DNA from: Alphaproteobacteria bacterium
GTDB lineage: Bacteria; Pseudomonadota; Alphaproteobacteria; UBA9219
Reading direction: 5' to 3'
DNA: 64,000 bases
NCBI GenBank assembly: GCA_009779135.1
Contig: WREW01000004.1
Span: 13,448-77,447, forward strand
The position numbers and the translations under genes were made by a program. Of the stretch, positions 1 through 64,000 are shown one piece after another. How positions within the stretch are numbered: the first letter of the stretch is position 1; every line of letters starts with the position of its first letter. The notes under the pieces were generated by a model that saw only the letters and a program-made list of their open reading frames with translations, was not told the DNA's origin and did not search any database.

Positions 1-256
1 GCGATAAACACCCGCCGCCCATAGCCCAGAAGGCTGTTTTTCTCTTTTCTTTATCGATGGTTTCTATGCTCCACCATCCCAATACGACTGTTGTTGTCAG
101 GATGATGCCCGGCAATCCCAAGACAGGCCCCGCTGCGCCCAGCACCGCAGCATTGGGAACAAAGCCTTTGGTGAACCCTTCAACATAGTTCAGCGGCGGG
201 CTAAGTTCCCTTTCCTTACACAGAAAGGCCGATAATTTTTTAAATCCGTTTTTCAT
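1..256 (-). CDS. Hypothetical membrane protein, 3'-truncated by the window edge; paralog of 36942..37475
   Basis: Not in the ORF track. My translation from the ATG at 256, which overlaps the RDD stop (TGATG): MKNGFKKLSAFLCKERELSPPLNYVEGFTKGFVPNAAVLGAAGPVLGLPGIILTTTVVLGWWS..., open to position 1, with hydrophobic segments. Confidence 0.7.
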   Translation of the reverse strand, partial: MKNGFKKLSAFLCKERELSPPLNYVEGFTKGFVPNAAVLGAAGPVLGLPGIILTTTVVLGWWSIETIDKEKRKTAFWAMGGGCLS

Positions 257-747
257 CATGAGCGACCACGAACCACAAGGGTTGCGGCCAAAAGATCATG
301 TAAAGCCTGTTTGCGCGGCATGAAAAAGGCCATCACAAAACCAAGCATCATGGGAAAAGCAGAAATATATTTACAAAAATAGCGCAAGGTGGCCTGACCG
401 AAGCTGATGCGCTTGCCGTCATAACCGGCAACGCGAAGGCCAAAAATCATTTTTCCGGGCGTTGCGCCGCGCGATGTGCTTTCAAACATGGCAAAGTAAA
501 TCCACTGCAGAAAGACATAAAAAAAGCCCGCTGTCGGAATGACGGCAATGCCGAGCCAAGCAAAAAACGGCCCCCACACCAACGCGCCGAGTATCGTTAA
601 AATATAAAGCGGCAACAGGGCAAGAACCATGATGAAGGCGATAAAAAGATCATCCAATATCATAGCAAAAAAGCGCGCGATCACAGAGCCGTAAGTCACG
701 GGATAAAATACGCCTGAAGGCGGAATGATGGTTTGTCGCTGGGCCAT
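256..747 (-). CDS. RDD family membrane protein
   Basis: ARFFAMILDD (R..D-D), TPGKMIFGLRV, RKQALHDLLAAT motifs. Confidence 0.9.
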   Translation of the reverse strand: MAQRQTIIPPSGVFYPVTYGSVIARFFAMILDDLFIAFIMVLALLPLYILTILGALVWGPFFAWLGIAVIPTAGFFYVFLQWIYFAMFESTSRGATPGKMIFGLRVAGYDGKRISFGQATLRYFCKYISAFPMMLGFVMAFFMPRKQALHDLLAATLVVRGRS

Positions 748-762
748 AATAAAACCTTTCTC

Positions 763-1425
763 TCATCGCAAAAGGATGCCGGAAATCATACGTCCTGTTT
801 CTTTTATACCTTGCTTGCAGCCGCGACGATAACTGAAAAAACGCGCCCCATCCTGATAAGTATCGGCCCCGCTCCACTCTACAGCCGCAAAGCCTTTACA
901 TTGAGCCATAAGAAAAGCCGGAAGGTCAAACAAAAGATACCCCGACGCCTGCGCGGGACGGAAAAAAACATGCGCGGATGCGTCAAAAGACTCCCTGAAA
1001 TCCTCCTGAACCTCATAAGAGGAAGGCCCGATACAAGGCCCTATGGCCGCCCGCAGGCGGTTGCGCTGCGCCCCCAGCGCCTCCATCGCCACAACGACAT
1101 GCTCAACAATGCCGCCCTTTGCCCCGCGCCATCCCGCATGCGCCGCGCCGCAAACCCGGGCCACAGGGTCTAAAAACAGCATGGGCGCGCAGTCCGCCGT
1201 GACAAGGCAAAGCGCAAGACCGGCTATGTCCGTGACCATCCCGTCCGCTTTGGGCCTGCCCTCAAAAGGGGCCGAAACCGTCAGCACCTCCGCCCCGTGA
1301 ACCTGATCGAGCAGCACAAGCCGCTCCACCCCAAAAAAAGCGGCAACGTCCGCGCTTTGAAAATCGCGCGTAAAAAACCCGTGCGGCACAGCCAGAAGAG
1401 AAGATTGGAGCGGCGCCGCCTTCAT
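763..1425 (-). CDS. pgeF: Peptidoglycan editing factor PgeF / purine nucleoside phosphorylase YfiH family
   Basis: HGFFTR, QVHGAEV, ADGMVT, VTADCAP, AAHAGWRGA, FFSYRR; start placed at the ATG overlapping the upstream stop (ATGA 1422-1425). Confidence 0.92.
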   Translation of the reverse strand: MKAAPLQSSLLAVPHGFFTRDFQSADVAAFFGVERLVLLDQVHGAEVLTVSAPFEGRPKADGMVTDIAGLALCLVTADCAPMLFLDPVARVCGAAHAGWRGAKGGIVEHVVVAMEALGAQRNRLRAAIGPCIGPSSYEVQEDFRESFDASAHVFFRPAQASGYLLFDLPAFLMAQCKGFAAVEWSGADTYQDGARFFSYRRGCKQGIKETGRMISGILLR

Positions 1426-2474
1426 GGAAATCCGCATACCTCTTTCCGATCCTGCGGCGTCAGGGCCATCACTTTAAACAAAGCGCCCATCTGATCCGGC
1501 GCCGTCAAACGGTGAACAGCGCTGTCTAAGAGAGCAGCCTCCTCGACATCCGCCGCAAGTTTAAGCTGCGCGGCCCTGATATCAATGCCCAGAGCCTGCA
1601 AAAAAGGCCCCTGCCCCACAATTTCAGTCACATGACAATTCTGCTTTTCAGCCGCCAGCGCCAGCGCGGAAAAATCAACATGCGCCGTCAGATCAACCTC
1701 GCCCACACGCTCCAGAGGATTCACAAGCCTGTGCGCCGATGTGGCTTGCAGCGTGTCCGCCCCGTCAGGATCGACATAACCGTAATCAATAAGAAGCGCC
1801 GCCCCGCCATAACGAGCAATATGCTGCGCAAGATCACGCACAAAACCTATGGCCTGAGGGCACACCTCATAAAAAGAAAGTGCATCCGGCAAAGGCAGCG
1901 CGACCGGCTTGGCCCCGACCACAAAGGCAAGAGCGCCGCCCTCGCGGCCAACGCACCGCTCATACCAGCCCTGTTCTGTTTTGATATATTGATGAATGGG
2001 CAGCGCATCGAAAAACTCATTGGCCAAAGCCAGAACAGGCATGGGCGGCAAAGCTTCAGGCCCTGCGATATACTCAAGCTCATAGGGCGCCAAAACCTCC
2101 TTCTGGCGCGCGCGTAAAGTGGCATTGCTCTCCATCAAACAAAGGCGCATGGCCTTGTGAAATCCCTCGACGCGCTGCGTGGCGCGTAAAACATCCACCA
2201 TCAGCGTGCCGCGCCCGGGGCCCATTTCAAACAGCGCAAAAGGAGCCGGCCTTCCGGCCATTTTCCACATCTCAACGCACCAGAGCCCCAAAAGCTCGCC
2301 GAAAATCTGACTGATCTCAGGCGCCGTGACAAAATCGCCCCCCGCCCCCAAAGGATCGTCCTTGGCATAATAGCCATAATCCGGATGATGAAGCGCCAAT
2401 TGCATAAATTGAGCCACCGTCAAAGGCCCGTCCGCCTCAAGGCAAGTTTCGACAAGCTCTTCAAGTTCCCGCAT
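1422..2474 (-). CDS. Class I SAM-dependent methyltransferase, MidA/NDUFAF7 family
   Basis: GDFVTAPEISQIFGE, EMGPGRGTLM, ANEFFDALP, DLTAHVDF, MGALFKV; usual position between lgt and pgeF. Confidence 0.92.
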   Translation of the reverse strand: MRELEELVETCLEADGPLTVAQFMQLALHHPDYGYYAKDDPLGAGGDFVTAPEISQIFGELLGLWCVEMWKMAGRPAPFALFEMGPGRGTLMVDVLRATQRVEGFHKAMRLCLMESNATLRARQKEVLAPYELEYIAGPEALPPMPVLALANEFFDALPIHQYIKTEQGWYERCVGREGGALAFVVGAKPVALPLPDALSFYEVCPQAIGFVRDLAQHIARYGGAALLIDYGYVDPDGADTLQATSAHRLVNPLERVGEVDLTAHVDFSALALAAEKQNCHVTEIVGQGPFLQALGIDIRAAQLKLAADVEEAALLDSAVHRLTAPDQMGALFKVMALTPQDRKEVCGFP

Positions 2475-3309
2475 AAAGCCCCTCTTTCTTTTTTCCCTGT
2501 TTTTTCCTGCGATAGCGCATCAGCGACCAGCCTATAAGATAAAGCCCGCAAAGCAGCATGGGAAGGCACAAAAGCTGCCCCATCGTCATGCCGCCAAATA
2601 AAAAGCCGAGCTGCGCATCCGGCTCGCGGAAGAACTCAAGCACAAAGCGCGCAATGGCGTAAACGGCCAGAAACACCCCCGAAAGAAAGCCGGGCCGGTT
2701 GGGAACCCAGCGCAGGCGGCAAAGCACCATCATCACGATAAAGAGCAGCAGCCCCTCAAGACCGGCCTCATAAAGTTGGCTCGGATGGCGGGGAATATCG
2801 CCGCCATGAGGGAACACGACAGCCCAAGGCATATCACTGGCACGGCCCCACAGCTCGCCATTGACAAAATTGGCCATGCGCCCAAGAAAAAGCCCGATCG
2901 GCGCCACGCAGGCCAGAATATCCGTAAAAGCCCAAAAGGAACGCTTATGCACGCGCGTAAAGCCAAAGGCCGCCGCAATCACGCCCAGCAGCCCGCCGTG
3001 AAAGGACATCCCACCATGCCAGAGCTTCAAAATCTCAAGAGGATGAGCGGCATAATAATCAAACTGATAAAACAAAACATAACCAAGCCGCCCGCCCAGA
3101 AGCGTCCCGATCACAGCCCAGCTTAAAAACAGCTCAAAATCATCCGGTTGAGGCCGCATCTTGGCCTTGTAAAAACGCGCAAAGCGCCGCGCCAACACCT
3201 TGCACATCCAAAGCCCCAAAATAAAACCGGCCAAATAAGCCAAAGCGTACCAGCGGATCTCCAAAGGCCCTATAGTAAAGAAAACAGGATCAAGCGAGGG
3301 AAACGGCAT
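2461..3309 (-). CDS. lgt: Prolipoprotein diacylglyceryl transferase
   Basis: IRWYALAY, GGRLGYVLFY, WHGGMSFHGG, GRMANFVNGELWGR, RHPSQLYE, EFFREPD. Confidence 0.97.
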   Translation of the reverse strand: MPFPSLDPVFFTIGPLEIRWYALAYLAGFILGLWMCKVLARRFARFYKAKMRPQPDDFELFLSWAVIGTLLGGRLGYVLFYQFDYYAAHPLEILKLWHGGMSFHGGLLGVIAAAFGFTRVHKRSFWAFTDILACVAPIGLFLGRMANFVNGELWGRASDMPWAVVFPHGGDIPRHPSQLYEAGLEGLLLFIVMMVLCRLRWVPNRPGFLSGVFLAVYAIARFVLEFFREPDAQLGFLFGGMTMGQLLCLPMLLCGLYLIGWSLMRYRRKKQGKKKEGLYAGT

Positions 3310-3376
3310 AAGATTCCACAAAAAAATGGACAGGGCTCCTTCTTATAGCCTATTGTGCGCCAAAAGGAAAAGGCAG

Positions 3377-3649
3377 ATGAAACCCCATCAGGATAACCTC
3401 TACACCCTCAGCGAAATGCTTGCGCAGGCGCAGACAATCCTTACGGGGCTTGTGCGCAACAAGCGCGATGATCTGGCGCAGGCCATGGATCTCGTGACGC
3501 GCAAGGAGTTTGACACAGCTCTGGCCATGATTCAAAAAGCGCGCCAGAAACAAACGGAAATCGAAAAACGGCTCAAGGCGATTGAGGGAAAAATGACTCT
3601 GTCAAGCACACAATCGCCCCAAAAGAAAAAACAAATCCGGCGTTCGTAG
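3377..3649 (+). CDS. ubiK: Accessory factor UbiK (BMFP) family protein
   Basis: MDLVTRKEFD...ARQKQTEIEKRLKAIE coiled coil; divergent from lgt as in other alphaproteobacteria; start trimmed to ATG 3377 after AAGG. Confidence 0.8.
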   Translation: MKPHQDNLYTLSEMLAQAQTILTGLVRNKRDDLAQAMDLVTRKEFDTALAMIQKARQKQTEIEKRLKAIEGKMTLSSTQSPQKKKQIRRS

Positions 3650-3899
3650 AATCTTTACTTTTTGTTAATTTATCAAACAGTTACCAAAAGATGAAGACGG
3701 CTTTCAACCGCCTGATATGATTCGAGAATAAAGAGGGCTTCCGGCCCGTCCGCTTTCGCAAGGATTCAAAAAAACCACGATAAAGTGTGACTCAAACCAC
3801 ACGGGCATCCACCCTGTCGGGAAGAAGGTGCCTACGCCCCTTGCGGCGCAAGAAAAGCGTTTGTTAGATTCATGCTGTTGTCAATAAAAAGGCCGGATC

Positions 3900-4403
3900 A
3901 TGACCCTTTTCTCTTTGCAAGAACAGCCTGCGGCACATAATCCTCTTGATATTGTCGAGGAAATCGTAACCGCGAATGAGTGGCTTTTTGACCGCGCCAA
4001 TGAAGATGAGCTGGTGGTGGAGCTGGCCGGACGCTGGTGTCACTATCGCATGTATTTCGTCTGGCAGCGCGAAGTGGGCGCCTTGCAGTTTTCCTGTCAG
4101 TTCGACATGCGCGTCCCTGACGGCAAGCGCGGTGATGTGAATGATCTTTTGTCGCTGCTCAACAACCGGCTGTGGCTTGGGCATTTTGACCTTGACCACC
4201 AGCAAAACGCGCCCCTGTTCCGCTATACGGTACTGGCCCGCAGCGATCGCCTTCCGGGCGTTGAAACCTTTGAAGATCTGGTCGAAATCGCCCTGACGGA
4301 GTGCGAGCGTTTTTACCCTGCATTCCAGTTCGTTGTCTGGGGCGGCAAACACCCGAGTGAGGCCATTGTAGCGGCCATGATCGACACCGTAGGCCAAGCC
4401 TGA
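3900..4403 (+). CDS. YbjN domain (DUF1790) protein
   Basis: NPLDIVEEI...W.FDR...DEL, NNRLWLGHFD, ECERFYPAFQFVVWGGK. Confidence 0.9.
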   Translation: MTLFSLQEQPAAHNPLDIVEEIVTANEWLFDRANEDELVVELAGRWCHYRMYFVWQREVGALQFSCQFDMRVPDGKRGDVNDLLSLLNNRLWLGHFDLDHQQNAPLFRYTVLARSDRLPGVETFEDLVEIALTECERFYPAFQFVVWGGKHPSEAIVAAMIDTVGQA

Positions 4404-4656
4404 TTTCACATACAACACACGAATCAAAAAAATGCGTCTTGAAAGGCCGTTTTTTGCCTTGCCCTTTTTCTTTTCCGTGTATCTGGTGAAAAATCAAAGG
4501 ATTAGAAAAAAATAATGGTGTAAAAAAGGGCGTGACAAATTGGTTAAAACGCGGCATAGTCTCACAAGCGTTAACCATAACGCTGTCCTTTCCTAACAAG
4601 GCGTTCTGCCTTGGACTTTTTTCTGTGCCGGTTCCACTCCATAAATGAGGATCTCC

Positions 4657-5181
4657 ATGTCCAACCCGCAAAATCCCTTCTTCGATACAGATTTCTCGAA
4701 GTTTTTCGATATGTCCCAATATGACCTTTCCAAGTTCATGGACATGTCAAAGTTCGGCTTTCCTGCGGCTGGCTGCTGCAAAAACGGCCTAGACACAAGC
4801 GCTTGCCCCTGCCCGATGCCGATGCCCAAGATGGACATTGAAACCGTTCTGGCCGCCCAGCGTAAGGGGTTGGAAACGATCACGGCCGCCAACCAAAAAG
4901 CCCTTGAAGGGATGCAGGACTATATGCGCCGTCAGGCTGAACTTGCGCGCAAGAACTTTGAGTCCACAAGCAAGCTGGTCAAGGACGTCATGGAAGCCTC
5001 CACGCCGGAGGAAAAAATGACGCGCCAGATCAACGGCATCAAGGAAGCCGTAACCGGCTGCGTCAATAATTTGAAAGAGCTTTCAACGCTCCTGTCGCAA
5101 AACAGCATCCAGACCATGGATGCGATCAGCGCAGCCGTAAATGAAAGCATGGATCAGCTCCAAAAAGGCCTTAGCAAGTAA
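4657..5181 (+). CDS. Phasin family protein (PHA granule-associated)
   Basis: DIETVLAAQRKGLETITAANQKALEG...MRRQAEL; GAGGA RBS before ATG 4657; phaC present in the window. Confidence 0.85.
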   Translation: MSNPQNPFFDTDFSKFFDMSQYDLSKFMDMSKFGFPAAGCCKNGLDTSACPCPMPMPKMDIETVLAAQRKGLETITAANQKALEGMQDYMRRQAELARKNFESTSKLVKDVMEASTPEEKMTRQINGIKEAVTGCVNNLKELSTLLSQNSIQTMDAISAAVNESMDQLQKGLSK

Positions 5182-5202
5182 GGCTTCAAGCTTCTTTTCT
5201 CT

Positions 5203-5344
5203 CGTCATCCGCGCGGGCTTGCGAAGCAAGCCACAAAAAAACTGTCATCGGCAGGAAGGCCTTCAGGCTTGACGCGGCAATCTCTGCAACATCGCCGAGA
5301 TTGCCGCGTCAAGCCGGCTACGGCCGTCTTTCCTCGCAATGACA
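5203..5344. repeat. Composite palindromic element: left half of a family-A repeat (5203-5232) plus a full family-B repeat (5243-5344)
   Basis: TGTCATCGGCAGG...CCTCGCAATGACA ends; perfect 16-bp internal stem TTGACGCGGCAATCTC/GAGATTGCCGCGTCAA; similar to the reverse complement of 61613-61708; lies between convergent phasin and mscS. Confidence 0.88.
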
Positions 5345-5348
5345 TCAT

Positions 5349-7592
5349 TTATGTAACCGGCTTCTCCACCGGAACAGGCGGCACCGTGTTTTCCAAAGGA
5401 TCTTGCTTGGGCACAACGCCCGGCGGGTAAGGCATGCGGAAGGCGGCACTGCCCATACCTGCGGATTTGCCGCCGGCCTGAACCACCGTAGGCAGCGGGA
5501 AGGAAAGCCTTTCCGCATCAAACGCCTTTTTAATGCGCAGCAGATAGGCGCGCTTGACTTTCCATTGATCCCCGGGCGTCGTGCGAATGCGCGCGCGGAT
5601 GGTGATGGAATATTCGCCCAGATTATTAACACCCAAAATCTCAATATCATCGAGGATCATACGGCCAAGCGCGGGATCTTTGCGCATGGCCACGCCCGTC
5701 TTGCGGATCACTTCCATGGCATGGTCGATATCGCTGTCATAAGTGATCGCAATATCCAAAACCGCCTGCGAGAAAACCTTAGAAAGGTTTGTAATGGTCG
5801 TGATCGAACTGAACGGTACCACATGCATCCCGCCGTCCGCGCTGCGCAGCCGAACCGTGCGGATGGAGATATCCTCAACCACGCCTGTTAAATCGGCAAT
5901 GGTCACCGTCTCGCCGATGCCGATGCTGTCTTCAAGAATGATGGAAAGGCCCGTCAGCAAATCCTTGATAAGATTCTGCGCGCCAAAACCGATTGCTACG
6001 CCCAAAACACCGGCACCGGCCAGCAAAGGAGCAACATTGATGCCAAGCTCGCCAAGGACAACCACGCCGACAATAAAGGCCAGAACCATAACGGCGATTT
6101 TCTGAACCATCGGCAAAAGCGTGCGCGCGCGTGCGTTGGTGGCAAGAAGATTGCCGTTTCTGTCGCGCTGGTCGATCTTGCTGTGAATAGCGCGAAAGAT
6201 AATCTCATAAACAAACACAACGGCAATGATGGTCGTGCTGATCGTCAAAGCCGATCCCATAAGGCGCCGCCCCAAAGGCCCTGACAGAAAATACGGCACA
6301 TCAAACTGCCACGAGGCCAGAATACCGAATACAGCCACCGTCCATATAAGGATCTTGGCCAAAAGCACCATAACGGCGCGGCTAAGCCCTGAATCCAAAG
6401 CATCCGGCCTTTTCTTATGCGCCACGCGGGAAAGGACATAAAAACAAAGCTGCACGAAAAGAAGCGATAAAATCGTCCCGATCGTGCCGAGCTGCATAGC
6501 GGGAAAACCGTTGCCGCCGAGTACGGCCACCATATAGCCTATAACCAGATAAGCAATGGCCAGACTGTGCCAGTGGCGCGCAAACCAAAGACGCGAGATT
6601 CCAAGAAAGGAAAGATGGCTTTGCGCCGCTGACAACTCGCCACGGATAAAAGTCGCAATGGAGGCGCGCTTTTGGATAATGACCGTGATGGCCATGCTCA
6701 CAACAATCAAACCGGCCAGATCGCGGAATCCTTTGACGGCATCGTGAGGAAGGCGGAAAACAACGGCAAGCTCGGACAGGAACGCGGCAAAAACAATCAC
6801 AACGGCAAAAAGCATGATCCAGTGATGTATATAATAAGCCAAAGGCGTTGAGATGGGCAAAAAGCGCAAGTTAGGCACATGCGGCGCAAAGAAGAAACAT
6901 AAGAAAACACGGACAAGCTGAACAATGGTCAGCGCGTAAACAAAGCTCATCACAACAAGCTCGGTCTGGTGTCCGATATGAAGCTTGCCCGCAAAAACAA
7001 CAGCGGTGCTGATTCCGGCTATAATCGGCAGCAAGGAAAGCGCGCCCAGCACGCCCATGCCTTTCAAGCGCGCATTTGAATGGGGGCGGTCTTTACGGCA
7101 GATATAAAGGCGCAAGGGGCGTAAAACAAAACTCACCAGAAAAGCAACCAGCGAGGCAAGGCCGAGGATAATCAGAAAATCTTTCAATCCCGTCAGAAAG
7201 GCCCCTCTGTTTTCTTCCTTCCTGATTTCATCCATAAACCAAAGCGCAAGCTTGGGCACGGCGTAAAAGCTCGAAGCCAGTCTTTTGGTTTGCTGCATGA
7301 TCTCATTCGTGACCTCCAGCACCAGACTTAAAGCGTGGGTTCCGAATGTTTCCTCAAGCTCGATTTCATGGACGGTGCTGGCGATTTTGTTGCTCAAAGG
7401 TACAATCGCAGGCTCTTGCGCGGTGTCTTCCTGTTCATCAGCATCCTGCACGGCCTCAATCTTTTGTATGGCTGTTTTATTTTCAGCAAACACCAGCCCC
7501 GGCAAAGCGCCAAAGGACGCAAAGCTCGCAGATACGCCGGACAGCAAAAACAACACCGCCAGCACAAGACAACAACAAACGCGCCGCATCAC
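5349..7592 (-). CDS. Large MscS-family mechanosensitive channel (YbiO-like)
   Basis: N-terminal signal and many TM helices; C-terminal PLLAGAGVLGVAIGFGAQNLIKD, GETVTI...GVVEDISIRTVRLR, VPFSSI. Confidence 0.93.
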   Translation of the reverse strand: MMRRVCCCLVLAVLFLLSGVSASFASFGALPGLVFAENKTAIQKIEAVQDADEQEDTAQEPAIVPLSNKIASTVHEIELEETFGTHALSLVLEVTNEIMQQTKRLASSFYAVPKLALWFMDEIRKEENRGAFLTGLKDFLIILGLASLVAFLVSFVLRPLRLYICRKDRPHSNARLKGMGVLGALSLLPIIAGISTAVVFAGKLHIGHQTELVVMSFVYALTIVQLVRVFLCFFFAPHVPNLRFLPISTPLAYYIHHWIMLFAVVIVFAAFLSELAVVFRLPHDAVKGFRDLAGLIVVSMAITVIIQKRASIATFIRGELSAAQSHLSFLGISRLWFARHWHSLAIAYLVIGYMVAVLGGNGFPAMQLGTIGTILSLLFVQLCFYVLSRVAHKKRPDALDSGLSRAVMVLLAKILIWTVAVFGILASWQFDVPYFLSGPLGRRLMGSALTISTTIIAVVFVYEIIFRAIHSKIDQRDRNGNLLATNARARTLLPMVQKIAVMVLAFIVGVVVLGELGINVAPLLAGAGVLGVAIGFGAQNLIKDLLTGLSIILEDSIGIGETVTIADLTGVVEDISIRTVRLRSADGGMHVVPFSSITTITNLSKVFSQAVLDIAITYDSDIDHAMEVIRKTGVAMRKDPALGRMILDDIEILGVNNLGEYSITIRARIRTTPGDQWKVKRAYLLRIKKAFDAERLSFPLPTVVQAGGKSAGMGSAAFRMPYPPGVVPKQDPLENTVPPVPVEKPVT

Positions 7593-7787
7593 GCCCTCCC
7601 TATGATTCCAACAGCTGTCTTAGCAGAAAAAAAGACAAAAGTGTAGGCGCCGCAAAACAGGCGGAAATATGTCAAAAACCTGTAAAAAGAGCCTTCTTTC
7701 GCCTCTTTGTCGCTTTTCGCTTGAAAAACCGCGCAAGCGCGGCCAATAATACCTTCTGAAACGCAACTTTTTATATGAGGAACTCCC

Positions 7788-8501
7788 ATGGTCAATCCCT
7801 TTATGCCCTCCACCAGCACGTCAACGCGGACGATCACGCTTGACCAGGGCCTGCGGCAACATATGATGCGCGTTTATAACTATATGGGCATCGGCCTTAT
7901 CCTGACGGGCCTTGTCGCTTATATTGTTGCCAACACGGCGCTTGCGGGCCTTATCTTCGGCGGCAACAAGCTTGTGGCCTACGCGGCAATGTTCTCCCCG
8001 CTTGTCTATATCATGGTCATGAGCTGGAAGATGCACAAAGTATCCGCCTCAACAGCCCAGACGCTTTTCTGGGGCTTTTGCGCGCTGATGGGCCTTTCCA
8101 TGAGCACCATCTTTCTGGCCTTTACGGAAACCTCGATCGCGCGGGCGTTCTTTATCACAGCCGGCACCTTTATGGGGATGAGCCTTTGGGGCTACACAAC
8201 CAAAAAAGATCTGACGAGCATGGGATCCTTTTTGATGATGGGCGTGATCGGCATCCTTCTCGCCATGATCGTCAATATTTTCATGCAGTCCGATATGATG
8301 CAGTGGATTGTCTCGGTTCTCGGCGTTGCGATCTTTACGGGTCTGACGGCCTATGACACCCAGAACATCAAGCGCTCTTATAGCGAAAGGCTTCCTCAGG
8401 AAACCAACAACAAGCTCGCCGTGATGGGCGCGCTGCGTCTTTATCTGAACTTCATCAACGCCTTCCAATTCCTCCTCAGCCTGATGGGGAATAGGAACTG
8501 A
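7788..8501 (+). CDS. Bax inhibitor-1/YccA family membrane protein
   Basis: DQGLRQHMMRVYNYM, AYDTQNIK, GALRLYLNFINAF; GAGGA RBS. Confidence 0.93.
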   Translation: MVNPFMPSTSTSTRTITLDQGLRQHMMRVYNYMGIGLILTGLVAYIVANTALAGLIFGGNKLVAYAAMFSPLVYIMVMSWKMHKVSASTAQTLFWGFCALMGLSMSTIFLAFTETSIARAFFITAGTFMGMSLWGYTTKKDLTSMGSFLMMGVIGILLAMIVNIFMQSDMMQWIVSVLGVAIFTGLTAYDTQNIKRSYSERLPQETNNKLAVMGALRLYLNFINAFQFLLSLMGNRN

Positions 8502-8515
8502 AATCAACGCATAAC

Positions 8516-8550
8516 AAAAGGCCCGTAAAGTTTCTTTGCGGGCCTTTTTT
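8516..8550. terminator. Bidirectional intrinsic terminator
   Basis: AAAAGGCCCGTAAAG-TTT-CTTTGCGGGCCTTTTTT between convergent genes. Confidence 0.85.
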
Positions 8551-8564
8551 ATTTCATGAGCCTG

Positions 8565-9242
8565 TTATTGTATGCTGAGGACTTGGAAGAAATAATATCC
8601 TTCGGGCACGTTATTGCTGTCATCAAGGCGCACACAGCCCATCTGCTTGCCGCGTAATTTTAACGGCCAAGCATCCGTGGCATCCATCGCAAACTGCTCT
8701 TGTGAGGTAATATCGCCAAGCGAAACGCGCGTACGGTTAAGGTCGTTGATGTCGATCTGGGCAAGTCCGACAATGCGGGAATTGATTTCATCACAAACGC
8801 CCTTTTGAACGCGCAGCATGGCAACGCGCGAACCGGCACCGGTACCAAGACGCGGAATAGCAATCAAGGGGAAATGCCATTCATCCGTAGTCGGATCAGC
8901 CCCCATGGTCGTCGAAGGCGGCGAGATTCCGCCACCGATCGGTGAAAAAAGATCCTCAGGCTGACTTGTTGAATCGGGGTCAATCCGGATGTCTGAAATA
9001 TCGATGCCATTGGACATGATGCGGTCAAACCCGATCCTAAGAGTTTGCCCGATATCCACCAAAGCAGCAGCCTTGGCGCGGTTGCCTTCACTTGTCGCGT
9101 TGGTTGTAAACGAGCCGCTGCCGGCCGCGATCGCCGCAGCCAAAATCCCCAGAACGGCGATGATGAACAAAATAGGGCCAATGGCAATACCAGCATCGCG
9201 ATCGAACCGCTGTTCGTCTTGAGATGATGGTATATAAAGCAT
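8565..9242 (-). CDS. Atypical type IV pilin-like protein (no Glu+5)
   Basis: RDAG|IAIGPILFIIAVLGILAAAIAAG resembles a class III signal peptide; two Cys in the C-terminal domain; last gene of the filament operon; alternative start 9278. Confidence 0.65.
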   Translation of the reverse strand: MLYIPSSQDEQRFDRDAGIAIGPILFIIAVLGILAAAIAAGSGSFTTNATSEGNRAKAAALVDIGQTLRIGFDRIMSNGIDISDIRIDPDSTSQPEDLFSPIGGGISPPSTTMGADPTTDEWHFPLIAIPRLGTGAGSRVAMLRVQKGVCDEINSRIVGLAQIDINDLNRTRVSLGDITSQEQFAMDATDAWPLKLRGKQMGCVRLDDSNNVPEGYYFFQVLSIQ

Positions 9243-9306
9243 CCTGATCCCCTGTTCCAAACCGACTTTCATACGCAAGTCCGATAGTAATCATAAAGCA
9301 AGAATC

Positions 9307-9321
9307 TTAACCAAAACTTAT
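9307..9321. promoter_or_regulatory. Near-consensus CtrA box
   Basis: TTAA-CCAAAAC-TTAT (one mismatch to TTAA-N7-TTAA), 65 nt upstream of the pilin-like gene. Confidence 0.45.
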
Positions 9322-9412
9322 CTTACAAACGCTGATTCGCGTCTGAAAAACAAAGCCTCGGGCCCGCCGCCATGGAAGACAATTTCCCCTCGAAAGTCAA
9401 CCGGATTGATAC

Positions 9413-9928
9413 TCACTCATCGTCTTTTTCAATCACGAAAGAAATCTTCTGTACCGTCAAAATGGCCCGCATGGGCGCGGTGCCCGGGCACAGAGAGCCG
9501 ACACAAAGGCTTTTGATTTGCCAGCGATACTGGGGGGTGATGGTGTCGATATAGCCCAGAACCATAAGCCAGGTTCGGAACTGCCCCGCATCATTGCTGA
9601 CAACAGTCAAACTGCGATCATTACCAAGTGAGAATGAAACGCCTGTAAACCGTCTTTCAAGACGTTTTACAAGGGGTTCCAGCTCGCTGACCGTGGGAGG
9701 CCGCTGCCGGAGCTGCGGCACGTTAGGCTCCATGGACTCGGCCTCGGCCACCTGCTGGCGGGCCTGCATGGCCATATTGACCGTATAAAGCGCAAACAGC
9801 AAAACAAGCAGCGCCCCGCCCCAGCTGAGCGACACGATCACCGTCGTGGCTTTATCAAAGGAATGCAAAGCCTTGGTAACAAAGCGCGGGGATAAAAGCC
9901 GGCGTAAAGGGATGGATTGCAGTTTCAT
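9413..9928 (-). CDS. Bitopic membrane protein, putative PilO/GspM-like alignment subunit
   Basis: Single TM (IVSLSWGGALLVLLFALYTV) then a ~110-aa periplasmic domain; operon position. Confidence 0.5.
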   Translation of the reverse strand: MKLQSIPLRRLLSPRFVTKALHSFDKATTVIVSLSWGGALLVLLFALYTVNMAMQARQQVAEAESMEPNVPQLRQRPPTVSELEPLVKRLERRFTGVSFSLGNDRSLTVVSNDAGQFRTWLMVLGYIDTITPQYRWQIKSLCVGSLCPGTAPMRAILTVQKISFVIEKDDE

Positions 9929-9937
9929 GACGGCCCC

Positions 9938-11026
9938 CTATCGTTCTCTTCTTTGCGTTCGGCCAAGCTGCGTGGCATCCTTGTCACTGCCGATGATAAC
10001 CCCAAGATCAGTCGTCCCCAAAGTCTGCCCCTCCAGATCCTTGATACGGTCTGATGTGGTGCTGGCGGGGACAATGGCACGCCACCGTGCGCGGTTGCCC
10101 TCAATCAGATAAATCTCAAGATAGCCATTCAGGTTCAAAAGCCCGTCATTGACATCGGCAAACCGCCCGAGCTGCTCACGCATGGGGCTGGCGCGTTGAT
10201 TTTGTGCAAGCCTTAAAAGCTCAGCCGAGCGGGCTTCCGAGCGCTCCATCACCGTCGCCGCGTCAATGCGCGCGCTGATGGACACCATGGCCGCCAAAAA
10301 CCAGACCATCAGCGCCACAGCCGCCATCGTCACCGCGCCGAGCACGGAGAACGTCGCCAAAACACGTCTGGCGCGCTCCTCAAACAAGGACAGGGAGAAC
10401 CAAGGCATAGGCGTCAGCTTTTGAATGCGGTCGGGAATAAGATCGACAATACCGGCATCCCCAAGCTCACGCGAGGCCCGTTCAGCCTTCGCGCGGATCA
10501 CCGAGGAGGTTCCGCGATAAATCTGAAGCCCGTCCGGCAGCAGCACCATCATGGTCGCCGCTTCATCGCTGTAATAGGTATAAATAACGGGCGGATCAAG
10601 CGCATCCGCCATACCGGGCAGCAGCGAGGAAAAAGGACACCAAGTGTTGGGGTGCGAGCTCAGCTGCGAAGCGCGAACCGCCACATACCAGATCTTGTCA
10701 CCTCTGGCCTGCCAGACGACCAGCACACGCTCGGTATCAGCAGCTTCTGCGGCGGCGTTCCAGACGATCTCCTGCTCCTCCCCCACGATGCGCGGGCAGC
10801 ACCCGCCGATCAGATCAGGGGGAAAATAGTAATCCGCCAAAGCGCCCACCGCGCCGGTCATGGCGCGCGGCACCGAGCTTGAAGAGTCCCATTCGGGCCC
10901 GCCGTCAAGAGAACCCTGCGTCACGAAGCTTTCATAAGCCTTGCCGAGCGAACCCTGCCCCGCCGGCGAAGGCGCCGTCTTGGCTGGATTGGCAAAAAAC
11001 CTTTTTGCCTTTGAAAAATTGACCAA
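9938..11026 (-). CDS. Putative PilMN/GspL-like alignment subunit (cytoplasmic domain + TM + coiled coil)
   Basis: ~220-aa soluble N-terminus, TM VLATFSVLGAVTMAAVALMVWFLAAMV, helical C-terminus; TTG start after GGAGG; follows the platform gene. Confidence 0.5.
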   Translation of the reverse strand: MVNFSKAKRFFANPAKTAPSPAGQGSLGKAYESFVTQGSLDGGPEWDSSSSVPRAMTGAVGALADYYFPPDLIGGCCPRIVGEEQEIVWNAAAEAADTERVLVVWQARGDKIWYVAVRASQLSSHPNTWCPFSSLLPGMADALDPPVIYTYYSDEAATMMVLLPDGLQIYRGTSSVIRAKAERASRELGDAGIVDLIPDRIQKLTPMPWFSLSLFEERARRVLATFSVLGAVTMAAVALMVWFLAAMVSISARIDAATVMERSEARSAELLRLAQNQRASPMREQLGRFADVNDGLLNLNGYLEIYLIEGNRARWRAIVPASTTSDRIKDLEGQTLGTTDLGVIIGSDKDATQLGRTQRRER

Positions 11027-11035
11027 TGACGCCTC

Positions 11036-12256
11036 CTACCCTCGCATTTCGTTAATGTTGCTCAAGAAACCTTCATTTTGCAACATGAGGAGATAAATCG
11101 TTGTCAGGATGGTGATCGCCGACAATCCTATAAGCAGATAAAGCCCGAACTTTATGATTTTACGCTGATCGGTCTTCGCCATCAAGCTGCGTTCTTCAGA
11201 TATGGAGTCAAAAACTTCGGCCAGCTGCTCAACGGACTGAATGGTGAGGATCTGATCCCGCTCAGCCTTGGTCAAGGGCGCCCTTGCAAGGGCGCGCGCC
11301 GGCTCAACGCCGGCCATAAGCTTGCCTTCGCATTCGCTCCAATAAAGCCGCGCCACAGGCTCGACCGAACTTTCAATAATGATTTCAAGAGCCTCGGCCA
11401 AAGGCACCTTGCCACGGATCAGGCGTGCCATAAGCTTGCAAGTATCTTTAAAGCTCACATTGCGCAAATAATTGGCCAAAAGCGGCACCCACGTCATCAT
11501 CCGCGCCGTATAGTGATCCCGACGGTGGCGGTTGCGCCAATAGGCCCAGACAAAGAACACAATGCCCAAAACCATCACGGTCGAGGCAAAAAGCATCGTG
11601 CCGTTCAGCCAAGAAACCATTTGGATGCCGCGCTGGAATTTTTCAACAGCCGCAGGATCTGTGCTTTTGACGCCCTGCTCCCGCAAAAGAGGGATAAACC
11701 AGAACTGAACGCCCCAGATGGTGCTGATGACCGCAAAAATATCAAAGGAAATCCAGCTCAGCGCCGCGACAACGAGCTTATATTGCGCCCCTTTTTGCTC
11801 GACATGCTCAATAGCATGCTGGATCACGCCCTTGAGGTCACCGGCCCGCTCACCGGCCATAATGATGGCCATGGTGGGGGCGTCAAAAAGTTTAAGCTCT
11901 TTAAGCGCTTCGGAAAAGGAGCCGCCCCCCTTCAACACCGTGCGCGAAGGCAGAAAAGCAAGCCGCCGTCTGGGATCCTCTTCGCCTTCAATGATATTCA
12001 TAAAGGCCGTACCAGCTGACGCCGTGGCGGACTGAAAGCGGATCGCGCGCAAAAGTTGGAACTGCCATTCGCGTGAGCGCACATCCATCCATTCGAACAA
12101 AGGCGGTTTTTGCTCGTAAATCTTGATGGGCCAAAGTCCGCGCGCGCGCAGGCTGCGGCGCACGGCAGTCTCATCAGGAAGATAAAAATCTTCATTTTCG
12201 ACCAGAACCGAGCCGCCGATCGTAGATCTTGCAAAACGTGCGCGGTAGAGCTTCAT
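11036..12256 (-). CDS. Type II secretion system F family / PilC platform protein
   Basis: Two T2SSF-like domains (GGSFSEAL...AGERAGDL; GKVPLAEAL) separated by TM helices. Confidence 0.85.
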   Translation of the reverse strand: MKLYRARFARSTIGGSVLVENEDFYLPDETAVRRSLRARGLWPIKIYEQKPPLFEWMDVRSREWQFQLLRAIRFQSATASAGTAFMNIIEGEEDPRRRLAFLPSRTVLKGGGSFSEALKELKLFDAPTMAIIMAGERAGDLKGVIQHAIEHVEQKGAQYKLVVAALSWISFDIFAVISTIWGVQFWFIPLLREQGVKSTDPAAVEKFQRGIQMVSWLNGTMLFASTVMVLGIVFFVWAYWRNRHRRDHYTARMMTWVPLLANYLRNVSFKDTCKLMARLIRGKVPLAEALEIIIESSVEPVARLYWSECEGKLMAGVEPARALARAPLTKAERDQILTIQSVEQLAEVFDSISEERSLMAKTDQRKIIKFGLYLLIGLSAITILTTIYLLMLQNEGFLSNINEMRG

Positions 12257-12268
12257 AAAACGCCCCCC

Positions 12269-14023
12269 TTACCGTCCCCGCCCCGAACGCGCGGCAACAT
12301 CTTCAACCATCAGCGAAGCGCCCATATTGGCATCAATAACGCGCCTGCGGATAAGGTCGCGCAAAGAGTCGCGACGTGGCAGATAAACCGTTCCGGGCAC
12401 ATCAATCACCGAGGATGTCATGTTGGAAATCATCATCTCGGTAATGGCGCGGCGTGAGGCCTGATCCTCCGGCGGGAACATGGCTTCCAAAATCAAAGTA
12501 CGGCCTAAAAAGCCCGTATGGTTGCAAACATCGCAGCCCTGCGTGCTGGCCAGAGCAAGCGTTTCATCCGGATGCACGCCGATATCCGCGCAGCGGCGTT
12601 CATCCCCATAAACGCGCAAGGCGGCTTCAATGCGATGACAAGTCGGACAAACCATTTTAACCAGACGCTGGGACAGCGAAGCCACCAAAGCATGGCCCAG
12701 AATGTAAAGCCCGCTCGTCCGGTAAGAGGAACTTAAAAAGCCGTCAATACGATCCAGCGTGTGAATAGCATCGACCGCGTGGACGGTCGTGACGACAAGA
12801 TGGCCTGACTCCGTCGCGCGCAAAGCGGCTTCCACCGTGTCGCCGTCACGCATTTCACCCACGATGATGACATCAGGATCATGACGCATCAAAGCGCGGA
12901 TAATATCAGCAATCGTGTTGGCTGAATTGTCGGTCACGGATGTTTGATCCACAAGCGGCATATCATATTCAACCGGCGCCTCCACCGAATATACGGCACG
13001 GGCCGAGCGGTCGATTTCCTGAATAATACCGTAAAGCGTCGTTGACTTACCCGAACCCGTAGGCCCGCTGACGACAATCAGGCCGCCATCCTTGGTGTGG
13101 CTGTGAACGGCGCGGCGCAAGCGCTCGGCCACCAAAGGCGTGTTGATGAAAAGCTCATCAAAACTGCGCAGGTTTTCACGGTCAAGCAAACGAAGCGTCA
13201 GTTTTTCCCCCGACGGCGCCACGGGCAAAGTCGCAACACGCACGTCAATCACGCGGCCCTGCCATTCAAAACCAAGACGCCCGTCCTGAGGATGCTGGCG
13301 ATCCGCCGCGTCCATCTTGGCGTCCGTCTTGATGCGCGTGACAAGCGGCGCCATCACGCGGTGCGGGACGAGATGCTTATAAACAAGATCGCCATCGACA
13401 CGATAGCGTATCCAGCAGCGCGCATCATCATCCATCAGGGAAAAGTGAATATCCGAACCGCGGCTTTGCAAAGCTTCGGAAAGAATGTCATGCAAGGCCT
13501 GCTCAATCAGCGTCGCATCATCAGGATCACGCGCCAGCGAAGCAAAAAGGCGCAGGAGTCTTTCACTGGCGACCTCGCTCTGCTCGCGCATCAGGCGCAT
13601 TAAATCGGAGCGATCCCAAGACTCGACATCTATCTTGACCACTTCACGATTGGCGCGTTCAAGGGCGGACGCGATGTGCAGCAAGTCCGCATCATCCACG
13701 CGATCGCCCGCCGCCAGCTTTAAAACGCCGTCTTTAAGCTCCAAAAGGCAAAGCCCCATGGCCGCCTGCTGCGCCACCGAAACATAAAGGCGTAAAGCCT
13801 GCATGGTAAGATCTTCGCGCCGCCCGCCGCGCGCTTTGGCGCGTGAAAGATCGGCCACGACAAAACCGTTGCGGCGTAAAATCTCTTCAACCGTAAGATA
13901 ACGGCCCGTCGCGCGGAGCATGCTCTGCTCGGACAAGGCAAGCTCATAATGGCGGGGATGAATGCGTTTGGCTTCACCCTGCTCAAGCGCTTCTTCTTCC
14001 GCTATGATCCGTGCTTCATTCAT
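12269..14023 (-). CDS. GspE/PulE/PilB family assembly ATPase
   Basis: GSDIHF, RYRVDGDL, Walker A GPTGSGKSTT, RHDPDVIIVGEMRD, GHLVVTTVH, CPTC...CDVC zinc motif. Confidence 0.93.
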   Translation of the reverse strand: MNEARIIAEEEALEQGEAKRIHPRHYELALSEQSMLRATGRYLTVEEILRRNGFVVADLSRAKARGGRREDLTMQALRLYVSVAQQAAMGLCLLELKDGVLKLAAGDRVDDADLLHIASALERANREVVKIDVESWDRSDLMRLMREQSEVASERLLRLFASLARDPDDATLIEQALHDILSEALQSRGSDIHFSLMDDDARCWIRYRVDGDLVYKHLVPHRVMAPLVTRIKTDAKMDAADRQHPQDGRLGFEWQGRVIDVRVATLPVAPSGEKLTLRLLDRENLRSFDELFINTPLVAERLRRAVHSHTKDGGLIVVSGPTGSGKSTTLYGIIQEIDRSARAVYSVEAPVEYDMPLVDQTSVTDNSANTIADIIRALMRHDPDVIIVGEMRDGDTVEAALRATESGHLVVTTVHAVDAIHTLDRIDGFLSSSYRTSGLYILGHALVASLSQRLVKMVCPTCHRIEAALRVYGDERRCADIGVHPDETLALASTQGCDVCNHTGFLGRTLILEAMFPPEDQASRRAITEMMISNMTSSVIDVPGTVYLPRRDSLRDLIRRRVIDANMGASLMVEDVAARSGRGR

Positions 14024-14049
14024 AAAGAAAACCAATCATCAAACCAGGC

Positions 14050-15456
14050 TCAAGGAACTCCCTGCCCGGGCGAAGGCAAAGGCGTTGAAACATTCGCCGC
14101 ACCCGCGCGTCCCGGCATAGGCGCAGGCGCCGGTGCGATTGAAGGATCAGGCGTGCCGATGCCCCATCGCGCCGGCCCCGAAGGAGGACCACCCATTGGC
14201 GGCAATGAAAAAGACCGCCGAGGCGCGGCGCGGGCCGTCAGATCGGAAACAACTTCGAGATTCAAAATGCGCTCTTTGCCGTTCATCAAAACCGCAGCAT
14301 TGCGCGGCGTCACATTCAAAAGCTTCAGCGTCATATCCCCGTCCTTCACCGTCTCGCCCACCTCCAGCACAAGCGTTGTGCCGTCCGAGCGATAAAGCAA
14401 GGCGCGCACGCCCACCGTGCCGATCAAGTGATAGCCGATACTGGGCAGCACCGGCATAACAGCCGTACTCTGGGGTATTTTAAGGTCGGAGACCGAAAGA
14501 GACGGAATCTGTCCGCCCGAGATCAAACGATCCACATCACTTGCGCTTGGCGTGGTGGCAACCGGCATGCCTGTCTGCGCGCGCGTTGTTGAAGCGCCGC
14601 TGTCCGTAACAGCGCTTTTCGGCTCAGCCGGAACTTTGGCCGCGCCACGCACGGGAATAACGGAAAAACCAAGCTGGCCCGTATGGCGGATAATAAGATC
14701 CGTTGAAATCGTCCCACGGTTTTCCGGCTTCCACAGCATGGTGATGGGACAGGACTCGCCTTGTTTAAGCTCCATATCAAGGCCGCACCCTTGGTCAAGC
14801 CTTTGCAGACCGTTGCCTGCCGCAATCAGCTCAATGGACAAAATCTTTATCATCTCGTTGCTGTCATTAAGCATCAAAGCGCTGCGCACAGCGCTTGCGC
14901 CCACCTCGACATCGCCGAAATCAATGGGCTTGATGTCGCGCGCGCTTAAAGTCAAACCAAGCTCACGCCTTTCGCTCGCCACCGCGCCGGTCTTGCCGGT
15001 GATGCGCGCGCGCGCATTGCGGCCCGCGCCCCTGTGGGTCATCAGAACTTCCGCCGTCCATGTTCCTGACGCCGTAGGCGTAACCTCAGCCGTCACCGCG
15101 CAACGGCTGCTTGGCGGGATTTCCTTCTCGCGCGAACAATCATCGCTTACAATCACCGCGCTGACATTGCTGTCCCCGCTGACCGTGACGCTTTCAACTT
15201 CCACAGGAAGATTGGTAAGAAGATTGACAAAGAAAAATGTCGCGCGGCGCCCGACTCCCAAAGGCGTATCGCCGACATCAATGTCAGCCTTGGGCTCGAT
15301 CGTCACAGCGCCTTCATTGATGACAGAGCCTGTACGCGGGGCGACAAAAGCAGCCTCACGCGCGGCGCTGGCCGGTGTCGTGGTCATCAGCAACGCAAGA
15401 CCAGCGAACAAGACCATGAAGGATATTTTGGCTCTAATCAGTCTCATCCATCCCAT
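14050..15456 (-). CDS. Exported protein with two tandem Ig-like (ASH/HYDIN-VesB-type) domains and a PilP/GspC-like C-terminal region
   Basis: Signal peptide; two repeats with C-x(9-11)-C-x-(V/I)T...P...G (DDCSREKEIPPSSRCAVTAEVTP; QGCGLDMELKQGESCPITMLWKP); C-terminal LIGTVG..ALL...G.TV. Confidence 0.65.
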   Translation of the reverse strand: MGWMRLIRAKISFMVLFAGLALLMTTTPASAAREAAFVAPRTGSVINEGAVTIEPKADIDVGDTPLGVGRRATFFFVNLLTNLPVEVESVTVSGDSNVSAVIVSDDCSREKEIPPSSRCAVTAEVTPTASGTWTAEVLMTHRGAGRNARARITGKTGAVASERRELGLTLSARDIKPIDFGDVEVGASAVRSALMLNDSNEMIKILSIELIAAGNGLQRLDQGCGLDMELKQGESCPITMLWKPENRGTISTDLIIRHTGQLGFSVIPVRGAAKVPAEPKSAVTDSGASTTRAQTGMPVATTPSASDVDRLISGGQIPSLSVSDLKIPQSTAVMPVLPSIGYHLIGTVGVRALLYRSDGTTLVLEVGETVKDGDMTLKLLNVTPRNAAVLMNGKERILNLEVVSDLTARAAPRRSFSLPPMGGPPSGPARWGIGTPDPSIAPAPAPMPGRAGAANVSTPLPSPGQGVP

Positions 15457-15499
15457 CCCCGTTTTTTTGCCGCCCTGAACAAAGCATTTTTCTTATCAA

Positions 15500-17323
15500 C
15501 TACGTCCCCCCGCTCTGCAGCGAAGAGGGCGGCATTGTTTCAAGAGCGCTGCTTAAACTTTGCTGCATAAGCTGGCTGTCAACCGGCGGACTATCAACCG
15601 GCGCGGCTTGTGATGGCAGAGAGGCTACCGGCGGCAAAGCATCGCCCGGCGGACTGCCGGAGAGGTCGGACTCCCGAAACTTTTCGGACACGCTTTGATG
15701 GAGCAGATCCGCAGGCTTCAAGCTTATAGGCGCAAGCTCAGGCTGGCTTGCAACCTGCACCACGGCCTGAGGGGCATCCGGAATCACAAGCTGCTGCGCG
15801 CCGTCCTGATCGACAACCACAGCATTCTGCCCGTGAAAAACCGCGTCAGGCGCGCTGTTTTGCACCGAAGCCGCAAGGCGTGCGGAAGCAGGCGCGCGCG
15901 GCGTTTCCTTTTTCTCAACAAACTGCACGACCGAGGGCTTGACCAGAATGACAAGCTCCGAATTGCGCAGCTGATCGCGTTTATAAGTCGGTATGCCGCT
16001 GAAAAGGGGAATATCCTCACGATTATTATCATCGCGCGAGCTGACAAGACCGGCCAAAAGCAGATTATCGCCCGGACGAATACGCACAGAAGTCGAAACG
16101 CGCCTTTCGGATGTTTCAGGCAGGTCAATCAACATGCCGCCTTCCATCGTGGTGGGATTAATCCTGATGACATCCTGCAGCTCAAGCTCAAGCAAGGCAG
16201 AAATAACGCCGCTTTCAAAGCTGCCATTCACCGAGACCCTAAGGCCCGTATCAAGACTGTCGGTGGTGATGGTGCTGTTGGAAGCATTTGTCACAGATCC
16301 CGAAACGCTGTTAAGCGTTCCCACCTGCGAGATATAACGCTGCTTGCCCCCCACCTTGAACTCAGCATTTGAGCCTGAAACGAAGGTCAGCTGAGGATTG
16401 GAAACGGTCTGCACCTGACCTTGCGTGGAAAGAAAGCGGAACAACACATCCGCATTCACCTTGCCCGTAAAAGCAGCGCCGACGCTAACCCCGCCCGCTG
16501 TGGCAATGCCGGCCATAAATTGCGAAACGCTGTTCACCACCAGTTTTTGCGCATGCCCGCCAAGATCCGGTATTTCAAACTTAGACCAGTTGATCCCCTT
16601 GCCGTTGTCGCGGTCTAAAGTGACTTCCCAGATATAAAACTGCATCACGACCAAAGGACGCCCCTGACGCAAATAGGCAAGATATTCGCTGACATGGTCA
16701 TAACCATCGACATCCGATGTGTAGAGAAGATTGCCACCCTGTTGGTCAATGCGCACTTTTTCGCCGGCAAGCTCGCCGATGGTTTCAGCCATGGTGTTGG
16801 TGGTCGAAGAGGCAAGATCCGCGCTCGGCACCGTGGGAAGCTCGATAATAAAGGTCTCCCGCTCCCGCAGCTCTAAAAGGCCTTTGCGATAGCCGCAGAA
16901 AACCTTGGCTGAGGCGCAGATTTTATCCACAACCATAGGCAGAGGCCCGCTTAAATTAGAGACCGTGACCAGACGGTTTTCAAAAACCCCCGCCTCCCAC
17001 GAAAGAGAAACATCAGTCCCCGCCAAAACAGCCTGCAGTGCTGCCGTCACGGGCACGGCGCTTAAATTGGTGTTGGGAACGATGATCTTGGCAGGTAAAG
17101 GCTCCGTCCGGCTCAAGCGGCGCTCCCGCAGCTGCGAGCCAAGCTCCAGCCTGACAATAGGAGGGTCTTTCTCGCCGCGCACAGTTTCCTCGGGATCCGG
17201 AACCTCAGCAAGGTTCGGCACGCGGCCGGTTGTAGGTTTGGCATTGGGCACAGTGATGTCGGGGCCCGTACAAGCCCACAAAAACATCGCAGCCATAGCC
17301 AACAAAAGAACATTAAAGCGCAT
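15500..17323 (-). CDS. Lipoprotein secretin of the type IV filament system
   Basis: Lipobox LWAC after MRFNVLLLAMAAMF; secretin motifs VQTVSNPQLTFVSG, NLLLAGL, SELVILVKPSVV; Pro/Ser-rich C-terminal tail; alternative start 17377. Confidence 0.85.
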   Translation of the reverse strand: MRFNVLLLAMAAMFLWACTGPDITVPNAKPTTGRVPNLAEVPDPEETVRGEKDPPIVRLELGSQLRERRLSRTEPLPAKIIVPNTNLSAVPVTAALQAVLAGTDVSLSWEAGVFENRLVTVSNLSGPLPMVVDKICASAKVFCGYRKGLLELRERETFIIELPTVPSADLASSTTNTMAETIGELAGEKVRIDQQGGNLLYTSDVDGYDHVSEYLAYLRQGRPLVVMQFYIWEVTLDRDNGKGINWSKFEIPDLGGHAQKLVVNSVSQFMAGIATAGGVSVGAAFTGKVNADVLFRFLSTQGQVQTVSNPQLTFVSGSNAEFKVGGKQRYISQVGTLNSVSGSVTNASNSTITTDSLDTGLRVSVNGSFESGVISALLELELQDVIRINPTTMEGGMLIDLPETSERRVSTSVRIRPGDNLLLAGLVSSRDDNNREDIPLFSGIPTYKRDQLRNSELVILVKPSVVQFVEKKETPRAPASARLAASVQNSAPDAVFHGQNAVVVDQDGAQQLVIPDAPQAVVQVASQPELAPISLKPADLLHQSVSEKFRESDLSGSPPGDALPPVASLPSQAAPVDSPPVDSQLMQQSLSSALETMPPSSLQSGGT

Positions 17324-17587
17324 GCTTTTTCCTAACACCACGAAAAAGCGACTTGGTTTGCCAAAAACCTTTGCCACCCAATAGCCGCAATGTAAGCGTG
17401 AGTTCGGTTTATATTTCGTTAACTGTTCTTAAAGGACTCCGATGGCGGCCAAACTGAGTCTTTCGTGCAACAATGGCCAAGCCCCTATTTCCATAAAAAT
17501 ATTGTGCCATCATATTTTTAGGAAATATCCATTATTAACAAGGCCCGCCCAAACCCCTTACCTAAAAGCTAACAGAAAACATCAATA

Positions 17588-17603
17588 TTAACAAAACATT
17601 AAC
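17588..17603. promoter_or_regulatory. Consensus CtrA box
   Basis: TTAA-CAAAACA-TTAAC in the divergent intergenic region upstream of the secretin operon. Confidence 0.65.
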
Positions 17604-17702
17604 CGATCTTTTCTGTAGCGCAACTATTATCCACATGCTAGGGTATTTCCTACAGCCCAACAAGCCCCATAAAAGCATTTGAACAACCCACAGGAGGACG
17701 TT

Positions 17703-18581
17703 ATGTTTAAAGGAATTGATAGAGCAACAGAAACCCTCTCCATGTTTCCGCTTGCCCTTTGCTGGACTAAAGAAATGCCTTTGAAAGACTACAAATACAT
17801 CTGCAGCTTCAGAGCACCGCCTGGGGAGTATAGCATGATAGAGAACAGCCGTCGTGGCAGGGTCTATCAAGTGCCGGACGGGCAGTTGTATTTTGCGGAT
17901 GCTATATTTATTCAAGGCGACTCCTTAAAATCAAGCAGATTTTACATTCGTGAACTGGGCTTTCAAAAGCTTCGCGCTTTGCCTGCAAAAAACAAATGGG
18001 GCCACCCTAGTCCGAATGAATGGGAAGAACTCAAGGCCAATCTGGACGGCCCTGCCCCTGAAAACGTCAAAAACGATTTGCGTGCGCTTTTGAAGAATCC
18101 TGAAGAATGGCAGCCATCCAGATCACTTTACCAGACCTATGAAGAGCTATGTAAAGTATTAGGTATTCAAGCATTAAGCCTTCAGTTGGAAGACTACAAA
18201 TATATCTGCAAGTTCAGAGCGCCGCCTGATGAATATAGCATTATGGAGAACAACCATCGTGGCGTGGCCCTTCAAACGCCGGACGGTCAGTTGTATTTCG
18301 TAGATGTTGACGAACTCCGCTACGATCCAGGCCCAAGCAGATATCACTTTCGTGAACTAGGCATTCAAAAGCTTCGCGCCTTGCCTGCGGAAGGTAAGAG
18401 GAATCGCGTTAATCCGAATGAGTGGGAAGAACTCATGGCCAATCTGGACGGCCCTGCCCCTGAAAACGTCCGAAGCGATTTGAGCAAACTTTTTAGGAAT
18501 CCCGAAAAAGTACACAGATTAATTATCGAGATGTATTATCGGGAGCCGCCTTGTAAGCCTAAAACATTAAGCCTTCAGTAA
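17703..18581 (+). CDS. Hypothetical protein built of two tandem ~135-aa modules
   Basis: GGAGGA RBS before ATG 17703; modules LKDYKYICSFRAPP...PDGQLYF...ELGFQKLRALPA...NEWEEL.ANLDGPAPENV repeated. Confidence 0.8.
   Translation: MFKGIDRATETLSMFPLALCWTKEMPLKDYKYICSFRAPPGEYSMIENSRRGRVYQVPDGQLYFADAIFIQGDSLKSSRFYIRELGFQKLRALPAKNKWGHPSPNEWEELKANLDGPAPENVKNDLRALLKNPEEWQPSRSLYQTYEELCKVLGIQALSLQLEDYKYICKFRAPPDEYSIMENNHRGVALQTPDGQLYFVDVDELRYDPGPSRYHFRELGIQKLRALPAEGKRNRVNPNEWEELMANLDGPAPENVRSDLSKLFRNPEKVHRLIIEMYYREPPCKPKTLSLQ
17781..18578 (+). repeat. Diverged tandem direct repeat: 405 nt (17781-18185) + 393 nt (18186-18578)
   Basis: Copies start TTGAAAGACTACAAATA / TTGGAAGACTACAAATA and both end CATTAAGCCTTCAG. 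Confidence 0.92.
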
Positions 18582-18605
18582 CCGCTATCAAAACAGGAGA
18601 TAACG

Positions 18606-19445
18606 ATGCCGAAGGCTGGCCTTACTGCGGTCCGGTTCCGCAATCAAATTGTCAAGGTCATTTATCGTGTCGGCTTAAAAAGAGCCATGGCGCATTTGTC
18701 GACAGGGATCGCCTATTCCGGCCCTTTTTTCAATTATGTTGGCATTGTTGATGATAACAATACCAAAAAATCAGAAAGGATGGCGTTGCGTCTTCATGCT
18801 TCGCGGATCAATGATACTTGGATTGCGCGAAATCTTTCCAAAGAAAAGCGGGCCAATTATTTCCAACCCGTTTACGAAAAACTTATCAAACATCCAGACG
18901 ATTCAGCCAAGCTGGATGAGGTGCTCCAAGCTGCTTACAACACAGTATGGGGCGGTGTTTCAATCGAGTTTGCAAAGCTGCCTTTTAAGGAAATCGCAAC
19001 GGCTGTTTGCGGCGCGGCCAAAAAACAAGTCTTTTTCCGCTATGAATTGCCTGTTCTTGTCCAGAACCCGCATATTCAGGCTTGCAATGAAATCCCGATG
19101 GACGCCGTTCGCCGTATGTATAACGAAGTCGGAAAAGATGAAGCCTATAATCTTATTTGTTTGTCGGAACTTCGTATGGCTTTCCGTTATGCGTCCGGCT
19201 TTGTGCCAAGCCCCCACCTTGCGTGGAAAGATTTTGTTGACCGCATATATTTCCATCGGGACGAACGCTTCCACACGGCACCAAAGAGAAGCCCGCTCAC
19301 AACGGAGCAAGAACAACGCAAGCAACAGATTATTGCAGACTTCGGTCTTGACACCCTCTATGCAACATCGCCTGTGGCATGGGGTGGCCCTGTCGCTGTG
19401 ACCAAAAAATCCAAAGCTTTACCTTATAAAAAAATTACCCTATAA
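18606..19445 (+). CDS. Hypothetical protein (279 aa)
   Basis: AGGAG RBS, long open frame in an AT-richer segment; no motif recognised. Confidence 0.75.
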   Translation: MPKAGLTAVRFRNQIVKVIYRVGLKRAMAHLSTGIAYSGPFFNYVGIVDDNNTKKSERMALRLHASRINDTWIARNLSKEKRANYFQPVYEKLIKHPDDSAKLDEVLQAAYNTVWGGVSIEFAKLPFKEIATAVCGAAKKQVFFRYELPVLVQNPHIQACNEIPMDAVRRMYNEVGKDEAYNLICLSELRMAFRYASGFVPSPHLAWKDFVDRIYFHRDERFHTAPKRSPLTTEQEQRKQQIIADFGLDTLYATSPVAWGGPVAVTKKSKALPYKKITL

Positions 19446-19446
19446 T
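19418..19446 (+). promoter_or_regulatory. Putative sigma70 promoter for the downstream structured RNA
   Basis: TTTACC-N17-TATAAT; the -10 overlaps the stop codon of 18606..19445. Confidence 0.55.
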
Positions 19447-19452
19447 AACCCC

Positions 19453-19634
19453 GCTGCGGAAGTGATGACCGTGGTGAGGTGTGAATCCCTCTAAAGGCGT
19501 TTGCGCAAAACGTAAAACCGCGCGCTTCCAGCTATGACTGGAGCGCGTGAATACGCCGCTTGCGGTCAATAAGCGCACTACTACCTTTAGTAGGATTCAA
19601 GCTCCAGTCGCCTTTCATCACGGCGACTTTTTTT
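19453..19634 (+). ncRNA. Putative ~180-nt structured ncRNA, rod with central bubble (6S-like candidate)
   Basis: Nested stems TGAATCC/GGATTCA, CTAAAGG/CCTTTAG, TGCGC/GCGCA, CGCGCGC/GCGCGTG, TCCAG/CTGGA; promoter upstream and terminator downstream; identity not confirmed. Confidence 0.6.
19606..19634 (+). terminator. Intrinsic terminator
   Basis: AGTCGCC-TTTCATCAC-GGCGACT followed by a T7 run. Confidence 0.8.
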
Positions 19635-19655
19635 ATGAGCTGAAAGATAAGCGCC

Positions 19656-19874
19656 GTGACCTTTAAAAATCTCTCTTTGCTTTTGGTTTTGTTGTCAGGC
19701 TGCGCGCCCGCCATGGACAGGGGCCAAATTGAATCCGCCTTCGGGCCGCCTGACATGATGCTGCGCATTGATGATGGCGACACAAAAGTTACCTACAAAC
19801 GCACCACCATCACCATCATCTATGACAAGAACGACAAGGTCAAATCAGTCAGGGGGGATGACCGTAAGAAATAA
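19656..19874 (+). CDS. Small lipoprotein (SmpA/OmlA-like motif)
   Basis: Lipobox LSGC; QIESAFGPPD motif followed by short beta strands. Confidence 0.65.
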   Translation: MTFKNLSLLLVLLSGCAPAMDRGQIESAFGPPDMMLRIDDGDTKVTYKRTTITIIYDKNDKVKSVRGDDRKK

Positions 19875-19955
19875 CAAGTAAAAAAAAGGAGCTTGTGTTA
19901 TCAGGCATGGGATTTTATGATAACATTCAAACTTTTAAGACAAAGGATCTTCCCC

Positions 19956-20552
19956 ATGCCTCACATCCATAAGCGCACGCGCGGCTTTACCCTGATGGAA
20001 GCTGCTATTGTCCTCGGTATTATCGGCTTGATTACCGCAGGCATCTGGGTCGCCGCAGCCGCTGTCCTCAAACAGAAAAGAGTAACGGAATCCTACGGCA
20101 TATTGATCCAGATTTCACAGAACATGCGTGCCCTTTACGAAAAACACCCCTATTTTTCCAGATTTTCCCCGGGTGAGGACATCACAGTTCCCATGCGTCA
20201 AGCAGGTGTATTTCCGGCAGACCTGTTTGCAAGCGCGGCTGACAATGTCCCGCGCAACCCTTGGAACACGCCCATAAGCATCACGGTCGGCCCGTCAACC
20301 GGCGTTTCGCCGCCCCATAGCTTTATCGTCACCTTCGAGCCTGTGCTGGCTTTTGACGACTGCGCCAAGTTGGTTCTGCTGGCCACAGGCCCCTCGGGCC
20401 CGGGGGGGATTGATGCCGTCATCATGAACGGAGGCCCCACCATCGAAGCCGTGGATGCCGACAATCCGAACAACAGAAACAACAACTTGCGCAATCTCAC
20501 GCTGCGCCAGATCACAGGCTGCCGTGGTGTCGGTTTCCGTTTAAGGCTTTAA
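19956..20552 (+). CDS. Type IV pilin with canonical N-terminal methylation motif
   Basis: KRTRG|FTLMEAAIVLGIIGLITAGIW; RNPWNTPISI; two Cys; AAGGA RBS before ATG 19956. Confidence 0.88.
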   Translation: MPHIHKRTRGFTLMEAAIVLGIIGLITAGIWVAAAAVLKQKRVTESYGILIQISQNMRALYEKHPYFSRFSPGEDITVPMRQAGVFPADLFASAADNVPRNPWNTPISITVGPSTGVSPPHSFIVTFEPVLAFDDCAKLVLLATGPSGPGGIDAVIMNGGPTIEAVDADNPNNRNNNLRNLTLRQITGCRGVGFRLRL

Positions 20553-20555
20553 AGC

Positions 20556-21557
20556 ATGACGCCCCAGCCGCTAACCTTCTTAACAGGCGCAACGGGCTTT
20601 ATGGGCGCGGCTTTGGCGCGCACGCTTGAAAGCAAAGGCCATCGCCTGCGGCTTTTGTGCCGCTCAAACTGCAACACGCTCAATCTTGAAGGCTTGACGA
20701 ACAGCAAAGTGGTTGTAGGCGATCTTCAAGACCCAGATAGCTACAGCCACGCCCTTGTGGGATGCGACTTCCTTTTCCACGCGGCGGCAGATTATCGCAT
20801 ATGGGTTCCCGATCAAGATGTTATGTACCGCATCAATGTTGAAGGGACGCAGGCTCTGATGCGTGCGGCGCAGAAAGCGGGTGTCAAAAAGATCGTCTAT
20901 ACAAGCTCGGTGGCCACGCTCGGCATCCCCAAAGGCGGGATCGGCACGGAAGACACAGCTGTGTCTTACACGGACATGATCGGCATCTACAAACGCTCGA
21001 AATACGAGGCAGAAGAAATCGTCCGCGCCATGGCTTTGGAAGAAGATCTGCCGGTCGTGATCGTCAACCCTTCAACGCCCGTAGGGCCGCGCGATGTCAA
21101 ACCCACCCCGACAGGACGCATTATCATTGAAGCCGCCACAGGCCGCATGCCCGCTTATATCGACACCGGCCTGAATATTGCGCATGTGGATGATGTGGCT
21201 GAGGGCCACTGGCTGGCCCTGAAAAAAGGAAAGACGGGCGAACGCTATATTCTAGGTAGCGAAAACATGGATTTTCTTTCTATCCTGAAAACCATCGCCG
21301 CGCTGACAAAACAAAAACCGCCGGTGCTGCGTCTGCCGCGCGGGCCTCTTTTCCCTCTGGCCTATTTGGCGGAGAGCCTTGCCAAAATCACCGGAAAAGA
21401 ACCTTTCTTGACGGCTGACGGGCTGCGCATGGCGGGAAAGAGGATGTTTTTCTCCTCGGAAAAAGCCATGCGTGAGCTTGGCTACGCCCCGCGCCCTGCA
21501 GAAAAGGCCATTGCGGACGCCCTCATCTGGTTTCAAAAAAACGGTTATCTGGCATGA
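20556..21557 (+). CDS. hpnA: Hopanoid-associated sugar epimerase
   Basis: TGATGFMG, FHAAADYRIW, YTSSVATLG, YKRSKY, NPSTPVGPRDVKPTPTG; adjacent to hpnC. Confidence 0.88.
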   Translation: MTPQPLTFLTGATGFMGAALARTLESKGHRLRLLCRSNCNTLNLEGLTNSKVVVGDLQDPDSYSHALVGCDFLFHAAADYRIWVPDQDVMYRINVEGTQALMRAAQKAGVKKIVYTSSVATLGIPKGGIGTEDTAVSYTDMIGIYKRSKYEAEEIVRAMALEEDLPVVIVNPSTPVGPRDVKPTPTGRIIIEAATGRMPAYIDTGLNIAHVDDVAEGHWLALKKGKTGERYILGSENMDFLSILKTIAALTKQKPPVLRLPRGPLFPLAYLAESLAKITGKEPFLTADGLRMAGKRMFFSSEKAMRELGYAPRPAEKAIADALIWFQKNGYLA

Positions 21558-22384
21558 TTGAAAAGCCAAGCGGTAAAAATGAAACGACCGAAAACTTTCC
21601 CGTCACGCGGCTTGTCGCGCGGCGCTATAAACCTCATGTCAAAGCCTTTTACATTTTCGCCCGCGCCGCAGACGACATCAGCGACGATGAAACTTTAAGT
21701 CCGGCTGAAAAATTAGAGCGTCTTGACCGCTTTGACGAAGCCTTGATCGCCCCCGAAGGCATAAATCTGGACGATGTGCCAAGCGTCAAACCGCTGCGCC
21801 AAAGCCTGAAGGAAACAGGCGTCAGCGCGCAGCACGCGCGCGATCTTCTGATCGCTTTCAAGCGCGATGCCGAAAAGTTGCGCTATGAAAACTGGGACGA
21901 GCTTTTGGATTACTGCCGCTATTCCGCAAATCCGGTAGGGCGCTATCTTCTGGAACTTCACGGTGAATCCCAAAACGCCTGGCCCGCCAATGACGCGCTT
22001 TGCACCGCCTTGCAAATCATCAACCACATTCAGGATTGCGGCGAGGATTATACCAAACTCGACCGCGTTTATATCCCGCTCGACACGATGGAACATTTCG
22101 GCGCGCGCCCCGAAGACCTCGGGCTGCCCGCCTTGACAGGCGCCATGCGCCAGACTCTTGACGCCATGCTGCAAAAGATGAATCCGATGTTAAAGCTGGC
22201 CCTGACCTTTTCGCCGCAAGTGCATGATAAAATGCTAAGATTTGACACTGCCATCATCAGTGAAATTGCGCTGCGCCTAAGCCGCGAACTCAACATCCGC
22301 GACCCCTTGAAAGAGAGGGTAAAACTAAGCACAATGCAGAAAATCCGGATTTTAGGATATGTCCTTATAAAACGCGGAGTATGA
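21554..22384 (+). CDS. hpnC: Squalene synthase HpnC
   Basis: ENFPV, FARAADDISD, YCRYSANPVGR, LQIINHIQD. Confidence 0.9.
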   Translation: MIEKPSGKNETTENFPVTRLVARRYKPHVKAFYIFARAADDISDDETLSPAEKLERLDRFDEALIAPEGINLDDVPSVKPLRQSLKETGVSAQHARDLLIAFKRDAEKLRYENWDELLDYCRYSANPVGRYLLELHGESQNAWPANDALCTALQIINHIQDCGEDYTKLDRVYIPLDTMEHFGARPEDLGLPALTGAMRQTLDAMLQKMNPMLKLALTFSPQVHDKMLRFDTAIISEIALRLSRELNIRDPLKERVKLSTMQKIRILGYVLIKRGV

Positions 22385-22388
22385 TGAA

Positions 22389-22655
22389 ATGGGCAAAAAA
22401 TCAAAAAAATCTCTCGTCTGGCAAGGTGTCATCTACACAACATTCAGGGCGGCGGCTCAGGCGATGGCGATCAGCGAAATGACGCTTCGCGGCCGCTGGC
22501 GCAAGCAAGGTTGTCCGAATTGTCTGGATGGGCTGGATCTTATTGCCTGCCCCAAAAAAATAAACGGTACGCTCCCTTCTGGCCGTGTCACTGAGGATCA
22601 GCTGAAAAGACTGGCGGCAATCCGCGTAGGAACATGGGAGCGGGCCAATCTGTGA
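22389..22655 (+). CDS. Small basic protein with a NUMOD1-like helix-turn-helix, inserted between hpnC and hpnD
   Basis: WQGVIYTTFRAAAQAMAISEMTLRGRW pattern; 4-nt gap to hpnC and GTGA overlap with hpnD. Confidence 0.55.
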   Translation: MGKKSKKSLVWQGVIYTTFRAAAQAMAISEMTLRGRWRKQGCPNCLDGLDLIACPKKINGTLPSGRVTEDQLKRLAAIRVGTWERANL

Positions 22656-23515
22656 ACAACAAAGCCCCCCCCTCTTTTGCGCAAGCCATGGCCGAGGTTC
22701 GCAGACGTGTGCGCGCCGCGCGCAGCTCTTTTACTGCCGGCATGGCCACGCTTCCTATTCCAAGGCGCGAGGCCATGTACGCCCTTTACGCCTTTTGCCG
22801 CGAAGTTGACGACATCGCCGATGACAGCCCCACAGCCGCCACGCGCGAAGAAGGTCTTGCGCAATGGCAGCAGCGTATCAAAAACCTGTTCGGAAAAGAC
22901 GAAGCAGACGAAGCCATCAGCGTAGCCCTGCGCCCCGCCATCAAACGCTTTAATCTGATCGAAGATGATTTCCAAGCCATCATCGAAGGCATGATTATGG
23001 ATTCGCGCCAAAGCATTATCGCGCCCCCCTTGGCCTATCTTGATGAATATTGCGATCATGTGGCAAGCGCGGTCGGGCGCATCAGCGTGCGCATTTTCGG
23101 CGATGACAGCGCAGCAGCAATGAAGGTCGCCCATCATCTCGGACGCGCTTTGCAGCTGACCAACATCCTGCGCGATCTGGCCGAAGATGCGCAGCGTAAT
23201 CGTCTTTATCTGCCGCAGGAGCTTTTGACAAAAAATGGGATCACAAGCAATGATCCGGCCTCCGTGCTAAGTGACCCACGCCTTGCAGCTGTTTGCATGG
23301 ATCTGGCCGCCATCGCGCGCGAACATTTCCAGCAGGCGGATCTGGCCTTGCTTGAAGCCCGCTGGTATCCCATGCGCCCCGCGCGCGCGATGCGCGATTA
23401 CTACAAGGCTATTTTAGAGCGCCTGATAAAGTCAGAATGGAAAACGCCGCATCAGCGAATGACGCTTCCCCTTTGGCAAAAGATTTGGCTTGCTTTACGC
23501 GGGCTCTTGCGCTGA
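22652..23515 (+). CDS. hpnD: Presqualene diphosphate synthase HpnD
   Basis: SSFTAGM, YAFCREVDDIAD, VASAVG, LQLTNILRDLAEDA..RLYLP; GTG start overlapping the upstream stop. Confidence 0.92.
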   Translation: MNNKAPPSFAQAMAEVRRRVRAARSSFTAGMATLPIPRREAMYALYAFCREVDDIADDSPTAATREEGLAQWQQRIKNLFGKDEADEAISVALRPAIKRFNLIEDDFQAIIEGMIMDSRQSIIAPPLAYLDEYCDHVASAVGRISVRIFGDDSAAAMKVAHHLGRALQLTNILRDLAEDAQRNRLYLPQELLTKNGITSNDPASVLSDPRLAAVCMDLAAIAREHFQQADLALLEARWYPMRPARAMRDYYKAILERLIKSEWKTPHQRMTLPLWQKIWLALRGLLR

Positions 23516-23527
23516 AAAGGAACGCTC

Positions 23528-24829
23528 ATGACTTCCAAAACAAAAAAGAAAAAGGTGAAAACGCCGCCCCCACCCGTTCACGTCCATATTATCGGCGCGG
23601 GTCTTTCAGGTTTGTCCGCAGCGCTGCAGCTGACTCTGATGGGGCAGAAAGTCACCGTCTATGAATCCGCGCCCTATGCGGGGGGCCGCGCGCGCTCTTA
23701 TTTCGACAAGGAATTAGGCTGCCATATCGACAACGGCAACCATCTGATTTTTTCGGGCAACATCGCCACAATGAACTATCTGGAGCTGACCGGCGCCACC
23801 GCCACGCTGCGCCAGCAAAAAGAAGCTCTCTTTCCCTTCATGGATCGCACGAGCAACGCGCGCTGGAGCCTGCATATGAACAAGGGCCGCCTGCCTTGGT
23901 GGATTTTCAGCAAAAAAAGACGGCTGCCCGACACACCCTCTTGGGACTATCTGTCGGCCCTACGGTTTGTGCTTGCGCATGAAGACAAAACAGTTGCGCA
24001 GTGCGTTGATCGGGAAAGCCTCATTTTCAAACGTCTGTTTGAGCCTTTGGCCATCGCCACGCTTAATACGGAAATCGAAACCGCTTCCGCGCGCATGCTC
24101 GGCAATCTGATGACGCAAAGCTTTCTCGGCGGCGGGCGGGCCTGTCTTCCTGTCATTCCGAAAATCGGCATGTCGGAAAGCTTTGTCACGCCCTGCCTGA
24201 ACACGCTGCGCCAGCACGGCACGCAAATCAAGTTCCGCCACCGCCTGCGCGGCTATGATGTCACGCGCACGGGACGCATTACCAATCTCGATTTCGGCGA
24301 ACATACAGTTGAGCTTGCCCCGCAGGACTGGGTGATTCTGGCCGTTCCCGCTTGGGTCGCCAAGGATCTTGTGCCCAAGCTGCAAACACCGGACGACTTC
24401 CGCGCAATCACCAACGTCCATTACCGCGTGCAGATGCCGCAAAATGCTGTCGGGTTTACAGGTGTGGTTAACGGTCTGGCCGAATGGATTTTTGTCCGCC
24501 CGGGCGTTGTCTCGGTGACGATCAGCGCTTCAGACCGTTACGAAGAAAGCCCTCAGGAAGCTTGGGCTGCCGCCGTGTGGGATGATCTTGCGCATCTGTT
24601 TGATCTGGATCCGGACAAGATTCCGCCTTGGCGTGTCTTGAAGGAAAAGCGCGCCACTTTCGCCGCCTCACCCGCCCAAAACCGCAAGCGGCCAACGGCT
24701 TACATAGGCTGGGAGAATGTCGCTCTGGCCGGCGACTGGACGGCCACAGGCCTGCCCGCCACCATCGAAAGCGCCATCCGTTCAGGCATCAAAGCGTCCC
24801 AAGTCGTGCTACGCTGGCAAAAACACTAG
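23528..24829 (+). CDS. hpnE: Hydroxysqualene dehydroxylase HpnE
   Basis: IIGAGLSGL, GGRARSY, IDNGNHL, EKRATF, LAGDWTATGLPATIESAIRSG. Confidence 0.92.
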   Translation: MTSKTKKKKVKTPPPPVHVHIIGAGLSGLSAALQLTLMGQKVTVYESAPYAGGRARSYFDKELGCHIDNGNHLIFSGNIATMNYLELTGATATLRQQKEALFPFMDRTSNARWSLHMNKGRLPWWIFSKKRRLPDTPSWDYLSALRFVLAHEDKTVAQCVDRESLIFKRLFEPLAIATLNTEIETASARMLGNLMTQSFLGGGRACLPVIPKIGMSESFVTPCLNTLRQHGTQIKFRHRLRGYDVTRTGRITNLDFGEHTVELAPQDWVILAVPAWVAKDLVPKLQTPDDFRAITNVHYRVQMPQNAVGFTGVVNGLAEWIFVRPGVVSVTISASDRYEESPQEAWAAAVWDDLAHLFDLDPDKIPPWRVLKEKRATFAASPAQNRKRPTAYIGWENVALAGDWTATGLPATIESAIRSGIKASQVVLRWQKH

Positions 24830-24882
24830 CCCCGTGATATTTAGTCTGTAACTGATCCTTGTTGTAGAAAGAGAGACCCACC

Positions 24883-26346
24883 TTGCCCATGCTTGCCCAT
24901 CTCCAGCCGCATCTCGAAAAAATCAAAGGCCATCATGTTTTATGTGTCGGCGACATGATGCTTGACCGTTTTTTCTATGGCCATGTCGAGCGCATTTCGC
25001 CCGAAGCGCCTATTCCCGTTTTGCGCATCGAGCGCGAAGACATCGCCCTTGGCGGCAGCGGCAATGTTGTGCGTAATGTTGTCTCGCTGGGTGGCGATGT
25101 TGATATTGTCGGCGTGATCGGCAAAGACCAAACCGGCTATGAGCTGGGCGAGCAGATCGCGCAGATGCGCGGCGTTACCCCCTGCCTTATCACGGACGAC
25201 AATCGCCGCACGACGATCAAAACGCGCCATGTCGCGGACGGCCAGCAGCTTTTGCGCGCGGATAGGGAAACCGGTGCGGACATCAGCGAAAAAATTGAAG
25301 ATCAGATTATCATGTGCGTAAAAAGCACTATAGAAAACTGCGATATTATTATTCTTTCAGACTACGCCAAAGGCGTTCTAACGCCGAAAGTCACCCAAGC
25401 CATTATGCAAATGGCCGCCGAACACAATAAGCGGGTTCTTGTCGATCCCAAGGGCCGCGATTTTGAACGCTATCGCGGCGCCTTTATGCTCACACCCAAC
25501 CGCAAGGAACTTGGCGAAGCTGTGGGCCAGAAAATCCAAACCATCGGCGATGCTGAAGATGCCGCGCGCATACTGATTGCGCGCTATGATCTTCAAGGCA
25601 TTCTGGCCAAGCTCGGCGCGGACGGAGTCTGCCTTGTGATGAAAGAACAGGAAGCCTTGCATTTCCGCGCCACAGCACGCGCCGTCCATGATGTTTCAGG
25701 CGCAGGCGACACGGTCGTGGCAACCATGGCGCTGTGCCTTGCCGGCGGCGTGCCCGAGGAAGACGGCGCCATGCTGGCCAATATGGCAGGCTCCATCGCT
25801 GTAGGCAAAGTCGGCACGGCGACCGTGAGTTGTCAGGACATCATCAAGGAACTCCAGCGGGATTATAGCCGCGCGTCAGAAGAAAAGATTCTCGATCAAA
25901 CAACAGCGCGCGAAACTGTGGATCGCTGGCACAAGCAAAGCCTTAAAGTCGGCTTCACAAACGGGGTCTTTGATCTTCTGCACCCGGGCCATCTTTCCCT
26001 GCTGCGTCAGGCGCGCGCCGCGTGCGATCGGCTTGTTGTCGGAGTCAACAGCGACTCGTCTGTCAAACGTCTGAAGGGCGAAGACCGCCCCGTCCAGAAT
26101 GAAGTCGCGCGTGCGACTGTTTTAGCGGCGCTGGCGGATGTTGATCTTGTCGTTGTCTTTTCAGAAGACACGCCCTTTGCTTTGATTGAATCTTTGCGCC
26201 CGTCCCTTCTGGTCAAAGGCGGCGATTACACACTGGATCAGGTTGTCGGCGCAGATCTTGTCCAAAGCTGGGAAGGCGAAGTCCTCCTCGCCGAAATCAT
26301 CGAAGGCCAAAGCACAACAGCGATGATTAAACGGGCGAAGAGTTAG
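24883..26346 (+). CDS. hldE: Bifunctional heptose-7-phosphate kinase / heptose-1-phosphate adenylyltransferase
   Basis: RISPEAP, LSDYAKG, TPNRKE, DVSGAGDTV; second domain FTNGVFDLLHPGH, LKGEDRP, LVKGGDY. Confidence 0.95.
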   Translation: MPMLAHLQPHLEKIKGHHVLCVGDMMLDRFFYGHVERISPEAPIPVLRIEREDIALGGSGNVVRNVVSLGGDVDIVGVIGKDQTGYELGEQIAQMRGVTPCLITDDNRRTTIKTRHVADGQQLLRADRETGADISEKIEDQIIMCVKSTIENCDIIILSDYAKGVLTPKVTQAIMQMAAEHNKRVLVDPKGRDFERYRGAFMLTPNRKELGEAVGQKIQTIGDAEDAARILIARYDLQGILAKLGADGVCLVMKEQEALHFRATARAVHDVSGAGDTVVATMALCLAGGVPEEDGAMLANMAGSIAVGKVGTATVSCQDIIKELQRDYSRASEEKILDQTTARETVDRWHKQSLKVGFTNGVFDLLHPGHLSLLRQARAACDRLVVGVNSDSSVKRLKGEDRPVQNEVARATVLAALADVDLVVVFSEDTPFALIESLRPSLLVKGGDYTLDQVVGADLVQSWEGEVLLAEIIEGQSTTAMIKRAKS

Positions 26347-26816
26347 ACGAACAACTTTTTCACCGCGCGATGCCATGGCTTGGCATAGCGGGAAGGCATA
26401 TTCTCTATGACCACGCCGTGACTCTTTAAAACATCTCGGGCGCCGTTCCATGAATCTGTCGGCTTATACAGGAAAAGATGGATTTTGCTCCCATGATTTT
26501 CAAGGCGCTTTGTTATGCCAGCTTCCCTTTTTTTAAAAGCTTCCTTATCAAGATCACGCGCAAAAATAACAAGTTTTCTTAAATCACTGCTGAACTCGCT
26601 GGTCAGACAACCTAAAAAATTAAGCGGCGTATGATACTGCAACGCGTCTGCAAGAAATCTTTCTCCCATAGACATGCCCATGGCGCAACTGCCTGATGAA
26701 CTCATACAAAAAACAAGCTGATGTATGTCTTTATAAGAACCCGCAACTTCCGCATAAGATTGCAAAAAAGCGTGTGACAGTTCTTCGGCTAGCTTTTTCT
26801 TCACGCCATAGCCCAT
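26343..26816 (-). CDS. Hypothetical protein
   Basis: AT-richer open frame convergent with hldE; start uncertain (26816 after AAGG, or 26858). Confidence 0.6.
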   Translation of the reverse strand: MGYGVKKKLAEELSHAFLQSYAEVAGSYKDIHQLVFCMSSSGSCAMGMSMGERFLADALQYHTPLNFLGCLTSEFSSDLRKLVIFARDLDKEAFKKREAGITKRLENHGSKIHLFLYKPTDSWNGARDVLKSHGVVIENMPSRYAKPWHRAVKKLFV

Positions 26817-26867
26817 CACAACGAACCTTACTGTGACTTTTCCAAACCCATGTATCATCTTTTTAAA

Positions 26868-27947
26868 CTACCGTGTCGATTTTGCGGGTTTGAAGGCGTA
26901 GTTTTCGTCACCTTCTTTTTTGCCTTTGCCGTCTTGCTTTTCTTCTTTGACGGCCTCTTTCAGCGTGTCTTCCAAAGCGGCTTTAGCCTTGGCCGTGACA
27001 GCAGGTTCCACCTGTTTCACCGGCGGCGGCTCTTCTTCCTGCACAACCAAAGACATTTGCAGCGGCTCTTGCTGTTCCACAACATCCTTATCCTTGACCG
27101 GTTTATGCACGACAGCGCCGCTTTCCTTGCAGGCGATAATCTGCTCTGCCATCAGCGTTATGGCCGCCGTGGCCAGGCCGAACAAGGATGCCGCCTGCTC
27201 CATGGACATCTGGCTTTCAGGATTCACCATGGGATTGCGGTATTGCTCCTTGATCTGCGCCAGCATTTGAAGGAGACGTTTGTCAGGACGGAAATCCACC
27301 ATATCCTCATCCGACAAAGCGGCAAGTTTTTTGAGGTAAATCGCATAAGTGCGCTCGGCGCGCCCGACTTGTGTGCCGGAGAATGTTTCGTAAAACAGCT
27401 TGAGCACAATCTCGATCGCGCGCAGAAGATGAAGCCCCGCCGCCGTGCCGAACTCAAACGCCAAAGCGCGGCCCGCCATGCCAAACTCGTGCAAAGCTGC
27501 CGGCGGCATAACGGCGCGCAGCCGCTCTGAAAAACAAAGATGCGTGTTTTCAATCAAATCATAGGTCGAATAAATGCCGCACTTGCTTGCGGTGTAGGTG
27601 GGCGCATAGCAAAGCTCCGCCGCCAAAGCATGCTCGAACTTGTCAAGCTGCGTGGCCACAAGCATCAGCTCATGCGTATCAATGCGGTCTTCACCCGTGG
27701 GCGCTTTGAGCTGCTTGCTGGTCTGGTCAATGTAATATTTTTGGAAAAGTCCGCCGATGCGGTTTAAAAGTTTTTCAGCTTCGTTTTTCGAAGTCTCAAG
27801 CGCATAAACATCACCCTTGATCCACCCGTCCAAAAGCGCCTGCGCTTCGGTAAGAGGTGCGAGCATATCAACCACGCGGCTGCTCGTGAAAAGGGCATGA
27901 AGCTTGGATGCCAACTCATAAAAGCGAAAAGGATCTAAGTGATTCAT
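26868..27947 (-). CDS. Hypothetical protein with a HEPN-like helical domain (degenerate Rx4-6H) and an acidic/Lys-rich tail
   Basis: AGRALAFEFGTAAGLHLLRAIEIVL and QIKEQYRNPMVNP resemble HEPN N- and C-terminal signatures. Confidence 0.6.
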   Translation of the reverse strand: MNHLDPFRFYELASKLHALFTSSRVVDMLAPLTEAQALLDGWIKGDVYALETSKNEAEKLLNRIGGLFQKYYIDQTSKQLKAPTGEDRIDTHELMLVATQLDKFEHALAAELCYAPTYTASKCGIYSTYDLIENTHLCFSERLRAVMPPAALHEFGMAGRALAFEFGTAAGLHLLRAIEIVLKLFYETFSGTQVGRAERTYAIYLKKLAALSDEDMVDFRPDKRLLQMLAQIKEQYRNPMVNPESQMSMEQAASLFGLATAAITLMAEQIIACKESGAVVHKPVKDKDVVEQQEPLQMSLVVQEEEPPPVKQVEPAVTAKAKAALEDTLKEAVKEEKQDGKGKKEGDENYAFKPAKSTR

Positions 27948-28118
27948 AGGAAAAACACTTTCTCACATGGTGGAATCAAACGCCTAACAGTTACGTCAAC
28001 GCTGCCGGATCGTCAAGACAACATTATGGTTAACGCTTTGTTTTTCAGAAGTTTTGGAAAGCACAAAACGCGCCTTATGGGTGGCGTTACCTTTTTTAGA
28101 AAGGCGTTTTAAAAATAA

Positions 28119-28451
28119 TCAATGAAGAATGCGCGTTGTTGTGCGCTGCGGCATAATGGCAGCCTCGCTTTCGCGGTCTTCCGTAGTGCGGCCGGAAAGC
28201 GCCTGAGTCAGGCGTAAATTGGCCTGCGCCAGAGCATGAATCTGCTGTTCATGAAGCTGCATTTGCTGTTGAAGCTGTACCATTTTGTCATGAGAAAGCC
28301 GCGCCGCCATCACATTCTGCGCAACACTTTCGCCAAGGACATACCGCAAATGGCGGCGAAAACGGCGAAACCAGAAAAACGAAACAAGCAACAAGCAAAG
28401 AGAAGCCACCGCTATCAAAAGAAGAAGCGCAACGGCCCATGACAACATCAT
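28119..28451 (-). CDS. Hypothetical membrane-anchored coiled-coil protein
   Basis: N-terminal TM, Gln-rich coil, GGGGACAGG RBS. Confidence 0.7.
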   Translation of the reverse strand: MMLSWAVALLLLIAVASLCLLLVSFFWFRRFRRHLRYVLGESVAQNVMAARLSHDKMVQLQQQMQLHEQQIHALAQANLRLTQALSGRTTEDRESEAAIMPQRTTTRILH

Positions 28452-28525
28452 CCTGTCCCCCCATCATAATGCGGCCATGGAATATAACATAAAACGCGCC
28501 AGAAAAAAAGGGCTGCGCCCTCTTT

Positions 28526-28617
28526 TTTGTCATCCTCGGGCAACCGCAAAGCGGTTGAACCGGGGATCTGACGTCAGATCCCCGGGTTCTTGCTTCGCAA
28601 GCCCCGAGGATGACAAA
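28526..28617. repeat. Family-A palindromic repeat
   Basis: 15-bp terminal inverted repeat TTTGTCATCCTCGGG/CCCGAGGATGACAAA; central perfect palindrome GGGGATCTGACGTCAGATCCCC. Confidence 0.92.
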
Positions 28618-28638
28618 GAATATCTATACCAACCCTCT

Positions 28639-29730
<1,092 letters not shown>

Positions 29731-29766
29731 GATGGAAGGCTCCTTGCTTGAATGACGAATCGGAAT

Positions 29767-29837
29767 GTTTCCTGTTTGTTCTCATATAAACGCAATCAAA
29801 CTTTTTGGCAAGTTCTATTTTTGTTCTTGTTTTGCTC
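29767..29837 (-). promoter_or_regulatory. Alphaproteobacterial LexA (SOS) boxes upstream of recA
   Basis: GTTC-TATTTTT-GTTC (29812-29826) extended by -N7-GCTC (to 29837); second site GTTT-N7-GTTC (29767-29781). Confidence 0.85.
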
Positions 29838-29860
29838 TGTGGCTCAAAAAGCACGATCCC

Positions 29861-31699
29861 CTATAGGGGCCGTGTGGCCTGATCCAGCCATGCCCTTGAA
29901 AAAACATCAAGTTGAGGGCCAAGGAGCATATGCACATGCTCATGATACAGGTTGATCCATGCCTTTTCAGCCTCCGTCAGCATGGACGTCACAATGGCGC
30001 GGCGGTCAAAGGGAACCAGCGTCAAAACCTCAAACCCCAAAGTCACGCGCCCCTCATGCGAAAAAGCGGGAAGTTTGACGACATAAATCAGATTTTCAAG
30101 CCGGACTCCGTAAGCGCCCTCTTTGTAAAAGCCGGGCTCATTGGAAAGCACCATCCCCTCCTGCAGCGCCACGGAAGAGCGCTTGGAGATGGACTGGGGC
30201 CCTTCATGCACACCAAGATAAACCCCGACGCCATGTCCCGTGCCGTGCCCGTAATCAAGACCGACCTGCCACAAAAATTGCCGCGCCAGAACATCAAGAT
30301 CCGCCCCCGCCGTGCCGACAGGAAAACGCGCCGTAGCAAGCGCGATATGGCCTTTAAGCACGCGCGTGTAGTGATCCTTCATCTCATCCGAAGGGCTTCC
30401 CAGAACAATGGTGCGCGTAATATCCGTGGTGCCGTCAAGATACTGCGCGCCGCAATCCAGAAGGAAAAAGCTGTCCTGATCGAGCTTCCTGTTGGTCTGC
30501 GGCGTGGCGTGATAATGAACGATAGCGCCATTGGGGCCGCTGGCGGCGATGGTTTCAAAACTCGGGCCGCGATAAAGATTGCTGTAAGCGCGAAGCGAAG
30601 CCAGCTTGTGCATCACATCCATCTCGCGCAGCGCCTGATTGGACGCCTGCTGGTCGATCCAAGCCAGAAGCTTGCACATCACAAGCCCATCGCGGCGATG
30701 CGCAGCCTTCATGCCTTCAATTTCAGTTTTGTTTTTGCAAGCGCGCGGCAAAGCCGTAGGATCAAGCCCCAATATAACACCGACCCCCGCCTGATGAAGC
30801 GCCGCTACAAGCTTGTAAGAAGCCGTATCCTCATCCACCAGAATCTTCTGCCGCGTTTGAGCAAGACTCTCAATCGCGCTTTCCATGGCGCCCAAAGGAT
30901 AAGCGTTGATCCCGCGATCCTGATGCACAGCCAGCGAGCTATCGACTTTAACCGTATCGACAAACCAGTCCACATGCGTGTCCTGATAAACCAAAGCCAT
31001 CGAGCAGGGCAAAGGCGTAAAATCCACATCCCCGCCCCGCACATTCAAAAGCCAAGCGACCGAAGCCGGATTGGTTATCAAAGCCGCCGAAGCCTCCTTG
31101 GCTTGAAGCAGATTAACAAGGCCGCGCCGTTTGGTCAGGGAATCTTCGCCCGCATAGCGGATATCATAAACCTCAATCGGCGCGGCGGGCGGCAAGGGGC
31201 GGCCCGTCCAAAAACCATCAATCGGATTGTGAAGGGCCGGCACAAGGCAGGCGCGCGCGGTGATAGCAACCTCTTCATATTTTTGAACCTGCTTGCTTGT
31301 ATGTAGGGAAGGATCAAACCCGATTTTCTGTCCCGCGCGCAGATGCTGCGCAAGCCATGCGGATGGCGTTTGCGCGGCCATGTCAAAAAGATCATAAAGG
31401 CTGGCGGGAAGCTCCTGACCGGCCACCAGCATATAGCGGCTGTCCGTAAAAAAGGCCGCGCGATCCTGCATCACGATCACAAAGGCCGCCGATCCCGTAA
31501 AGCCCGTTAAAAAACCGATGCGCTGGTCTGAAGGCGCGACATATTCATTCTGGTAAACGTCGGCCATGGGAATCAAAAACCCCTCAAGCCCCTCATCCCG
31601 CAAGACCTGACGCAGCATCTCAAGACGCGCAACGTAAGTTTCAGAACTTCGTGTCGTTTGGTCGTGCGGAAGAAGGATAAAAGGCTCGGCAGGCATCAT
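29861..31699 (-). CDS. Xaa-Pro aminopeptidase (aminopeptidase P family)
   Basis: FLTGFTGSAA, FTDSRY, GAIVHY, DGTTDITRT, HGTGHGVG, SNEPGFY, GVRLEN. Confidence 0.93.
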   Translation of the reverse strand: MMPAEPFILLPHDQTTRSSETYVARLEMLRQVLRDEGLEGFLIPMADVYQNEYVAPSDQRIGFLTGFTGSAAFVIVMQDRAAFFTDSRYMLVAGQELPASLYDLFDMAAQTPSAWLAQHLRAGQKIGFDPSLHTSKQVQKYEEVAITARACLVPALHNPIDGFWTGRPLPPAAPIEVYDIRYAGEDSLTKRRGLVNLLQAKEASAALITNPASVAWLLNVRGGDVDFTPLPCSMALVYQDTHVDWFVDTVKVDSSLAVHQDRGINAYPLGAMESAIESLAQTRQKILVDEDTASYKLVAALHQAGVGVILGLDPTALPRACKNKTEIEGMKAAHRRDGLVMCKLLAWIDQQASNQALREMDVMHKLASLRAYSNLYRGPSFETIAASGPNGAIVHYHATPQTNRKLDQDSFFLLDCGAQYLDGTTDITRTIVLGSPSDEMKDHYTRVLKGHIALATARFPVGTAGADLDVLARQFLWQVGLDYGHGTGHGVGVYLGVHEGPQSISKRSSVALQEGMVLSNEPGFYKEGAYGVRLENLIYVVKLPAFSHEGRVTLGFEVLTLVPFDRRAIVTSMLTEAEKAWINLYHEHVHMLLGPQLDVFSRAWLDQATRPL

Positions 31700-31742
31700 G
31701 GCCTTGCATCATGCACCAACTTGGCAAAGAAATGCAAGAACG

Positions 31743-33509
31743 CTAAACCGCCGCATCTTCCACAAAAAGCTGGACACGTTCCCGCCCCTGCCAGACCTCG
31801 CGGCGCAAGGTACCGGCGAGGTGGCAGCTTTTTCCCACTTGGCCTAAAAGAAACGCGCCGAGATTATTTTCCATGGCGCGAAACGCAATGCCGCTTAGGC
31901 GCGCGCCGCCTTGCGAAACTGTAAGGCTGACATGCTTTTCCTTCACAACAGCCGCGCGCAGGATTTTACAATCCGCAAGCGCAAAGCGAGGCTCCGGATT
32001 GCCCGCGCCGAAAGGCGCCAGAGCTTCCAGCCTTTCAACAAAAGCGGATGTCAAAGCGCTTGACGCCACCAGACCATCCATATTGAGCGCAGGCACAAAA
32101 GGCTCAGCCTCAAGAACCTTGCCCACGCGCTCTTGAAGAAAAGCGTTAAGCGCTTCAAGCTTGTCTTTTTCCACAGTCAAGCCCGCCGCCATTTTATGGC
32201 CGCCGCCATTGATAAGGAGCCCCTGCTGCCGCGCCGCCATCACAGCCGCGCCCAGATCCACAGCGCCGATCGAGCGGCCCGAACCTTTGCCCACCTCGCC
32301 CTCAAGCGCAATCACGATCGCGGGCCTGTGAAACTTATCCTTCAGGCGCGAGGCCACAATGCCGATCACCCCGGGATGCCAATGCGCGCGCGCCAGAAAA
32401 ATCAGAGGGCTTTGTTCATCAACGATCAGGTTTTCCACCTCGGCCAGAGCCTGAGCTTCCATCGCGCGGCGCATATCGTTCAGCGCGTGAAGTTTTTCCG
32501 CAAGCTCCATCACTTCCTGCTCATCCTCGCTGACCAAAAGACGCGCGCCCCAATCCGCCTGCCCGATACGCCCGCCGGCATTGATGCGCGGCCCTAAAAT
32601 AAAACCGGCGGTAAAAGCATCCATCACGGGCTTGGCCCCCACCACTTGGCTTAGCGCGGCAAGGCCTTGGTTGGATCGCGCCTGCATCACTTTAAGTCCC
32701 TGCGCGACAAAGACGCGGTTAAGCCCTGTCAAAGACACAACATCACAAACTGTCCCAAGCGCCACAAGATCCAAAAACTGCATCAAATCCGGCTCTGGCT
32801 TTTGCGCGGTATAAAAACCCTTTTGACGCAAAGCGCGGTTGACGGACACCACAAAAAGATACGTCACCCCCACAGCCGCCAAAGATGACAAGCGCCGCGC
32901 CTCCTCACTTTCATCCAGACGGTTGGGATTCACCATGGCCACAACCTCCGGCAACAAAGGCGCAGCAGCATGATGATCGATCACGATCACATCAAGACCC
33001 ATCTCCCGCGCCGCCTGCAAAGGCTGATAAGAGGTCGTTCCACAATCAACGCAAACGACAAGCTTAACGCCTTCTTTTGTGAGTGTCTTCATCGCCGCCT
33101 CATGCGGCCCGTAGCCTTCCTTGATCCGATCCGGAATATAAAGCCGCAGCGTCACGCCAAGCGCGCGCGCAAAGCGCAGCAAAAGCGCAGACGATGTCGC
33201 GCCATCCACATCATAATCACCATAGACGGCAATCTTCTCGCCGCTCTCAAGCGCCTGAACAAAACGCTGCGTGGCCCGATCCATATCGCGCAAAAGCGAA
33301 GGGTCCGGCAAAGCCTGACGAAGGCGCGGGGATAAAAAATCCTCAGCCTCATCCAAACCCACGCCGCGCGCGGCCAAAGCGCGGGCAAGAGCCTCGGGCA
33401 GGTCAAACTTTTGCATCAGCACAAGCTGCAACCGCTCATCAAAAGCGCGCGCGATCCAGCGCTGGCCGCGCGCCGAATGTTCCACACCAAGAAAGGCTTC
33501 CTGCGTCAC
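31743..33509 (-). CDS. recJ: Single-stranded-DNA exonuclease RecJ
   Basis: YGDYDVDG, VDCG, IDHH, LGTVCDVV, GPRINAGGR, GSGRS, GGHKMAAG. Confidence 0.97.
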   Translation of the reverse strand: MTQEAFLGVEHSARGQRWIARAFDERLQLVLMQKFDLPEALARALAARGVGLDEAEDFLSPRLRQALPDPSLLRDMDRATQRFVQALESGEKIAVYGDYDVDGATSSALLLRFARALGVTLRLYIPDRIKEGYGPHEAAMKTLTKEGVKLVVCVDCGTTSYQPLQAAREMGLDVIVIDHHAAAPLLPEVVAMVNPNRLDESEEARRLSSLAAVGVTYLFVVSVNRALRQKGFYTAQKPEPDLMQFLDLVALGTVCDVVSLTGLNRVFVAQGLKVMQARSNQGLAALSQVVGAKPVMDAFTAGFILGPRINAGGRIGQADWGARLLVSEDEQEVMELAEKLHALNDMRRAMEAQALAEVENLIVDEQSPLIFLARAHWHPGVIGIVASRLKDKFHRPAIVIALEGEVGKGSGRSIGAVDLGAAVMAARQQGLLINGGGHKMAAGLTVEKDKLEALNAFLQERVGKVLEAEPFVPALNMDGLVASSALTSAFVERLEALAPFGAGNPEPRFALADCKILRAAVVKEKHVSLTVSQGGARLSGIAFRAMENNLGAFLLGQVGKSCHLAGTLRREVWQGRERVQLFVEDAAV

Positions 33510-34468
33510 AAACCCTCAGCCGGCTTGCGGTGGAAATTATGACGCGCTTCAATGATGCGCACTGTGCCCGTGCGCGAGCGCATGATGATCGAGTGCGTGA
33601 TCGCCCCCCCGGGCACCAGACGCACGCCACGCAGCATCGTGCCGTTGGTCACGCCCGTAGCGGCAAACATAATGTCGCCATGAGCAAGCTCATCCATCGC
33701 GTATTTCCTGTCAAAATCCGTGATGCCCGCTTTTTGCGCGCGCAGCCGCTCATTATCATTGCGGAAAAGAAGACGCCCCTGCATCTGCCCGCCGATACAT
33801 TGCAAAGCCGCAGCTCCCAAAACACCTTCGGGCGCGCCGCCGGAGCCGACATAAAGATCAATGCCGCTTTCAGGGTCCGAGGTCGCCATCACAGCCGCCA
33901 CATCGCCATCACCGATCAGCATAATACGCGCGCCTGTCTTGCGCACGCGCGCAATCAGATCTTCATGCCGAGGGCGATCGAGAATACAGACCTGAATCTC
34001 GGCCAGCGTCGCGCCTTTGGCTTTGGCGAGATTGTTGAGATTGTCTTCAATCGACGCATCCAGATCCACAACCCCCGCAGGCAGCCCCGCGCCTACGGCG
34101 ATTTTGTCCATATAGACATCCGGCGCATGCAAAAAGCCGCCGGCCTGCGCCATCGCCACCACAGCCAGCGCATTATTGCCGCCGCGCGCGCAAATGGTCG
34201 TCCCTTCCAAAGGATCGAGCGCAATATCAACCTTGCAGCCATAGCCTGTGCCGACTTTCTCGCCGATATAAAGCATAGGAGCTTCATCACGTTCGCCCTC
34301 GCCGATCACGACCGTGCCGTCAATATCAAGCACGTTCAAAGCGCGGCGCATGCCGTCCACAGCCAGTTGATCGGCCGCCTTTTCATCCCCGCGCCCGACC
34401 ATGGACACGCAAGACAAGGCCGCCGCCTCGGAAACACGGGTCAATTCAAGCGCCAGATTACGATCCAT
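33506..34468 (-). CDS. glpX: Class II fructose-1,6-bisphosphatase
   Basis: VIGEGERDEAPMLYIGE, DPLEGT, PDVYMDK, GDGDV, GGAPEGVL, FAATGVTNG. Confidence 0.97.
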   Translation of the reverse strand: MDRNLALELTRVSEAAALSCVSMVGRGDEKAADQLAVDGMRRALNVLDIDGTVVIGEGERDEAPMLYIGEKVGTGYGCKVDIALDPLEGTTICARGGNNALAVVAMAQAGGFLHAPDVYMDKIAVGAGLPAGVVDLDASIEDNLNNLAKAKGATLAEIQVCILDRPRHEDLIARVRKTGARIMLIGDGDVAAVMATSDPESGIDLYVGSGGAPEGVLGAAALQCIGGQMQGRLLFRNDNERLRAQKAGITDFDRKYAMDELAHGDIMFAATGVTNGTMLRGVRLVPGGAITHSIIMRSRTGTVRIIEARHNFHRKPAEGL

Positions 34469-34491
34469 ATAAGCTTCTTTATGCATGTGTT

Positions 34492-34812
34492 TTACTCCTT
34501 TATAGAGGGCTTATCCTGCTCATGGAGCATGCGCTGCCGGATAACATCAGCCTTTAAACGGTTCGAGTTCATGATAATCCTATCCTGCTCCACCATGTCC
34601 ATATCTGTAAAATCGGGTCTTTGAGCCGGTACCTCGGAAAGGTTGGGCCAGCTCCGCAGCCCCGCGCGGCTTGGCGTCCCCACGGCGCGAGGGGCGGCTA
34701 AAACCTCGTCCTCAGGCTCGCCCGTGAGCCATTCCGGCCCCTTAATATCCGCGCATCCGGCGCACAGCAATAGGCAAAAAAGCGTCGCTGTCGGGAAAAA
34801 ACGCGCTTGCAT
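34492..34812 (-). CDS. Hypothetical lipoprotein
   Basis: MQARFFPTATLFCLLLCAG-C lipobox; WPNLSEVPAQRP motif; start trimmed from the 161-aa ORF. Confidence 0.65.
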   Translation of the reverse strand: MQARFFPTATLFCLLLCAGCADIKGPEWLTGEPEDEVLAAPRAVGTPSRAGLRSWPNLSEVPAQRPDFTDMDMVEQDRIIMNSNRLKADVIRQRMLHEQDKPSIKE

Positions 34813-34945
34813 GCATTTTGATGCTGATTTTAACCGTCCATTCATGTTATAGATGGATCCTCTTCTATCAAATCCCTTTTTGCTGTGGTGTCCAACCATA
34901 GCAGCCCTTACGCAAAAGCTCAACGTCCTCAAACCAGACAAGAAG

Positions 34946-36802
34946 ATGACCATGACTTCTGAAAAAATACCGGCCAATAACCCCGCCGGCGCGCCACTTA
35001 CAATGACCCCGCCCGACTTTGTCGCCTTTTCGCAAAGGCTCTACGACATTGCGCTGCGCAGCCAGAAAATGCTCAATCTTTATCTTGAGAAAAACCGCTG
35101 GATGGCCTCGAAAATGGGCTCAGCCGATCCGGCAGGGCTGGGGCAGGCCTATGCCGCCTTGGCCGGAAGGATCTTTTCAAACCCCAAACATCTGATCGAA
35201 ACACAGCTGGCCTTCTGGCAGGATTATATCAAGCTGCTAAGGGCCACCGCCGCCGCCAGTGCCGGCCGCAAGATGGATGTGGTGATTGAGCCAAGCTCTA
35301 AAGACAAGCGCTTCAAAGACCCCGCATGGCAGGATATGTGGATTTTTGACTTTTTCAAACAATCCTACCTGCTGGTATCCAATTGGACACAGGAGATTTT
35401 AAAGGAAGCCGTTCATCTCGACCCCCAAATGGCGCATAAAGTGACCTTTTGGACGAACCAGATCATTGATGCGATCTCGCCCACCAATTTTATGCTCTCA
35501 AACCCCGAAGCATGGCGCGCCACGATCGAAACGAAAGGCGAAAACCTTCTTAGAGGTTTTGAAAACATGCTCAAGGATATGGAGCGCGGTCAGGGCACGC
35601 TTCTTGTCAGCATGTCCGACAGCCGCCCCTTTAAGTTCGGTGAAAATATCGCCACCACAAAAGGCAAAGTTGTTTTTCAAAATGAGCTGATCCAGCTGAT
35701 CCAGTTTTCACCTTTGACGGAAAAGGTGCATAAAACGCCCGTGCTGATTATTCCGCCATGGATCAACAAATATTATATCCTCGACCTTAAACCCGAAGCC
35801 TCCTATATCCGCCACATTGTCGAACAAGGGCATACGGTTTACATCATCTCTTGGGTCAACCCCGATGCGCGCCACGCCCATCTTGGTTTTGATGATTACA
35901 TGACCTTGGGGCCCGTCCGCGCGGCGATGGAGATCAAAAAAATCACCGGCGAAGACACGCTCAACACGATCGGCTATTGCATCGGCGGCACGCTTTTGGC
36001 CTGCATGCTGGGCTGGATGGCGGGTCTTGGCGATCATGTTCCGGCTGAGATGCCCAAAATCAACAGCGCCACTTATCTTGTGACTCTGGTCGATTTCACG
36101 GATATCGGCGACATCGCCGTCTTTGTCGATGAAAACCAGATCAAGATGATTGAAAACATGATGAAGGATCGAGGGTTCCTGCCCGCGCCCTTCCTTGCCA
36201 GCACCTTTGCCATGCTGCGCGCCAATGATCTTATCTGGCAGTATGTGGTCAATAATTATCTGATGGGCAAAGACCCCTTCCCGTTTGATCTTTTGTCATG
36301 GAACGCGGACTCAACAAATCTTCCCGCCGCCATGCAAAGCTACTACCTGCGCAACATGTATAAGGACAACAAGCTCGTGCAGCCGGGCGCTTTAAGCATG
36401 AAAGGCGTGCCGATTGATGTAAGACAGATCAAAGTCCCAAGCTTTATCCTCTCAACGATCGAGGATCACATCACCCCTTGGCGCACGACTTACGCGGCAA
36501 CGCAGCTTTATACGGGCCCAAGGACTTTCTGCCTGTCCGGCTCAGGCCATATCGCGGGCGTCGTCAACCCGCCAGCCAAGAAAAAATACAATTACTGGAT
36601 CAGCGAAAGCAACGACTACCCCGCCAACCCAGACCAGTGGCTTGAAAAAGCCACAAAACACGACGGTTCTTGGTGGCCCGCCTGGTTCCAGTGGCTCGCC
36701 CAATATAGCGGCGACATGACCGCCCCCCGCGACCCCGCAGCCAACCCGAACGCCACCGAAGACGCCCCGGGCAGCTACGTCCGCGTGCGGGTGATTGGGT
36801 AA
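34946..36802 (+). CDS. phaC: Class I polyhydroxyalkanoate synthase
   Basis: KDKRF.DPAW, PPWINKYYILDL, lipase box GYCIGG, WNADSTNLP, EDHITPW, SGHIAGVVNP, GSWWP; start 34946 or 34952. Confidence 0.95.
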   Translation: MTMTSEKIPANNPAGAPLTMTPPDFVAFSQRLYDIALRSQKMLNLYLEKNRWMASKMGSADPAGLGQAYAALAGRIFSNPKHLIETQLAFWQDYIKLLRATAAASAGRKMDVVIEPSSKDKRFKDPAWQDMWIFDFFKQSYLLVSNWTQEILKEAVHLDPQMAHKVTFWTNQIIDAISPTNFMLSNPEAWRATIETKGENLLRGFENMLKDMERGQGTLLVSMSDSRPFKFGENIATTKGKVVFQNELIQLIQFSPLTEKVHKTPVLIIPPWINKYYILDLKPEASYIRHIVEQGHTVYIISWVNPDARHAHLGFDDYMTLGPVRAAMEIKKITGEDTLNTIGYCIGGTLLACMLGWMAGLGDHVPAEMPKINSATYLVTLVDFTDIGDIAVFVDENQIKMIENMMKDRGFLPAPFLASTFAMLRANDLIWQYVVNNYLMGKDPFPFDLLSWNADSTNLPAAMQSYYLRNMYKDNKLVQPGALSMKGVPIDVRQIKVPSFILSTIEDHITPWRTTYAATQLYTGPRTFCLSGSGHIAGVVNPPAKKKYNYWISESNDYPANPDQWLEKATKHDGSWWPAWFQWLAQYSGDMTAPRDPAANPNATEDAPGSYVRVRVIG

Positions 36803-36810
36803 AAGTAAAA

Positions 36811-36854
36811 CTTGTCATTAATCCGCCTGCGGCGACCTTCCTGCCAATGACAAG
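36811..36854. repeat. Internally deleted family-B repeat
   Basis: CTTGTCATT...AATGACAAG ends; right end CCTTCCTGCCAATGACA matches the reverse complement of 5243-5259 with one mismatch. Confidence 0.7.
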
Positions 36855-36941
36855 AGCGGGGGAAGGGCTTAAAATGAAGGTATTTTTTTCCTAAAAGGCG
36901 TGGTAAAACGCCATAGACAAAGAAACAAAAAGGAAACCATA

Positions 36942-37475
36942 ATGAAAAACGCATTTAAAAAAGCAGCAGACTTTTTGATGACGCCGCATGTTCAAGCTTT
37001 CGGCAAAGGTTTCATTCCTAACAGCCTGATAATGGGTCTGGCAGGACATGGGCATGTTGAAGTGCTTACGACCATAGTCATAATGTCAGGGATAACAACA
37101 TTAGCAGGACTGGCCTTAGCGGATGGGCGATATTCGCCCAAGCAGCAAAAAAAAGTGCTCGCTTGTTTTATGAGCGGCGTGGCTTTATCTCCCGTGCTGG
37201 GCTTGCCCCTCGCATATCATCTTTCAACAAAAGAACTAAACGCGCCACCTCTAAAAAAAGAGCTGCAGCTGCAAAAGGCCGCTCAAGAATTATTTGCGCA
37301 GTGTTCCTCAAAAACCTGCTCTGCGACCGCAACGGCAGGTGCCCAGATTGTTGAAATGACAGAGAATGTCATAATCATGAAAGTGACAGCCCCCGATGGC
37401 TCCCAACAATGCTACCTTGCGGAAAGAAGAAAAACGCCGATACAGATCGGGAAGAAATGCAATCTGTCCCCCTAA
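36942..37475 (+). CDS. Hypothetical membrane protein; paralog of 1..256
   Basis: MKNAFKKAADFL..HVQAFGKGFIPNSLIMGLAG; 2-3 TM; Cys-containing C-terminal domain; AAGGA RBS. Confidence 0.78.
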   Translation: MKNAFKKAADFLMTPHVQAFGKGFIPNSLIMGLAGHGHVEVLTTIVIMSGITTLAGLALADGRYSPKQQKKVLACFMSGVALSPVLGLPLAYHLSTKELNAPPLKKELQLQKAAQELFAQCSSKTCSATATAGAQIVEMTENVIIMKVTAPDGSQQCYLAERRKTPIQIGKKCNLSP

Positions 37476-37479
37476 AGCC

Positions 37480-39306
37480 CTACACTTCCCCCTTGCGGGC
37501 CATGCGCTTGCGGACATGGGGGTCGAGATAGCGCTTGCGCAGGCGGATGGATTTGGGGGTCACTTCGACAAGCTCATCGTCATCAATATAGGCAATCGCT
37601 TTTTCAAGCGTCATGTGTAAAGGCGGCGTAAGGCGGATCGCTTCATCCTTGCCGGAGGCGCGGATGTTGGTGAGTTTCTTGCCTTCAAGCACATTCACAT
37701 CCAGATCATTTTCCTTGCTGTGCTCGCCGATCACCATACCTTCATAAACCTTGGCGCCCGGGACGATAATCATGGGCCCGCGATCCTGAAGTTTCCACAT
37801 GGCATAGGCCACAGCCTCGCCCTTGCCGTTGGAGACCAAAACCCCCGTATGCCTTGCCTGAATCACGCCCTTGTGGGGCGCATAGCCGTGGAAAATCCTG
37901 TTCATCATGCCAGTGCCGCGCGTGTCGGACAAAAACTCACCATGATAACCGATCAAGCCGCGCGAAGGCGCTAAGAATGTCAAGCGCACCTTGCCGCCGC
38001 CCGAGGGGCGCATATCCGTCAGCTCAGCCTTGCGCTCCGCCATCTTGTTGACGACCGTGCCGGAGAATTGCTCATCCACATCAATCATCACTTCTTCCAT
38101 AGGCTCAAGCCTCTGGCTGTCTTCGTCGATTTTGAAGAGAACGCGCGGGCGGCTGATGGTAAGCTCAAACCCCTCGCGCCGCATCGTCTCGATTAAAATC
38201 CCAAGCTGGAGTTCGCCACGGCCCGCCACTTCAAAACTGTCTTTTTCGTCAGTCTCGCGCACGCGGATGGCGACATTGCCTTCGATCTCGCGCATTAGGC
38301 GCTCGCGGATCACGCGGCTTGTGACCTTATCGCCCTCAGTTCCGGCCAAAGGCGAGTCATTCACCGAAAACGTCATCGCAATGGTCGGCGGATCAATAGG
38401 ACGCGCCCGCAAAGGCTCCATAACGCTTATGTCCGCAAGCGTATCGGCAACAGTCGCTTTGCCAAGACCGGCCAAAGCAACAATATCGCCCGCTTCGGCG
38501 CTTTCCACAGGCGTGCGCTCAAGCCCGCGAAACGCCAGAATCTTGGTCACGCGCCCCTGTTCAATCAAATGTCCATCGCCGCGCAACGCCTTGATCGCCA
38601 TCCCGGGCTTGACGGCGCCGCTTTGAATCCGCCCTGTTAAAAGACGTCCCAGATAGGGATTGGCCTCCAAAATCGTGGCCAGCAGGCAAAAAGGCGCGCT
38701 TGCGTCAACCTTGGGCGCCGGAACATGCCGGACGATCAGGTCAAAAAGAGGCGTAAGATCTTTGTGCGCGTTCTCGACGGCTTCCATCTGCTCAACCGCC
38801 CAGCCCTGACGGCCCGAGGCAAAGAGCGTGGGGAAATCAAGCTGCTCATCACTGGCATCCAAAGCGGCGAAAAGATCGAACACTTCGTTATGAACCTCGC
38901 CGACACGCGCATCGGCGCGATCAACCTTGTTGATAACGACCATCGGTTTAAGCCCGATCGCCAAAGCTTTAGAGACCACAAACTTGGTCTGTGGCAAAGG
39001 CCCTTCAGCGGCATCCACCAAAAGCACAACGCCATCGACCATGGAGAGAATCCGCTCAACCTCGCCGCCGAAATCGGCATGGCCGGGTGTATCGACAATA
39101 TTGATGCGCGTCCCCTGCCAGAGGATCGAGGTACATTTGGCCAGAATGGTAATGCCGCGCTCGCGCTCAATATCGCCGCTGTCCATCGCGCGCTCGGTCA
39201 CCTGCTGGCCGGCGCGAAACACGCCTGACTGGCGCAGCAGCGAATCCACAAGGGTCGTCTTCCCATGATCGACATGGGCAATAATGGCAATATTCCTAAG
39301 GTTCAT
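37480..39306 (-). CDS. typA: Translational GTPase TypA/BipA
   Basis: [51 protein letters not shown]. Confidence 0.98.
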
Positions 39307-39333
39307 ACAAGGCTGCTTAACAGAACGCGCCGC

Positions 39334-39924
39334 CTATTTCAAGCGCCGCGAATAAAGGCAGCCGCAATAATCCTGCCTGTAAAAGCCCATTTCGCGGGAA
39401 AGCTCTGCGCCGCGCGCAAGCCCCCCCTGCTGCCGCCAGTTGCAATCCCAAAAGGCAGGGCCGCCTTCCTGCGCGGCCAGATGACCTGCGCGGTGAACCT
39501 GCGCCTGATCCTTTTGGCGCGAGATCGAAAGCGATGTCGCAAACCACGAAAATCCCTTCGCTTTGGCAAAGGCCGCCGTATAAGAAAGCCTCATCGTAAA
39601 GCAGACATCGCAACGCCGCCCGCGCTCAGGCACAGCCTCAAGCCCTTTGGTTTTTGTCATCCAGTTCTGAACGTCATAATCGGCATCGAAAAAAGGAATA
39701 TCGTGAATAAGCGCAAAACGGATCACTTCCGCCTTGCGGCGCTCATATTCCTTTTCCGGATGAATATTGGGATTGTAGAAAAGAATGGACGGACAAAGCT
39801 CCGCCTCTTTCATCCGCTCCAAAATCACGCAACTGCACGGCGCGCAGCAAACATGCAAAAGCACGCGCTCGCCGCTTTGCGGCGCGTGTGGCGTTTGAGG
39901 TGTGGCATGTTGCGTTGTTGTCAT
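39334..39924 (-). CDS. queH: Epoxyqueuosine reductase QueH
   Basis: LLHVCCAPCS, YNPNIHP.KEY.RR, ERGRRCDVCF.MRL, YRQDYCGC; start trimmed to exclude repeat-derived sequence. Confidence 0.9.
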   Translation of the reverse strand: MTTTQHATPQTPHAPQSGERVLLHVCCAPCSCVILERMKEAELCPSILFYNPNIHPEKEYERRKAEVIRFALIHDIPFFDADYDVQNWMTKTKGLEAVPERGRRCDVCFTMRLSYTAAFAKAKGFSWFATSLSISRQKDQAQVHRAGHLAAQEGGPAFWDCNWRQQGGLARGAELSREMGFYRQDYCGCLYSRRLK

Positions 39925-39935
39925 TTCTATTTTCC

Positions 39936-40034
39936 TGTCATCCTCGGGCAACCGCGCAGCGGTTGAGCCGGGGATCTGACGTTAGTCCACCGTCAGATCC
40001 CCGGGTTCTTGCTCCGCAAGCCCCGAGGATGACA
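39936..40034. repeat. Family-A palindromic repeat
   Basis: TGTCATCCTCGGG...CCCGAGGATGACA; GGGGATCTGAC-11 nt-GTCAGATCCCC. Confidence 0.92.
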
Positions 40035-40042
40035 AAAAGGAG

Positions 40043-41152
40043 TTAATTTTTCCGCCCGCTCTTTTTCCCCTCAAGCGCCTCAAGCCTTTTCGTCAGCATA
40101 TCCACTTTTTCCGCAAGCGGTTTGACGCGGTGCAGCGCGCGCATGTCCTCGATTATTTTTTTGCGCGGCTTGGCGGGAGCGCCGCCGACAAGGCTGCGCG
40201 GGGCAATATTGCCGGCGATCCCGCTCATGGCCATGGCCACCGTATCATCGCCGATGCGCACATGATCCGCAACGCCAACCGCGCCGCCAAGCACAACGCG
40301 GTTGCCGATTACGGCGCTTCCGGCAATACCCACGCGACCGCAGATCATGCAGTTTTCACCGATCACCACATTATGGCCCACCTGCACCTGATTGTCGATT
40401 TTCGTCCCGCTGCCGATGCGCGTTGACACAATCGTCCCGCGATCAATGCTCGTGTTTGCGCCGATCTCGACATCATCCCCGATCTCGACAGCGCCTAGCG
40501 AGGCAATACGCATCAGCTCAAGATTTTTCGCCCCGCCCACAAAGCCCGTCTCACGCGCGGCTTCAACCGAACTTGTCTGCGGCGTGACAAAACTAAACCC
40601 GTCCGCCCCGATCGAGGCGTTAAAATGAACAATCGCCCGCGCGCCGATTTTAACCCGCGCGCCGATCCGCGCGCCCGCATAAATCAAACTCCCCGCGCCG
40701 ATGCTGGCGCAAGGCCCGATATAGACCTGAGGATGTATCACGCTGCTGACCCCCACTTCGGCACCAGCGCAGATATAGCTGAAAGCGCCGATGCGGACAT
40801 CCGGCGCGATATAGGCCCCTTCTTCAATGACCGCAGTGGGATGAATGCCTTCGGGAACCTCCACAGGCTCCTCAAAAAGTCTTGTCAGCTGCGCCAGAGC
40901 CACGCGCGAGCGCCCCACCTCAATCCAAGCCTTGATGGAAGACGGCACATCCGCCCCTTTGGGCACAATCACCGCCTCGATCGCTGTATCGGCCAAAAGC
41001 GGCATAAGCGCCGGATCCATCGCCAAAACCAAATCCCTTACCGAGCGCACATCCGCCGGATGCGCAAGGCGCGTCACAACAACCGACCCATCCCCCCCAA
41101 GATCCGCACCCAGAGTCTGGGCAACCTCTTTCATTGTAAGTGTTTTAGGCAT
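40043..41152 (-). CDS. lpxD: UDP-3-O-acylglucosamine N-acyltransferase
   Basis: Hexapeptide repeats; IGADGFSF, GAVEIGDDVEIGANTSIDRG, TKIDNQVQVGHN. Confidence 0.9.
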   Translation of the reverse strand: MPKTLTMKEVAQTLGADLGGDGSVVVTRLAHPADVRSVRDLVLAMDPALMPLLADTAIEAVIVPKGADVPSSIKAWIEVGRSRVALAQLTRLFEEPVEVPEGIHPTAVIEEGAYIAPDVRIGAFSYICAGAEVGVSSVIHPQVYIGPCASIGAGSLIYAGARIGARVKIGARAIVHFNASIGADGFSFVTPQTSSVEAARETGFVGGAKNLELMRIASLGAVEIGDDVEIGANTSIDRGTIVSTRIGSGTKIDNQVQVGHNVVIGENCMICGRVGIAGSAVIGNRVVLGGAVGVADHVRIGDDTVAMAMSGIAGNIAPRSLVGGAPAKPRKKIIEDMRALHRVKPLAEKVDMLTKRLEALEGKKSGRKN

Positions 41153-41265
41153 TAAAAATCTTTCCCTGTTGTTAATCCTGCCCTTATTCTAAAGACTCCC
41201 TTTTCCAAGAGAAAGGGGTAAAGTATAAACCAAAGCCTTGAGTCGCTGAAAAATGAGGGTTTGTC

Positions 41266-42234
41266 ATGCCGTTTGCCGTCTCTTTACGTCCTTTTGCCTT
41301 GGCAGGCTTCCTTGCGCTAAGCCTTGCGCAAAGCGCGGCAGCTCAGGATATACGTCCGGTTTTCAGCCCCGAAGGCCGTTTCAGCTTTTGTCTGGCCGAG
41401 CAAACTTATGAAGATGGCCGCAAACTTACTTTTGCCTTTTCGCAGGCAGGCCAGATCAATATCGGCCCGCATATCCCTAATGCCGGTTTTCAGCAGGGAT
41501 CGAAATACGACCTCACCCTCTCTTTCGATCAGGGTGAGCCCTACAAAGTCCGCGCCGCAGCTTTGGATGAAAACACCCTGCTGCTGCAAATGGGCAGCGA
41601 AGCCGCTTTTCGTAAAAGCCTTGAATCCGGCCAAAGCATGAATATAGGCGCTGCGGGCAATATAATCTCTTTTGACCTGCCCGCCATGCCCCAGCTTTTA
41701 AAGGAACTTGAGCAATGCATCACAGACCACCTCGGCAGCCATGACGAGCAAGCGCAGGATCCGCTGCCTGAACCTCTGCGCGCCCTTCTGGAGTCCGCAG
41801 GATTTACGGATATCGAGCCGGTCAATATCAGTGGCATCCCCCCCGAGGAAAGGCCTGCGGACTATATCTGGCGCACCGGTAATCTGATCGCCGGCGTGCG
41901 CCAAAGATTGATGGAAGAAGATCAAAGAGATCTGGATATGCTGATCGGCCTTCACATGAGCGGGCTGAAAAACAAATGCCCGGGCCAGTTTTCTTCAACC
42001 CTGAACCGGCCCCAGACCGTCAAGGACGTGCAGCTGCGCACGGCTGAAGCCTTATGCGCGCCGCCGGATGAAGCTGAGGCGCCGACTATTATTGTTGCGG
42101 TCGTGTTCTACCTGACCCCTGAAGGCGGCTTTGCCATCTTCACCCACGAAAGCCCCGAAGCCCATAAAGATGAAGCACTTACGGCCCGTGATAAGCTTTT
42201 TCAAAACTTTATCCAGTCTCTGGAAAGAGGTTAA
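41266..42234 (+). CDS. Hypothetical exported two-domain protein
   Basis: Signal peptide ending AQSAAA-Q; two Cys pairs; no family recognised. Confidence 0.75.
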   Translation: MPFAVSLRPFALAGFLALSLAQSAAAQDIRPVFSPEGRFSFCLAEQTYEDGRKLTFAFSQAGQINIGPHIPNAGFQQGSKYDLTLSFDQGEPYKVRAAALDENTLLLQMGSEAAFRKSLESGQSMNIGAAGNIISFDLPAMPQLLKELEQCITDHLGSHDEQAQDPLPEPLRALLESAGFTDIEPVNISGIPPEERPADYIWRTGNLIAGVRQRLMEEDQRDLDMLIGLHMSGLKNKCPGQFSSTLNRPQTVKDVQLRTAEALCAPPDEAEAPTIIVAVVFYLTPEGGFAIFTHESPEAHKDEALTARDKLFQNFIQSLERG

Positions 42235-42314
42235 CAAACGCGCTTTTTTATTACTTTCACCCCAATATTTTGTTACTATAGAGGATCAAATCATTTCTAA
42301 AGAGGAAACTTTTG

Positions 42315-43658
42315 ATGTCATCAAAAAAGAAGATTCGGGTACGCAAACCTGTTGCTCCACCACCCCCAGACGATCTCTCCTCTCTTGAAGGGGCCAGAGG
42401 CCTTTTTGACCGCCTTGAAGAAACTGAGATTGAGGTTAAGGAAGAACCTAAAAATACTTCAAACACTTTTGAAACAACACCAATCTCGACCTCTTGGACT
42501 GATATAGGCTTGGGTGATGGGCCTTTCGCTTTCACGCCTCCCTCTCCATCCTCTTCGCCATGGCATCCAGACATGCCAGCGCAAAAGAAACAGCCACAAG
42601 AAGCCCTGCAGCCCCCTGTTCAACCGAAACCCCAAGACCGCACTATTGCTAGTCCCCCGCTCCCTGTTCAAGACGAATGGCGACGCGCCAAGGCTATTTG
42701 CCAATGGGCCAAACAAAACGCGCCAGCCTTGATTGTCGGCGGTCTTACGGGCGCAGGGGTTCGCGTTGCGGCGCAATTTGCGCTTGCGGCTTTTGTCACG
42801 ACCACGCCGGGCGTTGTTGCAGCCATAGGCTCCGCCATGGCTATCGGCGCAGTTGCCGGCGGCGTATCGAAACTCGTAACAACCTCCATCTGGGGCGGCA
42901 CGAAGAAAGAGGACAAACATTGGAAACGAAAAGCCTTCCTGCAAGGCGCTGCCATGGGCGTTATCGGCGCAGGAATCGGCGCGGGCGTTGCCCAATGGCT
43001 CATATCCAACGACTATCTGGGTGGCTGGTTCAGTCATAGCAGTGCGCCGTCCGAAGCGCCGGCGCAGGCAGCTGCGCCTCTTCCTGAGCCGGAAATTGCG
43101 CCGCCGCCTGTTGCTCCCATGGTGGAAACGCCAGCACCTGCAAACGTGTCTGATGTCCCTGCTGCTCCTTCGGTTGCTGAGGCCACAACGCCCGCCGCCG
43201 CTCCATCAGCGGTGGAAGCGCCAGCGCCCGCAGCCCTTGTGGAAACATCGCCTGCCGTTATTCCTCAAGGAAATGTTGAGGATCTCCTCACAAAAGAGCA
43301 ATTTGCAAAACTGCCGGTAGCCGTGCAAAAACTCGCCTCATCTTCCGATCCCCATGAGATCGCCCGTTTCTGCAAAGAAGCTTCCTTCAAACTTATAAAC
43401 GGCGCGGACAGAAGTCCTGAATCTTTGCAAGTCGGCGCCAAACTGATTGAGCGAGGCCTTGAAGTTGCCAAAGACGCAGGCCTAAACAACACAGTCACCA
43501 AAATGCTGCATGCCGATTTAGCATATCTTAAAGCATGGGGCATCGGGACAGACAAAAACATTGATCTGGCGCTTGACCACGCCAGACAATCCGGCACCGC
43601 AGTCCACAATTACGGGCAAAGGCTGCTAAGATTGTTTAGCCAACCGGCAAACGGTTAA
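42315..43658 (+). CDS. Hypothetical membrane protein with Gly-zipper helices, a Pro/Ala linker and a Sel1-like C-terminal motif
   Basis: GGLTGAGV, GAVAGGV, GAGIGAGV; LAYLKAWGIGTDKNIDLALDH. Confidence 0.7.
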   Translation: MSSKKKIRVRKPVAPPPPDDLSSLEGARGLFDRLEETEIEVKEEPKNTSNTFETTPISTSWTDIGLGDGPFAFTPPSPSSSPWHPDMPAQKKQPQEALQPPVQPKPQDRTIASPPLPVQDEWRRAKAICQWAKQNAPALIVGGLTGAGVRVAAQFALAAFVTTTPGVVAAIGSAMAIGAVAGGVSKLVTTSIWGGTKKEDKHWKRKAFLQGAAMGVIGAGIGAGVAQWLISNDYLGGWFSHSSAPSEAPAQAAAPLPEPEIAPPPVAPMVETPAPANVSDVPAAPSVAEATTPAAAPSAVEAPAPAALVETSPAVIPQGNVEDLLTKEQFAKLPVAVQKLASSSDPHEIARFCKEASFKLINGADRSPESLQVGAKLIERGLEVAKDAGLNNTVTKMLHADLAYLKAWGIGTDKNIDLALDHARQSGTAVHNYGQRLLRLFSQPANG

Positions 43659-43666
43659 CCTAAATA

Positions 43667-44584
43667 TTACACGCCACGCTTCTGCGCAAACCTGCCTACG
43701 GCAAGAGCGCTTATAAAGGTCAGCAGGACTCCCGCAAAATTGGCCATGGCGTTGCTGTCAAATGTCCATAGAGCGATCCCATCTTCCGCGCGGGCGATAA
43801 AGCCTTGCGCTTGCGCCACATGCTCAAGCCCATCCGGAAAGGCTGACGCAAAGGGGCTGACCAAAACCGCCAGCATAAGCGCTATGATAAGCGAAGCCGT
43901 CACAAAACGCTTATTCTCAACCGCCACCACAGGCCGCGTCTGAACGCCGCACCAAGAAGGCAAAAGATCAGTCCGCCGCATTTTTATAAGCAGCGCTACC
44001 AAGGTGGCCGTCATCAACGCCTCGCCAAGGCCGATTTGCGCATGCACCGTCAACATAGCCGGAAAGACCTTCGCCAAAGGCGAAGCGCCCGAAGCCGCCA
44101 AAGCCAGAGCGCACACAGCCGAGGCCATCATCAGGCTAAGCCAGCTTCCGGCAAAGGCTGTCATCAAAAGACCCGTTTTTCCTTCCGGCAAAACAGAGCG
44201 CAGCCTTTTCATCAAAGGCCACGCCAGAGCGCCGCCCACAAGCCCCATATTCAGCGCATTGATGCCAAAAGCCATCATCCCGCCATCGGCAAAGAACAAG
44301 CCTTGCACCGCCAGAACAACCGCCAAAGCATAAAGCGCGCCCCACGGCCCCAAAAGCAAAGCCGCCAGAGCGCCGCCCATAAAGTGGCCGCTTGTCCCGC
44401 CGCCAATGGGAAAATTAAGCATCTGCGCGGCAAAAATAAACGCGCACACTGCGGCAAAAAAGGAAAAAGGCCTGACCTGTTTTTCCTCTTTCTTCGCCAA
44501 AGCGCCATAGACCATGGCCCCGCCGACAACAAGCATAGCCGTCAAAGACAAAGGCTCGGAACAAAAACCGTTAGGGATATGCAT
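43667..44584 (-). CDS. ECF-type Co2+/Ni2+ transporter S component (CbiM/NikM) fused to a PDGLE (NikN-like) domain
   Basis: MHIPNG N-terminus, QMLNFPI.GGTSGHF.GG, QGLFFADGG, ASAFPDGLEHVA. Confidence 0.88.
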   Translation of the reverse strand: MHIPNGFCSEPLSLTAMLVVGGAMVYGALAKKEEKQVRPFSFFAAVCAFIFAAQMLNFPIGGGTSGHFMGGALAALLLGPWGALYALAVVLAVQGLFFADGGMMAFGINALNMGLVGGALAWPLMKRLRSVLPEGKTGLLMTAFAGSWLSLMMASAVCALALAASGASPLAKVFPAMLTVHAQIGLGEALMTATLVALLIKMRRTDLLPSWCGVQTRPVVAVENKRFVTASLIIALMLAVLVSPFASAFPDGLEHVAQAQGFIARAEDGIALWTFDSNAMANFAGVLLTFISALAVGRFAQKRGV

Positions 44585-44900
44585 GGAAAAACCTCATATT
44601 TTGTGGACAGCGTTTGCGAAGGACAAAGCGCAAGGAAAGAGAAGAACCGATTCGAATCATAATGGCTAAACACCTCTTTCATCAAGACCTCTTTTTTTCA
44701 AGAAAAAACAAGGCCTAAGAGCTTCATCTCCTTAAAGTTTCTGCATAAAAAACGCATGCCGCGCGAAAAATGCGTTTTTTTGGGGAAAAACGCGCGATTC
44801 TCCATTGCATCGCATCCCACGCGGCGCTAACAAGATAAGGAATGCCGATGTGATTCCAAACGTTTTCCAAAGGCATGACATTCAACATGAGGAGATTCTT

Positions 44901-45263
44901 ATGGCCAAGAAAGCAACAAGCAAAAGCAACGCGGGCGTTCGCCCTGTGAAAGAAACAATGACCAAGTCAGCTTTGGTCTCGGCGATCGCAGAAGCTAACG
45001 ACGTTTCGCGCAAAGCAGCAAGCGGGATGCTTGATACATTGATTAACGTCATGATGGGTTCTGTTCATCCGCGCGGCGTTGGTGAATTCACGCTTCCCGG
45101 CGTTCTTAAAGTGACATTGCGCAAAGTGCCTGCGCGCAAAGCCGGCACATTGATCCGCAATCCCGCAACAGGTGAAATGATGAAAGCCGCCGCCAAGCCG
45201 GCGTCCGTCCGCGTCAAAGTGCGCGCGCTATCCAAGCTGAAAAAGACGGCAAAAGGCGAATAA
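44901..45263 (+). CDS. HU/IHF family DNA-binding protein
   Basis: MTKSALVSAIAE, GEFTLPG, ARKAG..RNPATGE; GAGGAG RBS. Confidence 0.92.
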   Translation: MAKKATSKSNAGVRPVKETMTKSALVSAIAEANDVSRKAASGMLDTLINVMMGSVHPRGVGEFTLPGVLKVTLRKVPARKAGTLIRNPATGEMMKAAAKPASVRVKVRALSKLKKTAKGE

Positions 45264-45282
45264 AATTGTTTTCCTAAGAAAC

Positions 45283-45313
45283 CGGCCCTCTTGAAAAAGA
45301 GGGCCGTTTTTTT
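45283..45313. terminator. Intrinsic terminator between convergent HU and nth
   Basis: CGGCCCTCTT-GAAA-AAGAGGGCCG followed by T7. Confidence 0.85.
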
Positions 45314-45947
45314 ATGGCTTCGTTTTATCTTCAAACGCGCACCAACGCCGCACCACGCAATGAGCGCAATCAGGCTTGCGCGCCTTGCACACATAACGGC
45401 CATGCAAGATCAGCCAGTGATGCGCGCCTTCGCGCCACTTGTCCGGCACAACGCGCAAAAGCTTTTCTTCAACCTCATCCGGCGTTTTACCCGGCGCAAG
45501 ACCGGTTCTATTGGCCACGCGGAAAACATGCGTATCAACCGCGATGGTCTGCTCGCCGAACGCGACATTCAAAACAACATTGGCCGTCTTGCGCCCTACC
45601 CCGGGCAGCGCCATCAAAGAGTCGCGGTCTTGCGGAACCTGCCCGCCATGCTTTTCGATGAGAATCGCGGAAAGCGCGATAATGTTTTTGGCCTTGTTGT
45701 TAAGGAGGTTGATGCTTTTGATATGCTCGCGCAAAGCCTCATACCCCAAGGCCAGCATAGCCTTGGGCGTCTTAACCTTCTTGAACAAAGGTTTTGTCGC
45801 CTTGTTCACGCCCACATCCGTCATCTGCGCCGAAAGCACCACGGCCACCAAAAGCGTATAAGGATTAATAAAAGCCAGCTCGCTTTTGGGCATGGGCCGT
45901 TCTTTGGCCAAAGTGGCAAAAAAAAGATCAACAGCGGCAGATTTCAT
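45312..45947 (-). CDS. nth: Endonuclease III
   Basis: LLVAVVLSAQMTD, LPGVGRKTANVVL, VDTHVFRV, C-x6-C-x2-C-x5-C. Confidence 0.97.
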   Translation of the reverse strand: MKSAAVDLFFATLAKERPMPKSELAFINPYTLLVAVVLSAQMTDVGVNKATKPLFKKVKTPKAMLALGYEALREHIKSINLLNNKAKNIIALSAILIEKHGGQVPQDRDSLMALPGVGRKTANVVLNVAFGEQTIAVDTHVFRVANRTGLAPGKTPDEVEEKLLRVVPDKWREGAHHWLILHGRYVCKARKPDCAHCVVRRWCAFEDKTKP

Positions 45948-45975
45948 GCTTATATGTTAACAGAAGGATCACTTG

Positions 45976-46497
45976 ATGAAACAGCTTTTTCTTACTTTTG
46001 GCGCAAAGCCGCCCGCTTTGGCGTTTTGGAGCGTCCAAAGCCACCCTTGCGGCAAGATACTTGTGGCGACAACCGAAGAAGGCGCGATTTGCCTTCTTAT
46101 GTTTTTACAAAGCCAAAGCCCCAACGCTATCCTCAAGCACTGGAAAAAAGCCTGGCCGCAGACAAGCTTCAAACAAACGCAAAAACAAAGCAATCCTTTG
46201 CGCCCGCGCGCTTTGACCCTTTACCTTACCGGCACCGCTTTTCAGCATCGTGTCTGGAGCGCCCTTTTGGACATTCCGGCCGGCCAAACCCGCAGCTACA
46301 GCCAGCATGCGCTGGCCATCGGCCATAAAGGCGCCGCCCGCGCTGTCGGTAACGCTTTGGGCGTCAATCCTGTCACCTTTTTGATTCCCTGCCATCGTAT
46401 TCTGGCCGCAAACGGCGCAGGAGGTTTCACAGGAGGCCTTGCCTTAAAGAAAGCTCTTCTGGCCATGGAAGGCGTTCACATCTTAACTGATTTTTAA
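45976..46497 (+). CDS. ogt: Methylated-DNA--protein-cysteine methyltransferase
   Basis: GTAFQHRVW, IPAGQTRSY, ARAVGNA, IPCHR. Confidence 0.92.
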   Translation: MKQLFLTFGAKPPALAFWSVQSHPCGKILVATTEEGAICLLMFLQSQSPNAILKHWKKAWPQTSFKQTQKQSNPLRPRALTLYLTGTAFQHRVWSALLDIPAGQTRSYSQHALAIGHKGAARAVGNALGVNPVTFLIPCHRILAANGAGGFTGGLALKKALLAMEGVHILTDF

Positions 46498-46498
46498 C
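46483..46498. promoter_or_regulatory. Consensus CtrA box
   Basis: TTAA-CTGATTT-TTAAC, 50 nt upstream of 46549..47466 (overlaps the ogt stop). Confidence 0.55.
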
Positions 46499-46548
46499 AG
46501 CAAAACCTCACAATCTTAGGTAGTTTTTTCAACACAAGGAATGAAGCT

Positions 46549-47466
46549 ATGCGCTCGTATCCTCTCTTTATCACTGTTGCCGCCCTGATCCTGACTTTTT
46601 CGCCCCAGTCTTTGGCGCAGGAACTTCCCGGAAACGGCTGCACGACCTTAGGCACGACACAAATCAGTCAGGACGGCGTTTCGATGATAGCTTGTCTGCG
46701 CCTTGCGGCAAACAACCCCGTTTTGGTCTGGAAATCCATGACTCCCTTGGCCAGTGAGGCGGGGGCGCGCCCCATCCTTCAAACGGGACAGAGTGACCTG
46801 CGCCTTGGCGATGTCCTTACTGAAGGCAACAACAGAAACGGCGCTGCGCCCGGTTACGGCAAGTTTATTCTTTTTTCCGGCGGCCCGGCCATGGGAACAG
46901 CGGGAGGAAGTGAAAACAACACGCCTTTATGGATCGCGCGCCATAATGTCGGCTTCGATCAAAGCGAGCTGCGCGTTAGCCTCGGCAACAACCCTGCGGC
47001 CATAAAAGATGCGTTTGCTATCGGCCTGTCTTCAGGCGACGGTACGGTGTGGTTGCCCCGCTTTAGCGTGGACGCCTCAGGATCAGGCGCTTTTACCGGA
47101 ACCCTGAAAATCGGTCAGAGCAATGCAGGTTGCAGTGAGAGAACCGAAGGCTCTTTACGCTACAACCCCGCAAACAAGTTTGTCGAAGTGTGCAATGGCC
47201 GCTATTGGGGCAACATGACCAGCGCGGGCGTGAAAGTGCGCACAGGCGGCTGGAAAGATACCACCACCATGTGCGGTGATGTATTGATCCCCGAAGGCAC
47301 GGGCACCGTGACTCATGAGATCAGCTACTTTTTCGGCTGTCATGACGCAAAGTCGCGCACCAACTTTCAGCATGGAAGCTTCACCGGTGACGGGCCGCAG
47401 CAGGCCTGCTGCACAAATAACGGCATAAAAACCGCCAGCTGGATCTCCATCGCCACGCCGAGATAG
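46549..47466 (+). CDS. Hypothetical exported Cys-containing modular (adhesin/fibre-like) protein
   Basis: Signal peptide; GNGC..LGTT...D...IACL...WK module; GSLRYN...VEVCNG.YW module. Confidence 0.75.
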   Translation: MRSYPLFITVAALILTFSPQSLAQELPGNGCTTLGTTQISQDGVSMIACLRLAANNPVLVWKSMTPLASEAGARPILQTGQSDLRLGDVLTEGNNRNGAAPGYGKFILFSGGPAMGTAGGSENNTPLWIARHNVGFDQSELRVSLGNNPAAIKDAFAIGLSSGDGTVWLPRFSVDASGSGAFTGTLKIGQSNAGCSERTEGSLRYNPANKFVEVCNGRYWGNMTSAGVKVRTGGWKDTTTMCGDVLIPEGTGTVTHEISYFFGCHDAKSRTNFQHGSFTGDGPQQACCTNNGIKTASWISIATPR

Positions 47467-47469
47467 AAA

Positions 47470-48603
47470 TTATCCGACTCCAAACATCTCTTTCACTTTT
47501 TCAAAAAAGCTTTCACTGACGGGGCTGGTTTTGTTGCGCTCGGATTCAAGCGCAAACTCTTCAAGAATCTCTTTTTGCCGTTTGGACAGGCGCGTAGGCG
47601 TTTCCACGGCCAGCTCGACATAAAGATCGCCGCGCATAGAGCTGCGTAAAACACTCATCCCCTTATGGCGCAAACGTACCTGATGGCCTGTTTGCGTACC
47701 GGCTTTAACTTCGACATCGCCGACTTCGCCGTCTATCAAAGGCACCTTCACCTTGCCGCCCAGCGTGGCCATCGTCATGGGAATGGGCACGCGGCAATGA
47801 AGATTAGCCCCGTCACGCTGGAAAAGCGGATGCCCCGCGATTGTCAAAATCACATAAAGATCACCGGCGCTGCCGCCGCGCGCGCCCGCTTCGCCTTCAC
47901 CGGCCAGCCTGATGCGCGTGCCGCTTTCAACGCCTGCGGGAATATTGACAAGCAAAGTGCGCTCCTTGCGCACGCGGCCCGTGCCGTGGCAGTTTTTGCA
48001 AGGATCCTTGATGACTTTACCGGCGCCCTGACAAGTCGGACAGGTACGCTCAATCGCAAAAAAGCCCTGTTGCATGCGCACGCGCCCGCGTCCCGCGCAG
48101 CTTTCGCAATTTTCCGGCGTGGTGCCCGGGGCGCTGCCTTTGCCCTCGCACGCCTCGCAAGGCACATAGGTCGCCACCTTGATGGATTTCTCAAGCCCCT
48201 TGAAAGCTTCTTCAAGCGTAATCGTAAGATCAAAACGCAAATCCGCGCCGCGCAATCCTGCATCCTGCGTCCGCCGTCCGCGCCCACCGCCCAGAATCTC
48301 GCCGAACATCTCCTCGAAAATATCGCCAAAGCTGCCCGAGAAATCAAAGCCCCCCGCGCCGCCCATGCCGCCATTTTCAAAAGCCGAATGTCCATAGCGG
48401 TCATAAGCGGCCCGCTTTTGCTCATCGCGCAAAATATCATAGGCTTCATTGATTTCTTTAAACTTCTGCTCAGCCGTTTTGTCGCCCTGATTTTTGTCAG
48501 GATGATATTTCATCGCCTGCATGCGATAGGCTTTTTTCAGAGTCTCAGACGACGCATCGCGCGAAACGCCCAAAAGTTCGTAATAATCAGCTTTATTGGC
48601 CAC
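47470..48603 (-). CDS. dnaJ: Chaperone DnaJ
   Basis: J domain with HPD, G/F region, four CxxCxGxG. Confidence 0.98.
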
Positions 48604-48612
48604 AGCAAAATC

Positions 48613-50508
48613 CTAGGGCTTGTCTTCCTTGACTTCACTGAACTCTGCATCCACAACGCCCGGATCTTTTTCATGCTCCTGCGCAGCAGGGCCGGCTTCT
48701 TCTTGCTGGGTCTTGTACATGGCCTCGCCGATCTTCATGGCCGCCTGATTGAGGATATCCGTTTTGGTGCGTATGACGCCCGCATCGCCCGAGTCAAGAA
48801 CAGCCCTAAGATCCCCAATAGCCGCTTCAACAGCGCCCCTGTCCGAAGAGCTGACCTTATCGCCCACTTCGGTAAGAGATTTTTCAGTTGCGTGAATCAA
48901 AGCATCCGCATGGTTGCGCGCATCTACGGCTTCGCGGCGTTTTTTATCTTCACCCGCATTGGCTTCCGCCTCCCTGACCATGCGCTGGATGTCGGCATCC
49001 GACAAACCGCCCGAGGCCTGAATGCGGATCTGCTGCTCCTTATTCGTGGCCTTGTCCTTGGCGGTGACATGAACGATGCCGTTGGCGTCAATGTCAAATG
49101 TCACTTCGATCTGAGGAATCCCGCGCGGCGCAGGCGGAATGCCCATCAGATCAAACTGCCCGAGCAGCTTGTTGTCCGCCGCCATCTCCCGCTCGCCTTG
49201 GAAAACACGGATGGTCACGGCATTTTGATTATCGTCCGCAGTTGAGAAAATCTGGCTCTTCTTTGTCGGAATTGTCGTGTTGCGGTCGATCAGACGTGTA
49301 AACACGCCGCCCAGAGTTTCAATACCGAGCGAAAGCGGCGTCACATCCAAAAGAAGAACATCCCGCACGTCGCCCTTGAGAACGCCGCCCTGAATGGCCG
49401 CGCCGACGGCCACAACCTCATCCGGATTAACGCCGCGATGCGGTTCACGTCCGAAGAAAGTCTTGACGGTTTCGATAACCTTGGGCATGCGAGTCATGCC
49501 GCCGACAAGGATAATCTCCTCAATATCGCTGGCCTTGAGACCGGCATCGGCCAAAGCCTTTTTACAAGGCTCCATCGTTCTTTGCAGAAGATCTTCCACA
49601 AGACCCTCAAGTCTGGCGCGGGTCAGCTTGACGCTAAGATGCTTGGGCCCGGATTGATCCGCCGTGATAAAGGGCAGATTGACTTCTGTTTGCACGGAGG
49701 AGGAAAGCTCAATCTTCGCCTTTTCAGCCGCCTCTTTCAAACGCTGCAAAGCAAGCTTGTCCTGACGCAGATCAATGCCTTGTTCTTTTTTAAACTCATC
49801 ACACAGAAAATCAATGATGCGCGCGTCAAAATCCTCACCGCCGAGGAAGGTGTCGCCGTTGGTCGCCTTCACTTCAAACACGCCATCGCCGATTTCAAGG
49901 ATCGAAAGGTCAAACGTGCCGCCGCCAAGATCATAAATGGCCACGGTGCCGGTTTTCTTTTTCTCAAGCCCATAGGCAAGCGCGGCGGCTGTCGGCTCGT
50001 TGATGATGCGCAAAACCTCAAGCCCCGCGATCTTGCCGGCATCCTTGGTCGCCTGACGCTGGCTGTCGTTAAAATAGGCGGGCACGGTGATAACGGCTTG
50101 GGTGACTTTTTCACCCAGATAAGCCTCGGCGGTTTCTTTCATCTTCATCAAAATAAAGGCCGAGATCTCGCTGGGTGAATATTTCTTGCCGGACGTTTCA
50201 ACCCAAGCATCGCCATTGTCGTTTTTGAAAATCTTAAAGGGAACGAGGTTAAGGTCTTTTTGCACCATAGGATCATTAAAGGTGCGCCCGATCAGGCGCT
50301 TGATGGCAAAAAGCGTGTTTTCAGGATTAGTGACGGCTTGCCGTTTGGCGCTCTGGCCCACAAGGCGCTCCCCGCTGGGCGAAAAAGCCACAATCGAAGG
50401 CGTTGTATTCGAGCCTTCCACATTAGGAATCACCTTGGCCGTGGCCCCTTCCATAACGGCCACGCAGGAGTTTGTGGTGCCAAGATCAATGCCGATCACT
50501 TTAGACAT
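48613..50508 (-). CDS. dnaK: Chaperone DnaK
   Basis: [43 protein letters not shown]. Confidence 0.99.
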
Positions 50509-50578
50509 GACAAGTTTCCTTTACAATCATAAGTTTAAGCCAGAGCGCCCTTTTTCAAGGTTGCAAGCTTCGCATGTT

Positions 50579-50606
50579 ATATAAGCACAAAATCCCCCGC
50601 TGCAAT
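50579..50606 (-). promoter_or_regulatory. Putative RpoH (sigma32) promoter of dnaKJ
   Basis: Minus strand ATTG-N17-CTTATAT, close to the alphaproteobacterial CTTG-N17-CYTATNT consensus. Confidence 0.6.
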
Positions 50607-50626
50607 GGGGGGCGTCAAGTTTTTAT

Positions 50627-51550
50627 TTATAGCCCCATCAGCGAGCGTGCAAAGTCCCGCGCATCAAAGGGCTGAAGATCCTCAAGCCCCTCACCCACCC
50701 CGATCGCGTAAACAGGGAGTTTAAATTGATCCGCAAGCCCGACCAGAACGCCGCCTTTGGCGCTGCCGTCAAGCTTGGTCACGACAAGGCCCGTCACGGA
50801 AACCAGCTCGCCGAACATTTTCACCTGCGTAAAAGCGTTTTGTCCCGTGGTGGCATCCAAAACAAGCACAACAGCATGCGGCGCGCTGTCATCAAGCTTT
50901 TTAAGGACGCGGCTGATTTTTGAAAGCTCCTCCATCAAATCTTTTTTGTTGTGAAGACGTCCGGCTGTGTCGATCAAAAGAACATCAGTCTTTTCCGCGC
51001 GAGCGCGTTCAAAAGACTGAAACACCAAAGCAGCGGCATCATGGCCCGAAGGCGCCGTCATAACCTCACACCCCGCGCGCTGGCCCCATATCACAAGCTG
51101 CTCCACTGCCGCCGCGCGAAACGTATCGCCCGCCGCGATCTTCACCTTCAGCCCCTGCCCTACATAACGCGCGGCCATTTTGCCGATGGTGGTCGTCTTG
51201 CCCGCGCCATTAACGCCTACAACCAAAACCACAAACGGCTTTTTGCCCTCATCCCGCGCCAAAGGCCGCGCAACATTTTCCAAAAGCGCCGCGATCTGAT
51301 CGGCCAGCCCTTGCCGCACTTCTTGGTCTGTAATAGCCGCACCAAACCGCGCCTTGCCAAAATCCGCAACAAGCCGCGCGGCTGTCGAAGGCCCGAGATC
51401 CGCCTCAATCAAAACATCCTCAAGCGCGGCCAGAGATTCTTCATCAAGCTTTCTTTTGGTAAAAACATCAGCAACCCCGCTTGCGATCTTGTCGCTCGAG
51501 CGGCTTAAACCTTGGCGCAACCGCGCAAGCCATCCTTTTTTGTCTGTCAT
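50627..51550 (-). CDS. ftsY: Signal recognition particle receptor FtsY
   Basis: GVNGAGKTTTIGK, DTFRAAA, DTAGRL, TKLDGSAKGG. Confidence 0.98.
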   Translation of the reverse strand: MTDKKGWLARLRQGLSRSSDKIASGVADVFTKRKLDEESLAALEDVLIEADLGPSTAARLVADFGKARFGAAITDQEVRQGLADQIAALLENVARPLARDEGKKPFVVLVVGVNGAGKTTTIGKMAARYVGQGLKVKIAAGDTFRAAAVEQLVIWGQRAGCEVMTAPSGHDAAALVFQSFERARAEKTDVLLIDTAGRLHNKKDLMEELSKISRVLKKLDDSAPHAVVLVLDATTGQNAFTQVKMFGELVSVTGLVVTKLDGSAKGGVLVGLADQFKLPVYAIGVGEGLEDLQPFDARDFARSLMGL

Positions 51551-52797
51551 AGAACCGTTGCCTTCATTTGAATCCCTTTACGTTCATAGCCGCGCGCCTG
51601 CACAACGTCACCAACTTTCTGCGGACTATCAAAAAGCACTTCCGCAAAGCTTGGCGCACGACCTAGATAGGGCTGCTCGACATGCACGGCGAGCTCCTGT
51701 CCGATCAGCTGCTCAAGATGCAGCTTCACCGCGCGGGTGGATAGGTTTCGCAAATCCTGCGCCCTTGCCTTGCGTACCGCATTTTCAACCTGCCCGCCCA
51801 TACGCGCAGCCGCCGTGCCCGCGCGTGCGGAAAAAGGAAAAACATGGAGCCATGTCAACCCCGCCTCCTTCACAAGCGCCATGGTCTGTGCGTGCATCTG
51901 ATCCGTCTCCCCCGCAAAGCCTGCAATAAGATCCGCGCCGAACACCATATCAGGCCGCAAAGCGCGCGCCCGCTGGCAAAGCTTGATAACATCATCGCGC
52001 TTATGCCGCCTTGCCATGCGGCGCAAAATCTTATCATCCCCTGACTGCACCGACAAATGCCAATGCGGCATAAGCCTCAGCTCCTCCCCCGCCAGCGCCC
52101 AGAGATCCTCATCAATCGCCGCCGGATTGAGCGAGGAAAGGCGCAAACGCTTTAAAGAAGGCACGGCTTTGAGCAAAGCGCGGATCATACCGCCAAGTGT
52201 CGGCGATCCGGAAAGATCCTTTCCGTAAGCGCAAATGTCAACGCCTGTCAGCGTAATTTCAGGATAGCCTTGATCGCAAAGCAAAGCCCCCTGCGCGATC
52301 AAACTTTCAAGCGGGACGGAACGTGATGCGCCACGCCCTTTGGGAACCAGGCAAAAACTGCAACGGTGATCGCAGCCATTCTGCACTTGAACAAAGGCCC
52401 TTGTCATACCCTCAAACCCCTGAACAAGAGGCATAGGCGGCAAAGCTTCCTGCGCAAGCGCAGATATATGCACCCGCCGCTCACGCAGATTCTGCCATGT
52501 GGCAAGATCCATCTTCACATCATTGCCAAGAACATGATCCACCTCGGGCATAGCGGCGTAAGCTTGCGGATGAATCTGCGCCGCGCAGCCCGTCACCACC
52601 ACGCAAGCCGAAGGCCTTGCGCGGCGCGCTTTGCGAATAGCCTGACGTGTTTGCTTTTCCGCCTGTCCTGTTACGGCGCAGCTATTGATGACCACAATAT
52701 CGCGCAACTCCGCCTGCGCCAGATGGCGGCGCATAACTTCGGATTCATAAATATTCAAACGGCATCCCAGCGTTATAAGTGCGGGTTCTTCGGGCAT
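51547..52797 (-). CDS. mtaB: tRNA N6-threonylcarbamoyladenosine methylthiotransferase
   Basis: TLGCRLN, INSCAVT, CxxxCxxC (GCDHRCSFC), TRAM-like end; upstream of ftsY. Confidence 0.92.
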   Translation of the reverse strand: MPEEPALITLGCRLNIYESEVMRRHLAQAELRDIVVINSCAVTGQAEKQTRQAIRKARRARPSACVVVTGCAAQIHPQAYAAMPEVDHVLGNDVKMDLATWQNLRERRVHISALAQEALPPMPLVQGFEGMTRAFVQVQNGCDHRCSFCLVPKGRGASRSVPLESLIAQGALLCDQGYPEITLTGVDICAYGKDLSGSPTLGGMIRALLKAVPSLKRLRLSSLNPAAIDEDLWALAGEELRLMPHWHLSVQSGDDKILRRMARRHKRDDVIKLCQRARALRPDMVFGADLIAGFAGETDQMHAQTMALVKEAGLTWLHVFPFSARAGTAAARMGGQVENAVRKARAQDLRNLSTRAVKLHLEQLIGQELAVHVEQPYLGRAPSFAEVLFDSPQKVGDVVQARGYERKGIQMKATVL

Positions 52798-52822
52798 AGC
52801 CTTTTACTTAATGTTTTTGTTT

Positions 52823-53395
52823 TTAACGTTGTGCCACCTGAGGCCAATCTTCACGTCTTTCATCATCCATAGCATAAAAAGAGCTTGTTGCCGCGCCTGT
52901 TTTCTCAACCTGAGCCTCGGCAGGCGTTTGCTCTTCCTTGACCGCAGCAACAGGAGCCGCCGCTGCGGCCACCGGAGATCCCATCAACTGCCCGTCAGGC
53001 GTATAGTAATTGGACGGCACATCAGGCTGCTGCGAAGTAAAGGAAGTTGGCCCGCCGCCGCCGCGCTGGCGTTGCTCGGCCAAAGCCGCTTCCTCGATCG
53101 CCTCGGTAATACGATAATAATGCTCGGCATGCTGGCGGTAATTTTCCGCCATCACGCGGTCGCCCGCGCTTTGCGCATCCCGCGCCAGAAGCTGGTATTT
53201 CTCATAAACCTGCCAAGCATTGCCGCGCACGCGCACATCAGGGCCGTTGCTGTCAAAAGTCTGATGACGCAAAGCTGCAGCTGAACGAACCCTGCCGCCG
53301 CCTGCGGGAGGAGCCTTACCCTCACCACGTCCGCCTTCGCTTCCGTTATTGTGACGACCACGCGGGCGCCGTGCGCCAGGACCACCTTGTCTCAT
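52823..53395 (-). CDS. DUF4167 domain protein
   Basis: FDSNGPDVRVRGNAWQVYEKYQLLARDA...ENYRQHAEHYYR. Confidence 0.92.
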   Translation of the reverse strand: MRQGGPGARRPRGRHNNGSEGGRGEGKAPPAGGGRVRSAAALRHQTFDSNGPDVRVRGNAWQVYEKYQLLARDAQSAGDRVMAENYRQHAEHYYRITEAIEEAALAEQRQRGGGGPTSFTSQQPDVPSNYYTPDGQLMGSPVAAAAAPVAAVKEEQTPAEAQVEKTGAATSSFYAMDDERREDWPQVAQR

Positions 53396-53587
53396 GCTAT
53401 TTTCCTTATATTGAAACGGTTACCATATCTTTTTGGCTTTGCTTGGCGTGGTTTCTTTAAATCCACCCAAAGTCTCAGGCGGTCGCCTTATAGGCTTGTC
53501 CCGCTACCGCTCTTAGGCGGTTCATGCAAAAGCTTCCTATTATTAACGCATCTTAACGTCAAGAACAATAGTTTTCTTTACCATATT

Positions 53588-54883
53588 TCAAGAAGGGGCA
53601 ACGGGAGGGTGGACAAGAACCTGATCCACACGCCTTGCGTCCATATCTACGACCTCAAAACGGGCCTCATGCCACATAAAATGGTCGCCAGCCGAGGGGA
53701 TACGTCCAAGCTGATCGATCACAAAGCCCGCCAGCGTGTGATAATCGCCCTCCCCGCGCATATTTTTCATGCCGATAATGGTCTCGACCTTGTCGATGGG
53801 CATCAGCCCGTCAATCAGCCAGCTGCCATCTTCCCTGCGGAAGGCCAGCTCATCATCATCCTGCCCGCTTTCGGGCAAAGCGCCGGTAATGGCCTCGAGA
53901 ATATCCGTGGTGGTGACAAGCCCCTGAACAGAGCCATATTCGTCAATAATAATGGCAATATGCTGATCCATATTGCGGAACATATCCAAAAGACGCAACA
54001 CGGAAGTCGTATCAGGCACCAAAACGGGAGGCCGCATAATCCCCGCAATATCCAAGGGCTTTCCCGACAAAATGGCATTCAGCAGGTCTTTGGCATGAAC
54101 AACACCCAAAACCGCTTCCATATCGCCGCGCGCAACGGGGATGCGACTGTAGCCGCTGGCGATGATTTCCTTGATATGTTCGCCCGTTCCATCCTCGATG
54201 CCCATCCAGATCATATTGATGCGCGGCGTCATGATCGAGCGCACATTCCAATCCGACACCCGCATCACGCCTTCAATCATTTCTTTTTCAGCGGGTTTAA
54301 AGACGCCTTTTTCCGTGCCCTCGGCGATCAGATCCTTGACTTCTTCTTCCGTCACGACCATGTCCTGAGTCTTGTTCAGATATAAAAGAGCAATCACAAG
54401 ATTTGTCGAAACCTTCAAAATCCAAACCAGCGGCGCGGTCATACGCGCAAAAAACGCCATGATGCCGGCAATGCGCACGGCGATCGTCTCGGCATAAATC
54501 AAGCCGAGTTTTTTAGGAACAAGCTCGCCGAGCACAAGATTTAAATAGCTCACGCCGAAAACAGTAATGACAAAGGACAGCGCCGCCGCATAAGGCGCAA
54601 GCCACCCTATGCGGGATAATTGTTCAGCCAAAGTCCCCGCCCAAGTGGCCCCTGAAAAAGCGCCGATCAAAATACTGTTGAGGGTCATGCCGATCTGCGC
54701 AATGGAAAGAAACGTCCCCGGATCTTCCATCATCGAAAGAGCCAGACGCGCGCCACGGCTTTTCTGATCCTCGGCCATCTGGCGCAACCGCACGCGCCGC
54801 GCCGAGACCAGAGCAAGCTCCGCCATCGCAAAGAACCCGTTCAGCAACAAAAGTATGGAAAGGATAAGGATATTCACAAGCAT
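53588..54883 (-). CDS. HlyC/CorC (CNNM-CBS) family membrane protein
   Basis: LNGFFAMAELALVSAR, GELVPK, IMTPR, CBS pair, DEYGSVQGLVT, CorC-HlyC domain; start trimmed to ATG 54883. Confidence 0.93.
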   Translation of the reverse strand: MLVNILILSILLLLNGFFAMAELALVSARRVRLRQMAEDQKSRGARLALSMMEDPGTFLSIAQIGMTLNSILIGAFSGATWAGTLAEQLSRIGWLAPYAAALSFVITVFGVSYLNLVLGELVPKKLGLIYAETIAVRIAGIMAFFARMTAPLVWILKVSTNLVIALLYLNKTQDMVVTEEEVKDLIAEGTEKGVFKPAEKEMIEGVMRVSDWNVRSIMTPRINMIWMGIEDGTGEHIKEIIASGYSRIPVARGDMEAVLGVVHAKDLLNAILSGKPLDIAGIMRPPVLVPDTTSVLRLLDMFRNMDQHIAIIIDEYGSVQGLVTTTDILEAITGALPESGQDDDELAFRREDGSWLIDGLMPIDKVETIIGMKNMRGEGDYHTLAGFVIDQLGRIPSAGDHFMWHEARFEVVDMDARRVDQVLVHPPVAPS

Positions 54884-54965
54884 CGTGTGTTTTCTCAAAA
54901 GCCTCCTAGGCGCTATTGTTTTTATAACAGGAACGCACCATAATGCAATGAGAGAAAGGGAAAAA

Positions 54966-56672
54966 ATGGCCACAGGCGCGCGCGAACGGTTTGAAAGGTT
55001 AATGGCCCTTGCGCAAACGGGCGACCTTGAAGGCGCGCAAAAAGCCATCGCGGCGGCGCTGCGCGTCAGCCCCAAAGACCCCAACATCCTGCATCTGGCC
55101 GCGCAGCTTGAGGAAATGAGGGGCCAGAACGCGCGTGCCATCATGTTCTACCGCCGCGCCCGCCGCGCGCATCCGCATTGGTTTGAAGCAGGCATGAATC
55201 TCGCGCGCCTGCTGATAAAGGGCGAGGACACGAGCGAGGCCGCAGCTGTTTTGAAAGAAATCGCCCAAACTCACCCCGCAAGGCCGGAGCCTTTAAGGGC
55301 GCTGGCAGGCTTTTTACAGCAGAAAAACGAACTTCCTCAAGCCGCGCGTTATTGGGAGCTTTATCTAAAGCTTCAAAAAGATGACGCAGCCGCTTGGGGC
55401 CAATATCTTTTTTGTTGCAGACAAATGTGTGTTTGGGATCACATAGAAACCCCGTCCGCGCTGTCTTTGCCGCCGCAAACTGCCGTCATTTTCAGCGATG
55501 ATCCTGTCTGGCAAAAAGATATGGCGGAAAAAGAAATCGCAAGGCGCTTTGCGGACATCAAACCCTTGGCACCGGCGAAAAGCTTCCATCACGAAAGAAA
55601 GCGCATCGGCTATCTCTCATCCGATTTTCACGCGCACGCCACAAGCTGGCTTGTGGCCGAGCTGTTTGAGCTTCACGACCGCAGCCATTTTGAAGTCTAT
55701 GTCTATAGCTACGGCATTGAAGATCATTCCCCCATTCGCGCAAGACTTCAAAAAGCCGCAGATCATTTTATCACGCTGGGCGCGCTGACCGCCGCGCAAA
55801 GCGCGCAAAAAATTGCCGAAGATGAAATCGACATACTGATTGATCTGAAAGGCCACACGCAAGGCGCACACTTAGATATTCTGGCCCACCGCCCTGCGCA
55901 GACGCAACTGCACTGGCTTGGTTTTCCGGGCACGACAGGCTCTTCTTTTATAGATGGCTTTATCGGCGACTCCGTCACCATCCCGCAAGGGCAGGAGATT
56001 TATTTCACCGAGCGCGTTTTAAGAATGCCCCACAGCTACCAAATCAACGATAGGCAAAAACACGCCGCCGAACCTCTGACGCGCAGCGCTTACGGCCTGC
56101 CCGAAGATGCTTTGATTCTGGCCAACTTCAACCAAAGCTACAAAATCACGCCGGACATTTTTGATCTTTGGTGCGCGATTTTGAAAGAAAGGCCGCGGAC
56201 GGTGCTTTGGCTCTACGAAGCCAATCCCTTCATGCCGCTTAATCTCAAAAAGGAAGCGCAAAAGCGCGAAGTCGATCCCGCGCGCCTGATCTTCGCTAAA
56301 CCTTTGGGCCAGCAAGAGCATCTTGCGCGTTACAACCATGCGGATCTTGTGCTGGATACGTTCCATATTGGCGGCCATACCACAACCAGCGATGCTTTAT
56401 GGATGGGCGTCCCTGTGGTCTGTCTGAAAGGAAAAAGCTTCATCAGCCGCGTTGCCGCAAGCCTTCTTGAAGCCGCAAATCTCAAGGAACTGGTCACGAC
56501 AAATATGGACGACTACAAAAACCTCATCCTCGCGCTGATTGATGACAGAGAGCGCCTCAAGACGCTAACATCCACCCTTCAAAAAACCCGCACAACCCTC
56601 CCCCTCTTCAACACCCCGCGCTTTGTGCATGATTTCGAAGCTTTGCTTTTAGACCGCCTTAAAGAAAATTAA
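54966..56672 (+). CDS. TPR-containing GT41 glycosyltransferase (O-GlcNAc transferase-like)
   Basis: TPRs; RIGYLSSDFHAHAT, IDLKGHT, WLGFPGTTG, ANFNQSYKI, LDTF..GGHTT.SDALW.GVPV. Confidence 0.9.
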   Translation: MATGARERFERLMALAQTGDLEGAQKAIAAALRVSPKDPNILHLAAQLEEMRGQNARAIMFYRRARRAHPHWFEAGMNLARLLIKGEDTSEAAAVLKEIAQTHPARPEPLRALAGFLQQKNELPQAARYWELYLKLQKDDAAAWGQYLFCCRQMCVWDHIETPSALSLPPQTAVIFSDDPVWQKDMAEKEIARRFADIKPLAPAKSFHHERKRIGYLSSDFHAHATSWLVAELFELHDRSHFEVYVYSYGIEDHSPIRARLQKAADHFITLGALTAAQSAQKIAEDEIDILIDLKGHTQGAHLDILAHRPAQTQLHWLGFPGTTGSSFIDGFIGDSVTIPQGQEIYFTERVLRMPHSYQINDRQKHAAEPLTRSAYGLPEDALILANFNQSYKITPDIFDLWCAILKERPRTVLWLYEANPFMPLNLKKEAQKREVDPARLIFAKPLGQQEHLARYNHADLVLDTFHIGGHTTTSDALWMGVPVVCLKGKSFISRVAASLLEAANLKELVTTNMDDYKNLILALIDDRERLKTLTSTLQKTRTTLPLFNTPRFVHDFEALLLDRLKEN

Positions 56673-56689
56673 GACAGCGCGAACTTCTC

Positions 56690-57343
56690 TTATTGTAAAT
56701 TGTCAAATTTGCCGCCACTGGAAAGGGCAAAACATCCAAAAATGGACGGAAAGCTACCCGTACTGTCGGCAACAGCCGAGTCTGAGTAACCAACCATCAT
56801 ATTACTTAGCACATACGGCACAGCACCAGCAGGGCAACTGCATCTTCCCGTGACGGGATTGGGGGCGACACAACATATACTATTACCCTTCCCATAAGAG
56901 TAAGACCATAACTGCTTTATTGCTTGAAACTCCGCAAGCGAAAGCATTGTAGAACATGTATCAACACCTGTACCCACACCAATGCTGCTCATAAGCGCGA
57001 TTCTAAACATGGAACCCCCGCCGCCTGTCGCCGTGGCGCAAACAGGTTGGCCGGCTTCAATGCCTTGCAATGTCTGTCCATCAGTGCACTTCATATTGCC
57101 GATGGAGTTTTGTTTCCAGTAATATGTTGTCCCATCTGATCCCGCAAGACAGGCCAGAATGTTTTTCTTGTCAAAATCAAGCAGCGTAACGCCCCTCTGC
57201 ATCGGATCGCAGGACTTTCCGATACAAATCTCTTTTCTTGGATCACAAGGTGCCGTCTGGGCCTGCGCCTCACCCGCTATGGGGCGGGTGGTAAAAATCA
57301 AAACAGCCGTAAGGGCCAAAAAACCAAGGTTATGGCGAGGCAT
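56690..57343 (-). CDS. Hypothetical exported Cys-rich protein sharing an N-terminal module with 46549..47466
   Basis: Signal peptide after AAGGAG RBS; GKSC...G.TLLD.D..NILACL...WKQ; CCVAPNPVTGRCSCPAG. Confidence 0.75.
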   Translation of the reverse strand: MPRHNLGFLALTAVLIFTTRPIAGEAQAQTAPCDPRKEICIGKSCDPMQRGVTLLDFDKKNILACLAGSDGTTYYWKQNSIGNMKCTDGQTLQGIEAGQPVCATATGGGGSMFRIALMSSIGVGTGVDTCSTMLSLAEFQAIKQLWSYSYGKGNSICCVAPNPVTGRCSCPAGAVPYVLSNMMVGYSDSAVADSTGSFPSIFGCFALSSGGKFDNLQ

Positions 57344-57420
57344 GGGAAGCTCCTTTGATAGAGAAAAATGATGCATTCACTTATACACAAAAAGCTTAAG
57401 AAAAACTTTCTACCCCCTCT

Positions 57421-57592
57421 TGTCATCCTCGTGGCTTGCCTGCCGACAGGCAGGCAAGAGCACGGGGATCTGACGGTAGGGAAACGTGAGTCGAGCGTCA
57501 GATCCCCGGTTCAACCGCTTCGCGGTTGACCGAGGATGACAAAGGAAAGACAGAAAAGCGCCCCATCCAGCGGAAAGCACCGAGGATGACAA
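57421..57592. repeat. Family-A repeat (57421-57541, reverse orientation) with an inserted hairpin, plus an extra right end (57581-57592)
   Basis: TGTCATCCTCG...CGAGGATGACA; GGGGATCTGAC-22 nt-GTCAGATCCCC; CTTGCCTGCC-GACA-GGCAGGCAAG. Confidence 0.9.
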
Positions 57593-57608
57593 GAAAGGGA
57601 AAAGAAGA

Positions 57609-58034
57609 TCAATGCCCGCCCGGCACCACGGAAGAGTGATGATCTACAATCATCCAGCCAAGAGGCGTTTTCTTGTAAACAAAACTGAAACGCGCTGGCG
57701 CTGTAACATCCTTGCCGTCCTTTTTGAACGTAAAGGTGTAAAGGCCGCTATTGATGGCCACATCGCCGAAAACGCGCGTATGCAGCTCGGTCACTTTGCC
57801 TTGAAGATTTTCATTGGCCGTAAACACCTTGAAATAACCAAGACGCTTGGCCGCCGTTTCATGAACGCCAGGCGCTAAAGTCGGCAGCAAAACAGCGTCA
57901 TCCGCATAAAGCGTCATCACCGCATCAGGCGAGCCGGAGCTGACAGCTTTAAGCCATGTCGCAAGCGCCGCTTGAACTTCTTGCACTTCATCCACATTGT
58001 GACTGCAACAGCAGCCGCTTGAACATCCACTCAT
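57609..58034 (-). CDS. SnoaL/NTF2-like (DUF4440/SgcJ-EcaC-type) protein
   Basis: LYADDAVLLPT, FGDVAINSGLYTF, ARFSFVY...WMIVDHHSS. Confidence 0.85.
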   Translation of the reverse strand: MSGCSSGCCCSHNVDEVQEVQAALATWLKAVSSGSPDAVMTLYADDAVLLPTLAPGVHETAAKRLGYFKVFTANENLQGKVTELHTRVFGDVAINSGLYTFTFKKDGKDVTAPARFSFVYKKTPLGWMIVDHHSSVVPGGH

Positions 58035-58051
58035 TTTGATTCTCCTTTTGG

Positions 58052-58465
58052 TTAAGACGCTTTGCCCTGCAAGGCCGCATGCTTGGCATGGGCGACTTTT
58101 AACGCATGCAGGATTTCTTCTGTTGGCTCCTCGGCTTTATTGAGGCGTTCAATTTCTTCCTCGACCTCAAAACGATCAAGGCTCTTGAGGTCTTCCACAT
58201 GATCCGCCATCACCACACAGCGATCCGGCATCACTTCACAAAAACCGCCGATCACGAAAAAACTGTCCGACACTGTTTGAGTATCGTCTCTATAAACCTC
58301 AACCACGCCGAAAGACAGCATCGCGGCCATGGCCGCATGCCCCGCCAGCACGCCGAACATGCCCTCGGCCCCGGGCATAACGGCCATTTTCACAGGGCCA
58401 CTATAAGCCAGCTTCACCGGAGAAGCCAGATCAAACTGGAGTGGGCCTTCGCTGCTTTGTGACAT
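58052..58465 (-). CDS. atpC: ATP synthase F1 epsilon subunit
   Basis: FDLASP, PGAEGMFGVLAGHA, GGFCEV; follows atpD. Confidence 0.92.
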   Translation of the reverse strand: MSQSSEGPLQFDLASPVKLAYSGPVKMAVMPGAEGMFGVLAGHAAMAAMLSFGVVEVYRDDTQTVSDSFFVIGGFCEVMPDRCVVMADHVEDLKSLDRFEVEEEIERLNKAEEPTEEILHALKVAHAKHAALQGKAS

Positions 58466-58480
58466 AACCTGTCCTTTTCT

Positions 58481-60884
<2,404 letters not shown>

Positions 60885-60992
60885 AACCGAACCACTTTCA
60901 GCACAAAAGTTTGGGTGGTTATTTGGCGGATATCGCGCCTTGGGTCAAGCAAAAATACCCCATGGCCTTGATCTTTAAAAGTCCCCCCCGCG

Positions 60993-61529
60993 CTAAGAGG
61001 GCTTCCTTGCGCGCAATCCTTTGCTTTTCTGGGCGATTTTGGCGACGTTATCCTCATTGCAAACAGGGGCATAAGAAGGCGCCCCCGCATAAAGCGTCAT
61101 CCCTGTTTCAAAAAGACGCAGGGAAGGCGAATCATACAAAACCATGATTTTATCGCGGCGGTGATGACAGAAGGTCGGCGGCGTTTCATCCGCCGACATT
61201 TGCCCGAACTCATTGGCAAGTTTGGTGCGCAAAGCATCAAGCTGCGCAAGCCCGTCACCGCCATGCGAGTCTTTGTAAAACGCGATCATGACGGCTTCAG
61301 CTTCTTTAATAGTATCAATATGTTTTTTGGTAAATTGCGTATGAGCCTTCACAAGATCGCGCCCCTGCGAGGTCTGGCGACAGGTGACGGCAACGACCAT
61401 CATCTCGGAATGCAGCCGCAAAGCATTTTCAGCCCCGACCTCACGCTCGGAATAACAAGCCTCCGCCTGAACCGGCACGGCAAGCAGGAACAAGAGAATC
61501 AAAGAGAGAAAACACCGTTTCATGGCCAT
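60993..61529 (-). CDS. Hypothetical exported protein
   Basis: Signal peptide ending VQAEA-C; four Cys; helical. Confidence 0.75.
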   Translation of the reverse strand: MAMKRCFLSLILLFLLAVPVQAEACYSEREVGAENALRLHSEMMVVAVTCRQTSQGRDLVKAHTQFTKKHIDTIKEAEAVMIAFYKDSHGGDGLAQLDALRTKLANEFGQMSADETPPTFCHHRRDKIMVLYDSPSLRLFETGMTLYAGAPSYAPVCNEDNVAKIAQKSKGLRARKPS

Positions 61530-61612
61530 TGGTCTTACAGGAGATTAAGGGGTGGCGCAACGCCCCATTATGCTTTTTCATTTCCACACACCACTGTCAT
61601 TGCCGCCCCCCT

Positions 61613-61708
61613 TGTCATTGCGAGGCGGGCCGCAAGGCCCAACGAAGCAATCTCAGCGATGTTACAGGGATTGCCACGTCAGGCCTAAAGGCCTTCCTCG
61701 CAATGACA
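61613..61708. repeat. Family-B palindromic repeat overlapping the HAD gene 3' end
   Basis: TGTCATTGCGAGG...CCTCGCAATGACA 13-bp terminal inverted repeat; GCAATC...GATTGC core; extra TGTCATTG at 61595. Confidence 0.92.
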
Positions 61709-62371
61709 GGGTTCTTGGATCCCCGCACATAACAACCTCGTTATGCCCATCACATCAGGCACGATAAAGGTCGCGCCGGCGTTTTTTAATTCTTCCTCGC
61801 TGCCATACCCATATAATACGCCGACAGAATCCATGCCGACCTCTTTAGCTCCGATGATGTCGTGTTTCCTGTCGCCTATCATGATAGAGCTTTCGGCCTC
61901 TATGCCTGTTTCTTTGAGAACATGCCTTAAAACATCACTCTTTTTATCACGGCTGCTGTCAAGCGAAGCGCCTGCGGCAAAATCGAAAAGTTCCGTTATG
62001 CCTTCATACGCAAGGATCTGTTTGGCGAAAGGCTCAGGCTTTGAGGTCGCAAGCATTATTTTTTTACCCGCGCCTTTCAGAGCCTTCAACATATCCACCA
62101 TGCCCACATAAGGCACGTTTTGCTTAACGCCTATATCTTTGTAAAACTCGCGGTACTTTGCGATGGCGGTTTCCGTATCTTCGCTGTTCATCCCGTAATA
62201 TTGGGAAAAACTCTCCCGAAACGGAGGGCCGATAAACTTATACAATTCCTCAACAGGAGGAATGACAATACCAAAATGACAAAGAGCGCATTTCACCCCG
62301 TTTGTTATGCCCTCAACCGGATCTACCAGCGTCCCGTCCAGATCAAAAATGACATTCTGATAGTCCTTCAT
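61685..62371 (-). CDS. HAD-superfamily hydrolase (phosphoglycolate phosphatase/5'-nucleotidase-like)
   Basis: FDLDGTL, FIGPP, ATSKPE, MIGDRKHDIIGA, YGYGS.EEL. Confidence 0.92.
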   Translation of the reverse strand: MKDYQNVIFDLDGTLVDPVEGITNGVKCALCHFGIVIPPVEELYKFIGPPFRESFSQYYGMNSEDTETAIAKYREFYKDIGVKQNVPYVGMVDMLKALKGAGKKIMLATSKPEPFAKQILAYEGITELFDFAAGASLDSSRDKKSDVLRHVLKETGIEAESSIMIGDRKHDIIGAKEVGMDSVGVLYGYGSEEELKNAGATFIVPDVMGITRLLCAGIQEPCHCEEGL

Positions 62372-62377
62372 ATAGCT

Positions 62378-63922
62378 TTATTCCCATTCAATCGTCCCGG
62401 GCGGCTTACTCGTCACATCATAGACCACGCGGTTAATCCCGTTCACCTCGTTGATAAGGCGCGTGGCGACATGCGCAAGGAAATCGGGCTCAAAAGGATA
62501 GGATTCAGCCGTCATGCCATCGACCGAGTTCACGGCGCGCAGCGCCAGCACATGATCGTAGGAGCGTTCATCACCCATCACGCCAACACTGCGCACGGGG
62601 AGCAAAACAGCGAAAGCCTGCCATATTTTATCATAAAGACCGGCTTTGCGGATTTCTTCCAGATAGATTTTATCCGCATGACGCAAAAGCTCGAGCTTTT
62701 CAAAATCAACCGCACTCAGAACGCGAATGGCAAGCCCGGGCCCTGGAAAAGGGTGCCGTCCGACAAAAGTTTCAGGCAAGGAAAGCGCGCGGCCCAAAGC
62801 GCGCACCTCATCCTTGAACAGCTCGCGCAAAGGCTCAACCAGATCCAGATTCATCAGCTCGGGCAGACCGCCGACATTATGGTGCGATTTGATCGTCGCA
62901 CTCGGCCCGCCGGTGAAAGAGATGCTCTCAATCACATCCGGATACAAAGTTCCCTGCGCAAGGAACTTTGCGTCACCGATTTTGCGCGCCTCTTCCTCAA
63001 ACACTTCAATAAAAAGCTTGCCAATGGTTTTGCGTTTGGTCTCGGGATCTTCAATATCTTTCAGCGCAGCAAGAAATCTTTCGCTGGCGTCAACCGCAAC
63101 AAGCGGGATGTTATAGTGCTTGCGAAACAGCGCCACAACATCAGCGCCCTCACCCGCCCGCATCAAACCCGTATCAACAAAAATGCAGGTGAGCTGATCA
63201 CCGATCGCCTCGTGAATCAAAACAGCCGTCACCGCGCTGTCAACGCCGCCGGAAAGGCCGCAAATCACTTTGCCCTTGCCGACCTGCTTGCGGATTTTAT
63301 CAATTTCCGTGGCGAGGAAAGCCTTCATGCTCCACTGCACGCCAAGGCCGCAGATCTTGTGAACAAAATTGCTAAGAAGCTTGCCGCCATCCGGCGTATG
63401 AACAACCTCGGGATGAAACTGCATGCCGTAAAATCTTTTGGCCTCGCACGCGATAAAGGCAAAAGGCGCGCCCTCGCTCACCGCCACGGCGCTGAAGCCT
63501 TCGGGGATCTTGGTGACGCGATCCCCATGGCTCATCCACACCTGCTGCGTCGAGCCTTGCGGCCAAAGCCCATCAAAAAGCGGGCAGGATTGCGTGATGG
63601 TGATCGAGGCTTTGCCGAACTCACGCCCATGGCCGCTTTCCACCATGCCGCCAAGCTGCATGCACATGGTTTGCTGCCCATAGCATATGGCCAAAACCGG
63701 CACGCCAAGCTGCCAGACGATGTCCGGCGCGCGCGGCGCGCCTTCCTTCGTGGTCGAAGCCGGCCCGCCCGAAAGAATAACCCCTTGAGGATCAAAAGCC
63801 TTGATAAAAGCCTCATCCTTATGAAAAGGATGGATCTCGCAGTAAACACCGGCCTCGCGCACACGCCTTGCGATCAGTTGAGTCACTTGTGAGCCGAAAT
63901 CAAGAATAAGGATTTTTTCCAT
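62378..63922 (-). CDS. guaA: GMP synthase (glutamine-hydrolysing)
   Basis: [51 protein letters not shown]. Confidence 0.99.
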
Positions 63923-63938
63923 CAGTAGCTGTTCCTTT

Positions 63939-64000
63939 TGGTGCGGGCAGCCGGACTTGAACCGGCACGCCATGAACTGACTTCAGATTTTAAGTCTGAT
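63939..64000 (-). tRNA. tRNA-Leu(UAA), 5'-truncated by the window edge
   Basis: Minus strand TCAGA-CTTAAAA-TCTGA anticodon arm, long variable arm, CCGG-TTCAAGT-CCGG T arm, encoded CCA. Confidence 0.93.

Follow-up and report, generated by a model that had tools for sequence, protein, structure and literature searches.

Gene content and organization of the locus

A tightly spaced run of seven genes occupies positions 8565-17323 on the minus strand of the window, the 64-kb stretch of DNA analysed here (Table 1). The order is lipoprotein secretin, two-Ig protein, ATPase, platform, a 362-aa bitopic protein, a 171-aa bitopic protein and a pilin-like protein, and public gene calls on identical contigs give products of 607, 465, 584, 406, 362, 171 and 235 aa. 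Gene calls and domain matches thus bear out the co-oriented seven-gene filament block claimed in a preliminary description of this DNA; all seven genes are confirmed, with intact reading frames. Gaps between them measure 9-52 bp, except for one of about 134-170 bp ahead of the pilin gene, the width of which varies with the start codon called. The G+C content of the operon (0.52-0.58) is similar to that of the remaining window. A single terminator ends both the operon and a convergent Bax1-I gene.

Table 1. Features of the filament locus and its surroundings.
Feature	Position	Strand	Basis
Bidirectional intrinsic terminator	8516..8548		15-bp stem, A and T runs on both sides
Pilin-like subunit, 225-235 aa	8565..9272	-	Pilin-like N-terminus, no Glu5 (alignment)
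Small bitopic protein, 171 aa	9413..9928	-	GspM/PilO position; transmembrane segment 28-50
GspL-like bitopic protein, 362 aa	9938..11026	-	AlphaFold2 pLDDT 79; Foldseek PDB matches
Inner-membrane platform, GspF/PilC family, 406 aa	11036..12256	-	T2SSF 51 bits, two stretches
Assembly ATPase, GspE/PilB class, 584 aa	12269..14023	-	T2SSE 289 bits
Two-Ig periplasmic protein, 465 aa	14050..15447	-	ASH PF15780 33.3 bits; Sec-type signal
Lipoprotein secretin, 607 aa	15500..17323	-	PF00263 67.6 bits; lipobox LWAC
Canonical prepilin, 198 aa	19956..20552	+	N_methyl PF07963 23.3 bits, cut-off 21.2

The window contains no second T2SSE-type ATPase, each of the seven families is represented in it only once, and the operon has no retraction ATPase. 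A GspO search and a motif scan, both weak for short TadV-type enzymes, found no A24 prepilin peptidase in the window, nor any prepilin peptidase within 10 kb of the operon in 47 of 47 loci. The earlier statement that the block lacks PilT, a prepilin peptidase and a pseudopilin set holds at the locus, but the gene table of the cultured relative Micavibrio aeruginosavorus includes PilT, PilD and additional prepilins, together with a short leader peptidase encoded two genes away from the apparent orthologue of the operon (PMC3189940). The absence of a peptidase is therefore a property of the locus and not necessarily of the genome.

Components of the machine

All components score far below the NCBIfam equivalog cut-offs for T2SS, T4aP, MSH, T4bP and Tad systems. 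The secretin begins with a signal sequence terminated by the lipobox, a feature shared by 28 of 33 family members and by plasmid homologues; the secretin domain (residues ~300-467) is followed by a Pro-, Ser-, Gln- and Ala-rich C-terminal tail of ~140 aa. Its top NCBIfam match is MshL (105 bits, cut-off 250), and among solved structures it is nearest to BfpB, a lipoprotein secretin of the T4b type (46 bits). In the two-Ig protein, the ASH match exceeds its cut-off and a choice-of-anchor D match (42.2 bits) falls slightly under its own, and each of the two Ig-like (ASH / choice-of-anchor D) domains carries a conserved Cys pair. Towards the C-terminus, a Pro-rich tail is preceded by a conserved beta-domain (~343-405) with an LIGTVGxRA motif. 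This domain weakly matches T2SSC in 2 of 21 members (E = 0.033), and its top match, also weak, is a Methylibium protein at the equivalent position (E = 0.031). Position and these weak matches make the Ig protein a candidate for joining the secretin to the inner membrane, in the place of PilP/GspC.

The ATPase carries the Walker A motif GPTGSGKS and a tetracysteine motif (CPTC...CDVC). Its NCBIfam scores all lie under the cut-offs (GspE 262 bits, cut-off 630; PilB 235, cut-off 676; PilT 146; TadA 48, cut-off 373), and among solved structures it is nearest to EpsE/GspE (214 bits), followed by PilB (186), PilF (171), PilT (100) and BfpD (79). Its N-terminus gave no match to T2SSE_N/MshEN at E <= 0.1. 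The platform scores 48 bits against ComGB, 42 against GspF (cut-off 424) and 39 against PilC, each far under the cut-off.

Neither bitopic protein nor the pilin-like protein has any Pfam or NCBIfam family match. The 362-aa protein, with 224 database relatives, is modelled with a disordered N-terminal tail, a cytoplasmic alpha/beta domain (~63-205), one transmembrane helix (~222-246) and, on the periplasmic side, a helix and a small alpha/beta domain. Its top five Foldseek matches in the PDB are PilM (5eox), cyto-EpsL (1yf5, 1w97) and PilO2Bp (4bz0, 4byz). These matches are weak (E = 2.5e-3 to 6.5e-2), with TM-scores of 0.17-0.25 (query-normalised) and 0.17-0.42 (target-normalised); the predicted cytoplasmic domain resembles PilM/EpsL/PilO2. 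The 171-aa gene invariably follows that of the 362-aa protein in related loci. Its product has a short cytoplasmic N-terminus, an invariant CxGxxC in the periplasmic domain and no PDB sequence match, and same-position homologues occur on two betaproteobacterial plasmids (E = 9e-17 and 2e-9); it is tentatively assigned to GspM/PilO by position and weak matches.

A pilin-like subunit without Glu5

Following a variable leader, the pilin-like protein contains the invariant segment (D/N)AG↓IAIGPILFIIAxLGILAAAIAAGSGSF (arrow, presumed cleavage site), with Gly at -1, Ile at +1, Pro in place of Glu at +5 and Gly at +14. Conservation is 0.41 in the leader, 0.95 in the hydrophobic N-terminus and 0.56 in the head, whereas the plain membrane anchors of both bitopic proteins reach 0.51-0.57. 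The AlphaFold2 model (pLDDT 86.5, pTM 0.75) has a long N-terminal helix of ~57 residues (21-41 and 45-77) with a kink at GSGS, and a globular head with two invariant Cys. The protein has no sequence or structural relative in the PDB, and the head is unlike that of any solved pilin. The sole alignment with E. coli GspG is not significant; it places G-1 on G-1, P5 on E5 and G14 on G14. The superfamily comprises 1051 clusters at 50% identity, with tandem paralogues in 7 loci and further paralogues at other sites in related genomes. Glu5 is required for assembly of classical pilins. The missing Glu5 and the unmatched head weigh against the reading as a filament machine. The nanomachine, for a pilus or for secretion, would be complete yet divergent, with a filament subunit that departs from normal type IV pilins in this glutamate.

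A canonical prepilin (N-terminus KRTRG↓FTLMEAAIVLG) is encoded divergently, 2.5 kb upstream of the operon and just beyond the block of the preliminary description, which had overlooked it. Homologues stand immediately upstream of the secretin gene in the 7 closest loci only, and none lies beside the operon in ~40 others, including the close relative L003. The protein may be an accessory or alternative subunit, its membership of the system being uncertain.

Distribution and conservation

Of 47 species-level loci of Micavibrio-like predatory bacteria, about 45 carry the same seven genes in the same order; the genomes bear the labels Alphaproteobacteria, Rhodospirillaceae, "Bdellovibrionales" or Micavibrio. 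The neighbouring genes differ between loci (hopanoid-type genes, nadBC, MscS/Bax1-I) and are unrelated housekeeping genes, so that recurrence of this order is far beyond chance. The synteny comparison that had been proposed thus finds gene set and order kept as a unit. What had been presented as a feature of one alphaproteobacterium is instead lineage-wide in Micavibrio-like bacteria, with homologues on the two betaproteobacterial plasmids. Identity across loci falls from ATPase (69-86%) to platform (54-78%) to pilin (34-59%), a gradient that reads as purifying conservation of the kind typical of type IV filaments.

In M. aeruginosavorus, a gene run that agrees with the operon in order and lengths (GMV_1930-1937) is transcribed (PMC3189940 Additional file 4); from gene lengths and annotations, rather than sequence, it is apparently orthologous to the operon. 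The pilin-position gene is the highest expressed of the run in strain ARL-13, and its level climbs in the attachment phase from 9.9 to 53.8 (PMC3189940).

Proposed function and alternatives

Taken together, the block is probably a self-contained operon for an undescribed subtype of type IV filament nanomachine, conserved in Micavibrio-like (Micavibrionales) bacteria. The earlier proposal of a non-Tad machine outside the described subtypes agrees with best equivalog scores that all lie far below cut-off, and with the absence of the alignment subunits and the pilin from Pfam and NCBIfam. As to its role, a surface or trans-envelope filament for cell contact is tentatively favoured over a T2SS-like secretion endopilus.

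The interplay of these parts is modelled on the T2SS and T4P paradigm. The hexameric ATPase, which bears the CxxC...CxxC motif, would dock on the platform and on the actin-like cytoplasmic domain of the 362-aa protein, which would pair with its 171-aa partner in the periplasm. ATP-driven motion of the platform would lift pilin-like subunits from the inner membrane into a helical filament that passes, or drives cargo, through the self-anchored secretin, and the two-Ig protein probably ties the secretin to the inner-membrane complex via its C-terminal beta-domain. A prepilin peptidase with its gene at another site would presumably cut the subunit behind the invariant Gly; since none lies near the operon in the 47 loci, cleavage is assumed. 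Because the operon has no retraction ATPase, the filament may be static or short, or may retract without a motor.

The nearest relatives of the ATPase are T2SS GspE proteins, and a secretion role is therefore as conceivable as prey adhesion. A minimal T2SS-like machine, in which a short periplasmic endopilus without Glu5 would expel hydrolases or toxins via the secretin while the cell feeds on prey, is somewhat unlikely. The GspE ranking, the order D-(C-like)-E-F-L-like-M-like parallel to gspCDEF...LM, a fused GspL-type protein rather than separate PilM and PilN, the missing retraction ATPase and T2SSC as the sole recurrent Pfam suggestion for the Ig protein C-terminus all point to it. However, one or two pilin-like genes stand in place of five pseudopilins, the secretin is nearest to MshL and BfpB rather than GspD (31.6 bits, family profile), and E. 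coli GspL, GspM, GspC and GspG show no significant similarity to the operon proteins. The subunit, at 200+ aa with two invariant cysteines, is unlike GspG, and the GspE, GspF and GspD cut-offs are all widely missed.

Less probable still is a role for the Glu5-less protein limited to that of tip or initiator, by analogy with GspK, with canonical prepilins encoded elsewhere, such as that at 19956-20552, forming the bulk filament. GspK likewise lacks Glu5, and the Glu5-less member is the tip subunit in both T2SS and T4aP. A canonical prepilin adjoins the operon in the window and the 7 closest loci, and M. aeruginosavorus has eight prepilin-type proteins in three operons (PMC3189940). Against this, the ~40 other loci have no such neighbour, the Glu5-less gene is universal in the operon and at times tandemly duplicated, the plasmid-linked pilin-like proteins all lack Glu5, and the ARL-13 pilin-position gene leads its run in expression.

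It is improbable that the operon is a mobile-element pilus, now chromosomal, for mating-pair stabilisation or DNA uptake, comparable to the thin pili of R64 and PAPI-1: among 72,556 plasmid records the sole homologous clusters do lie on two conjugative megaplasmids, beside PRTRC, integrase and topoisomerase genes, but the Micavibrio-like operon sits amid housekeeping genes in several contexts without integrase or transfer genes, is kept across at least 47 species and matches its surroundings in G+C. A decaying, non-functional remnant is very improbable and is contradicted by conservation: two loci, L045 and L047, are without ATPase and platform genes and encode a shortened secretin, but the window and every other locus of sufficient length keep all seven frames intact, save for a possible frameshift in the pilin gene of L044, ATPase identity is high and the apparent ARL-13 orthologue is transcribed.

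Comparison with known systems

The undescribed filament subtype shares with the T2SS its nearest ATPase, the tetracysteine motif, the platform, the lack of a retraction ATPase, and an EpsL/PilM-like bitopic protein followed by a small bitopic partner, in the order secretin, ATPase, platform, L-like, M-like. It differs in having no GspG-K pseudopilin set, no recognisable GspC (HR + PDZ) and no peptidase gene at the locus, in a secretin that is a lipoprotein unlike GspD, in a subunit of >200 aa without Glu5 and in its far sub-cut-off equivalog scores.

MSH systems resemble it in MshL as top secretin match, in lacking PilT and in the order secretin, accessory protein, ATPase, platform, pilins last; all MSH loci are, like the operon locus, without a prepilin peptidase (Denise et al. 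2019, PMC6668835). However, the MshL score is less than half its cut-off, the operon has no recognisable MshM (the AAA protein that the TFF-SF model requires), MshN or MshI/J/K and no set of several pilins (MshB, A, C, D, O, P, Q), and the ATPase N-terminus has no T2SSE_N/MshEN match at E <= 0.1.

With T4b systems (BFP, TCP, R64/PAPI-1) it has in common a lipoprotein secretin nearest to BfpB, a compact single locus, a bitopic actin-like protein (compare BfpC and PilO2), a residue other than Phe at +1 and relatives on conjugative plasmids. The ATPase is, however, far nearer to GspE and PilB than to BfpD (214 vs 79 bits for GspE and BfpD), the PilN-type secretin model scores 51 bits (cut-off 288), the peptidase mandatory in the TFF-SF T4bP model is not at the locus, the subunit lacks Glu5 and the gene order is another.

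Like Tad/Cpa, it is an alphaproteobacterial type IV filament machine without PilT, but its ATPase is not of the TadA/CpaF type, a single two-domain platform replaces TadB and TadC, and the operon has no Flp pilin, CpaB/RcpC or TadZ.

The clusters on plasmids NC_007901 (Rhodoferax ferrireducens T118) and NC_008826 (Methylibium petroleiphilum PM1) give no indication of function, as every product carries the annotation hypothetical protein. Unlike the operon, these clusters sit on plasmids, the two Ig domains are missing from their periplasmic protein, and their pilin N-terminus reads G↓F(I/M)N... where the operon has G↓IAIGP.... They have extra pilin-like genes, and Rhodoferax has in addition a peptidyl-prolyl isomerase gene, absent from Methylibium, and a second secretin-like gene. 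Six of the seven components have homologues there in an unchanged order, at 206-304 bits for the secretin, 292-348 for the ATPase, 164-179 for the platform, 41-52 for the L-like, 30-54 for the M-like and 15-47 for the pilin-like protein, and the clusters share with the operon lipoprotein secretins and linked pilin-like proteins that all lack Glu5.

Organization and Conservation of the Operon

Seven ORFs on the minus strand form a single co-oriented block, and the claim of the preliminary description that this block encodes seven components, including a lipoprotein secretin, is borne out by the ORFs themselves, by Pfam and NCBIfam matches and by a lipobox in the secretin. The hallmark of the type IV filament (T4F) superfamily, a PilB/GspE-family ATPase together with a PilC/GspF platform, is present, with both proteins scoring over the Pfam cut-offs. 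The gene calls of identical public contigs (one ENA and one Logan assembly) are in agreement. Intergenic gaps measure 9-52 bp, but the last gene, encoding the pilin-like protein, is preceded by approximately 134-170 bp depending on the start called. A bidirectional terminator with a 15-bp stem closes the operon against a convergent Bax1-I gene. The longest-ORF start of the ATPase was found to be wrong, and an exact look-up with that version gave no match, whereas the look-up with the platform sequence succeeded.

The window sequence is present in termite-gut metagenome DNA runs only, from 2017 and 2019, and no RNA run carrying it was found. The nearest species-level genomes reach only about 86% identity for the ATPase and 63% for the L-like protein (the protein in the GspL position), so that the genome collection searched has no species-level representative of the organism. 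Beyond the operon and its flanking items, the window consists of housekeeping genes.

A scan using one genome per species recovered 47 loci encoding the L-like protein, all of them in metagenome-assembled genomes labelled Alphaproteobacteria, Rhodospirillaceae, Micavibrio sp. or 'Bdellovibrionales', the order under which NCBI taxonomy still places Micavibrio. About 45 of these share the full set of seven genes in an unchanged order. When all reading frames in the flanks were clustered, no eighth conserved gene emerged, and thus the operon is a unit of exactly seven genes. What flanks it depends on the clade, with hopanoid-type genes in some and nadB/nadC in others. In a distant subclade, the genes that precede the secretin in the same orientation were considered as extra components and rejected because they are nadB and nadC. 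Given the conservation of the operon, a decayed remnant was rejected as a reading; the operon is a real, conserved and uncharacterised variant of the type IV filament machine.

Two loci (L045 and L047) are missing the ATPase and platform genes and retain a shortened secretin (319 and 253 aa, respectively) with the Ig-like, L-like, M-like (GspM/PilO-type position) and pilin-like genes, and these variants represent either decay or a split system. At 13 loci, including L020, L024-L026, L028, L029, L032-L034, L036, L042 and L045, a receiver-EAL (REC-EAL, c-di-GMP phosphodiesterase-type) gene lies downstream and convergent on the pilin-like gene; the window has no such gene. An approximately 900-aa gene follows it in at least L032 and L045, the two loci mapped. 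These are hints of c-di-GMP control in one subclade.

Coordinates of the features discussed, in the window and in related loci (L0xx)
Feature	Sequence	Positions	Strand
Bidirectional terminator	window	8516-8548	
Seven-gene operon	window	8565-17323	-
ATPase gene	window	12269-14023	-
Secretin C-terminal tail	window	15500-15920	-
Two inserted genes	window	17679-19445	+
Putative lipoprotein	window	19656-19874	+
Canonical prepilin	window	19956-20552	+
Hopanoid/squalene-type cluster	window	20556-24829	+
Receiver-EAL region (example)	L032	12335-16199	
Pilin-like gene in two halves	L044	11742-12348	
Locus missing ATPase and platform	L045	7780-12334	
Locus missing ATPase and platform	L047	8092-12258	
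Methylibium plasmid cluster	L052 (NC_008826)	5847-14702	
Rhodoferax plasmid cluster	L053 (NC_007901)	4431-18838	
L-M-pilin-pilin module	L055 (ENA ERZ27257312 contig)	8163-19293	

Genes Upstream of the Operon

The preliminary description was right that the block contains no PilT, pseudopilins or prepilin peptidase, but it missed a canonical prepilin upstream (KRTRG↓FTLMEAAIVLG; N_methyl PF07963, 23.3 bits, above the cut-off). Of the related loci, only the seven closest have a homologue of this prepilin immediately upstream of the secretin. No A24 prepilin peptidase was detected in the window or within 10 kb of the 47 loci by a GspO search and the GxGD motif.

The prepilin stop codon lies 4 bp ahead of the start of an NAD-dependent epimerase, which heads a hopanoid/squalene-type cluster that also includes two SQS_PSY synthases and an amine oxidase. 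The epimerase adjoins the secretin in 18 related loci, a conserved synteny with no obvious functional link. Two inserted genes of lower G+C (0.47-0.50) separate the secretin from the prepilin, and their products (300 and 279 aa) match no Pfam family and are without homologues across the 47 related loci; within the 300-aa protein, a unit of about 145 aa is duplicated in tandem (LxDYKYICxFRAPPxEYS...NPNEWEEL...LDGPAPENV). A putative 72-aa lipoprotein, whose signal ends in LLSGC, is encoded just upstream of the prepilin and is called as 53 aa on the public contig.

Secretin, Ig-like Protein and ATPase

The secretin signal sequence terminates in a lipobox, which the plasmid homologues share along with 28 of 33 relatives; the closest solved structure is BfpB. 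A Pro/Ser/Gln/Ala-rich tail of about 140 aa extends past the secretin domain and appears to be variable, as tblastn alignments to relatives end before it. The Ig-like protein combines a Sec-type signal, two Ig-like domains with a conserved Cys pair in each, and a conserved C-terminal beta-domain (LIGTVGxRA...) that may resemble the PilP/GspC-HR domain, the binder of secretin N0 domains. T2SSC was the sole Pfam family to match more than one member of this C-terminal domain (2 of 21, weakly, E = 0.033), the top match in a search with the domain was the positionally equivalent Methylibium protein (also weak, E = 0.031), and a profile search of PDB sequences gave nothing significant. The first 165 residues of the ATPase have no T2SSE_N or MshEN match at E <= 0.1; the N-terminal segment RYLTVEEILRRNGFVVADLSRA may loosely resemble the c-di-GMP-binding MshEN motif.

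The seven proteins in gene order: length, family matches, identity across related loci, and bit scores of the family profiles against plasmid and E. coli proteins
Protein	Length (aa)	Pfam/NCBIfam	Identity to window protein (%)	Plasmid homologues (bits)	E. coli (bits)
Secretin	607	PF00263; best NCBIfam model MshL, 105 bits (cut-off 250)	45-63	206-304	GspD 32
Ig-like	465	ASH 33 bits, over cut-off; Choice-of-anchor D 42 bits, just under cut-off			
ATPase	584	T2SSE 289 bits; PilT 146 bits	69-86	292-348	GspE 212
Platform	406	T2SSF 51 bits; every equivalog < 50 bits	54-78	164-179	GspF 38
L-like	362	no match	43-63	41-52	GspL no match
M-like	171	no match	28-60	30-54	GspM no match
Pilin-like	235 (225-235)	no match	34-59	15-47	GspG no match

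A Pilin-like Subunit without Glu5

Assembly of type IV filaments is regarded as requiring a near-invariant Glu5 in the pilin, and the most unusual feature of the operon is a subunit family that does not have it. The pilin-like protein begins with a variable leader followed by the invariant (D/N)AG↓IAIGPILFIIAxLGILAAAIAAGSGSF; with the invariant Gly numbered -1, position +5 is Pro instead of Glu and position +14 is Gly, as in classical pilins. Among the features of a class III signal, the leader, the invariant Gly, a 27-residue hydrophobic segment and a predicted long helix are seen, together with Pro at +5 and no N_methyl match. The structural model (pLDDT 86.5, pTM 0.75) contains a helix that spans about 57 residues (21-41 and 45-77), with a kink at the GSGS segment, and a head of three strands and two helices with two invariant cysteines. 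Foldseek with this model found no solved-structure match (best E = 0.96), and a profile search of PDB sequences with the family gave nothing significant.

Conservation is highest in the hydrophobic segment (0.95) and falls to 0.56 in the head and 0.41 in the leader; in the L-like and M-like proteins, the membrane anchors exhibit the opposite pattern (0.51-0.57). This gradient is the one expected of a filament-core helix and not of a plain anchor.

An exhaustive profile search for the family yielded 1051 clusters at 50% identity. Nearly all of the 20 members inspected have a G↓IA(I/L)GPILF-type N-terminus, with a degenerate form in the most distant. Tandem paralogues occur in six loci (L026, L027, L038, L040, L046 and L048); in L044, two pilin-like matches are halves of one gene in adjacent frames, which looks like a frameshift and not a second copy. 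Some members are found in other contexts, including an L-M-pilin-pilin module near a DsbA and an RTX-type protein. In this module (L055, an ENA contig), L-like, M-like and two pilin-like genes are followed by a protein with a G↓F class-III-like N-terminus, and DsbA and a 1105-aa HemolysinCabind/Calx-beta protein are also encoded. No ATPase or platform was found in the 8 kb upstream, a stretch of small, uncharacterised genes.

The L-like and M-like Proteins

The L-like protein has 224 database relatives, all in uncultured genomes. Its AlphaFold2 model (pLDDT 79) comprises a cytoplasmic alpha/beta domain, one transmembrane helix, a long periplasmic helix and a small alpha/beta domain. The top five PDB fold matches are P. 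aeruginosa PilM, the V. cholerae EpsL cytoplasmic domain (twice, one match at E = 1.3e-2) and B. pseudomallei PilO2 (twice), and while each is weak (E = 2.5e-3 to 6.5e-2), all five agree. On this model, the L-like protein is a predicted alignment subunit of the GspL/BfpC/PilO2 type.

The M-like protein has a single transmembrane segment, and its periplasmic domain carries an invariant CxGxxC; its family gave nothing significant against PDB sequences (profile search), Pfam or NCBIfam. Its fixed place after the L-like gene makes it a candidate for the GspM/PilO role. An hhalign comparison of the M-like and L-like families returned nothing, and PilN/PilO-type paralogy therefore cannot be claimed. 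The operon proteins have no sequence similarity to E. coli GspL, GspM or GspC, and in hhalign comparisons of four family alignments with individual E. coli sequences (GspL, GspM, GspC and GspG) every probability stayed below 3%.

Homologous Clusters on Plasmids

Two conjugative megaplasmids, those of Rhodoferax ferrireducens T118 and Methylibium petroleiphilum PM1, emerged when plasmids were searched by tblastn with the ATPase, and the family profiles match their genes one by one and in the same order. The plasmid pilin-like proteins start with KG↓F(I/M)N(A/G)(L/M)... and are also without Glu5. The L-like family is present on just these 2 of 72,556 plasmid records, and a database search with the Rhodoferax L-like protein returned seven relatives, none informatively named. 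Both clusters adjoin PRTRC, integrase and topoisomerase genes, and all of their genes except those for the secretin, ATPase, platform and a peptidyl-prolyl isomerase are annotated as hypothetical. The isomerase belongs to the Rhodoferax cluster, which also has a tandem pair of secretin-like genes and a 1049-aa protein at its end.

A Cultured Relative and Possible Function

Cultured Micavibrio-like bacteria are obligate predators that attach to the outer surface of their prey, which includes Pseudomonas aeruginosa, and feed there. In M. aeruginosavorus ARL-13, the run from GMV_1937 to GMV_1930 begins with a 1785-bp secretin-family, a 1632-bp hypothetical and a 1842-bp type II/IV secretion ATPase gene, followed by hypotheticals of 1221, 996, 531, 738 and 774 bp (expression table in PMC3189940, Additional file 4). 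The order is that of the window, the lengths match, and the 1221-bp gene is exactly the length of the window platform gene; from gene lengths and annotations alone, we infer that GMV_1930-1937 is the orthologue of the window operon. GMV_1930 and GMV_1931 are of similar size and may be compared with the tandem pilin-like pairs. Every gene of the run is transcribed, with GMV_1931, in the pilin position, the highest (9.9 in attack phase and 53.8 in attachment phase; PMC3189940). The same source lists three leader peptidases, among them a 507-bp 'type IV leader peptidase' (GMV_1939) two genes upstream of the run, as well as a separate set (GMV_1530-1544) with PilT, a second twitching-motility ATPase, an 825-bp leader peptidase, a secretin and prepilins, and a Tad locus (GMV_527-540) (PMC3189940). 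The genome paper describes an incomplete type II secretion system and dispersed pil genes and does not single out this operon (PMC3189940).

The components support a standard T4F mechanism, of which we infer the docking, linking and cleavage steps. A surface filament for cell contact is one candidate product, suggested by a subunit of 200 aa that could form disulfides, by a secretin of the T4b/MSH type and by cultured relatives that live as epibionts. A T2SS-like endopilus is also a candidate, to which the GspE-like motor, the L/M arrangement and the lack of a retraction ATPase point. A broader proposal, on balance doubtful, is that of a whole lineage of T4F machines whose fibre subunits have Gly-Pro in place of Glu5 (Leu/Met in the plasmid branch) and an unrelated head fold, and that in obligate epibiotic Micavibrio-like predators constitute a dedicated organelle for prey contact or feeding. 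If true, with Glu5 replaced and the head fold unrelated, subunits in the filament core would be registered against one another by a different chemistry.

Few bacterial nanomachines have been studied as well as type IV filaments, and a conserved machine whose only linked subunit is without Glu5 would test the generality of the current assembly model. Compact at seven genes, and with apparent expression in M. aeruginosavorus, the system is also a concrete and genetically tractable candidate for the prey attachment or feeding step. Its alignment proteins and pilin are outside every curated family, and annotation pipelines gain three new families (L-like, M-like and pilin-like) now labelled 'hypothetical' or mislabelled 'PulG'.

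Comparison with Known Systems

No paper describing this system was found in the literature. The operon resembles the T2SS in its ATPase and in the fold of the L-like protein. However, the T2SS equivalogs are missed (bits/cut-off: GspE 262/630, GspF 42/424, GspD 65/351), the pseudopilins GspG-K are not in the operon, which has one pilin-like gene and no N_methyl protein inside, and both the single subunit without Glu5 and the lipoprotein secretin are unlike the T2SS. The likeness to MSH lies in the gene order, in a locus without a peptidase and in the secretin, for which MshL is the best-scoring model, yet below its cut-off. All MSH loci are without a prepilin peptidase, and the TFF-SF MSH model has mshA, E, G, L and M as mandatory genes (PMC6668835). 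In contrast to MSH, Pfam and NCBIfam annotation revealed no AAA-type MshM-like or other Msh-specific genes, and the accessory gene encodes an Ig-domain protein. T4bP systems share the lipoprotein secretin, BfpB as its closest solved structure and the compact locus, but differ in the ATPase (BfpD/TcpT/PilQ in T4bP; BfpD 79 bits versus 214 for GspE/EpsE), and there is no peptidase in the locus.

Tad/T4cP and T4aP identities are excluded by the ATPase and platform scores: the earlier claim of a non-Tad machine holds, given a TadA-family score of 48 bits against a cut-off of 373, a single 406-aa platform and no Flp-like gene, while PilB (235/676) and PilQ (22/284) score far below T4aP cut-offs and the window has no second ATPase (PilT). 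Because the T2SS, MSH, T4bP, Tad and T4aP each match partly or not at all, the operon is placed, on its gene content and family scores, within the type IV filament superfamily as an apparently undescribed subtype. It probably belongs among the 'generic' systems of Denise et al. (PMC6668835).

Follow-up and report, generated by a model that had tools for sequence, protein, structure and literature searches.

Small RNAs of the 3'-UTR type, such as DapZ and MicL of enterobacteria, are transcribed from an internal promoter and act through Hfq by means of a single-stranded seed. The ssrS gene of proteobacteria, which encodes 6S RNA, usually adjoins the gene for 5-formyltetrahydrofolate cyclo-ligase. 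The features by which 6S RNA is described are a closing stem, a 5' central bulge, a hairpin opposite that bulge, G-C pairs at the edges of the bubble, and an apical stem with its terminal loop (PMC8414754, PMC4064990). Here we analyze a structured element that lies beside type IVb pilus genes in a 64-kb stretch of DNA, hereafter the window, and that a first-pass annotation had read either as a relocated, divergent 6S RNA or as a new small RNA or attenuator controlling the downstream lipoprotein and pilin. Our analysis points tentatively, at a little under an even chance, to a lineage-specific stand-alone small RNA gene of ~180 nt that would have its terminator in common with the upstream genes, a candidate modeled from a single genome.

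The sequence occurs in termite-gut metagenome DNA runs only (accessions X1 and X2, which hold identical contigs), a run-level sequence search found it in no RNA run, and we take the host to be an uncultured termite-gut alphaproteobacterium. Its nearest metagenome-assembled genomes carry an HpnC 56-64% identical to its own at hpnC-anchored loci, and the gene order common to these relatives consists of a type IVb pilus cluster with the secretin on the minus strand, the pilin, and hpnA-hpnC-hpnD-hpnE. In the relatives, a near-invariant element (GTTGATAATTCGTTAACTTGTCTTAAGG) sits 44-54 nt 5' of the pilin start codon. A variant of this conserved pilin-promoter motif is present in the window at 17407-17435, with the pilin start 2520 nt further on. 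The features of this interval and its 3' flank are as follows:

17436..19892, plus strand: lineage-specific extra DNA of ~2.45 kb between the pilin-promoter motif and the pilin gene, delimited by synteny in relatives and by GC; in order, it contains a 240-nt AT-rich spacer, dup300, p279, the RNA candidate and an orphan lipoprotein ORF
17679-18581, plus strand: dup300, a 300-aa ORF built from a tandemly duplicated unit of ~150 aa
18606-19445, plus strand: p279, a 279-aa ORF, the 5' neighbor of the RNA candidate
19656-19874, plus strand: the orphan lipoprotein ORF, 72 aa, 3' of the RNA candidate
19956..20552, plus strand: PilS-like type IVb prepilin gene (Pfam N_methyl and PilS; synteny in relatives), with hpnA-hpnC-hpnD-hpnE directly 3' of it

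GC content is 0.40-0.52 in the extra DNA and 0.55-0.56 in the flanking genes, and the boundaries of the extra DNA have no direct repeat of at least 8 nt in common. Neither dup300 nor p279 has a match in Pfam, PADLOC or PHROGs, and nothing usable came for p279 from a profile search of the PDB or from AlphaFold modeling (mean pLDDT 55). A gene pair of the same kind, encoding 150-aa and 279-aa proteins, is found elsewhere as cargo in tRNA-integrase islands, and none of those island loci carries the RNA candidate. The similarity of p279 to its family, in protein and in DNA, ends at ~19400, with the last 14 codons unrelated; because the family homology stops there, we regard the segment carrying the promoter and the RNA as DNA separate from p279. 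On the other side of the element, neither a word-indexed search nor phmmer over 1.84 billion representatives found a homologue of the lipoprotein ORF.

The candidate itself is composed of the following parts:

19401..19446, plus strand: promoter region, an A/T-rich stretch with a -35 element TTTACC at 19418-23, a 17-nt spacer and a consensus -10 element TATAAT at 19441-46
19452..19476, plus strand: 5' hairpin P1, 8 bp including three G-U pairs, with a 9-nt loop AAGUGAUGA and pair probabilities of 0.82-0.89
19478..19603, plus strand: rod of 126 nt, with a closing stem 19478-19506 / 19573-19603
19507-18, 19550-55 and 19566-72, plus strand: A-rich junction strands, AAAA-CGUA-AAAC (19507-18) on one side and, on the other, AA-UACG (19550-55), a hairpin and UCAAUAA (19566-72)
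19519..19549, plus strand: apical hairpin of 12 bp, interrupted by a single bulged U and capped by a CUAUGA loop, -19.4 kcal/mol
19556..19565, plus strand: small CCG-CUUG-CGG hairpin, located in the junction's 3' side, in which a G-C pair closes the CUUG tetraloop; pair probabilities 0.88-0.93
19606..19634, plus strand: intrinsic terminator, a 7-bp stem AGUCGCC/GGCGACU with a 9-nt loop UUUCAUCAC, followed by T7

The promoter that the first-pass annotation had placed before the element is indeed present at 19418-19446, where TTTACC-N17-TATAAT matches 10 of 12 positions of a consensus that is of the E. coli type and may not be the host's. Eight sites of this quality occur on both strands of the 64 kb (128 kb of strand). 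The -10 hexamer overlaps the TAA that ends p279, and transcription is predicted to start at ~19453. The hairpin and T7 assigned to the element's end are likewise in place at 19606-19634, with a hairpin energy of -10.6 to -10.9 kcal/mol that makes this terminator comparable with the window's few other good intrinsic ones, for example those at 8545, 45307 and 54509; the automatic terminator scan accepts loops of at most 8 nt and therefore missed a terminator whose loop has 9. The longest plus-strand ORF within the candidate is at most 27 codons, and the sole leader ORF is 10 codons long, preceded by a poor ribosome-binding site. The in-silico signals that generically define a small RNA gene, namely a promoter of its own, an intrinsic terminator and no intervening ORF, are thus all found at this locus.

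From ~19453 onward, the plus strand is predicted to fold into three modules separated by linkers of 1-2 nt: the 5' hairpin P1, which begins at the predicted transcription start, the rod, and the terminator hairpin. Each of the stems previously picked out by eye was recovered at its positions, comprising CCGTGGTGA (19469-77) / TCATCACGG (19615-23), TGAATCC (19482-88) / GGATTCA (19593-99), CTAAAGG (19491-97) / CCTTTAG (19584-90) and UGCGC (19502-06) / GCGCA (19573-77), together with the G(CUUG)C hairpin (19556-65) and the apical hairpin (19519-49). Pair probabilities lie at 0.9-1.0 in the main helices; in the apical hairpin, they are ~1.0, with 0.5 for the U-A pair beside the bulge. The asymmetric bubble that had been proposed for the center of the rod stands in part: its A-rich 5' side and the CUUG hairpin opposite are both there, but a CGUA/UACG helix with a probability of ~0.5 half closes the space between them, and what was called a central bubble is therefore better described as an A-rich three-way junction.

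The plus strand of the candidate has a minimum free energy of -74.8 kcal/mol (z = -5.65), which none of 200 dinucleotide shuffles reached. Measured against the background of the window (3192 windows, with minimum free energy regressed on GC), the region lies only about -2.5 standard deviations from expectation; it is among the best non-repeat folds in the window, with several MITE-like palindromes ranking above it. The rod by itself is equally stable on the two strands (-53.1 kcal/mol on plus vs -52.4 on minus). P1 does not, at -10.1 kcal/mol on the plus strand vs -3.9 on the minus strand, and the G(CUUG)C tetraloop exists on the plus strand only. Since the rod is strand-symmetric, our choice of the plus strand depends on P1, the T-run and the G(CUUG)C tetraloop only.

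We favor a small RNA gene because a promoter, 180 nt without an ORF and a terminator follow one another in order on one strand, and because a strand-specific hairpin at the predicted start, tight packing of the modules and complementarity between two loops accompany them. That complementarity is between GUGAUGA in the P1 loop (19462-68) and UCAUCAC in the terminator loop (19615-21), which can form seven contiguous Watson-Crick pairs, a match with P = 0.0006 for random 9-nt loops and P = 0.009 with loop composition preserved. Once it is taken into account that several features were inspected, the match is only suggestive of a kissing contact, rather than a switch, between the P1 and terminator loops. 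Several considerations weaken the small RNA reading: the sequence was found in no RNA run, the element is an orphan, the rod is strand-symmetric, so that a palindrome at the level of DNA would explain it too, the fold stands only about -2.5 standard deviations from the window background, no complementarity to other genes in the window exceeds chance, and the promoter consensus is of the E. coli type.

As we envisage it, transcription would proceed from the element's own sigma-70-type promoter, set in the final codons of p279, and would yield a plus-strand transcript spanning ~19453 to 19630-19634. The intrinsic terminator would serve the upstream two-gene module as well, ending its transcript at the same place. 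The resulting RNA would be almost fully paired, with a 5' hairpin at the start site, a rod containing an A-rich three-way junction, and a terminator hairpin, and its first and last loops could kiss. A search of the rest of the window for targets in trans found a longest complementarity of 12 nt, which is at chance level. We infer that a stable protein-binding or structural role would be more plausible for such an RNA than classical seed pairing, because it has few unpaired bases and no above-chance target complementarity in the window.

Homologues were sought in several collections, and the candidate is a single-copy orphan within those searched. No match was obtained by blastn against plasmids and phages (PLSDB and INPHARED), by four exact or degenerate patterns of the element against IMG/VR, by one junction pattern against JGI metagenomes, by blastn and nhmmer of the element against 22 related loci, or by a covariance model of the rod (R1) against 278 kb of related loci. 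A synteny search found the RNA in none of the p279-family neighborhoods, hpnC-anchored loci or pilin-promoter-motif loci, and it is missing at the syntenic loci of relatives. Pattern and repeat searches found one copy in the 64 kb, and contigs of the termite-gut runs X1-X4 hold no second copy at least 80% alike over 19450-19634. The proposal of a new small RNA is the best remaining reading on the predicted promoter, terminator and fold signals, with the qualification that no homologues were found.

A different account holds that there is no RNA gene here, and that the element is a structured 3' end or terminator region, or an imperfect DNA-level palindrome at a recombined mobile-DNA junction, with a chance match to a promoter in AT-rich sequence. 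We consider this unlikely, though still a serious contender. It accommodates the near-equal folding of the rod on both strands, the position of the element exactly at the break in p279 homology, the low-GC insertion around it that relatives do not have, and its orphan status in all searches made; other long palindromic elements in the host genome, moreover, fold even better. Against it, the window and the contigs of the source metagenome hold only one copy of the element, no direct repeats surround the insertion, and the flanks of the rod (GGTG / AGCT) show no target-site duplication by eye. The promoter, the 5' hairpin at +1, the rod and the terminator are also packed together with linkers of 1-2 nt, and neither a strand-specific 5' hairpin nor loop-loop complementarity is expected of a scar.

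We regard as quite improbable the alternative of a leader or attenuator acting in cis, in which transcripts begun at the 19418 promoter or further upstream would stop at 19634 or read through to the lipoprotein, the pilin and hpn, according to whether the terminator or the outer stem (19469-77/19615-23) forms. The arrangement lends itself to such a device, in that the element precedes the lipoprotein and pilin genes and has their orientation, the only promoter-like site between the terminator and the pilin is a weak one, and a 9-nt terminator loop may make termination leaky. The two mutually exclusive folds that the first-pass annotation had described at 19615-19623 are real to the extent that the 9-bp alternative pairing of the outer stem exists, in a fold 3.5 kcal/mol less stable, but the competition between them is at the level of chance: the best duplex between the two flanks has an energy of -17.1 kcal/mol vs a mean of -16.9 for shuffled flanks, 42% of shuffles equal it, and in the ensemble the alternative pairing has a probability of 0.07 vs 0.89 for the terminator. 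The element matched no riboswitch or leader family in Rfam and had no homologue in the collections searched, the only leader ORF is the 10-codon one described above, and the pilin of relatives has a 44-54-nt leader without such an element. The weak promoter-like site, TTGTGT-N17-TATGAT at 19893-19921, lies just 5' of the pilin and could drive it directly; it matches 8 of 12 positions and was seen by eye, the scan having failed to report it. Control of the lipoprotein and pilin by attenuation, as first proposed, is accordingly not borne out.

More speculatively, and with low probability, the element may belong to a new class of structural RNA, horizontally acquired and built as a rod with an A-rich three-way junction, clamped by kissing of its 5' hairpin with its own terminator hairpin. 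Such an RNA might act as a stable sequestering partner of a protein, possibly binding RNA polymerase in the manner of 6S RNA, or the element might be a module for insulation and re-promotion by which expression of the pilin was rewired once mobile DNA had separated that gene from its conserved promoter.

It is very improbable that we are dealing with a 6S-like RNA, either divergent or gained by horizontal transfer, that binds the RNA polymerase holoenzyme as a mimic of an open promoter: the element's coarse anatomy agrees with that of published 6S RNAs in its length of ~180 nt, closing stem, A-rich 5' bulge, opposite hairpin and flanking G-C pairs (PMC8414754, PMC4064990), but RF00013 gave no alignment even with matches listed down to ~10 bits (gathering score 46.4), whereas E. 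coli ssrS, run as a control at equal search size, scored 139.8 bits. More broadly, comparison with Rfam covariance models matched no family: Rfam 15 at gathering scores returned only a truncated tRNA at the window's end for the window as a whole, and permissive searches of the element (451 nt and 189 nt) returned noise at 10-20 bits, which included frnS (20.5 bits, with a gathering score of 60), mir-362 and others, and no 6S row. As for the open-promoter architecture, the element has a closing stem and an A-rich 5' bulge, but the bulge is half closed by the CGUA/UACG helix (probability ~0.5); the apical arm is short, at 31 nt and 12 bp vs ~70 nt in the RF00013 consensus, and on the promoter-mimic model would probably be too short for a -35-equivalent contact. 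The G-C pairs beside the junction (GCGC/GCGC and CGCGCGC/GCGCGUG) are generic features with little discriminating power. As the first-pass annotation had observed, no 5-formyltetrahydrofolate cyclo-ligase gene lies beside the element, whose neighbors are p279, the lipoprotein ORF and the pilin, and its place in a lineage-specific insertion, absent from the syntenic loci of relatives, speaks further against a relocated 6S gene.

Several other identities were considered and rejected. The arms of the element are inverted repeats, as in a MITE or other palindromic repeat, but there is one copy in the 64 kb and no target-site duplication, and the status of a single-copy orphan argues against a MITE. 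A retron msr-msd would call for a reverse transcriptase and for msr hairpins between flanking repeats, an integron attC site for RYYYAAC or GTTRRRY ends, a TnpB or IscB guide RNA for such a nuclease, and a type I toxin for a short hydrophobic ORF, and none of these was present; a tRNA or tmRNA was likewise rejected.

If the transcript is real, the small RNA gene that we favor would be a further example of a lineage-specific small RNA, here from an uncultured alphaproteobacterium of the termite gut, and the locus would show how a new promoter and terminator accommodate foreign DNA between a conserved pilin promoter element and its gene. The practical result is negative, in that the 6S and attenuator readings both fail their tests, and the locus does not open a long-standing question.

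Set beside the systems that it most resembles, the candidate is like 6S RNA in its length of ~180 nt, its rod, closing stem and A-rich 5' bulge, the small hairpin opposite, and the G-C pairs flanking the bulge. Unlike 6S RNA, it has an intrinsic terminator hairpin of its own and a 5' hairpin outside the rod, no covariance-model match, an apical arm less than half the usual length, and a bubble partly closed to a three-way junction, and it is located in a lineage-specific insertion rather than by the cyclo-ligase gene. With ERIC, Correia and MITE-like repeats, it has in common an imperfect intergenic palindrome of ~126 bp that folds equally on both strands; it differs from them in being single-copy in the window and source metagenome contigs and in having no target-site duplication by eye, and from the window's own two MITE-like families in carrying neither of their terminal motifs, GTCATCCTCGGG and GTCATTGCGAGG. 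Its hairpins of 8 and 7 bp, with 9-nt loops of 7-nt complementarity flanking the base of the rod, recall the 'tuning fork' of the purine riboswitch, an analogy of geometry only, as there is no similarity in sequence or covariance model and one of the two hairpins is a terminator. Unlike small RNAs of the DapZ and MicL type, the candidate is almost fully paired and has no above-chance target complementarity in the window; like them, it would be transcribed from a promoter within the last codons of the upstream ORF and would end at a terminator held in common with the mRNA of that ORF.

Between the secretin and pilin genes lies a 26-28-nt element, GTTGATAATTCGTTAACTTGTCTTAAGG, which is almost unchanged among relatives whose proteins are just ~60% identical. 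It contains TTAAC-N5-TTAA, takes the form GTTTATATTTCGTTAACTGTTCTTAAAGG in the window, and was located at the following positions in the window and in comparison loci from relatives.

Positions of the secretin-pilin element
Window, 17407-17435
L009, 7198-7225
L016, about 2162-2189
L010, about 8368-8396
L006, about 8500-8527
L018, 1876-1901

The element probably serves as promoter or operator of the pilin gene, which in the window lies 2.5 kb away from it. In L018 (1-1900), from one metagenomic relative, a window-like variant of the motif adjoins convergent rnc and lepB genes, not pilin and hpn genes, and linkage of secretin, pilin and hpn genes is therefore not universal in the group.

Two further features lie close upstream of the pilin gene in the window.

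19656-19874: 72-aa ORF with a GTG start, a signal peptide and the lipobox LLSGC
19893-19921: weak promoter-like site, TTGTGT-N17-TATGAT, found by eye

The 72-aa ORF has no homologue among 1.84 billion representative proteins, and its only version in gene-caller records is a 53-aa form without the signal peptide. The promoter-like site, which matches 8 of 12 positions of an E. coli-type consensus that may not be the host's, is followed ~35 nt downstream by the pilin start codon and could permit pilin expression without dependence on the terminator at 19634. In the RNA candidate ending there, a predicted small RNA, the 5' hairpin and the terminator hairpin each carry a 9-nt loop, and the two loops share perfect 7-nt complementarity (GUGAUGA, 19462-19468, against UCAUCAC, 19615-19621). 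A near-repeat of the former, GUGGUGA, occurs at 19471-77.

Two palindromic repeat families and a partial tRNA gene were also found.

Window 28523-28617, 39931-40036 and 57412-57615: first family, MITE-like, with ends TTTGTCATCCTCGGG...CCCGAGGATGACAAA
Window 5234-5309 and 61610-61717, and L006 8590-8695: second family, GTCATTGCGAGG...CCTCGCAATGAC
Window 63942-64000, minus strand: 3' part of a tRNA gene (Rfam, 32.3 bits)

Few folds in the window are more stable than those of the first family's copies. The L006 copy of the second occupies the place that the pilin gene holds elsewhere among the relatives, and a pilin could not be detected at that site. The window ends within the tRNA gene, and ARAGORN made no call on the fragment.

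Upstream of the RNA candidate, the 300-aa ORF (17679-18581) consists of a ~150-aa unit duplicated in tandem and in frame, its DNA repeats (17781-18107 and 18186-18509) being 81% identical. Neither its product nor that of the 279-aa ORF that follows it matched an entry in Pfam, PADLOC, PHROGs or PDB. Homologues of the single unit stand in every case upstream of a homologue of the 279-aa ORF, and these pairs frequently reside within tRNA-integrase islands (L002 and L004, two loci carrying them). One pair, in L001 (760-4029), is directly adjoined by a cas9 gene, which is probably coincidental island cargo.
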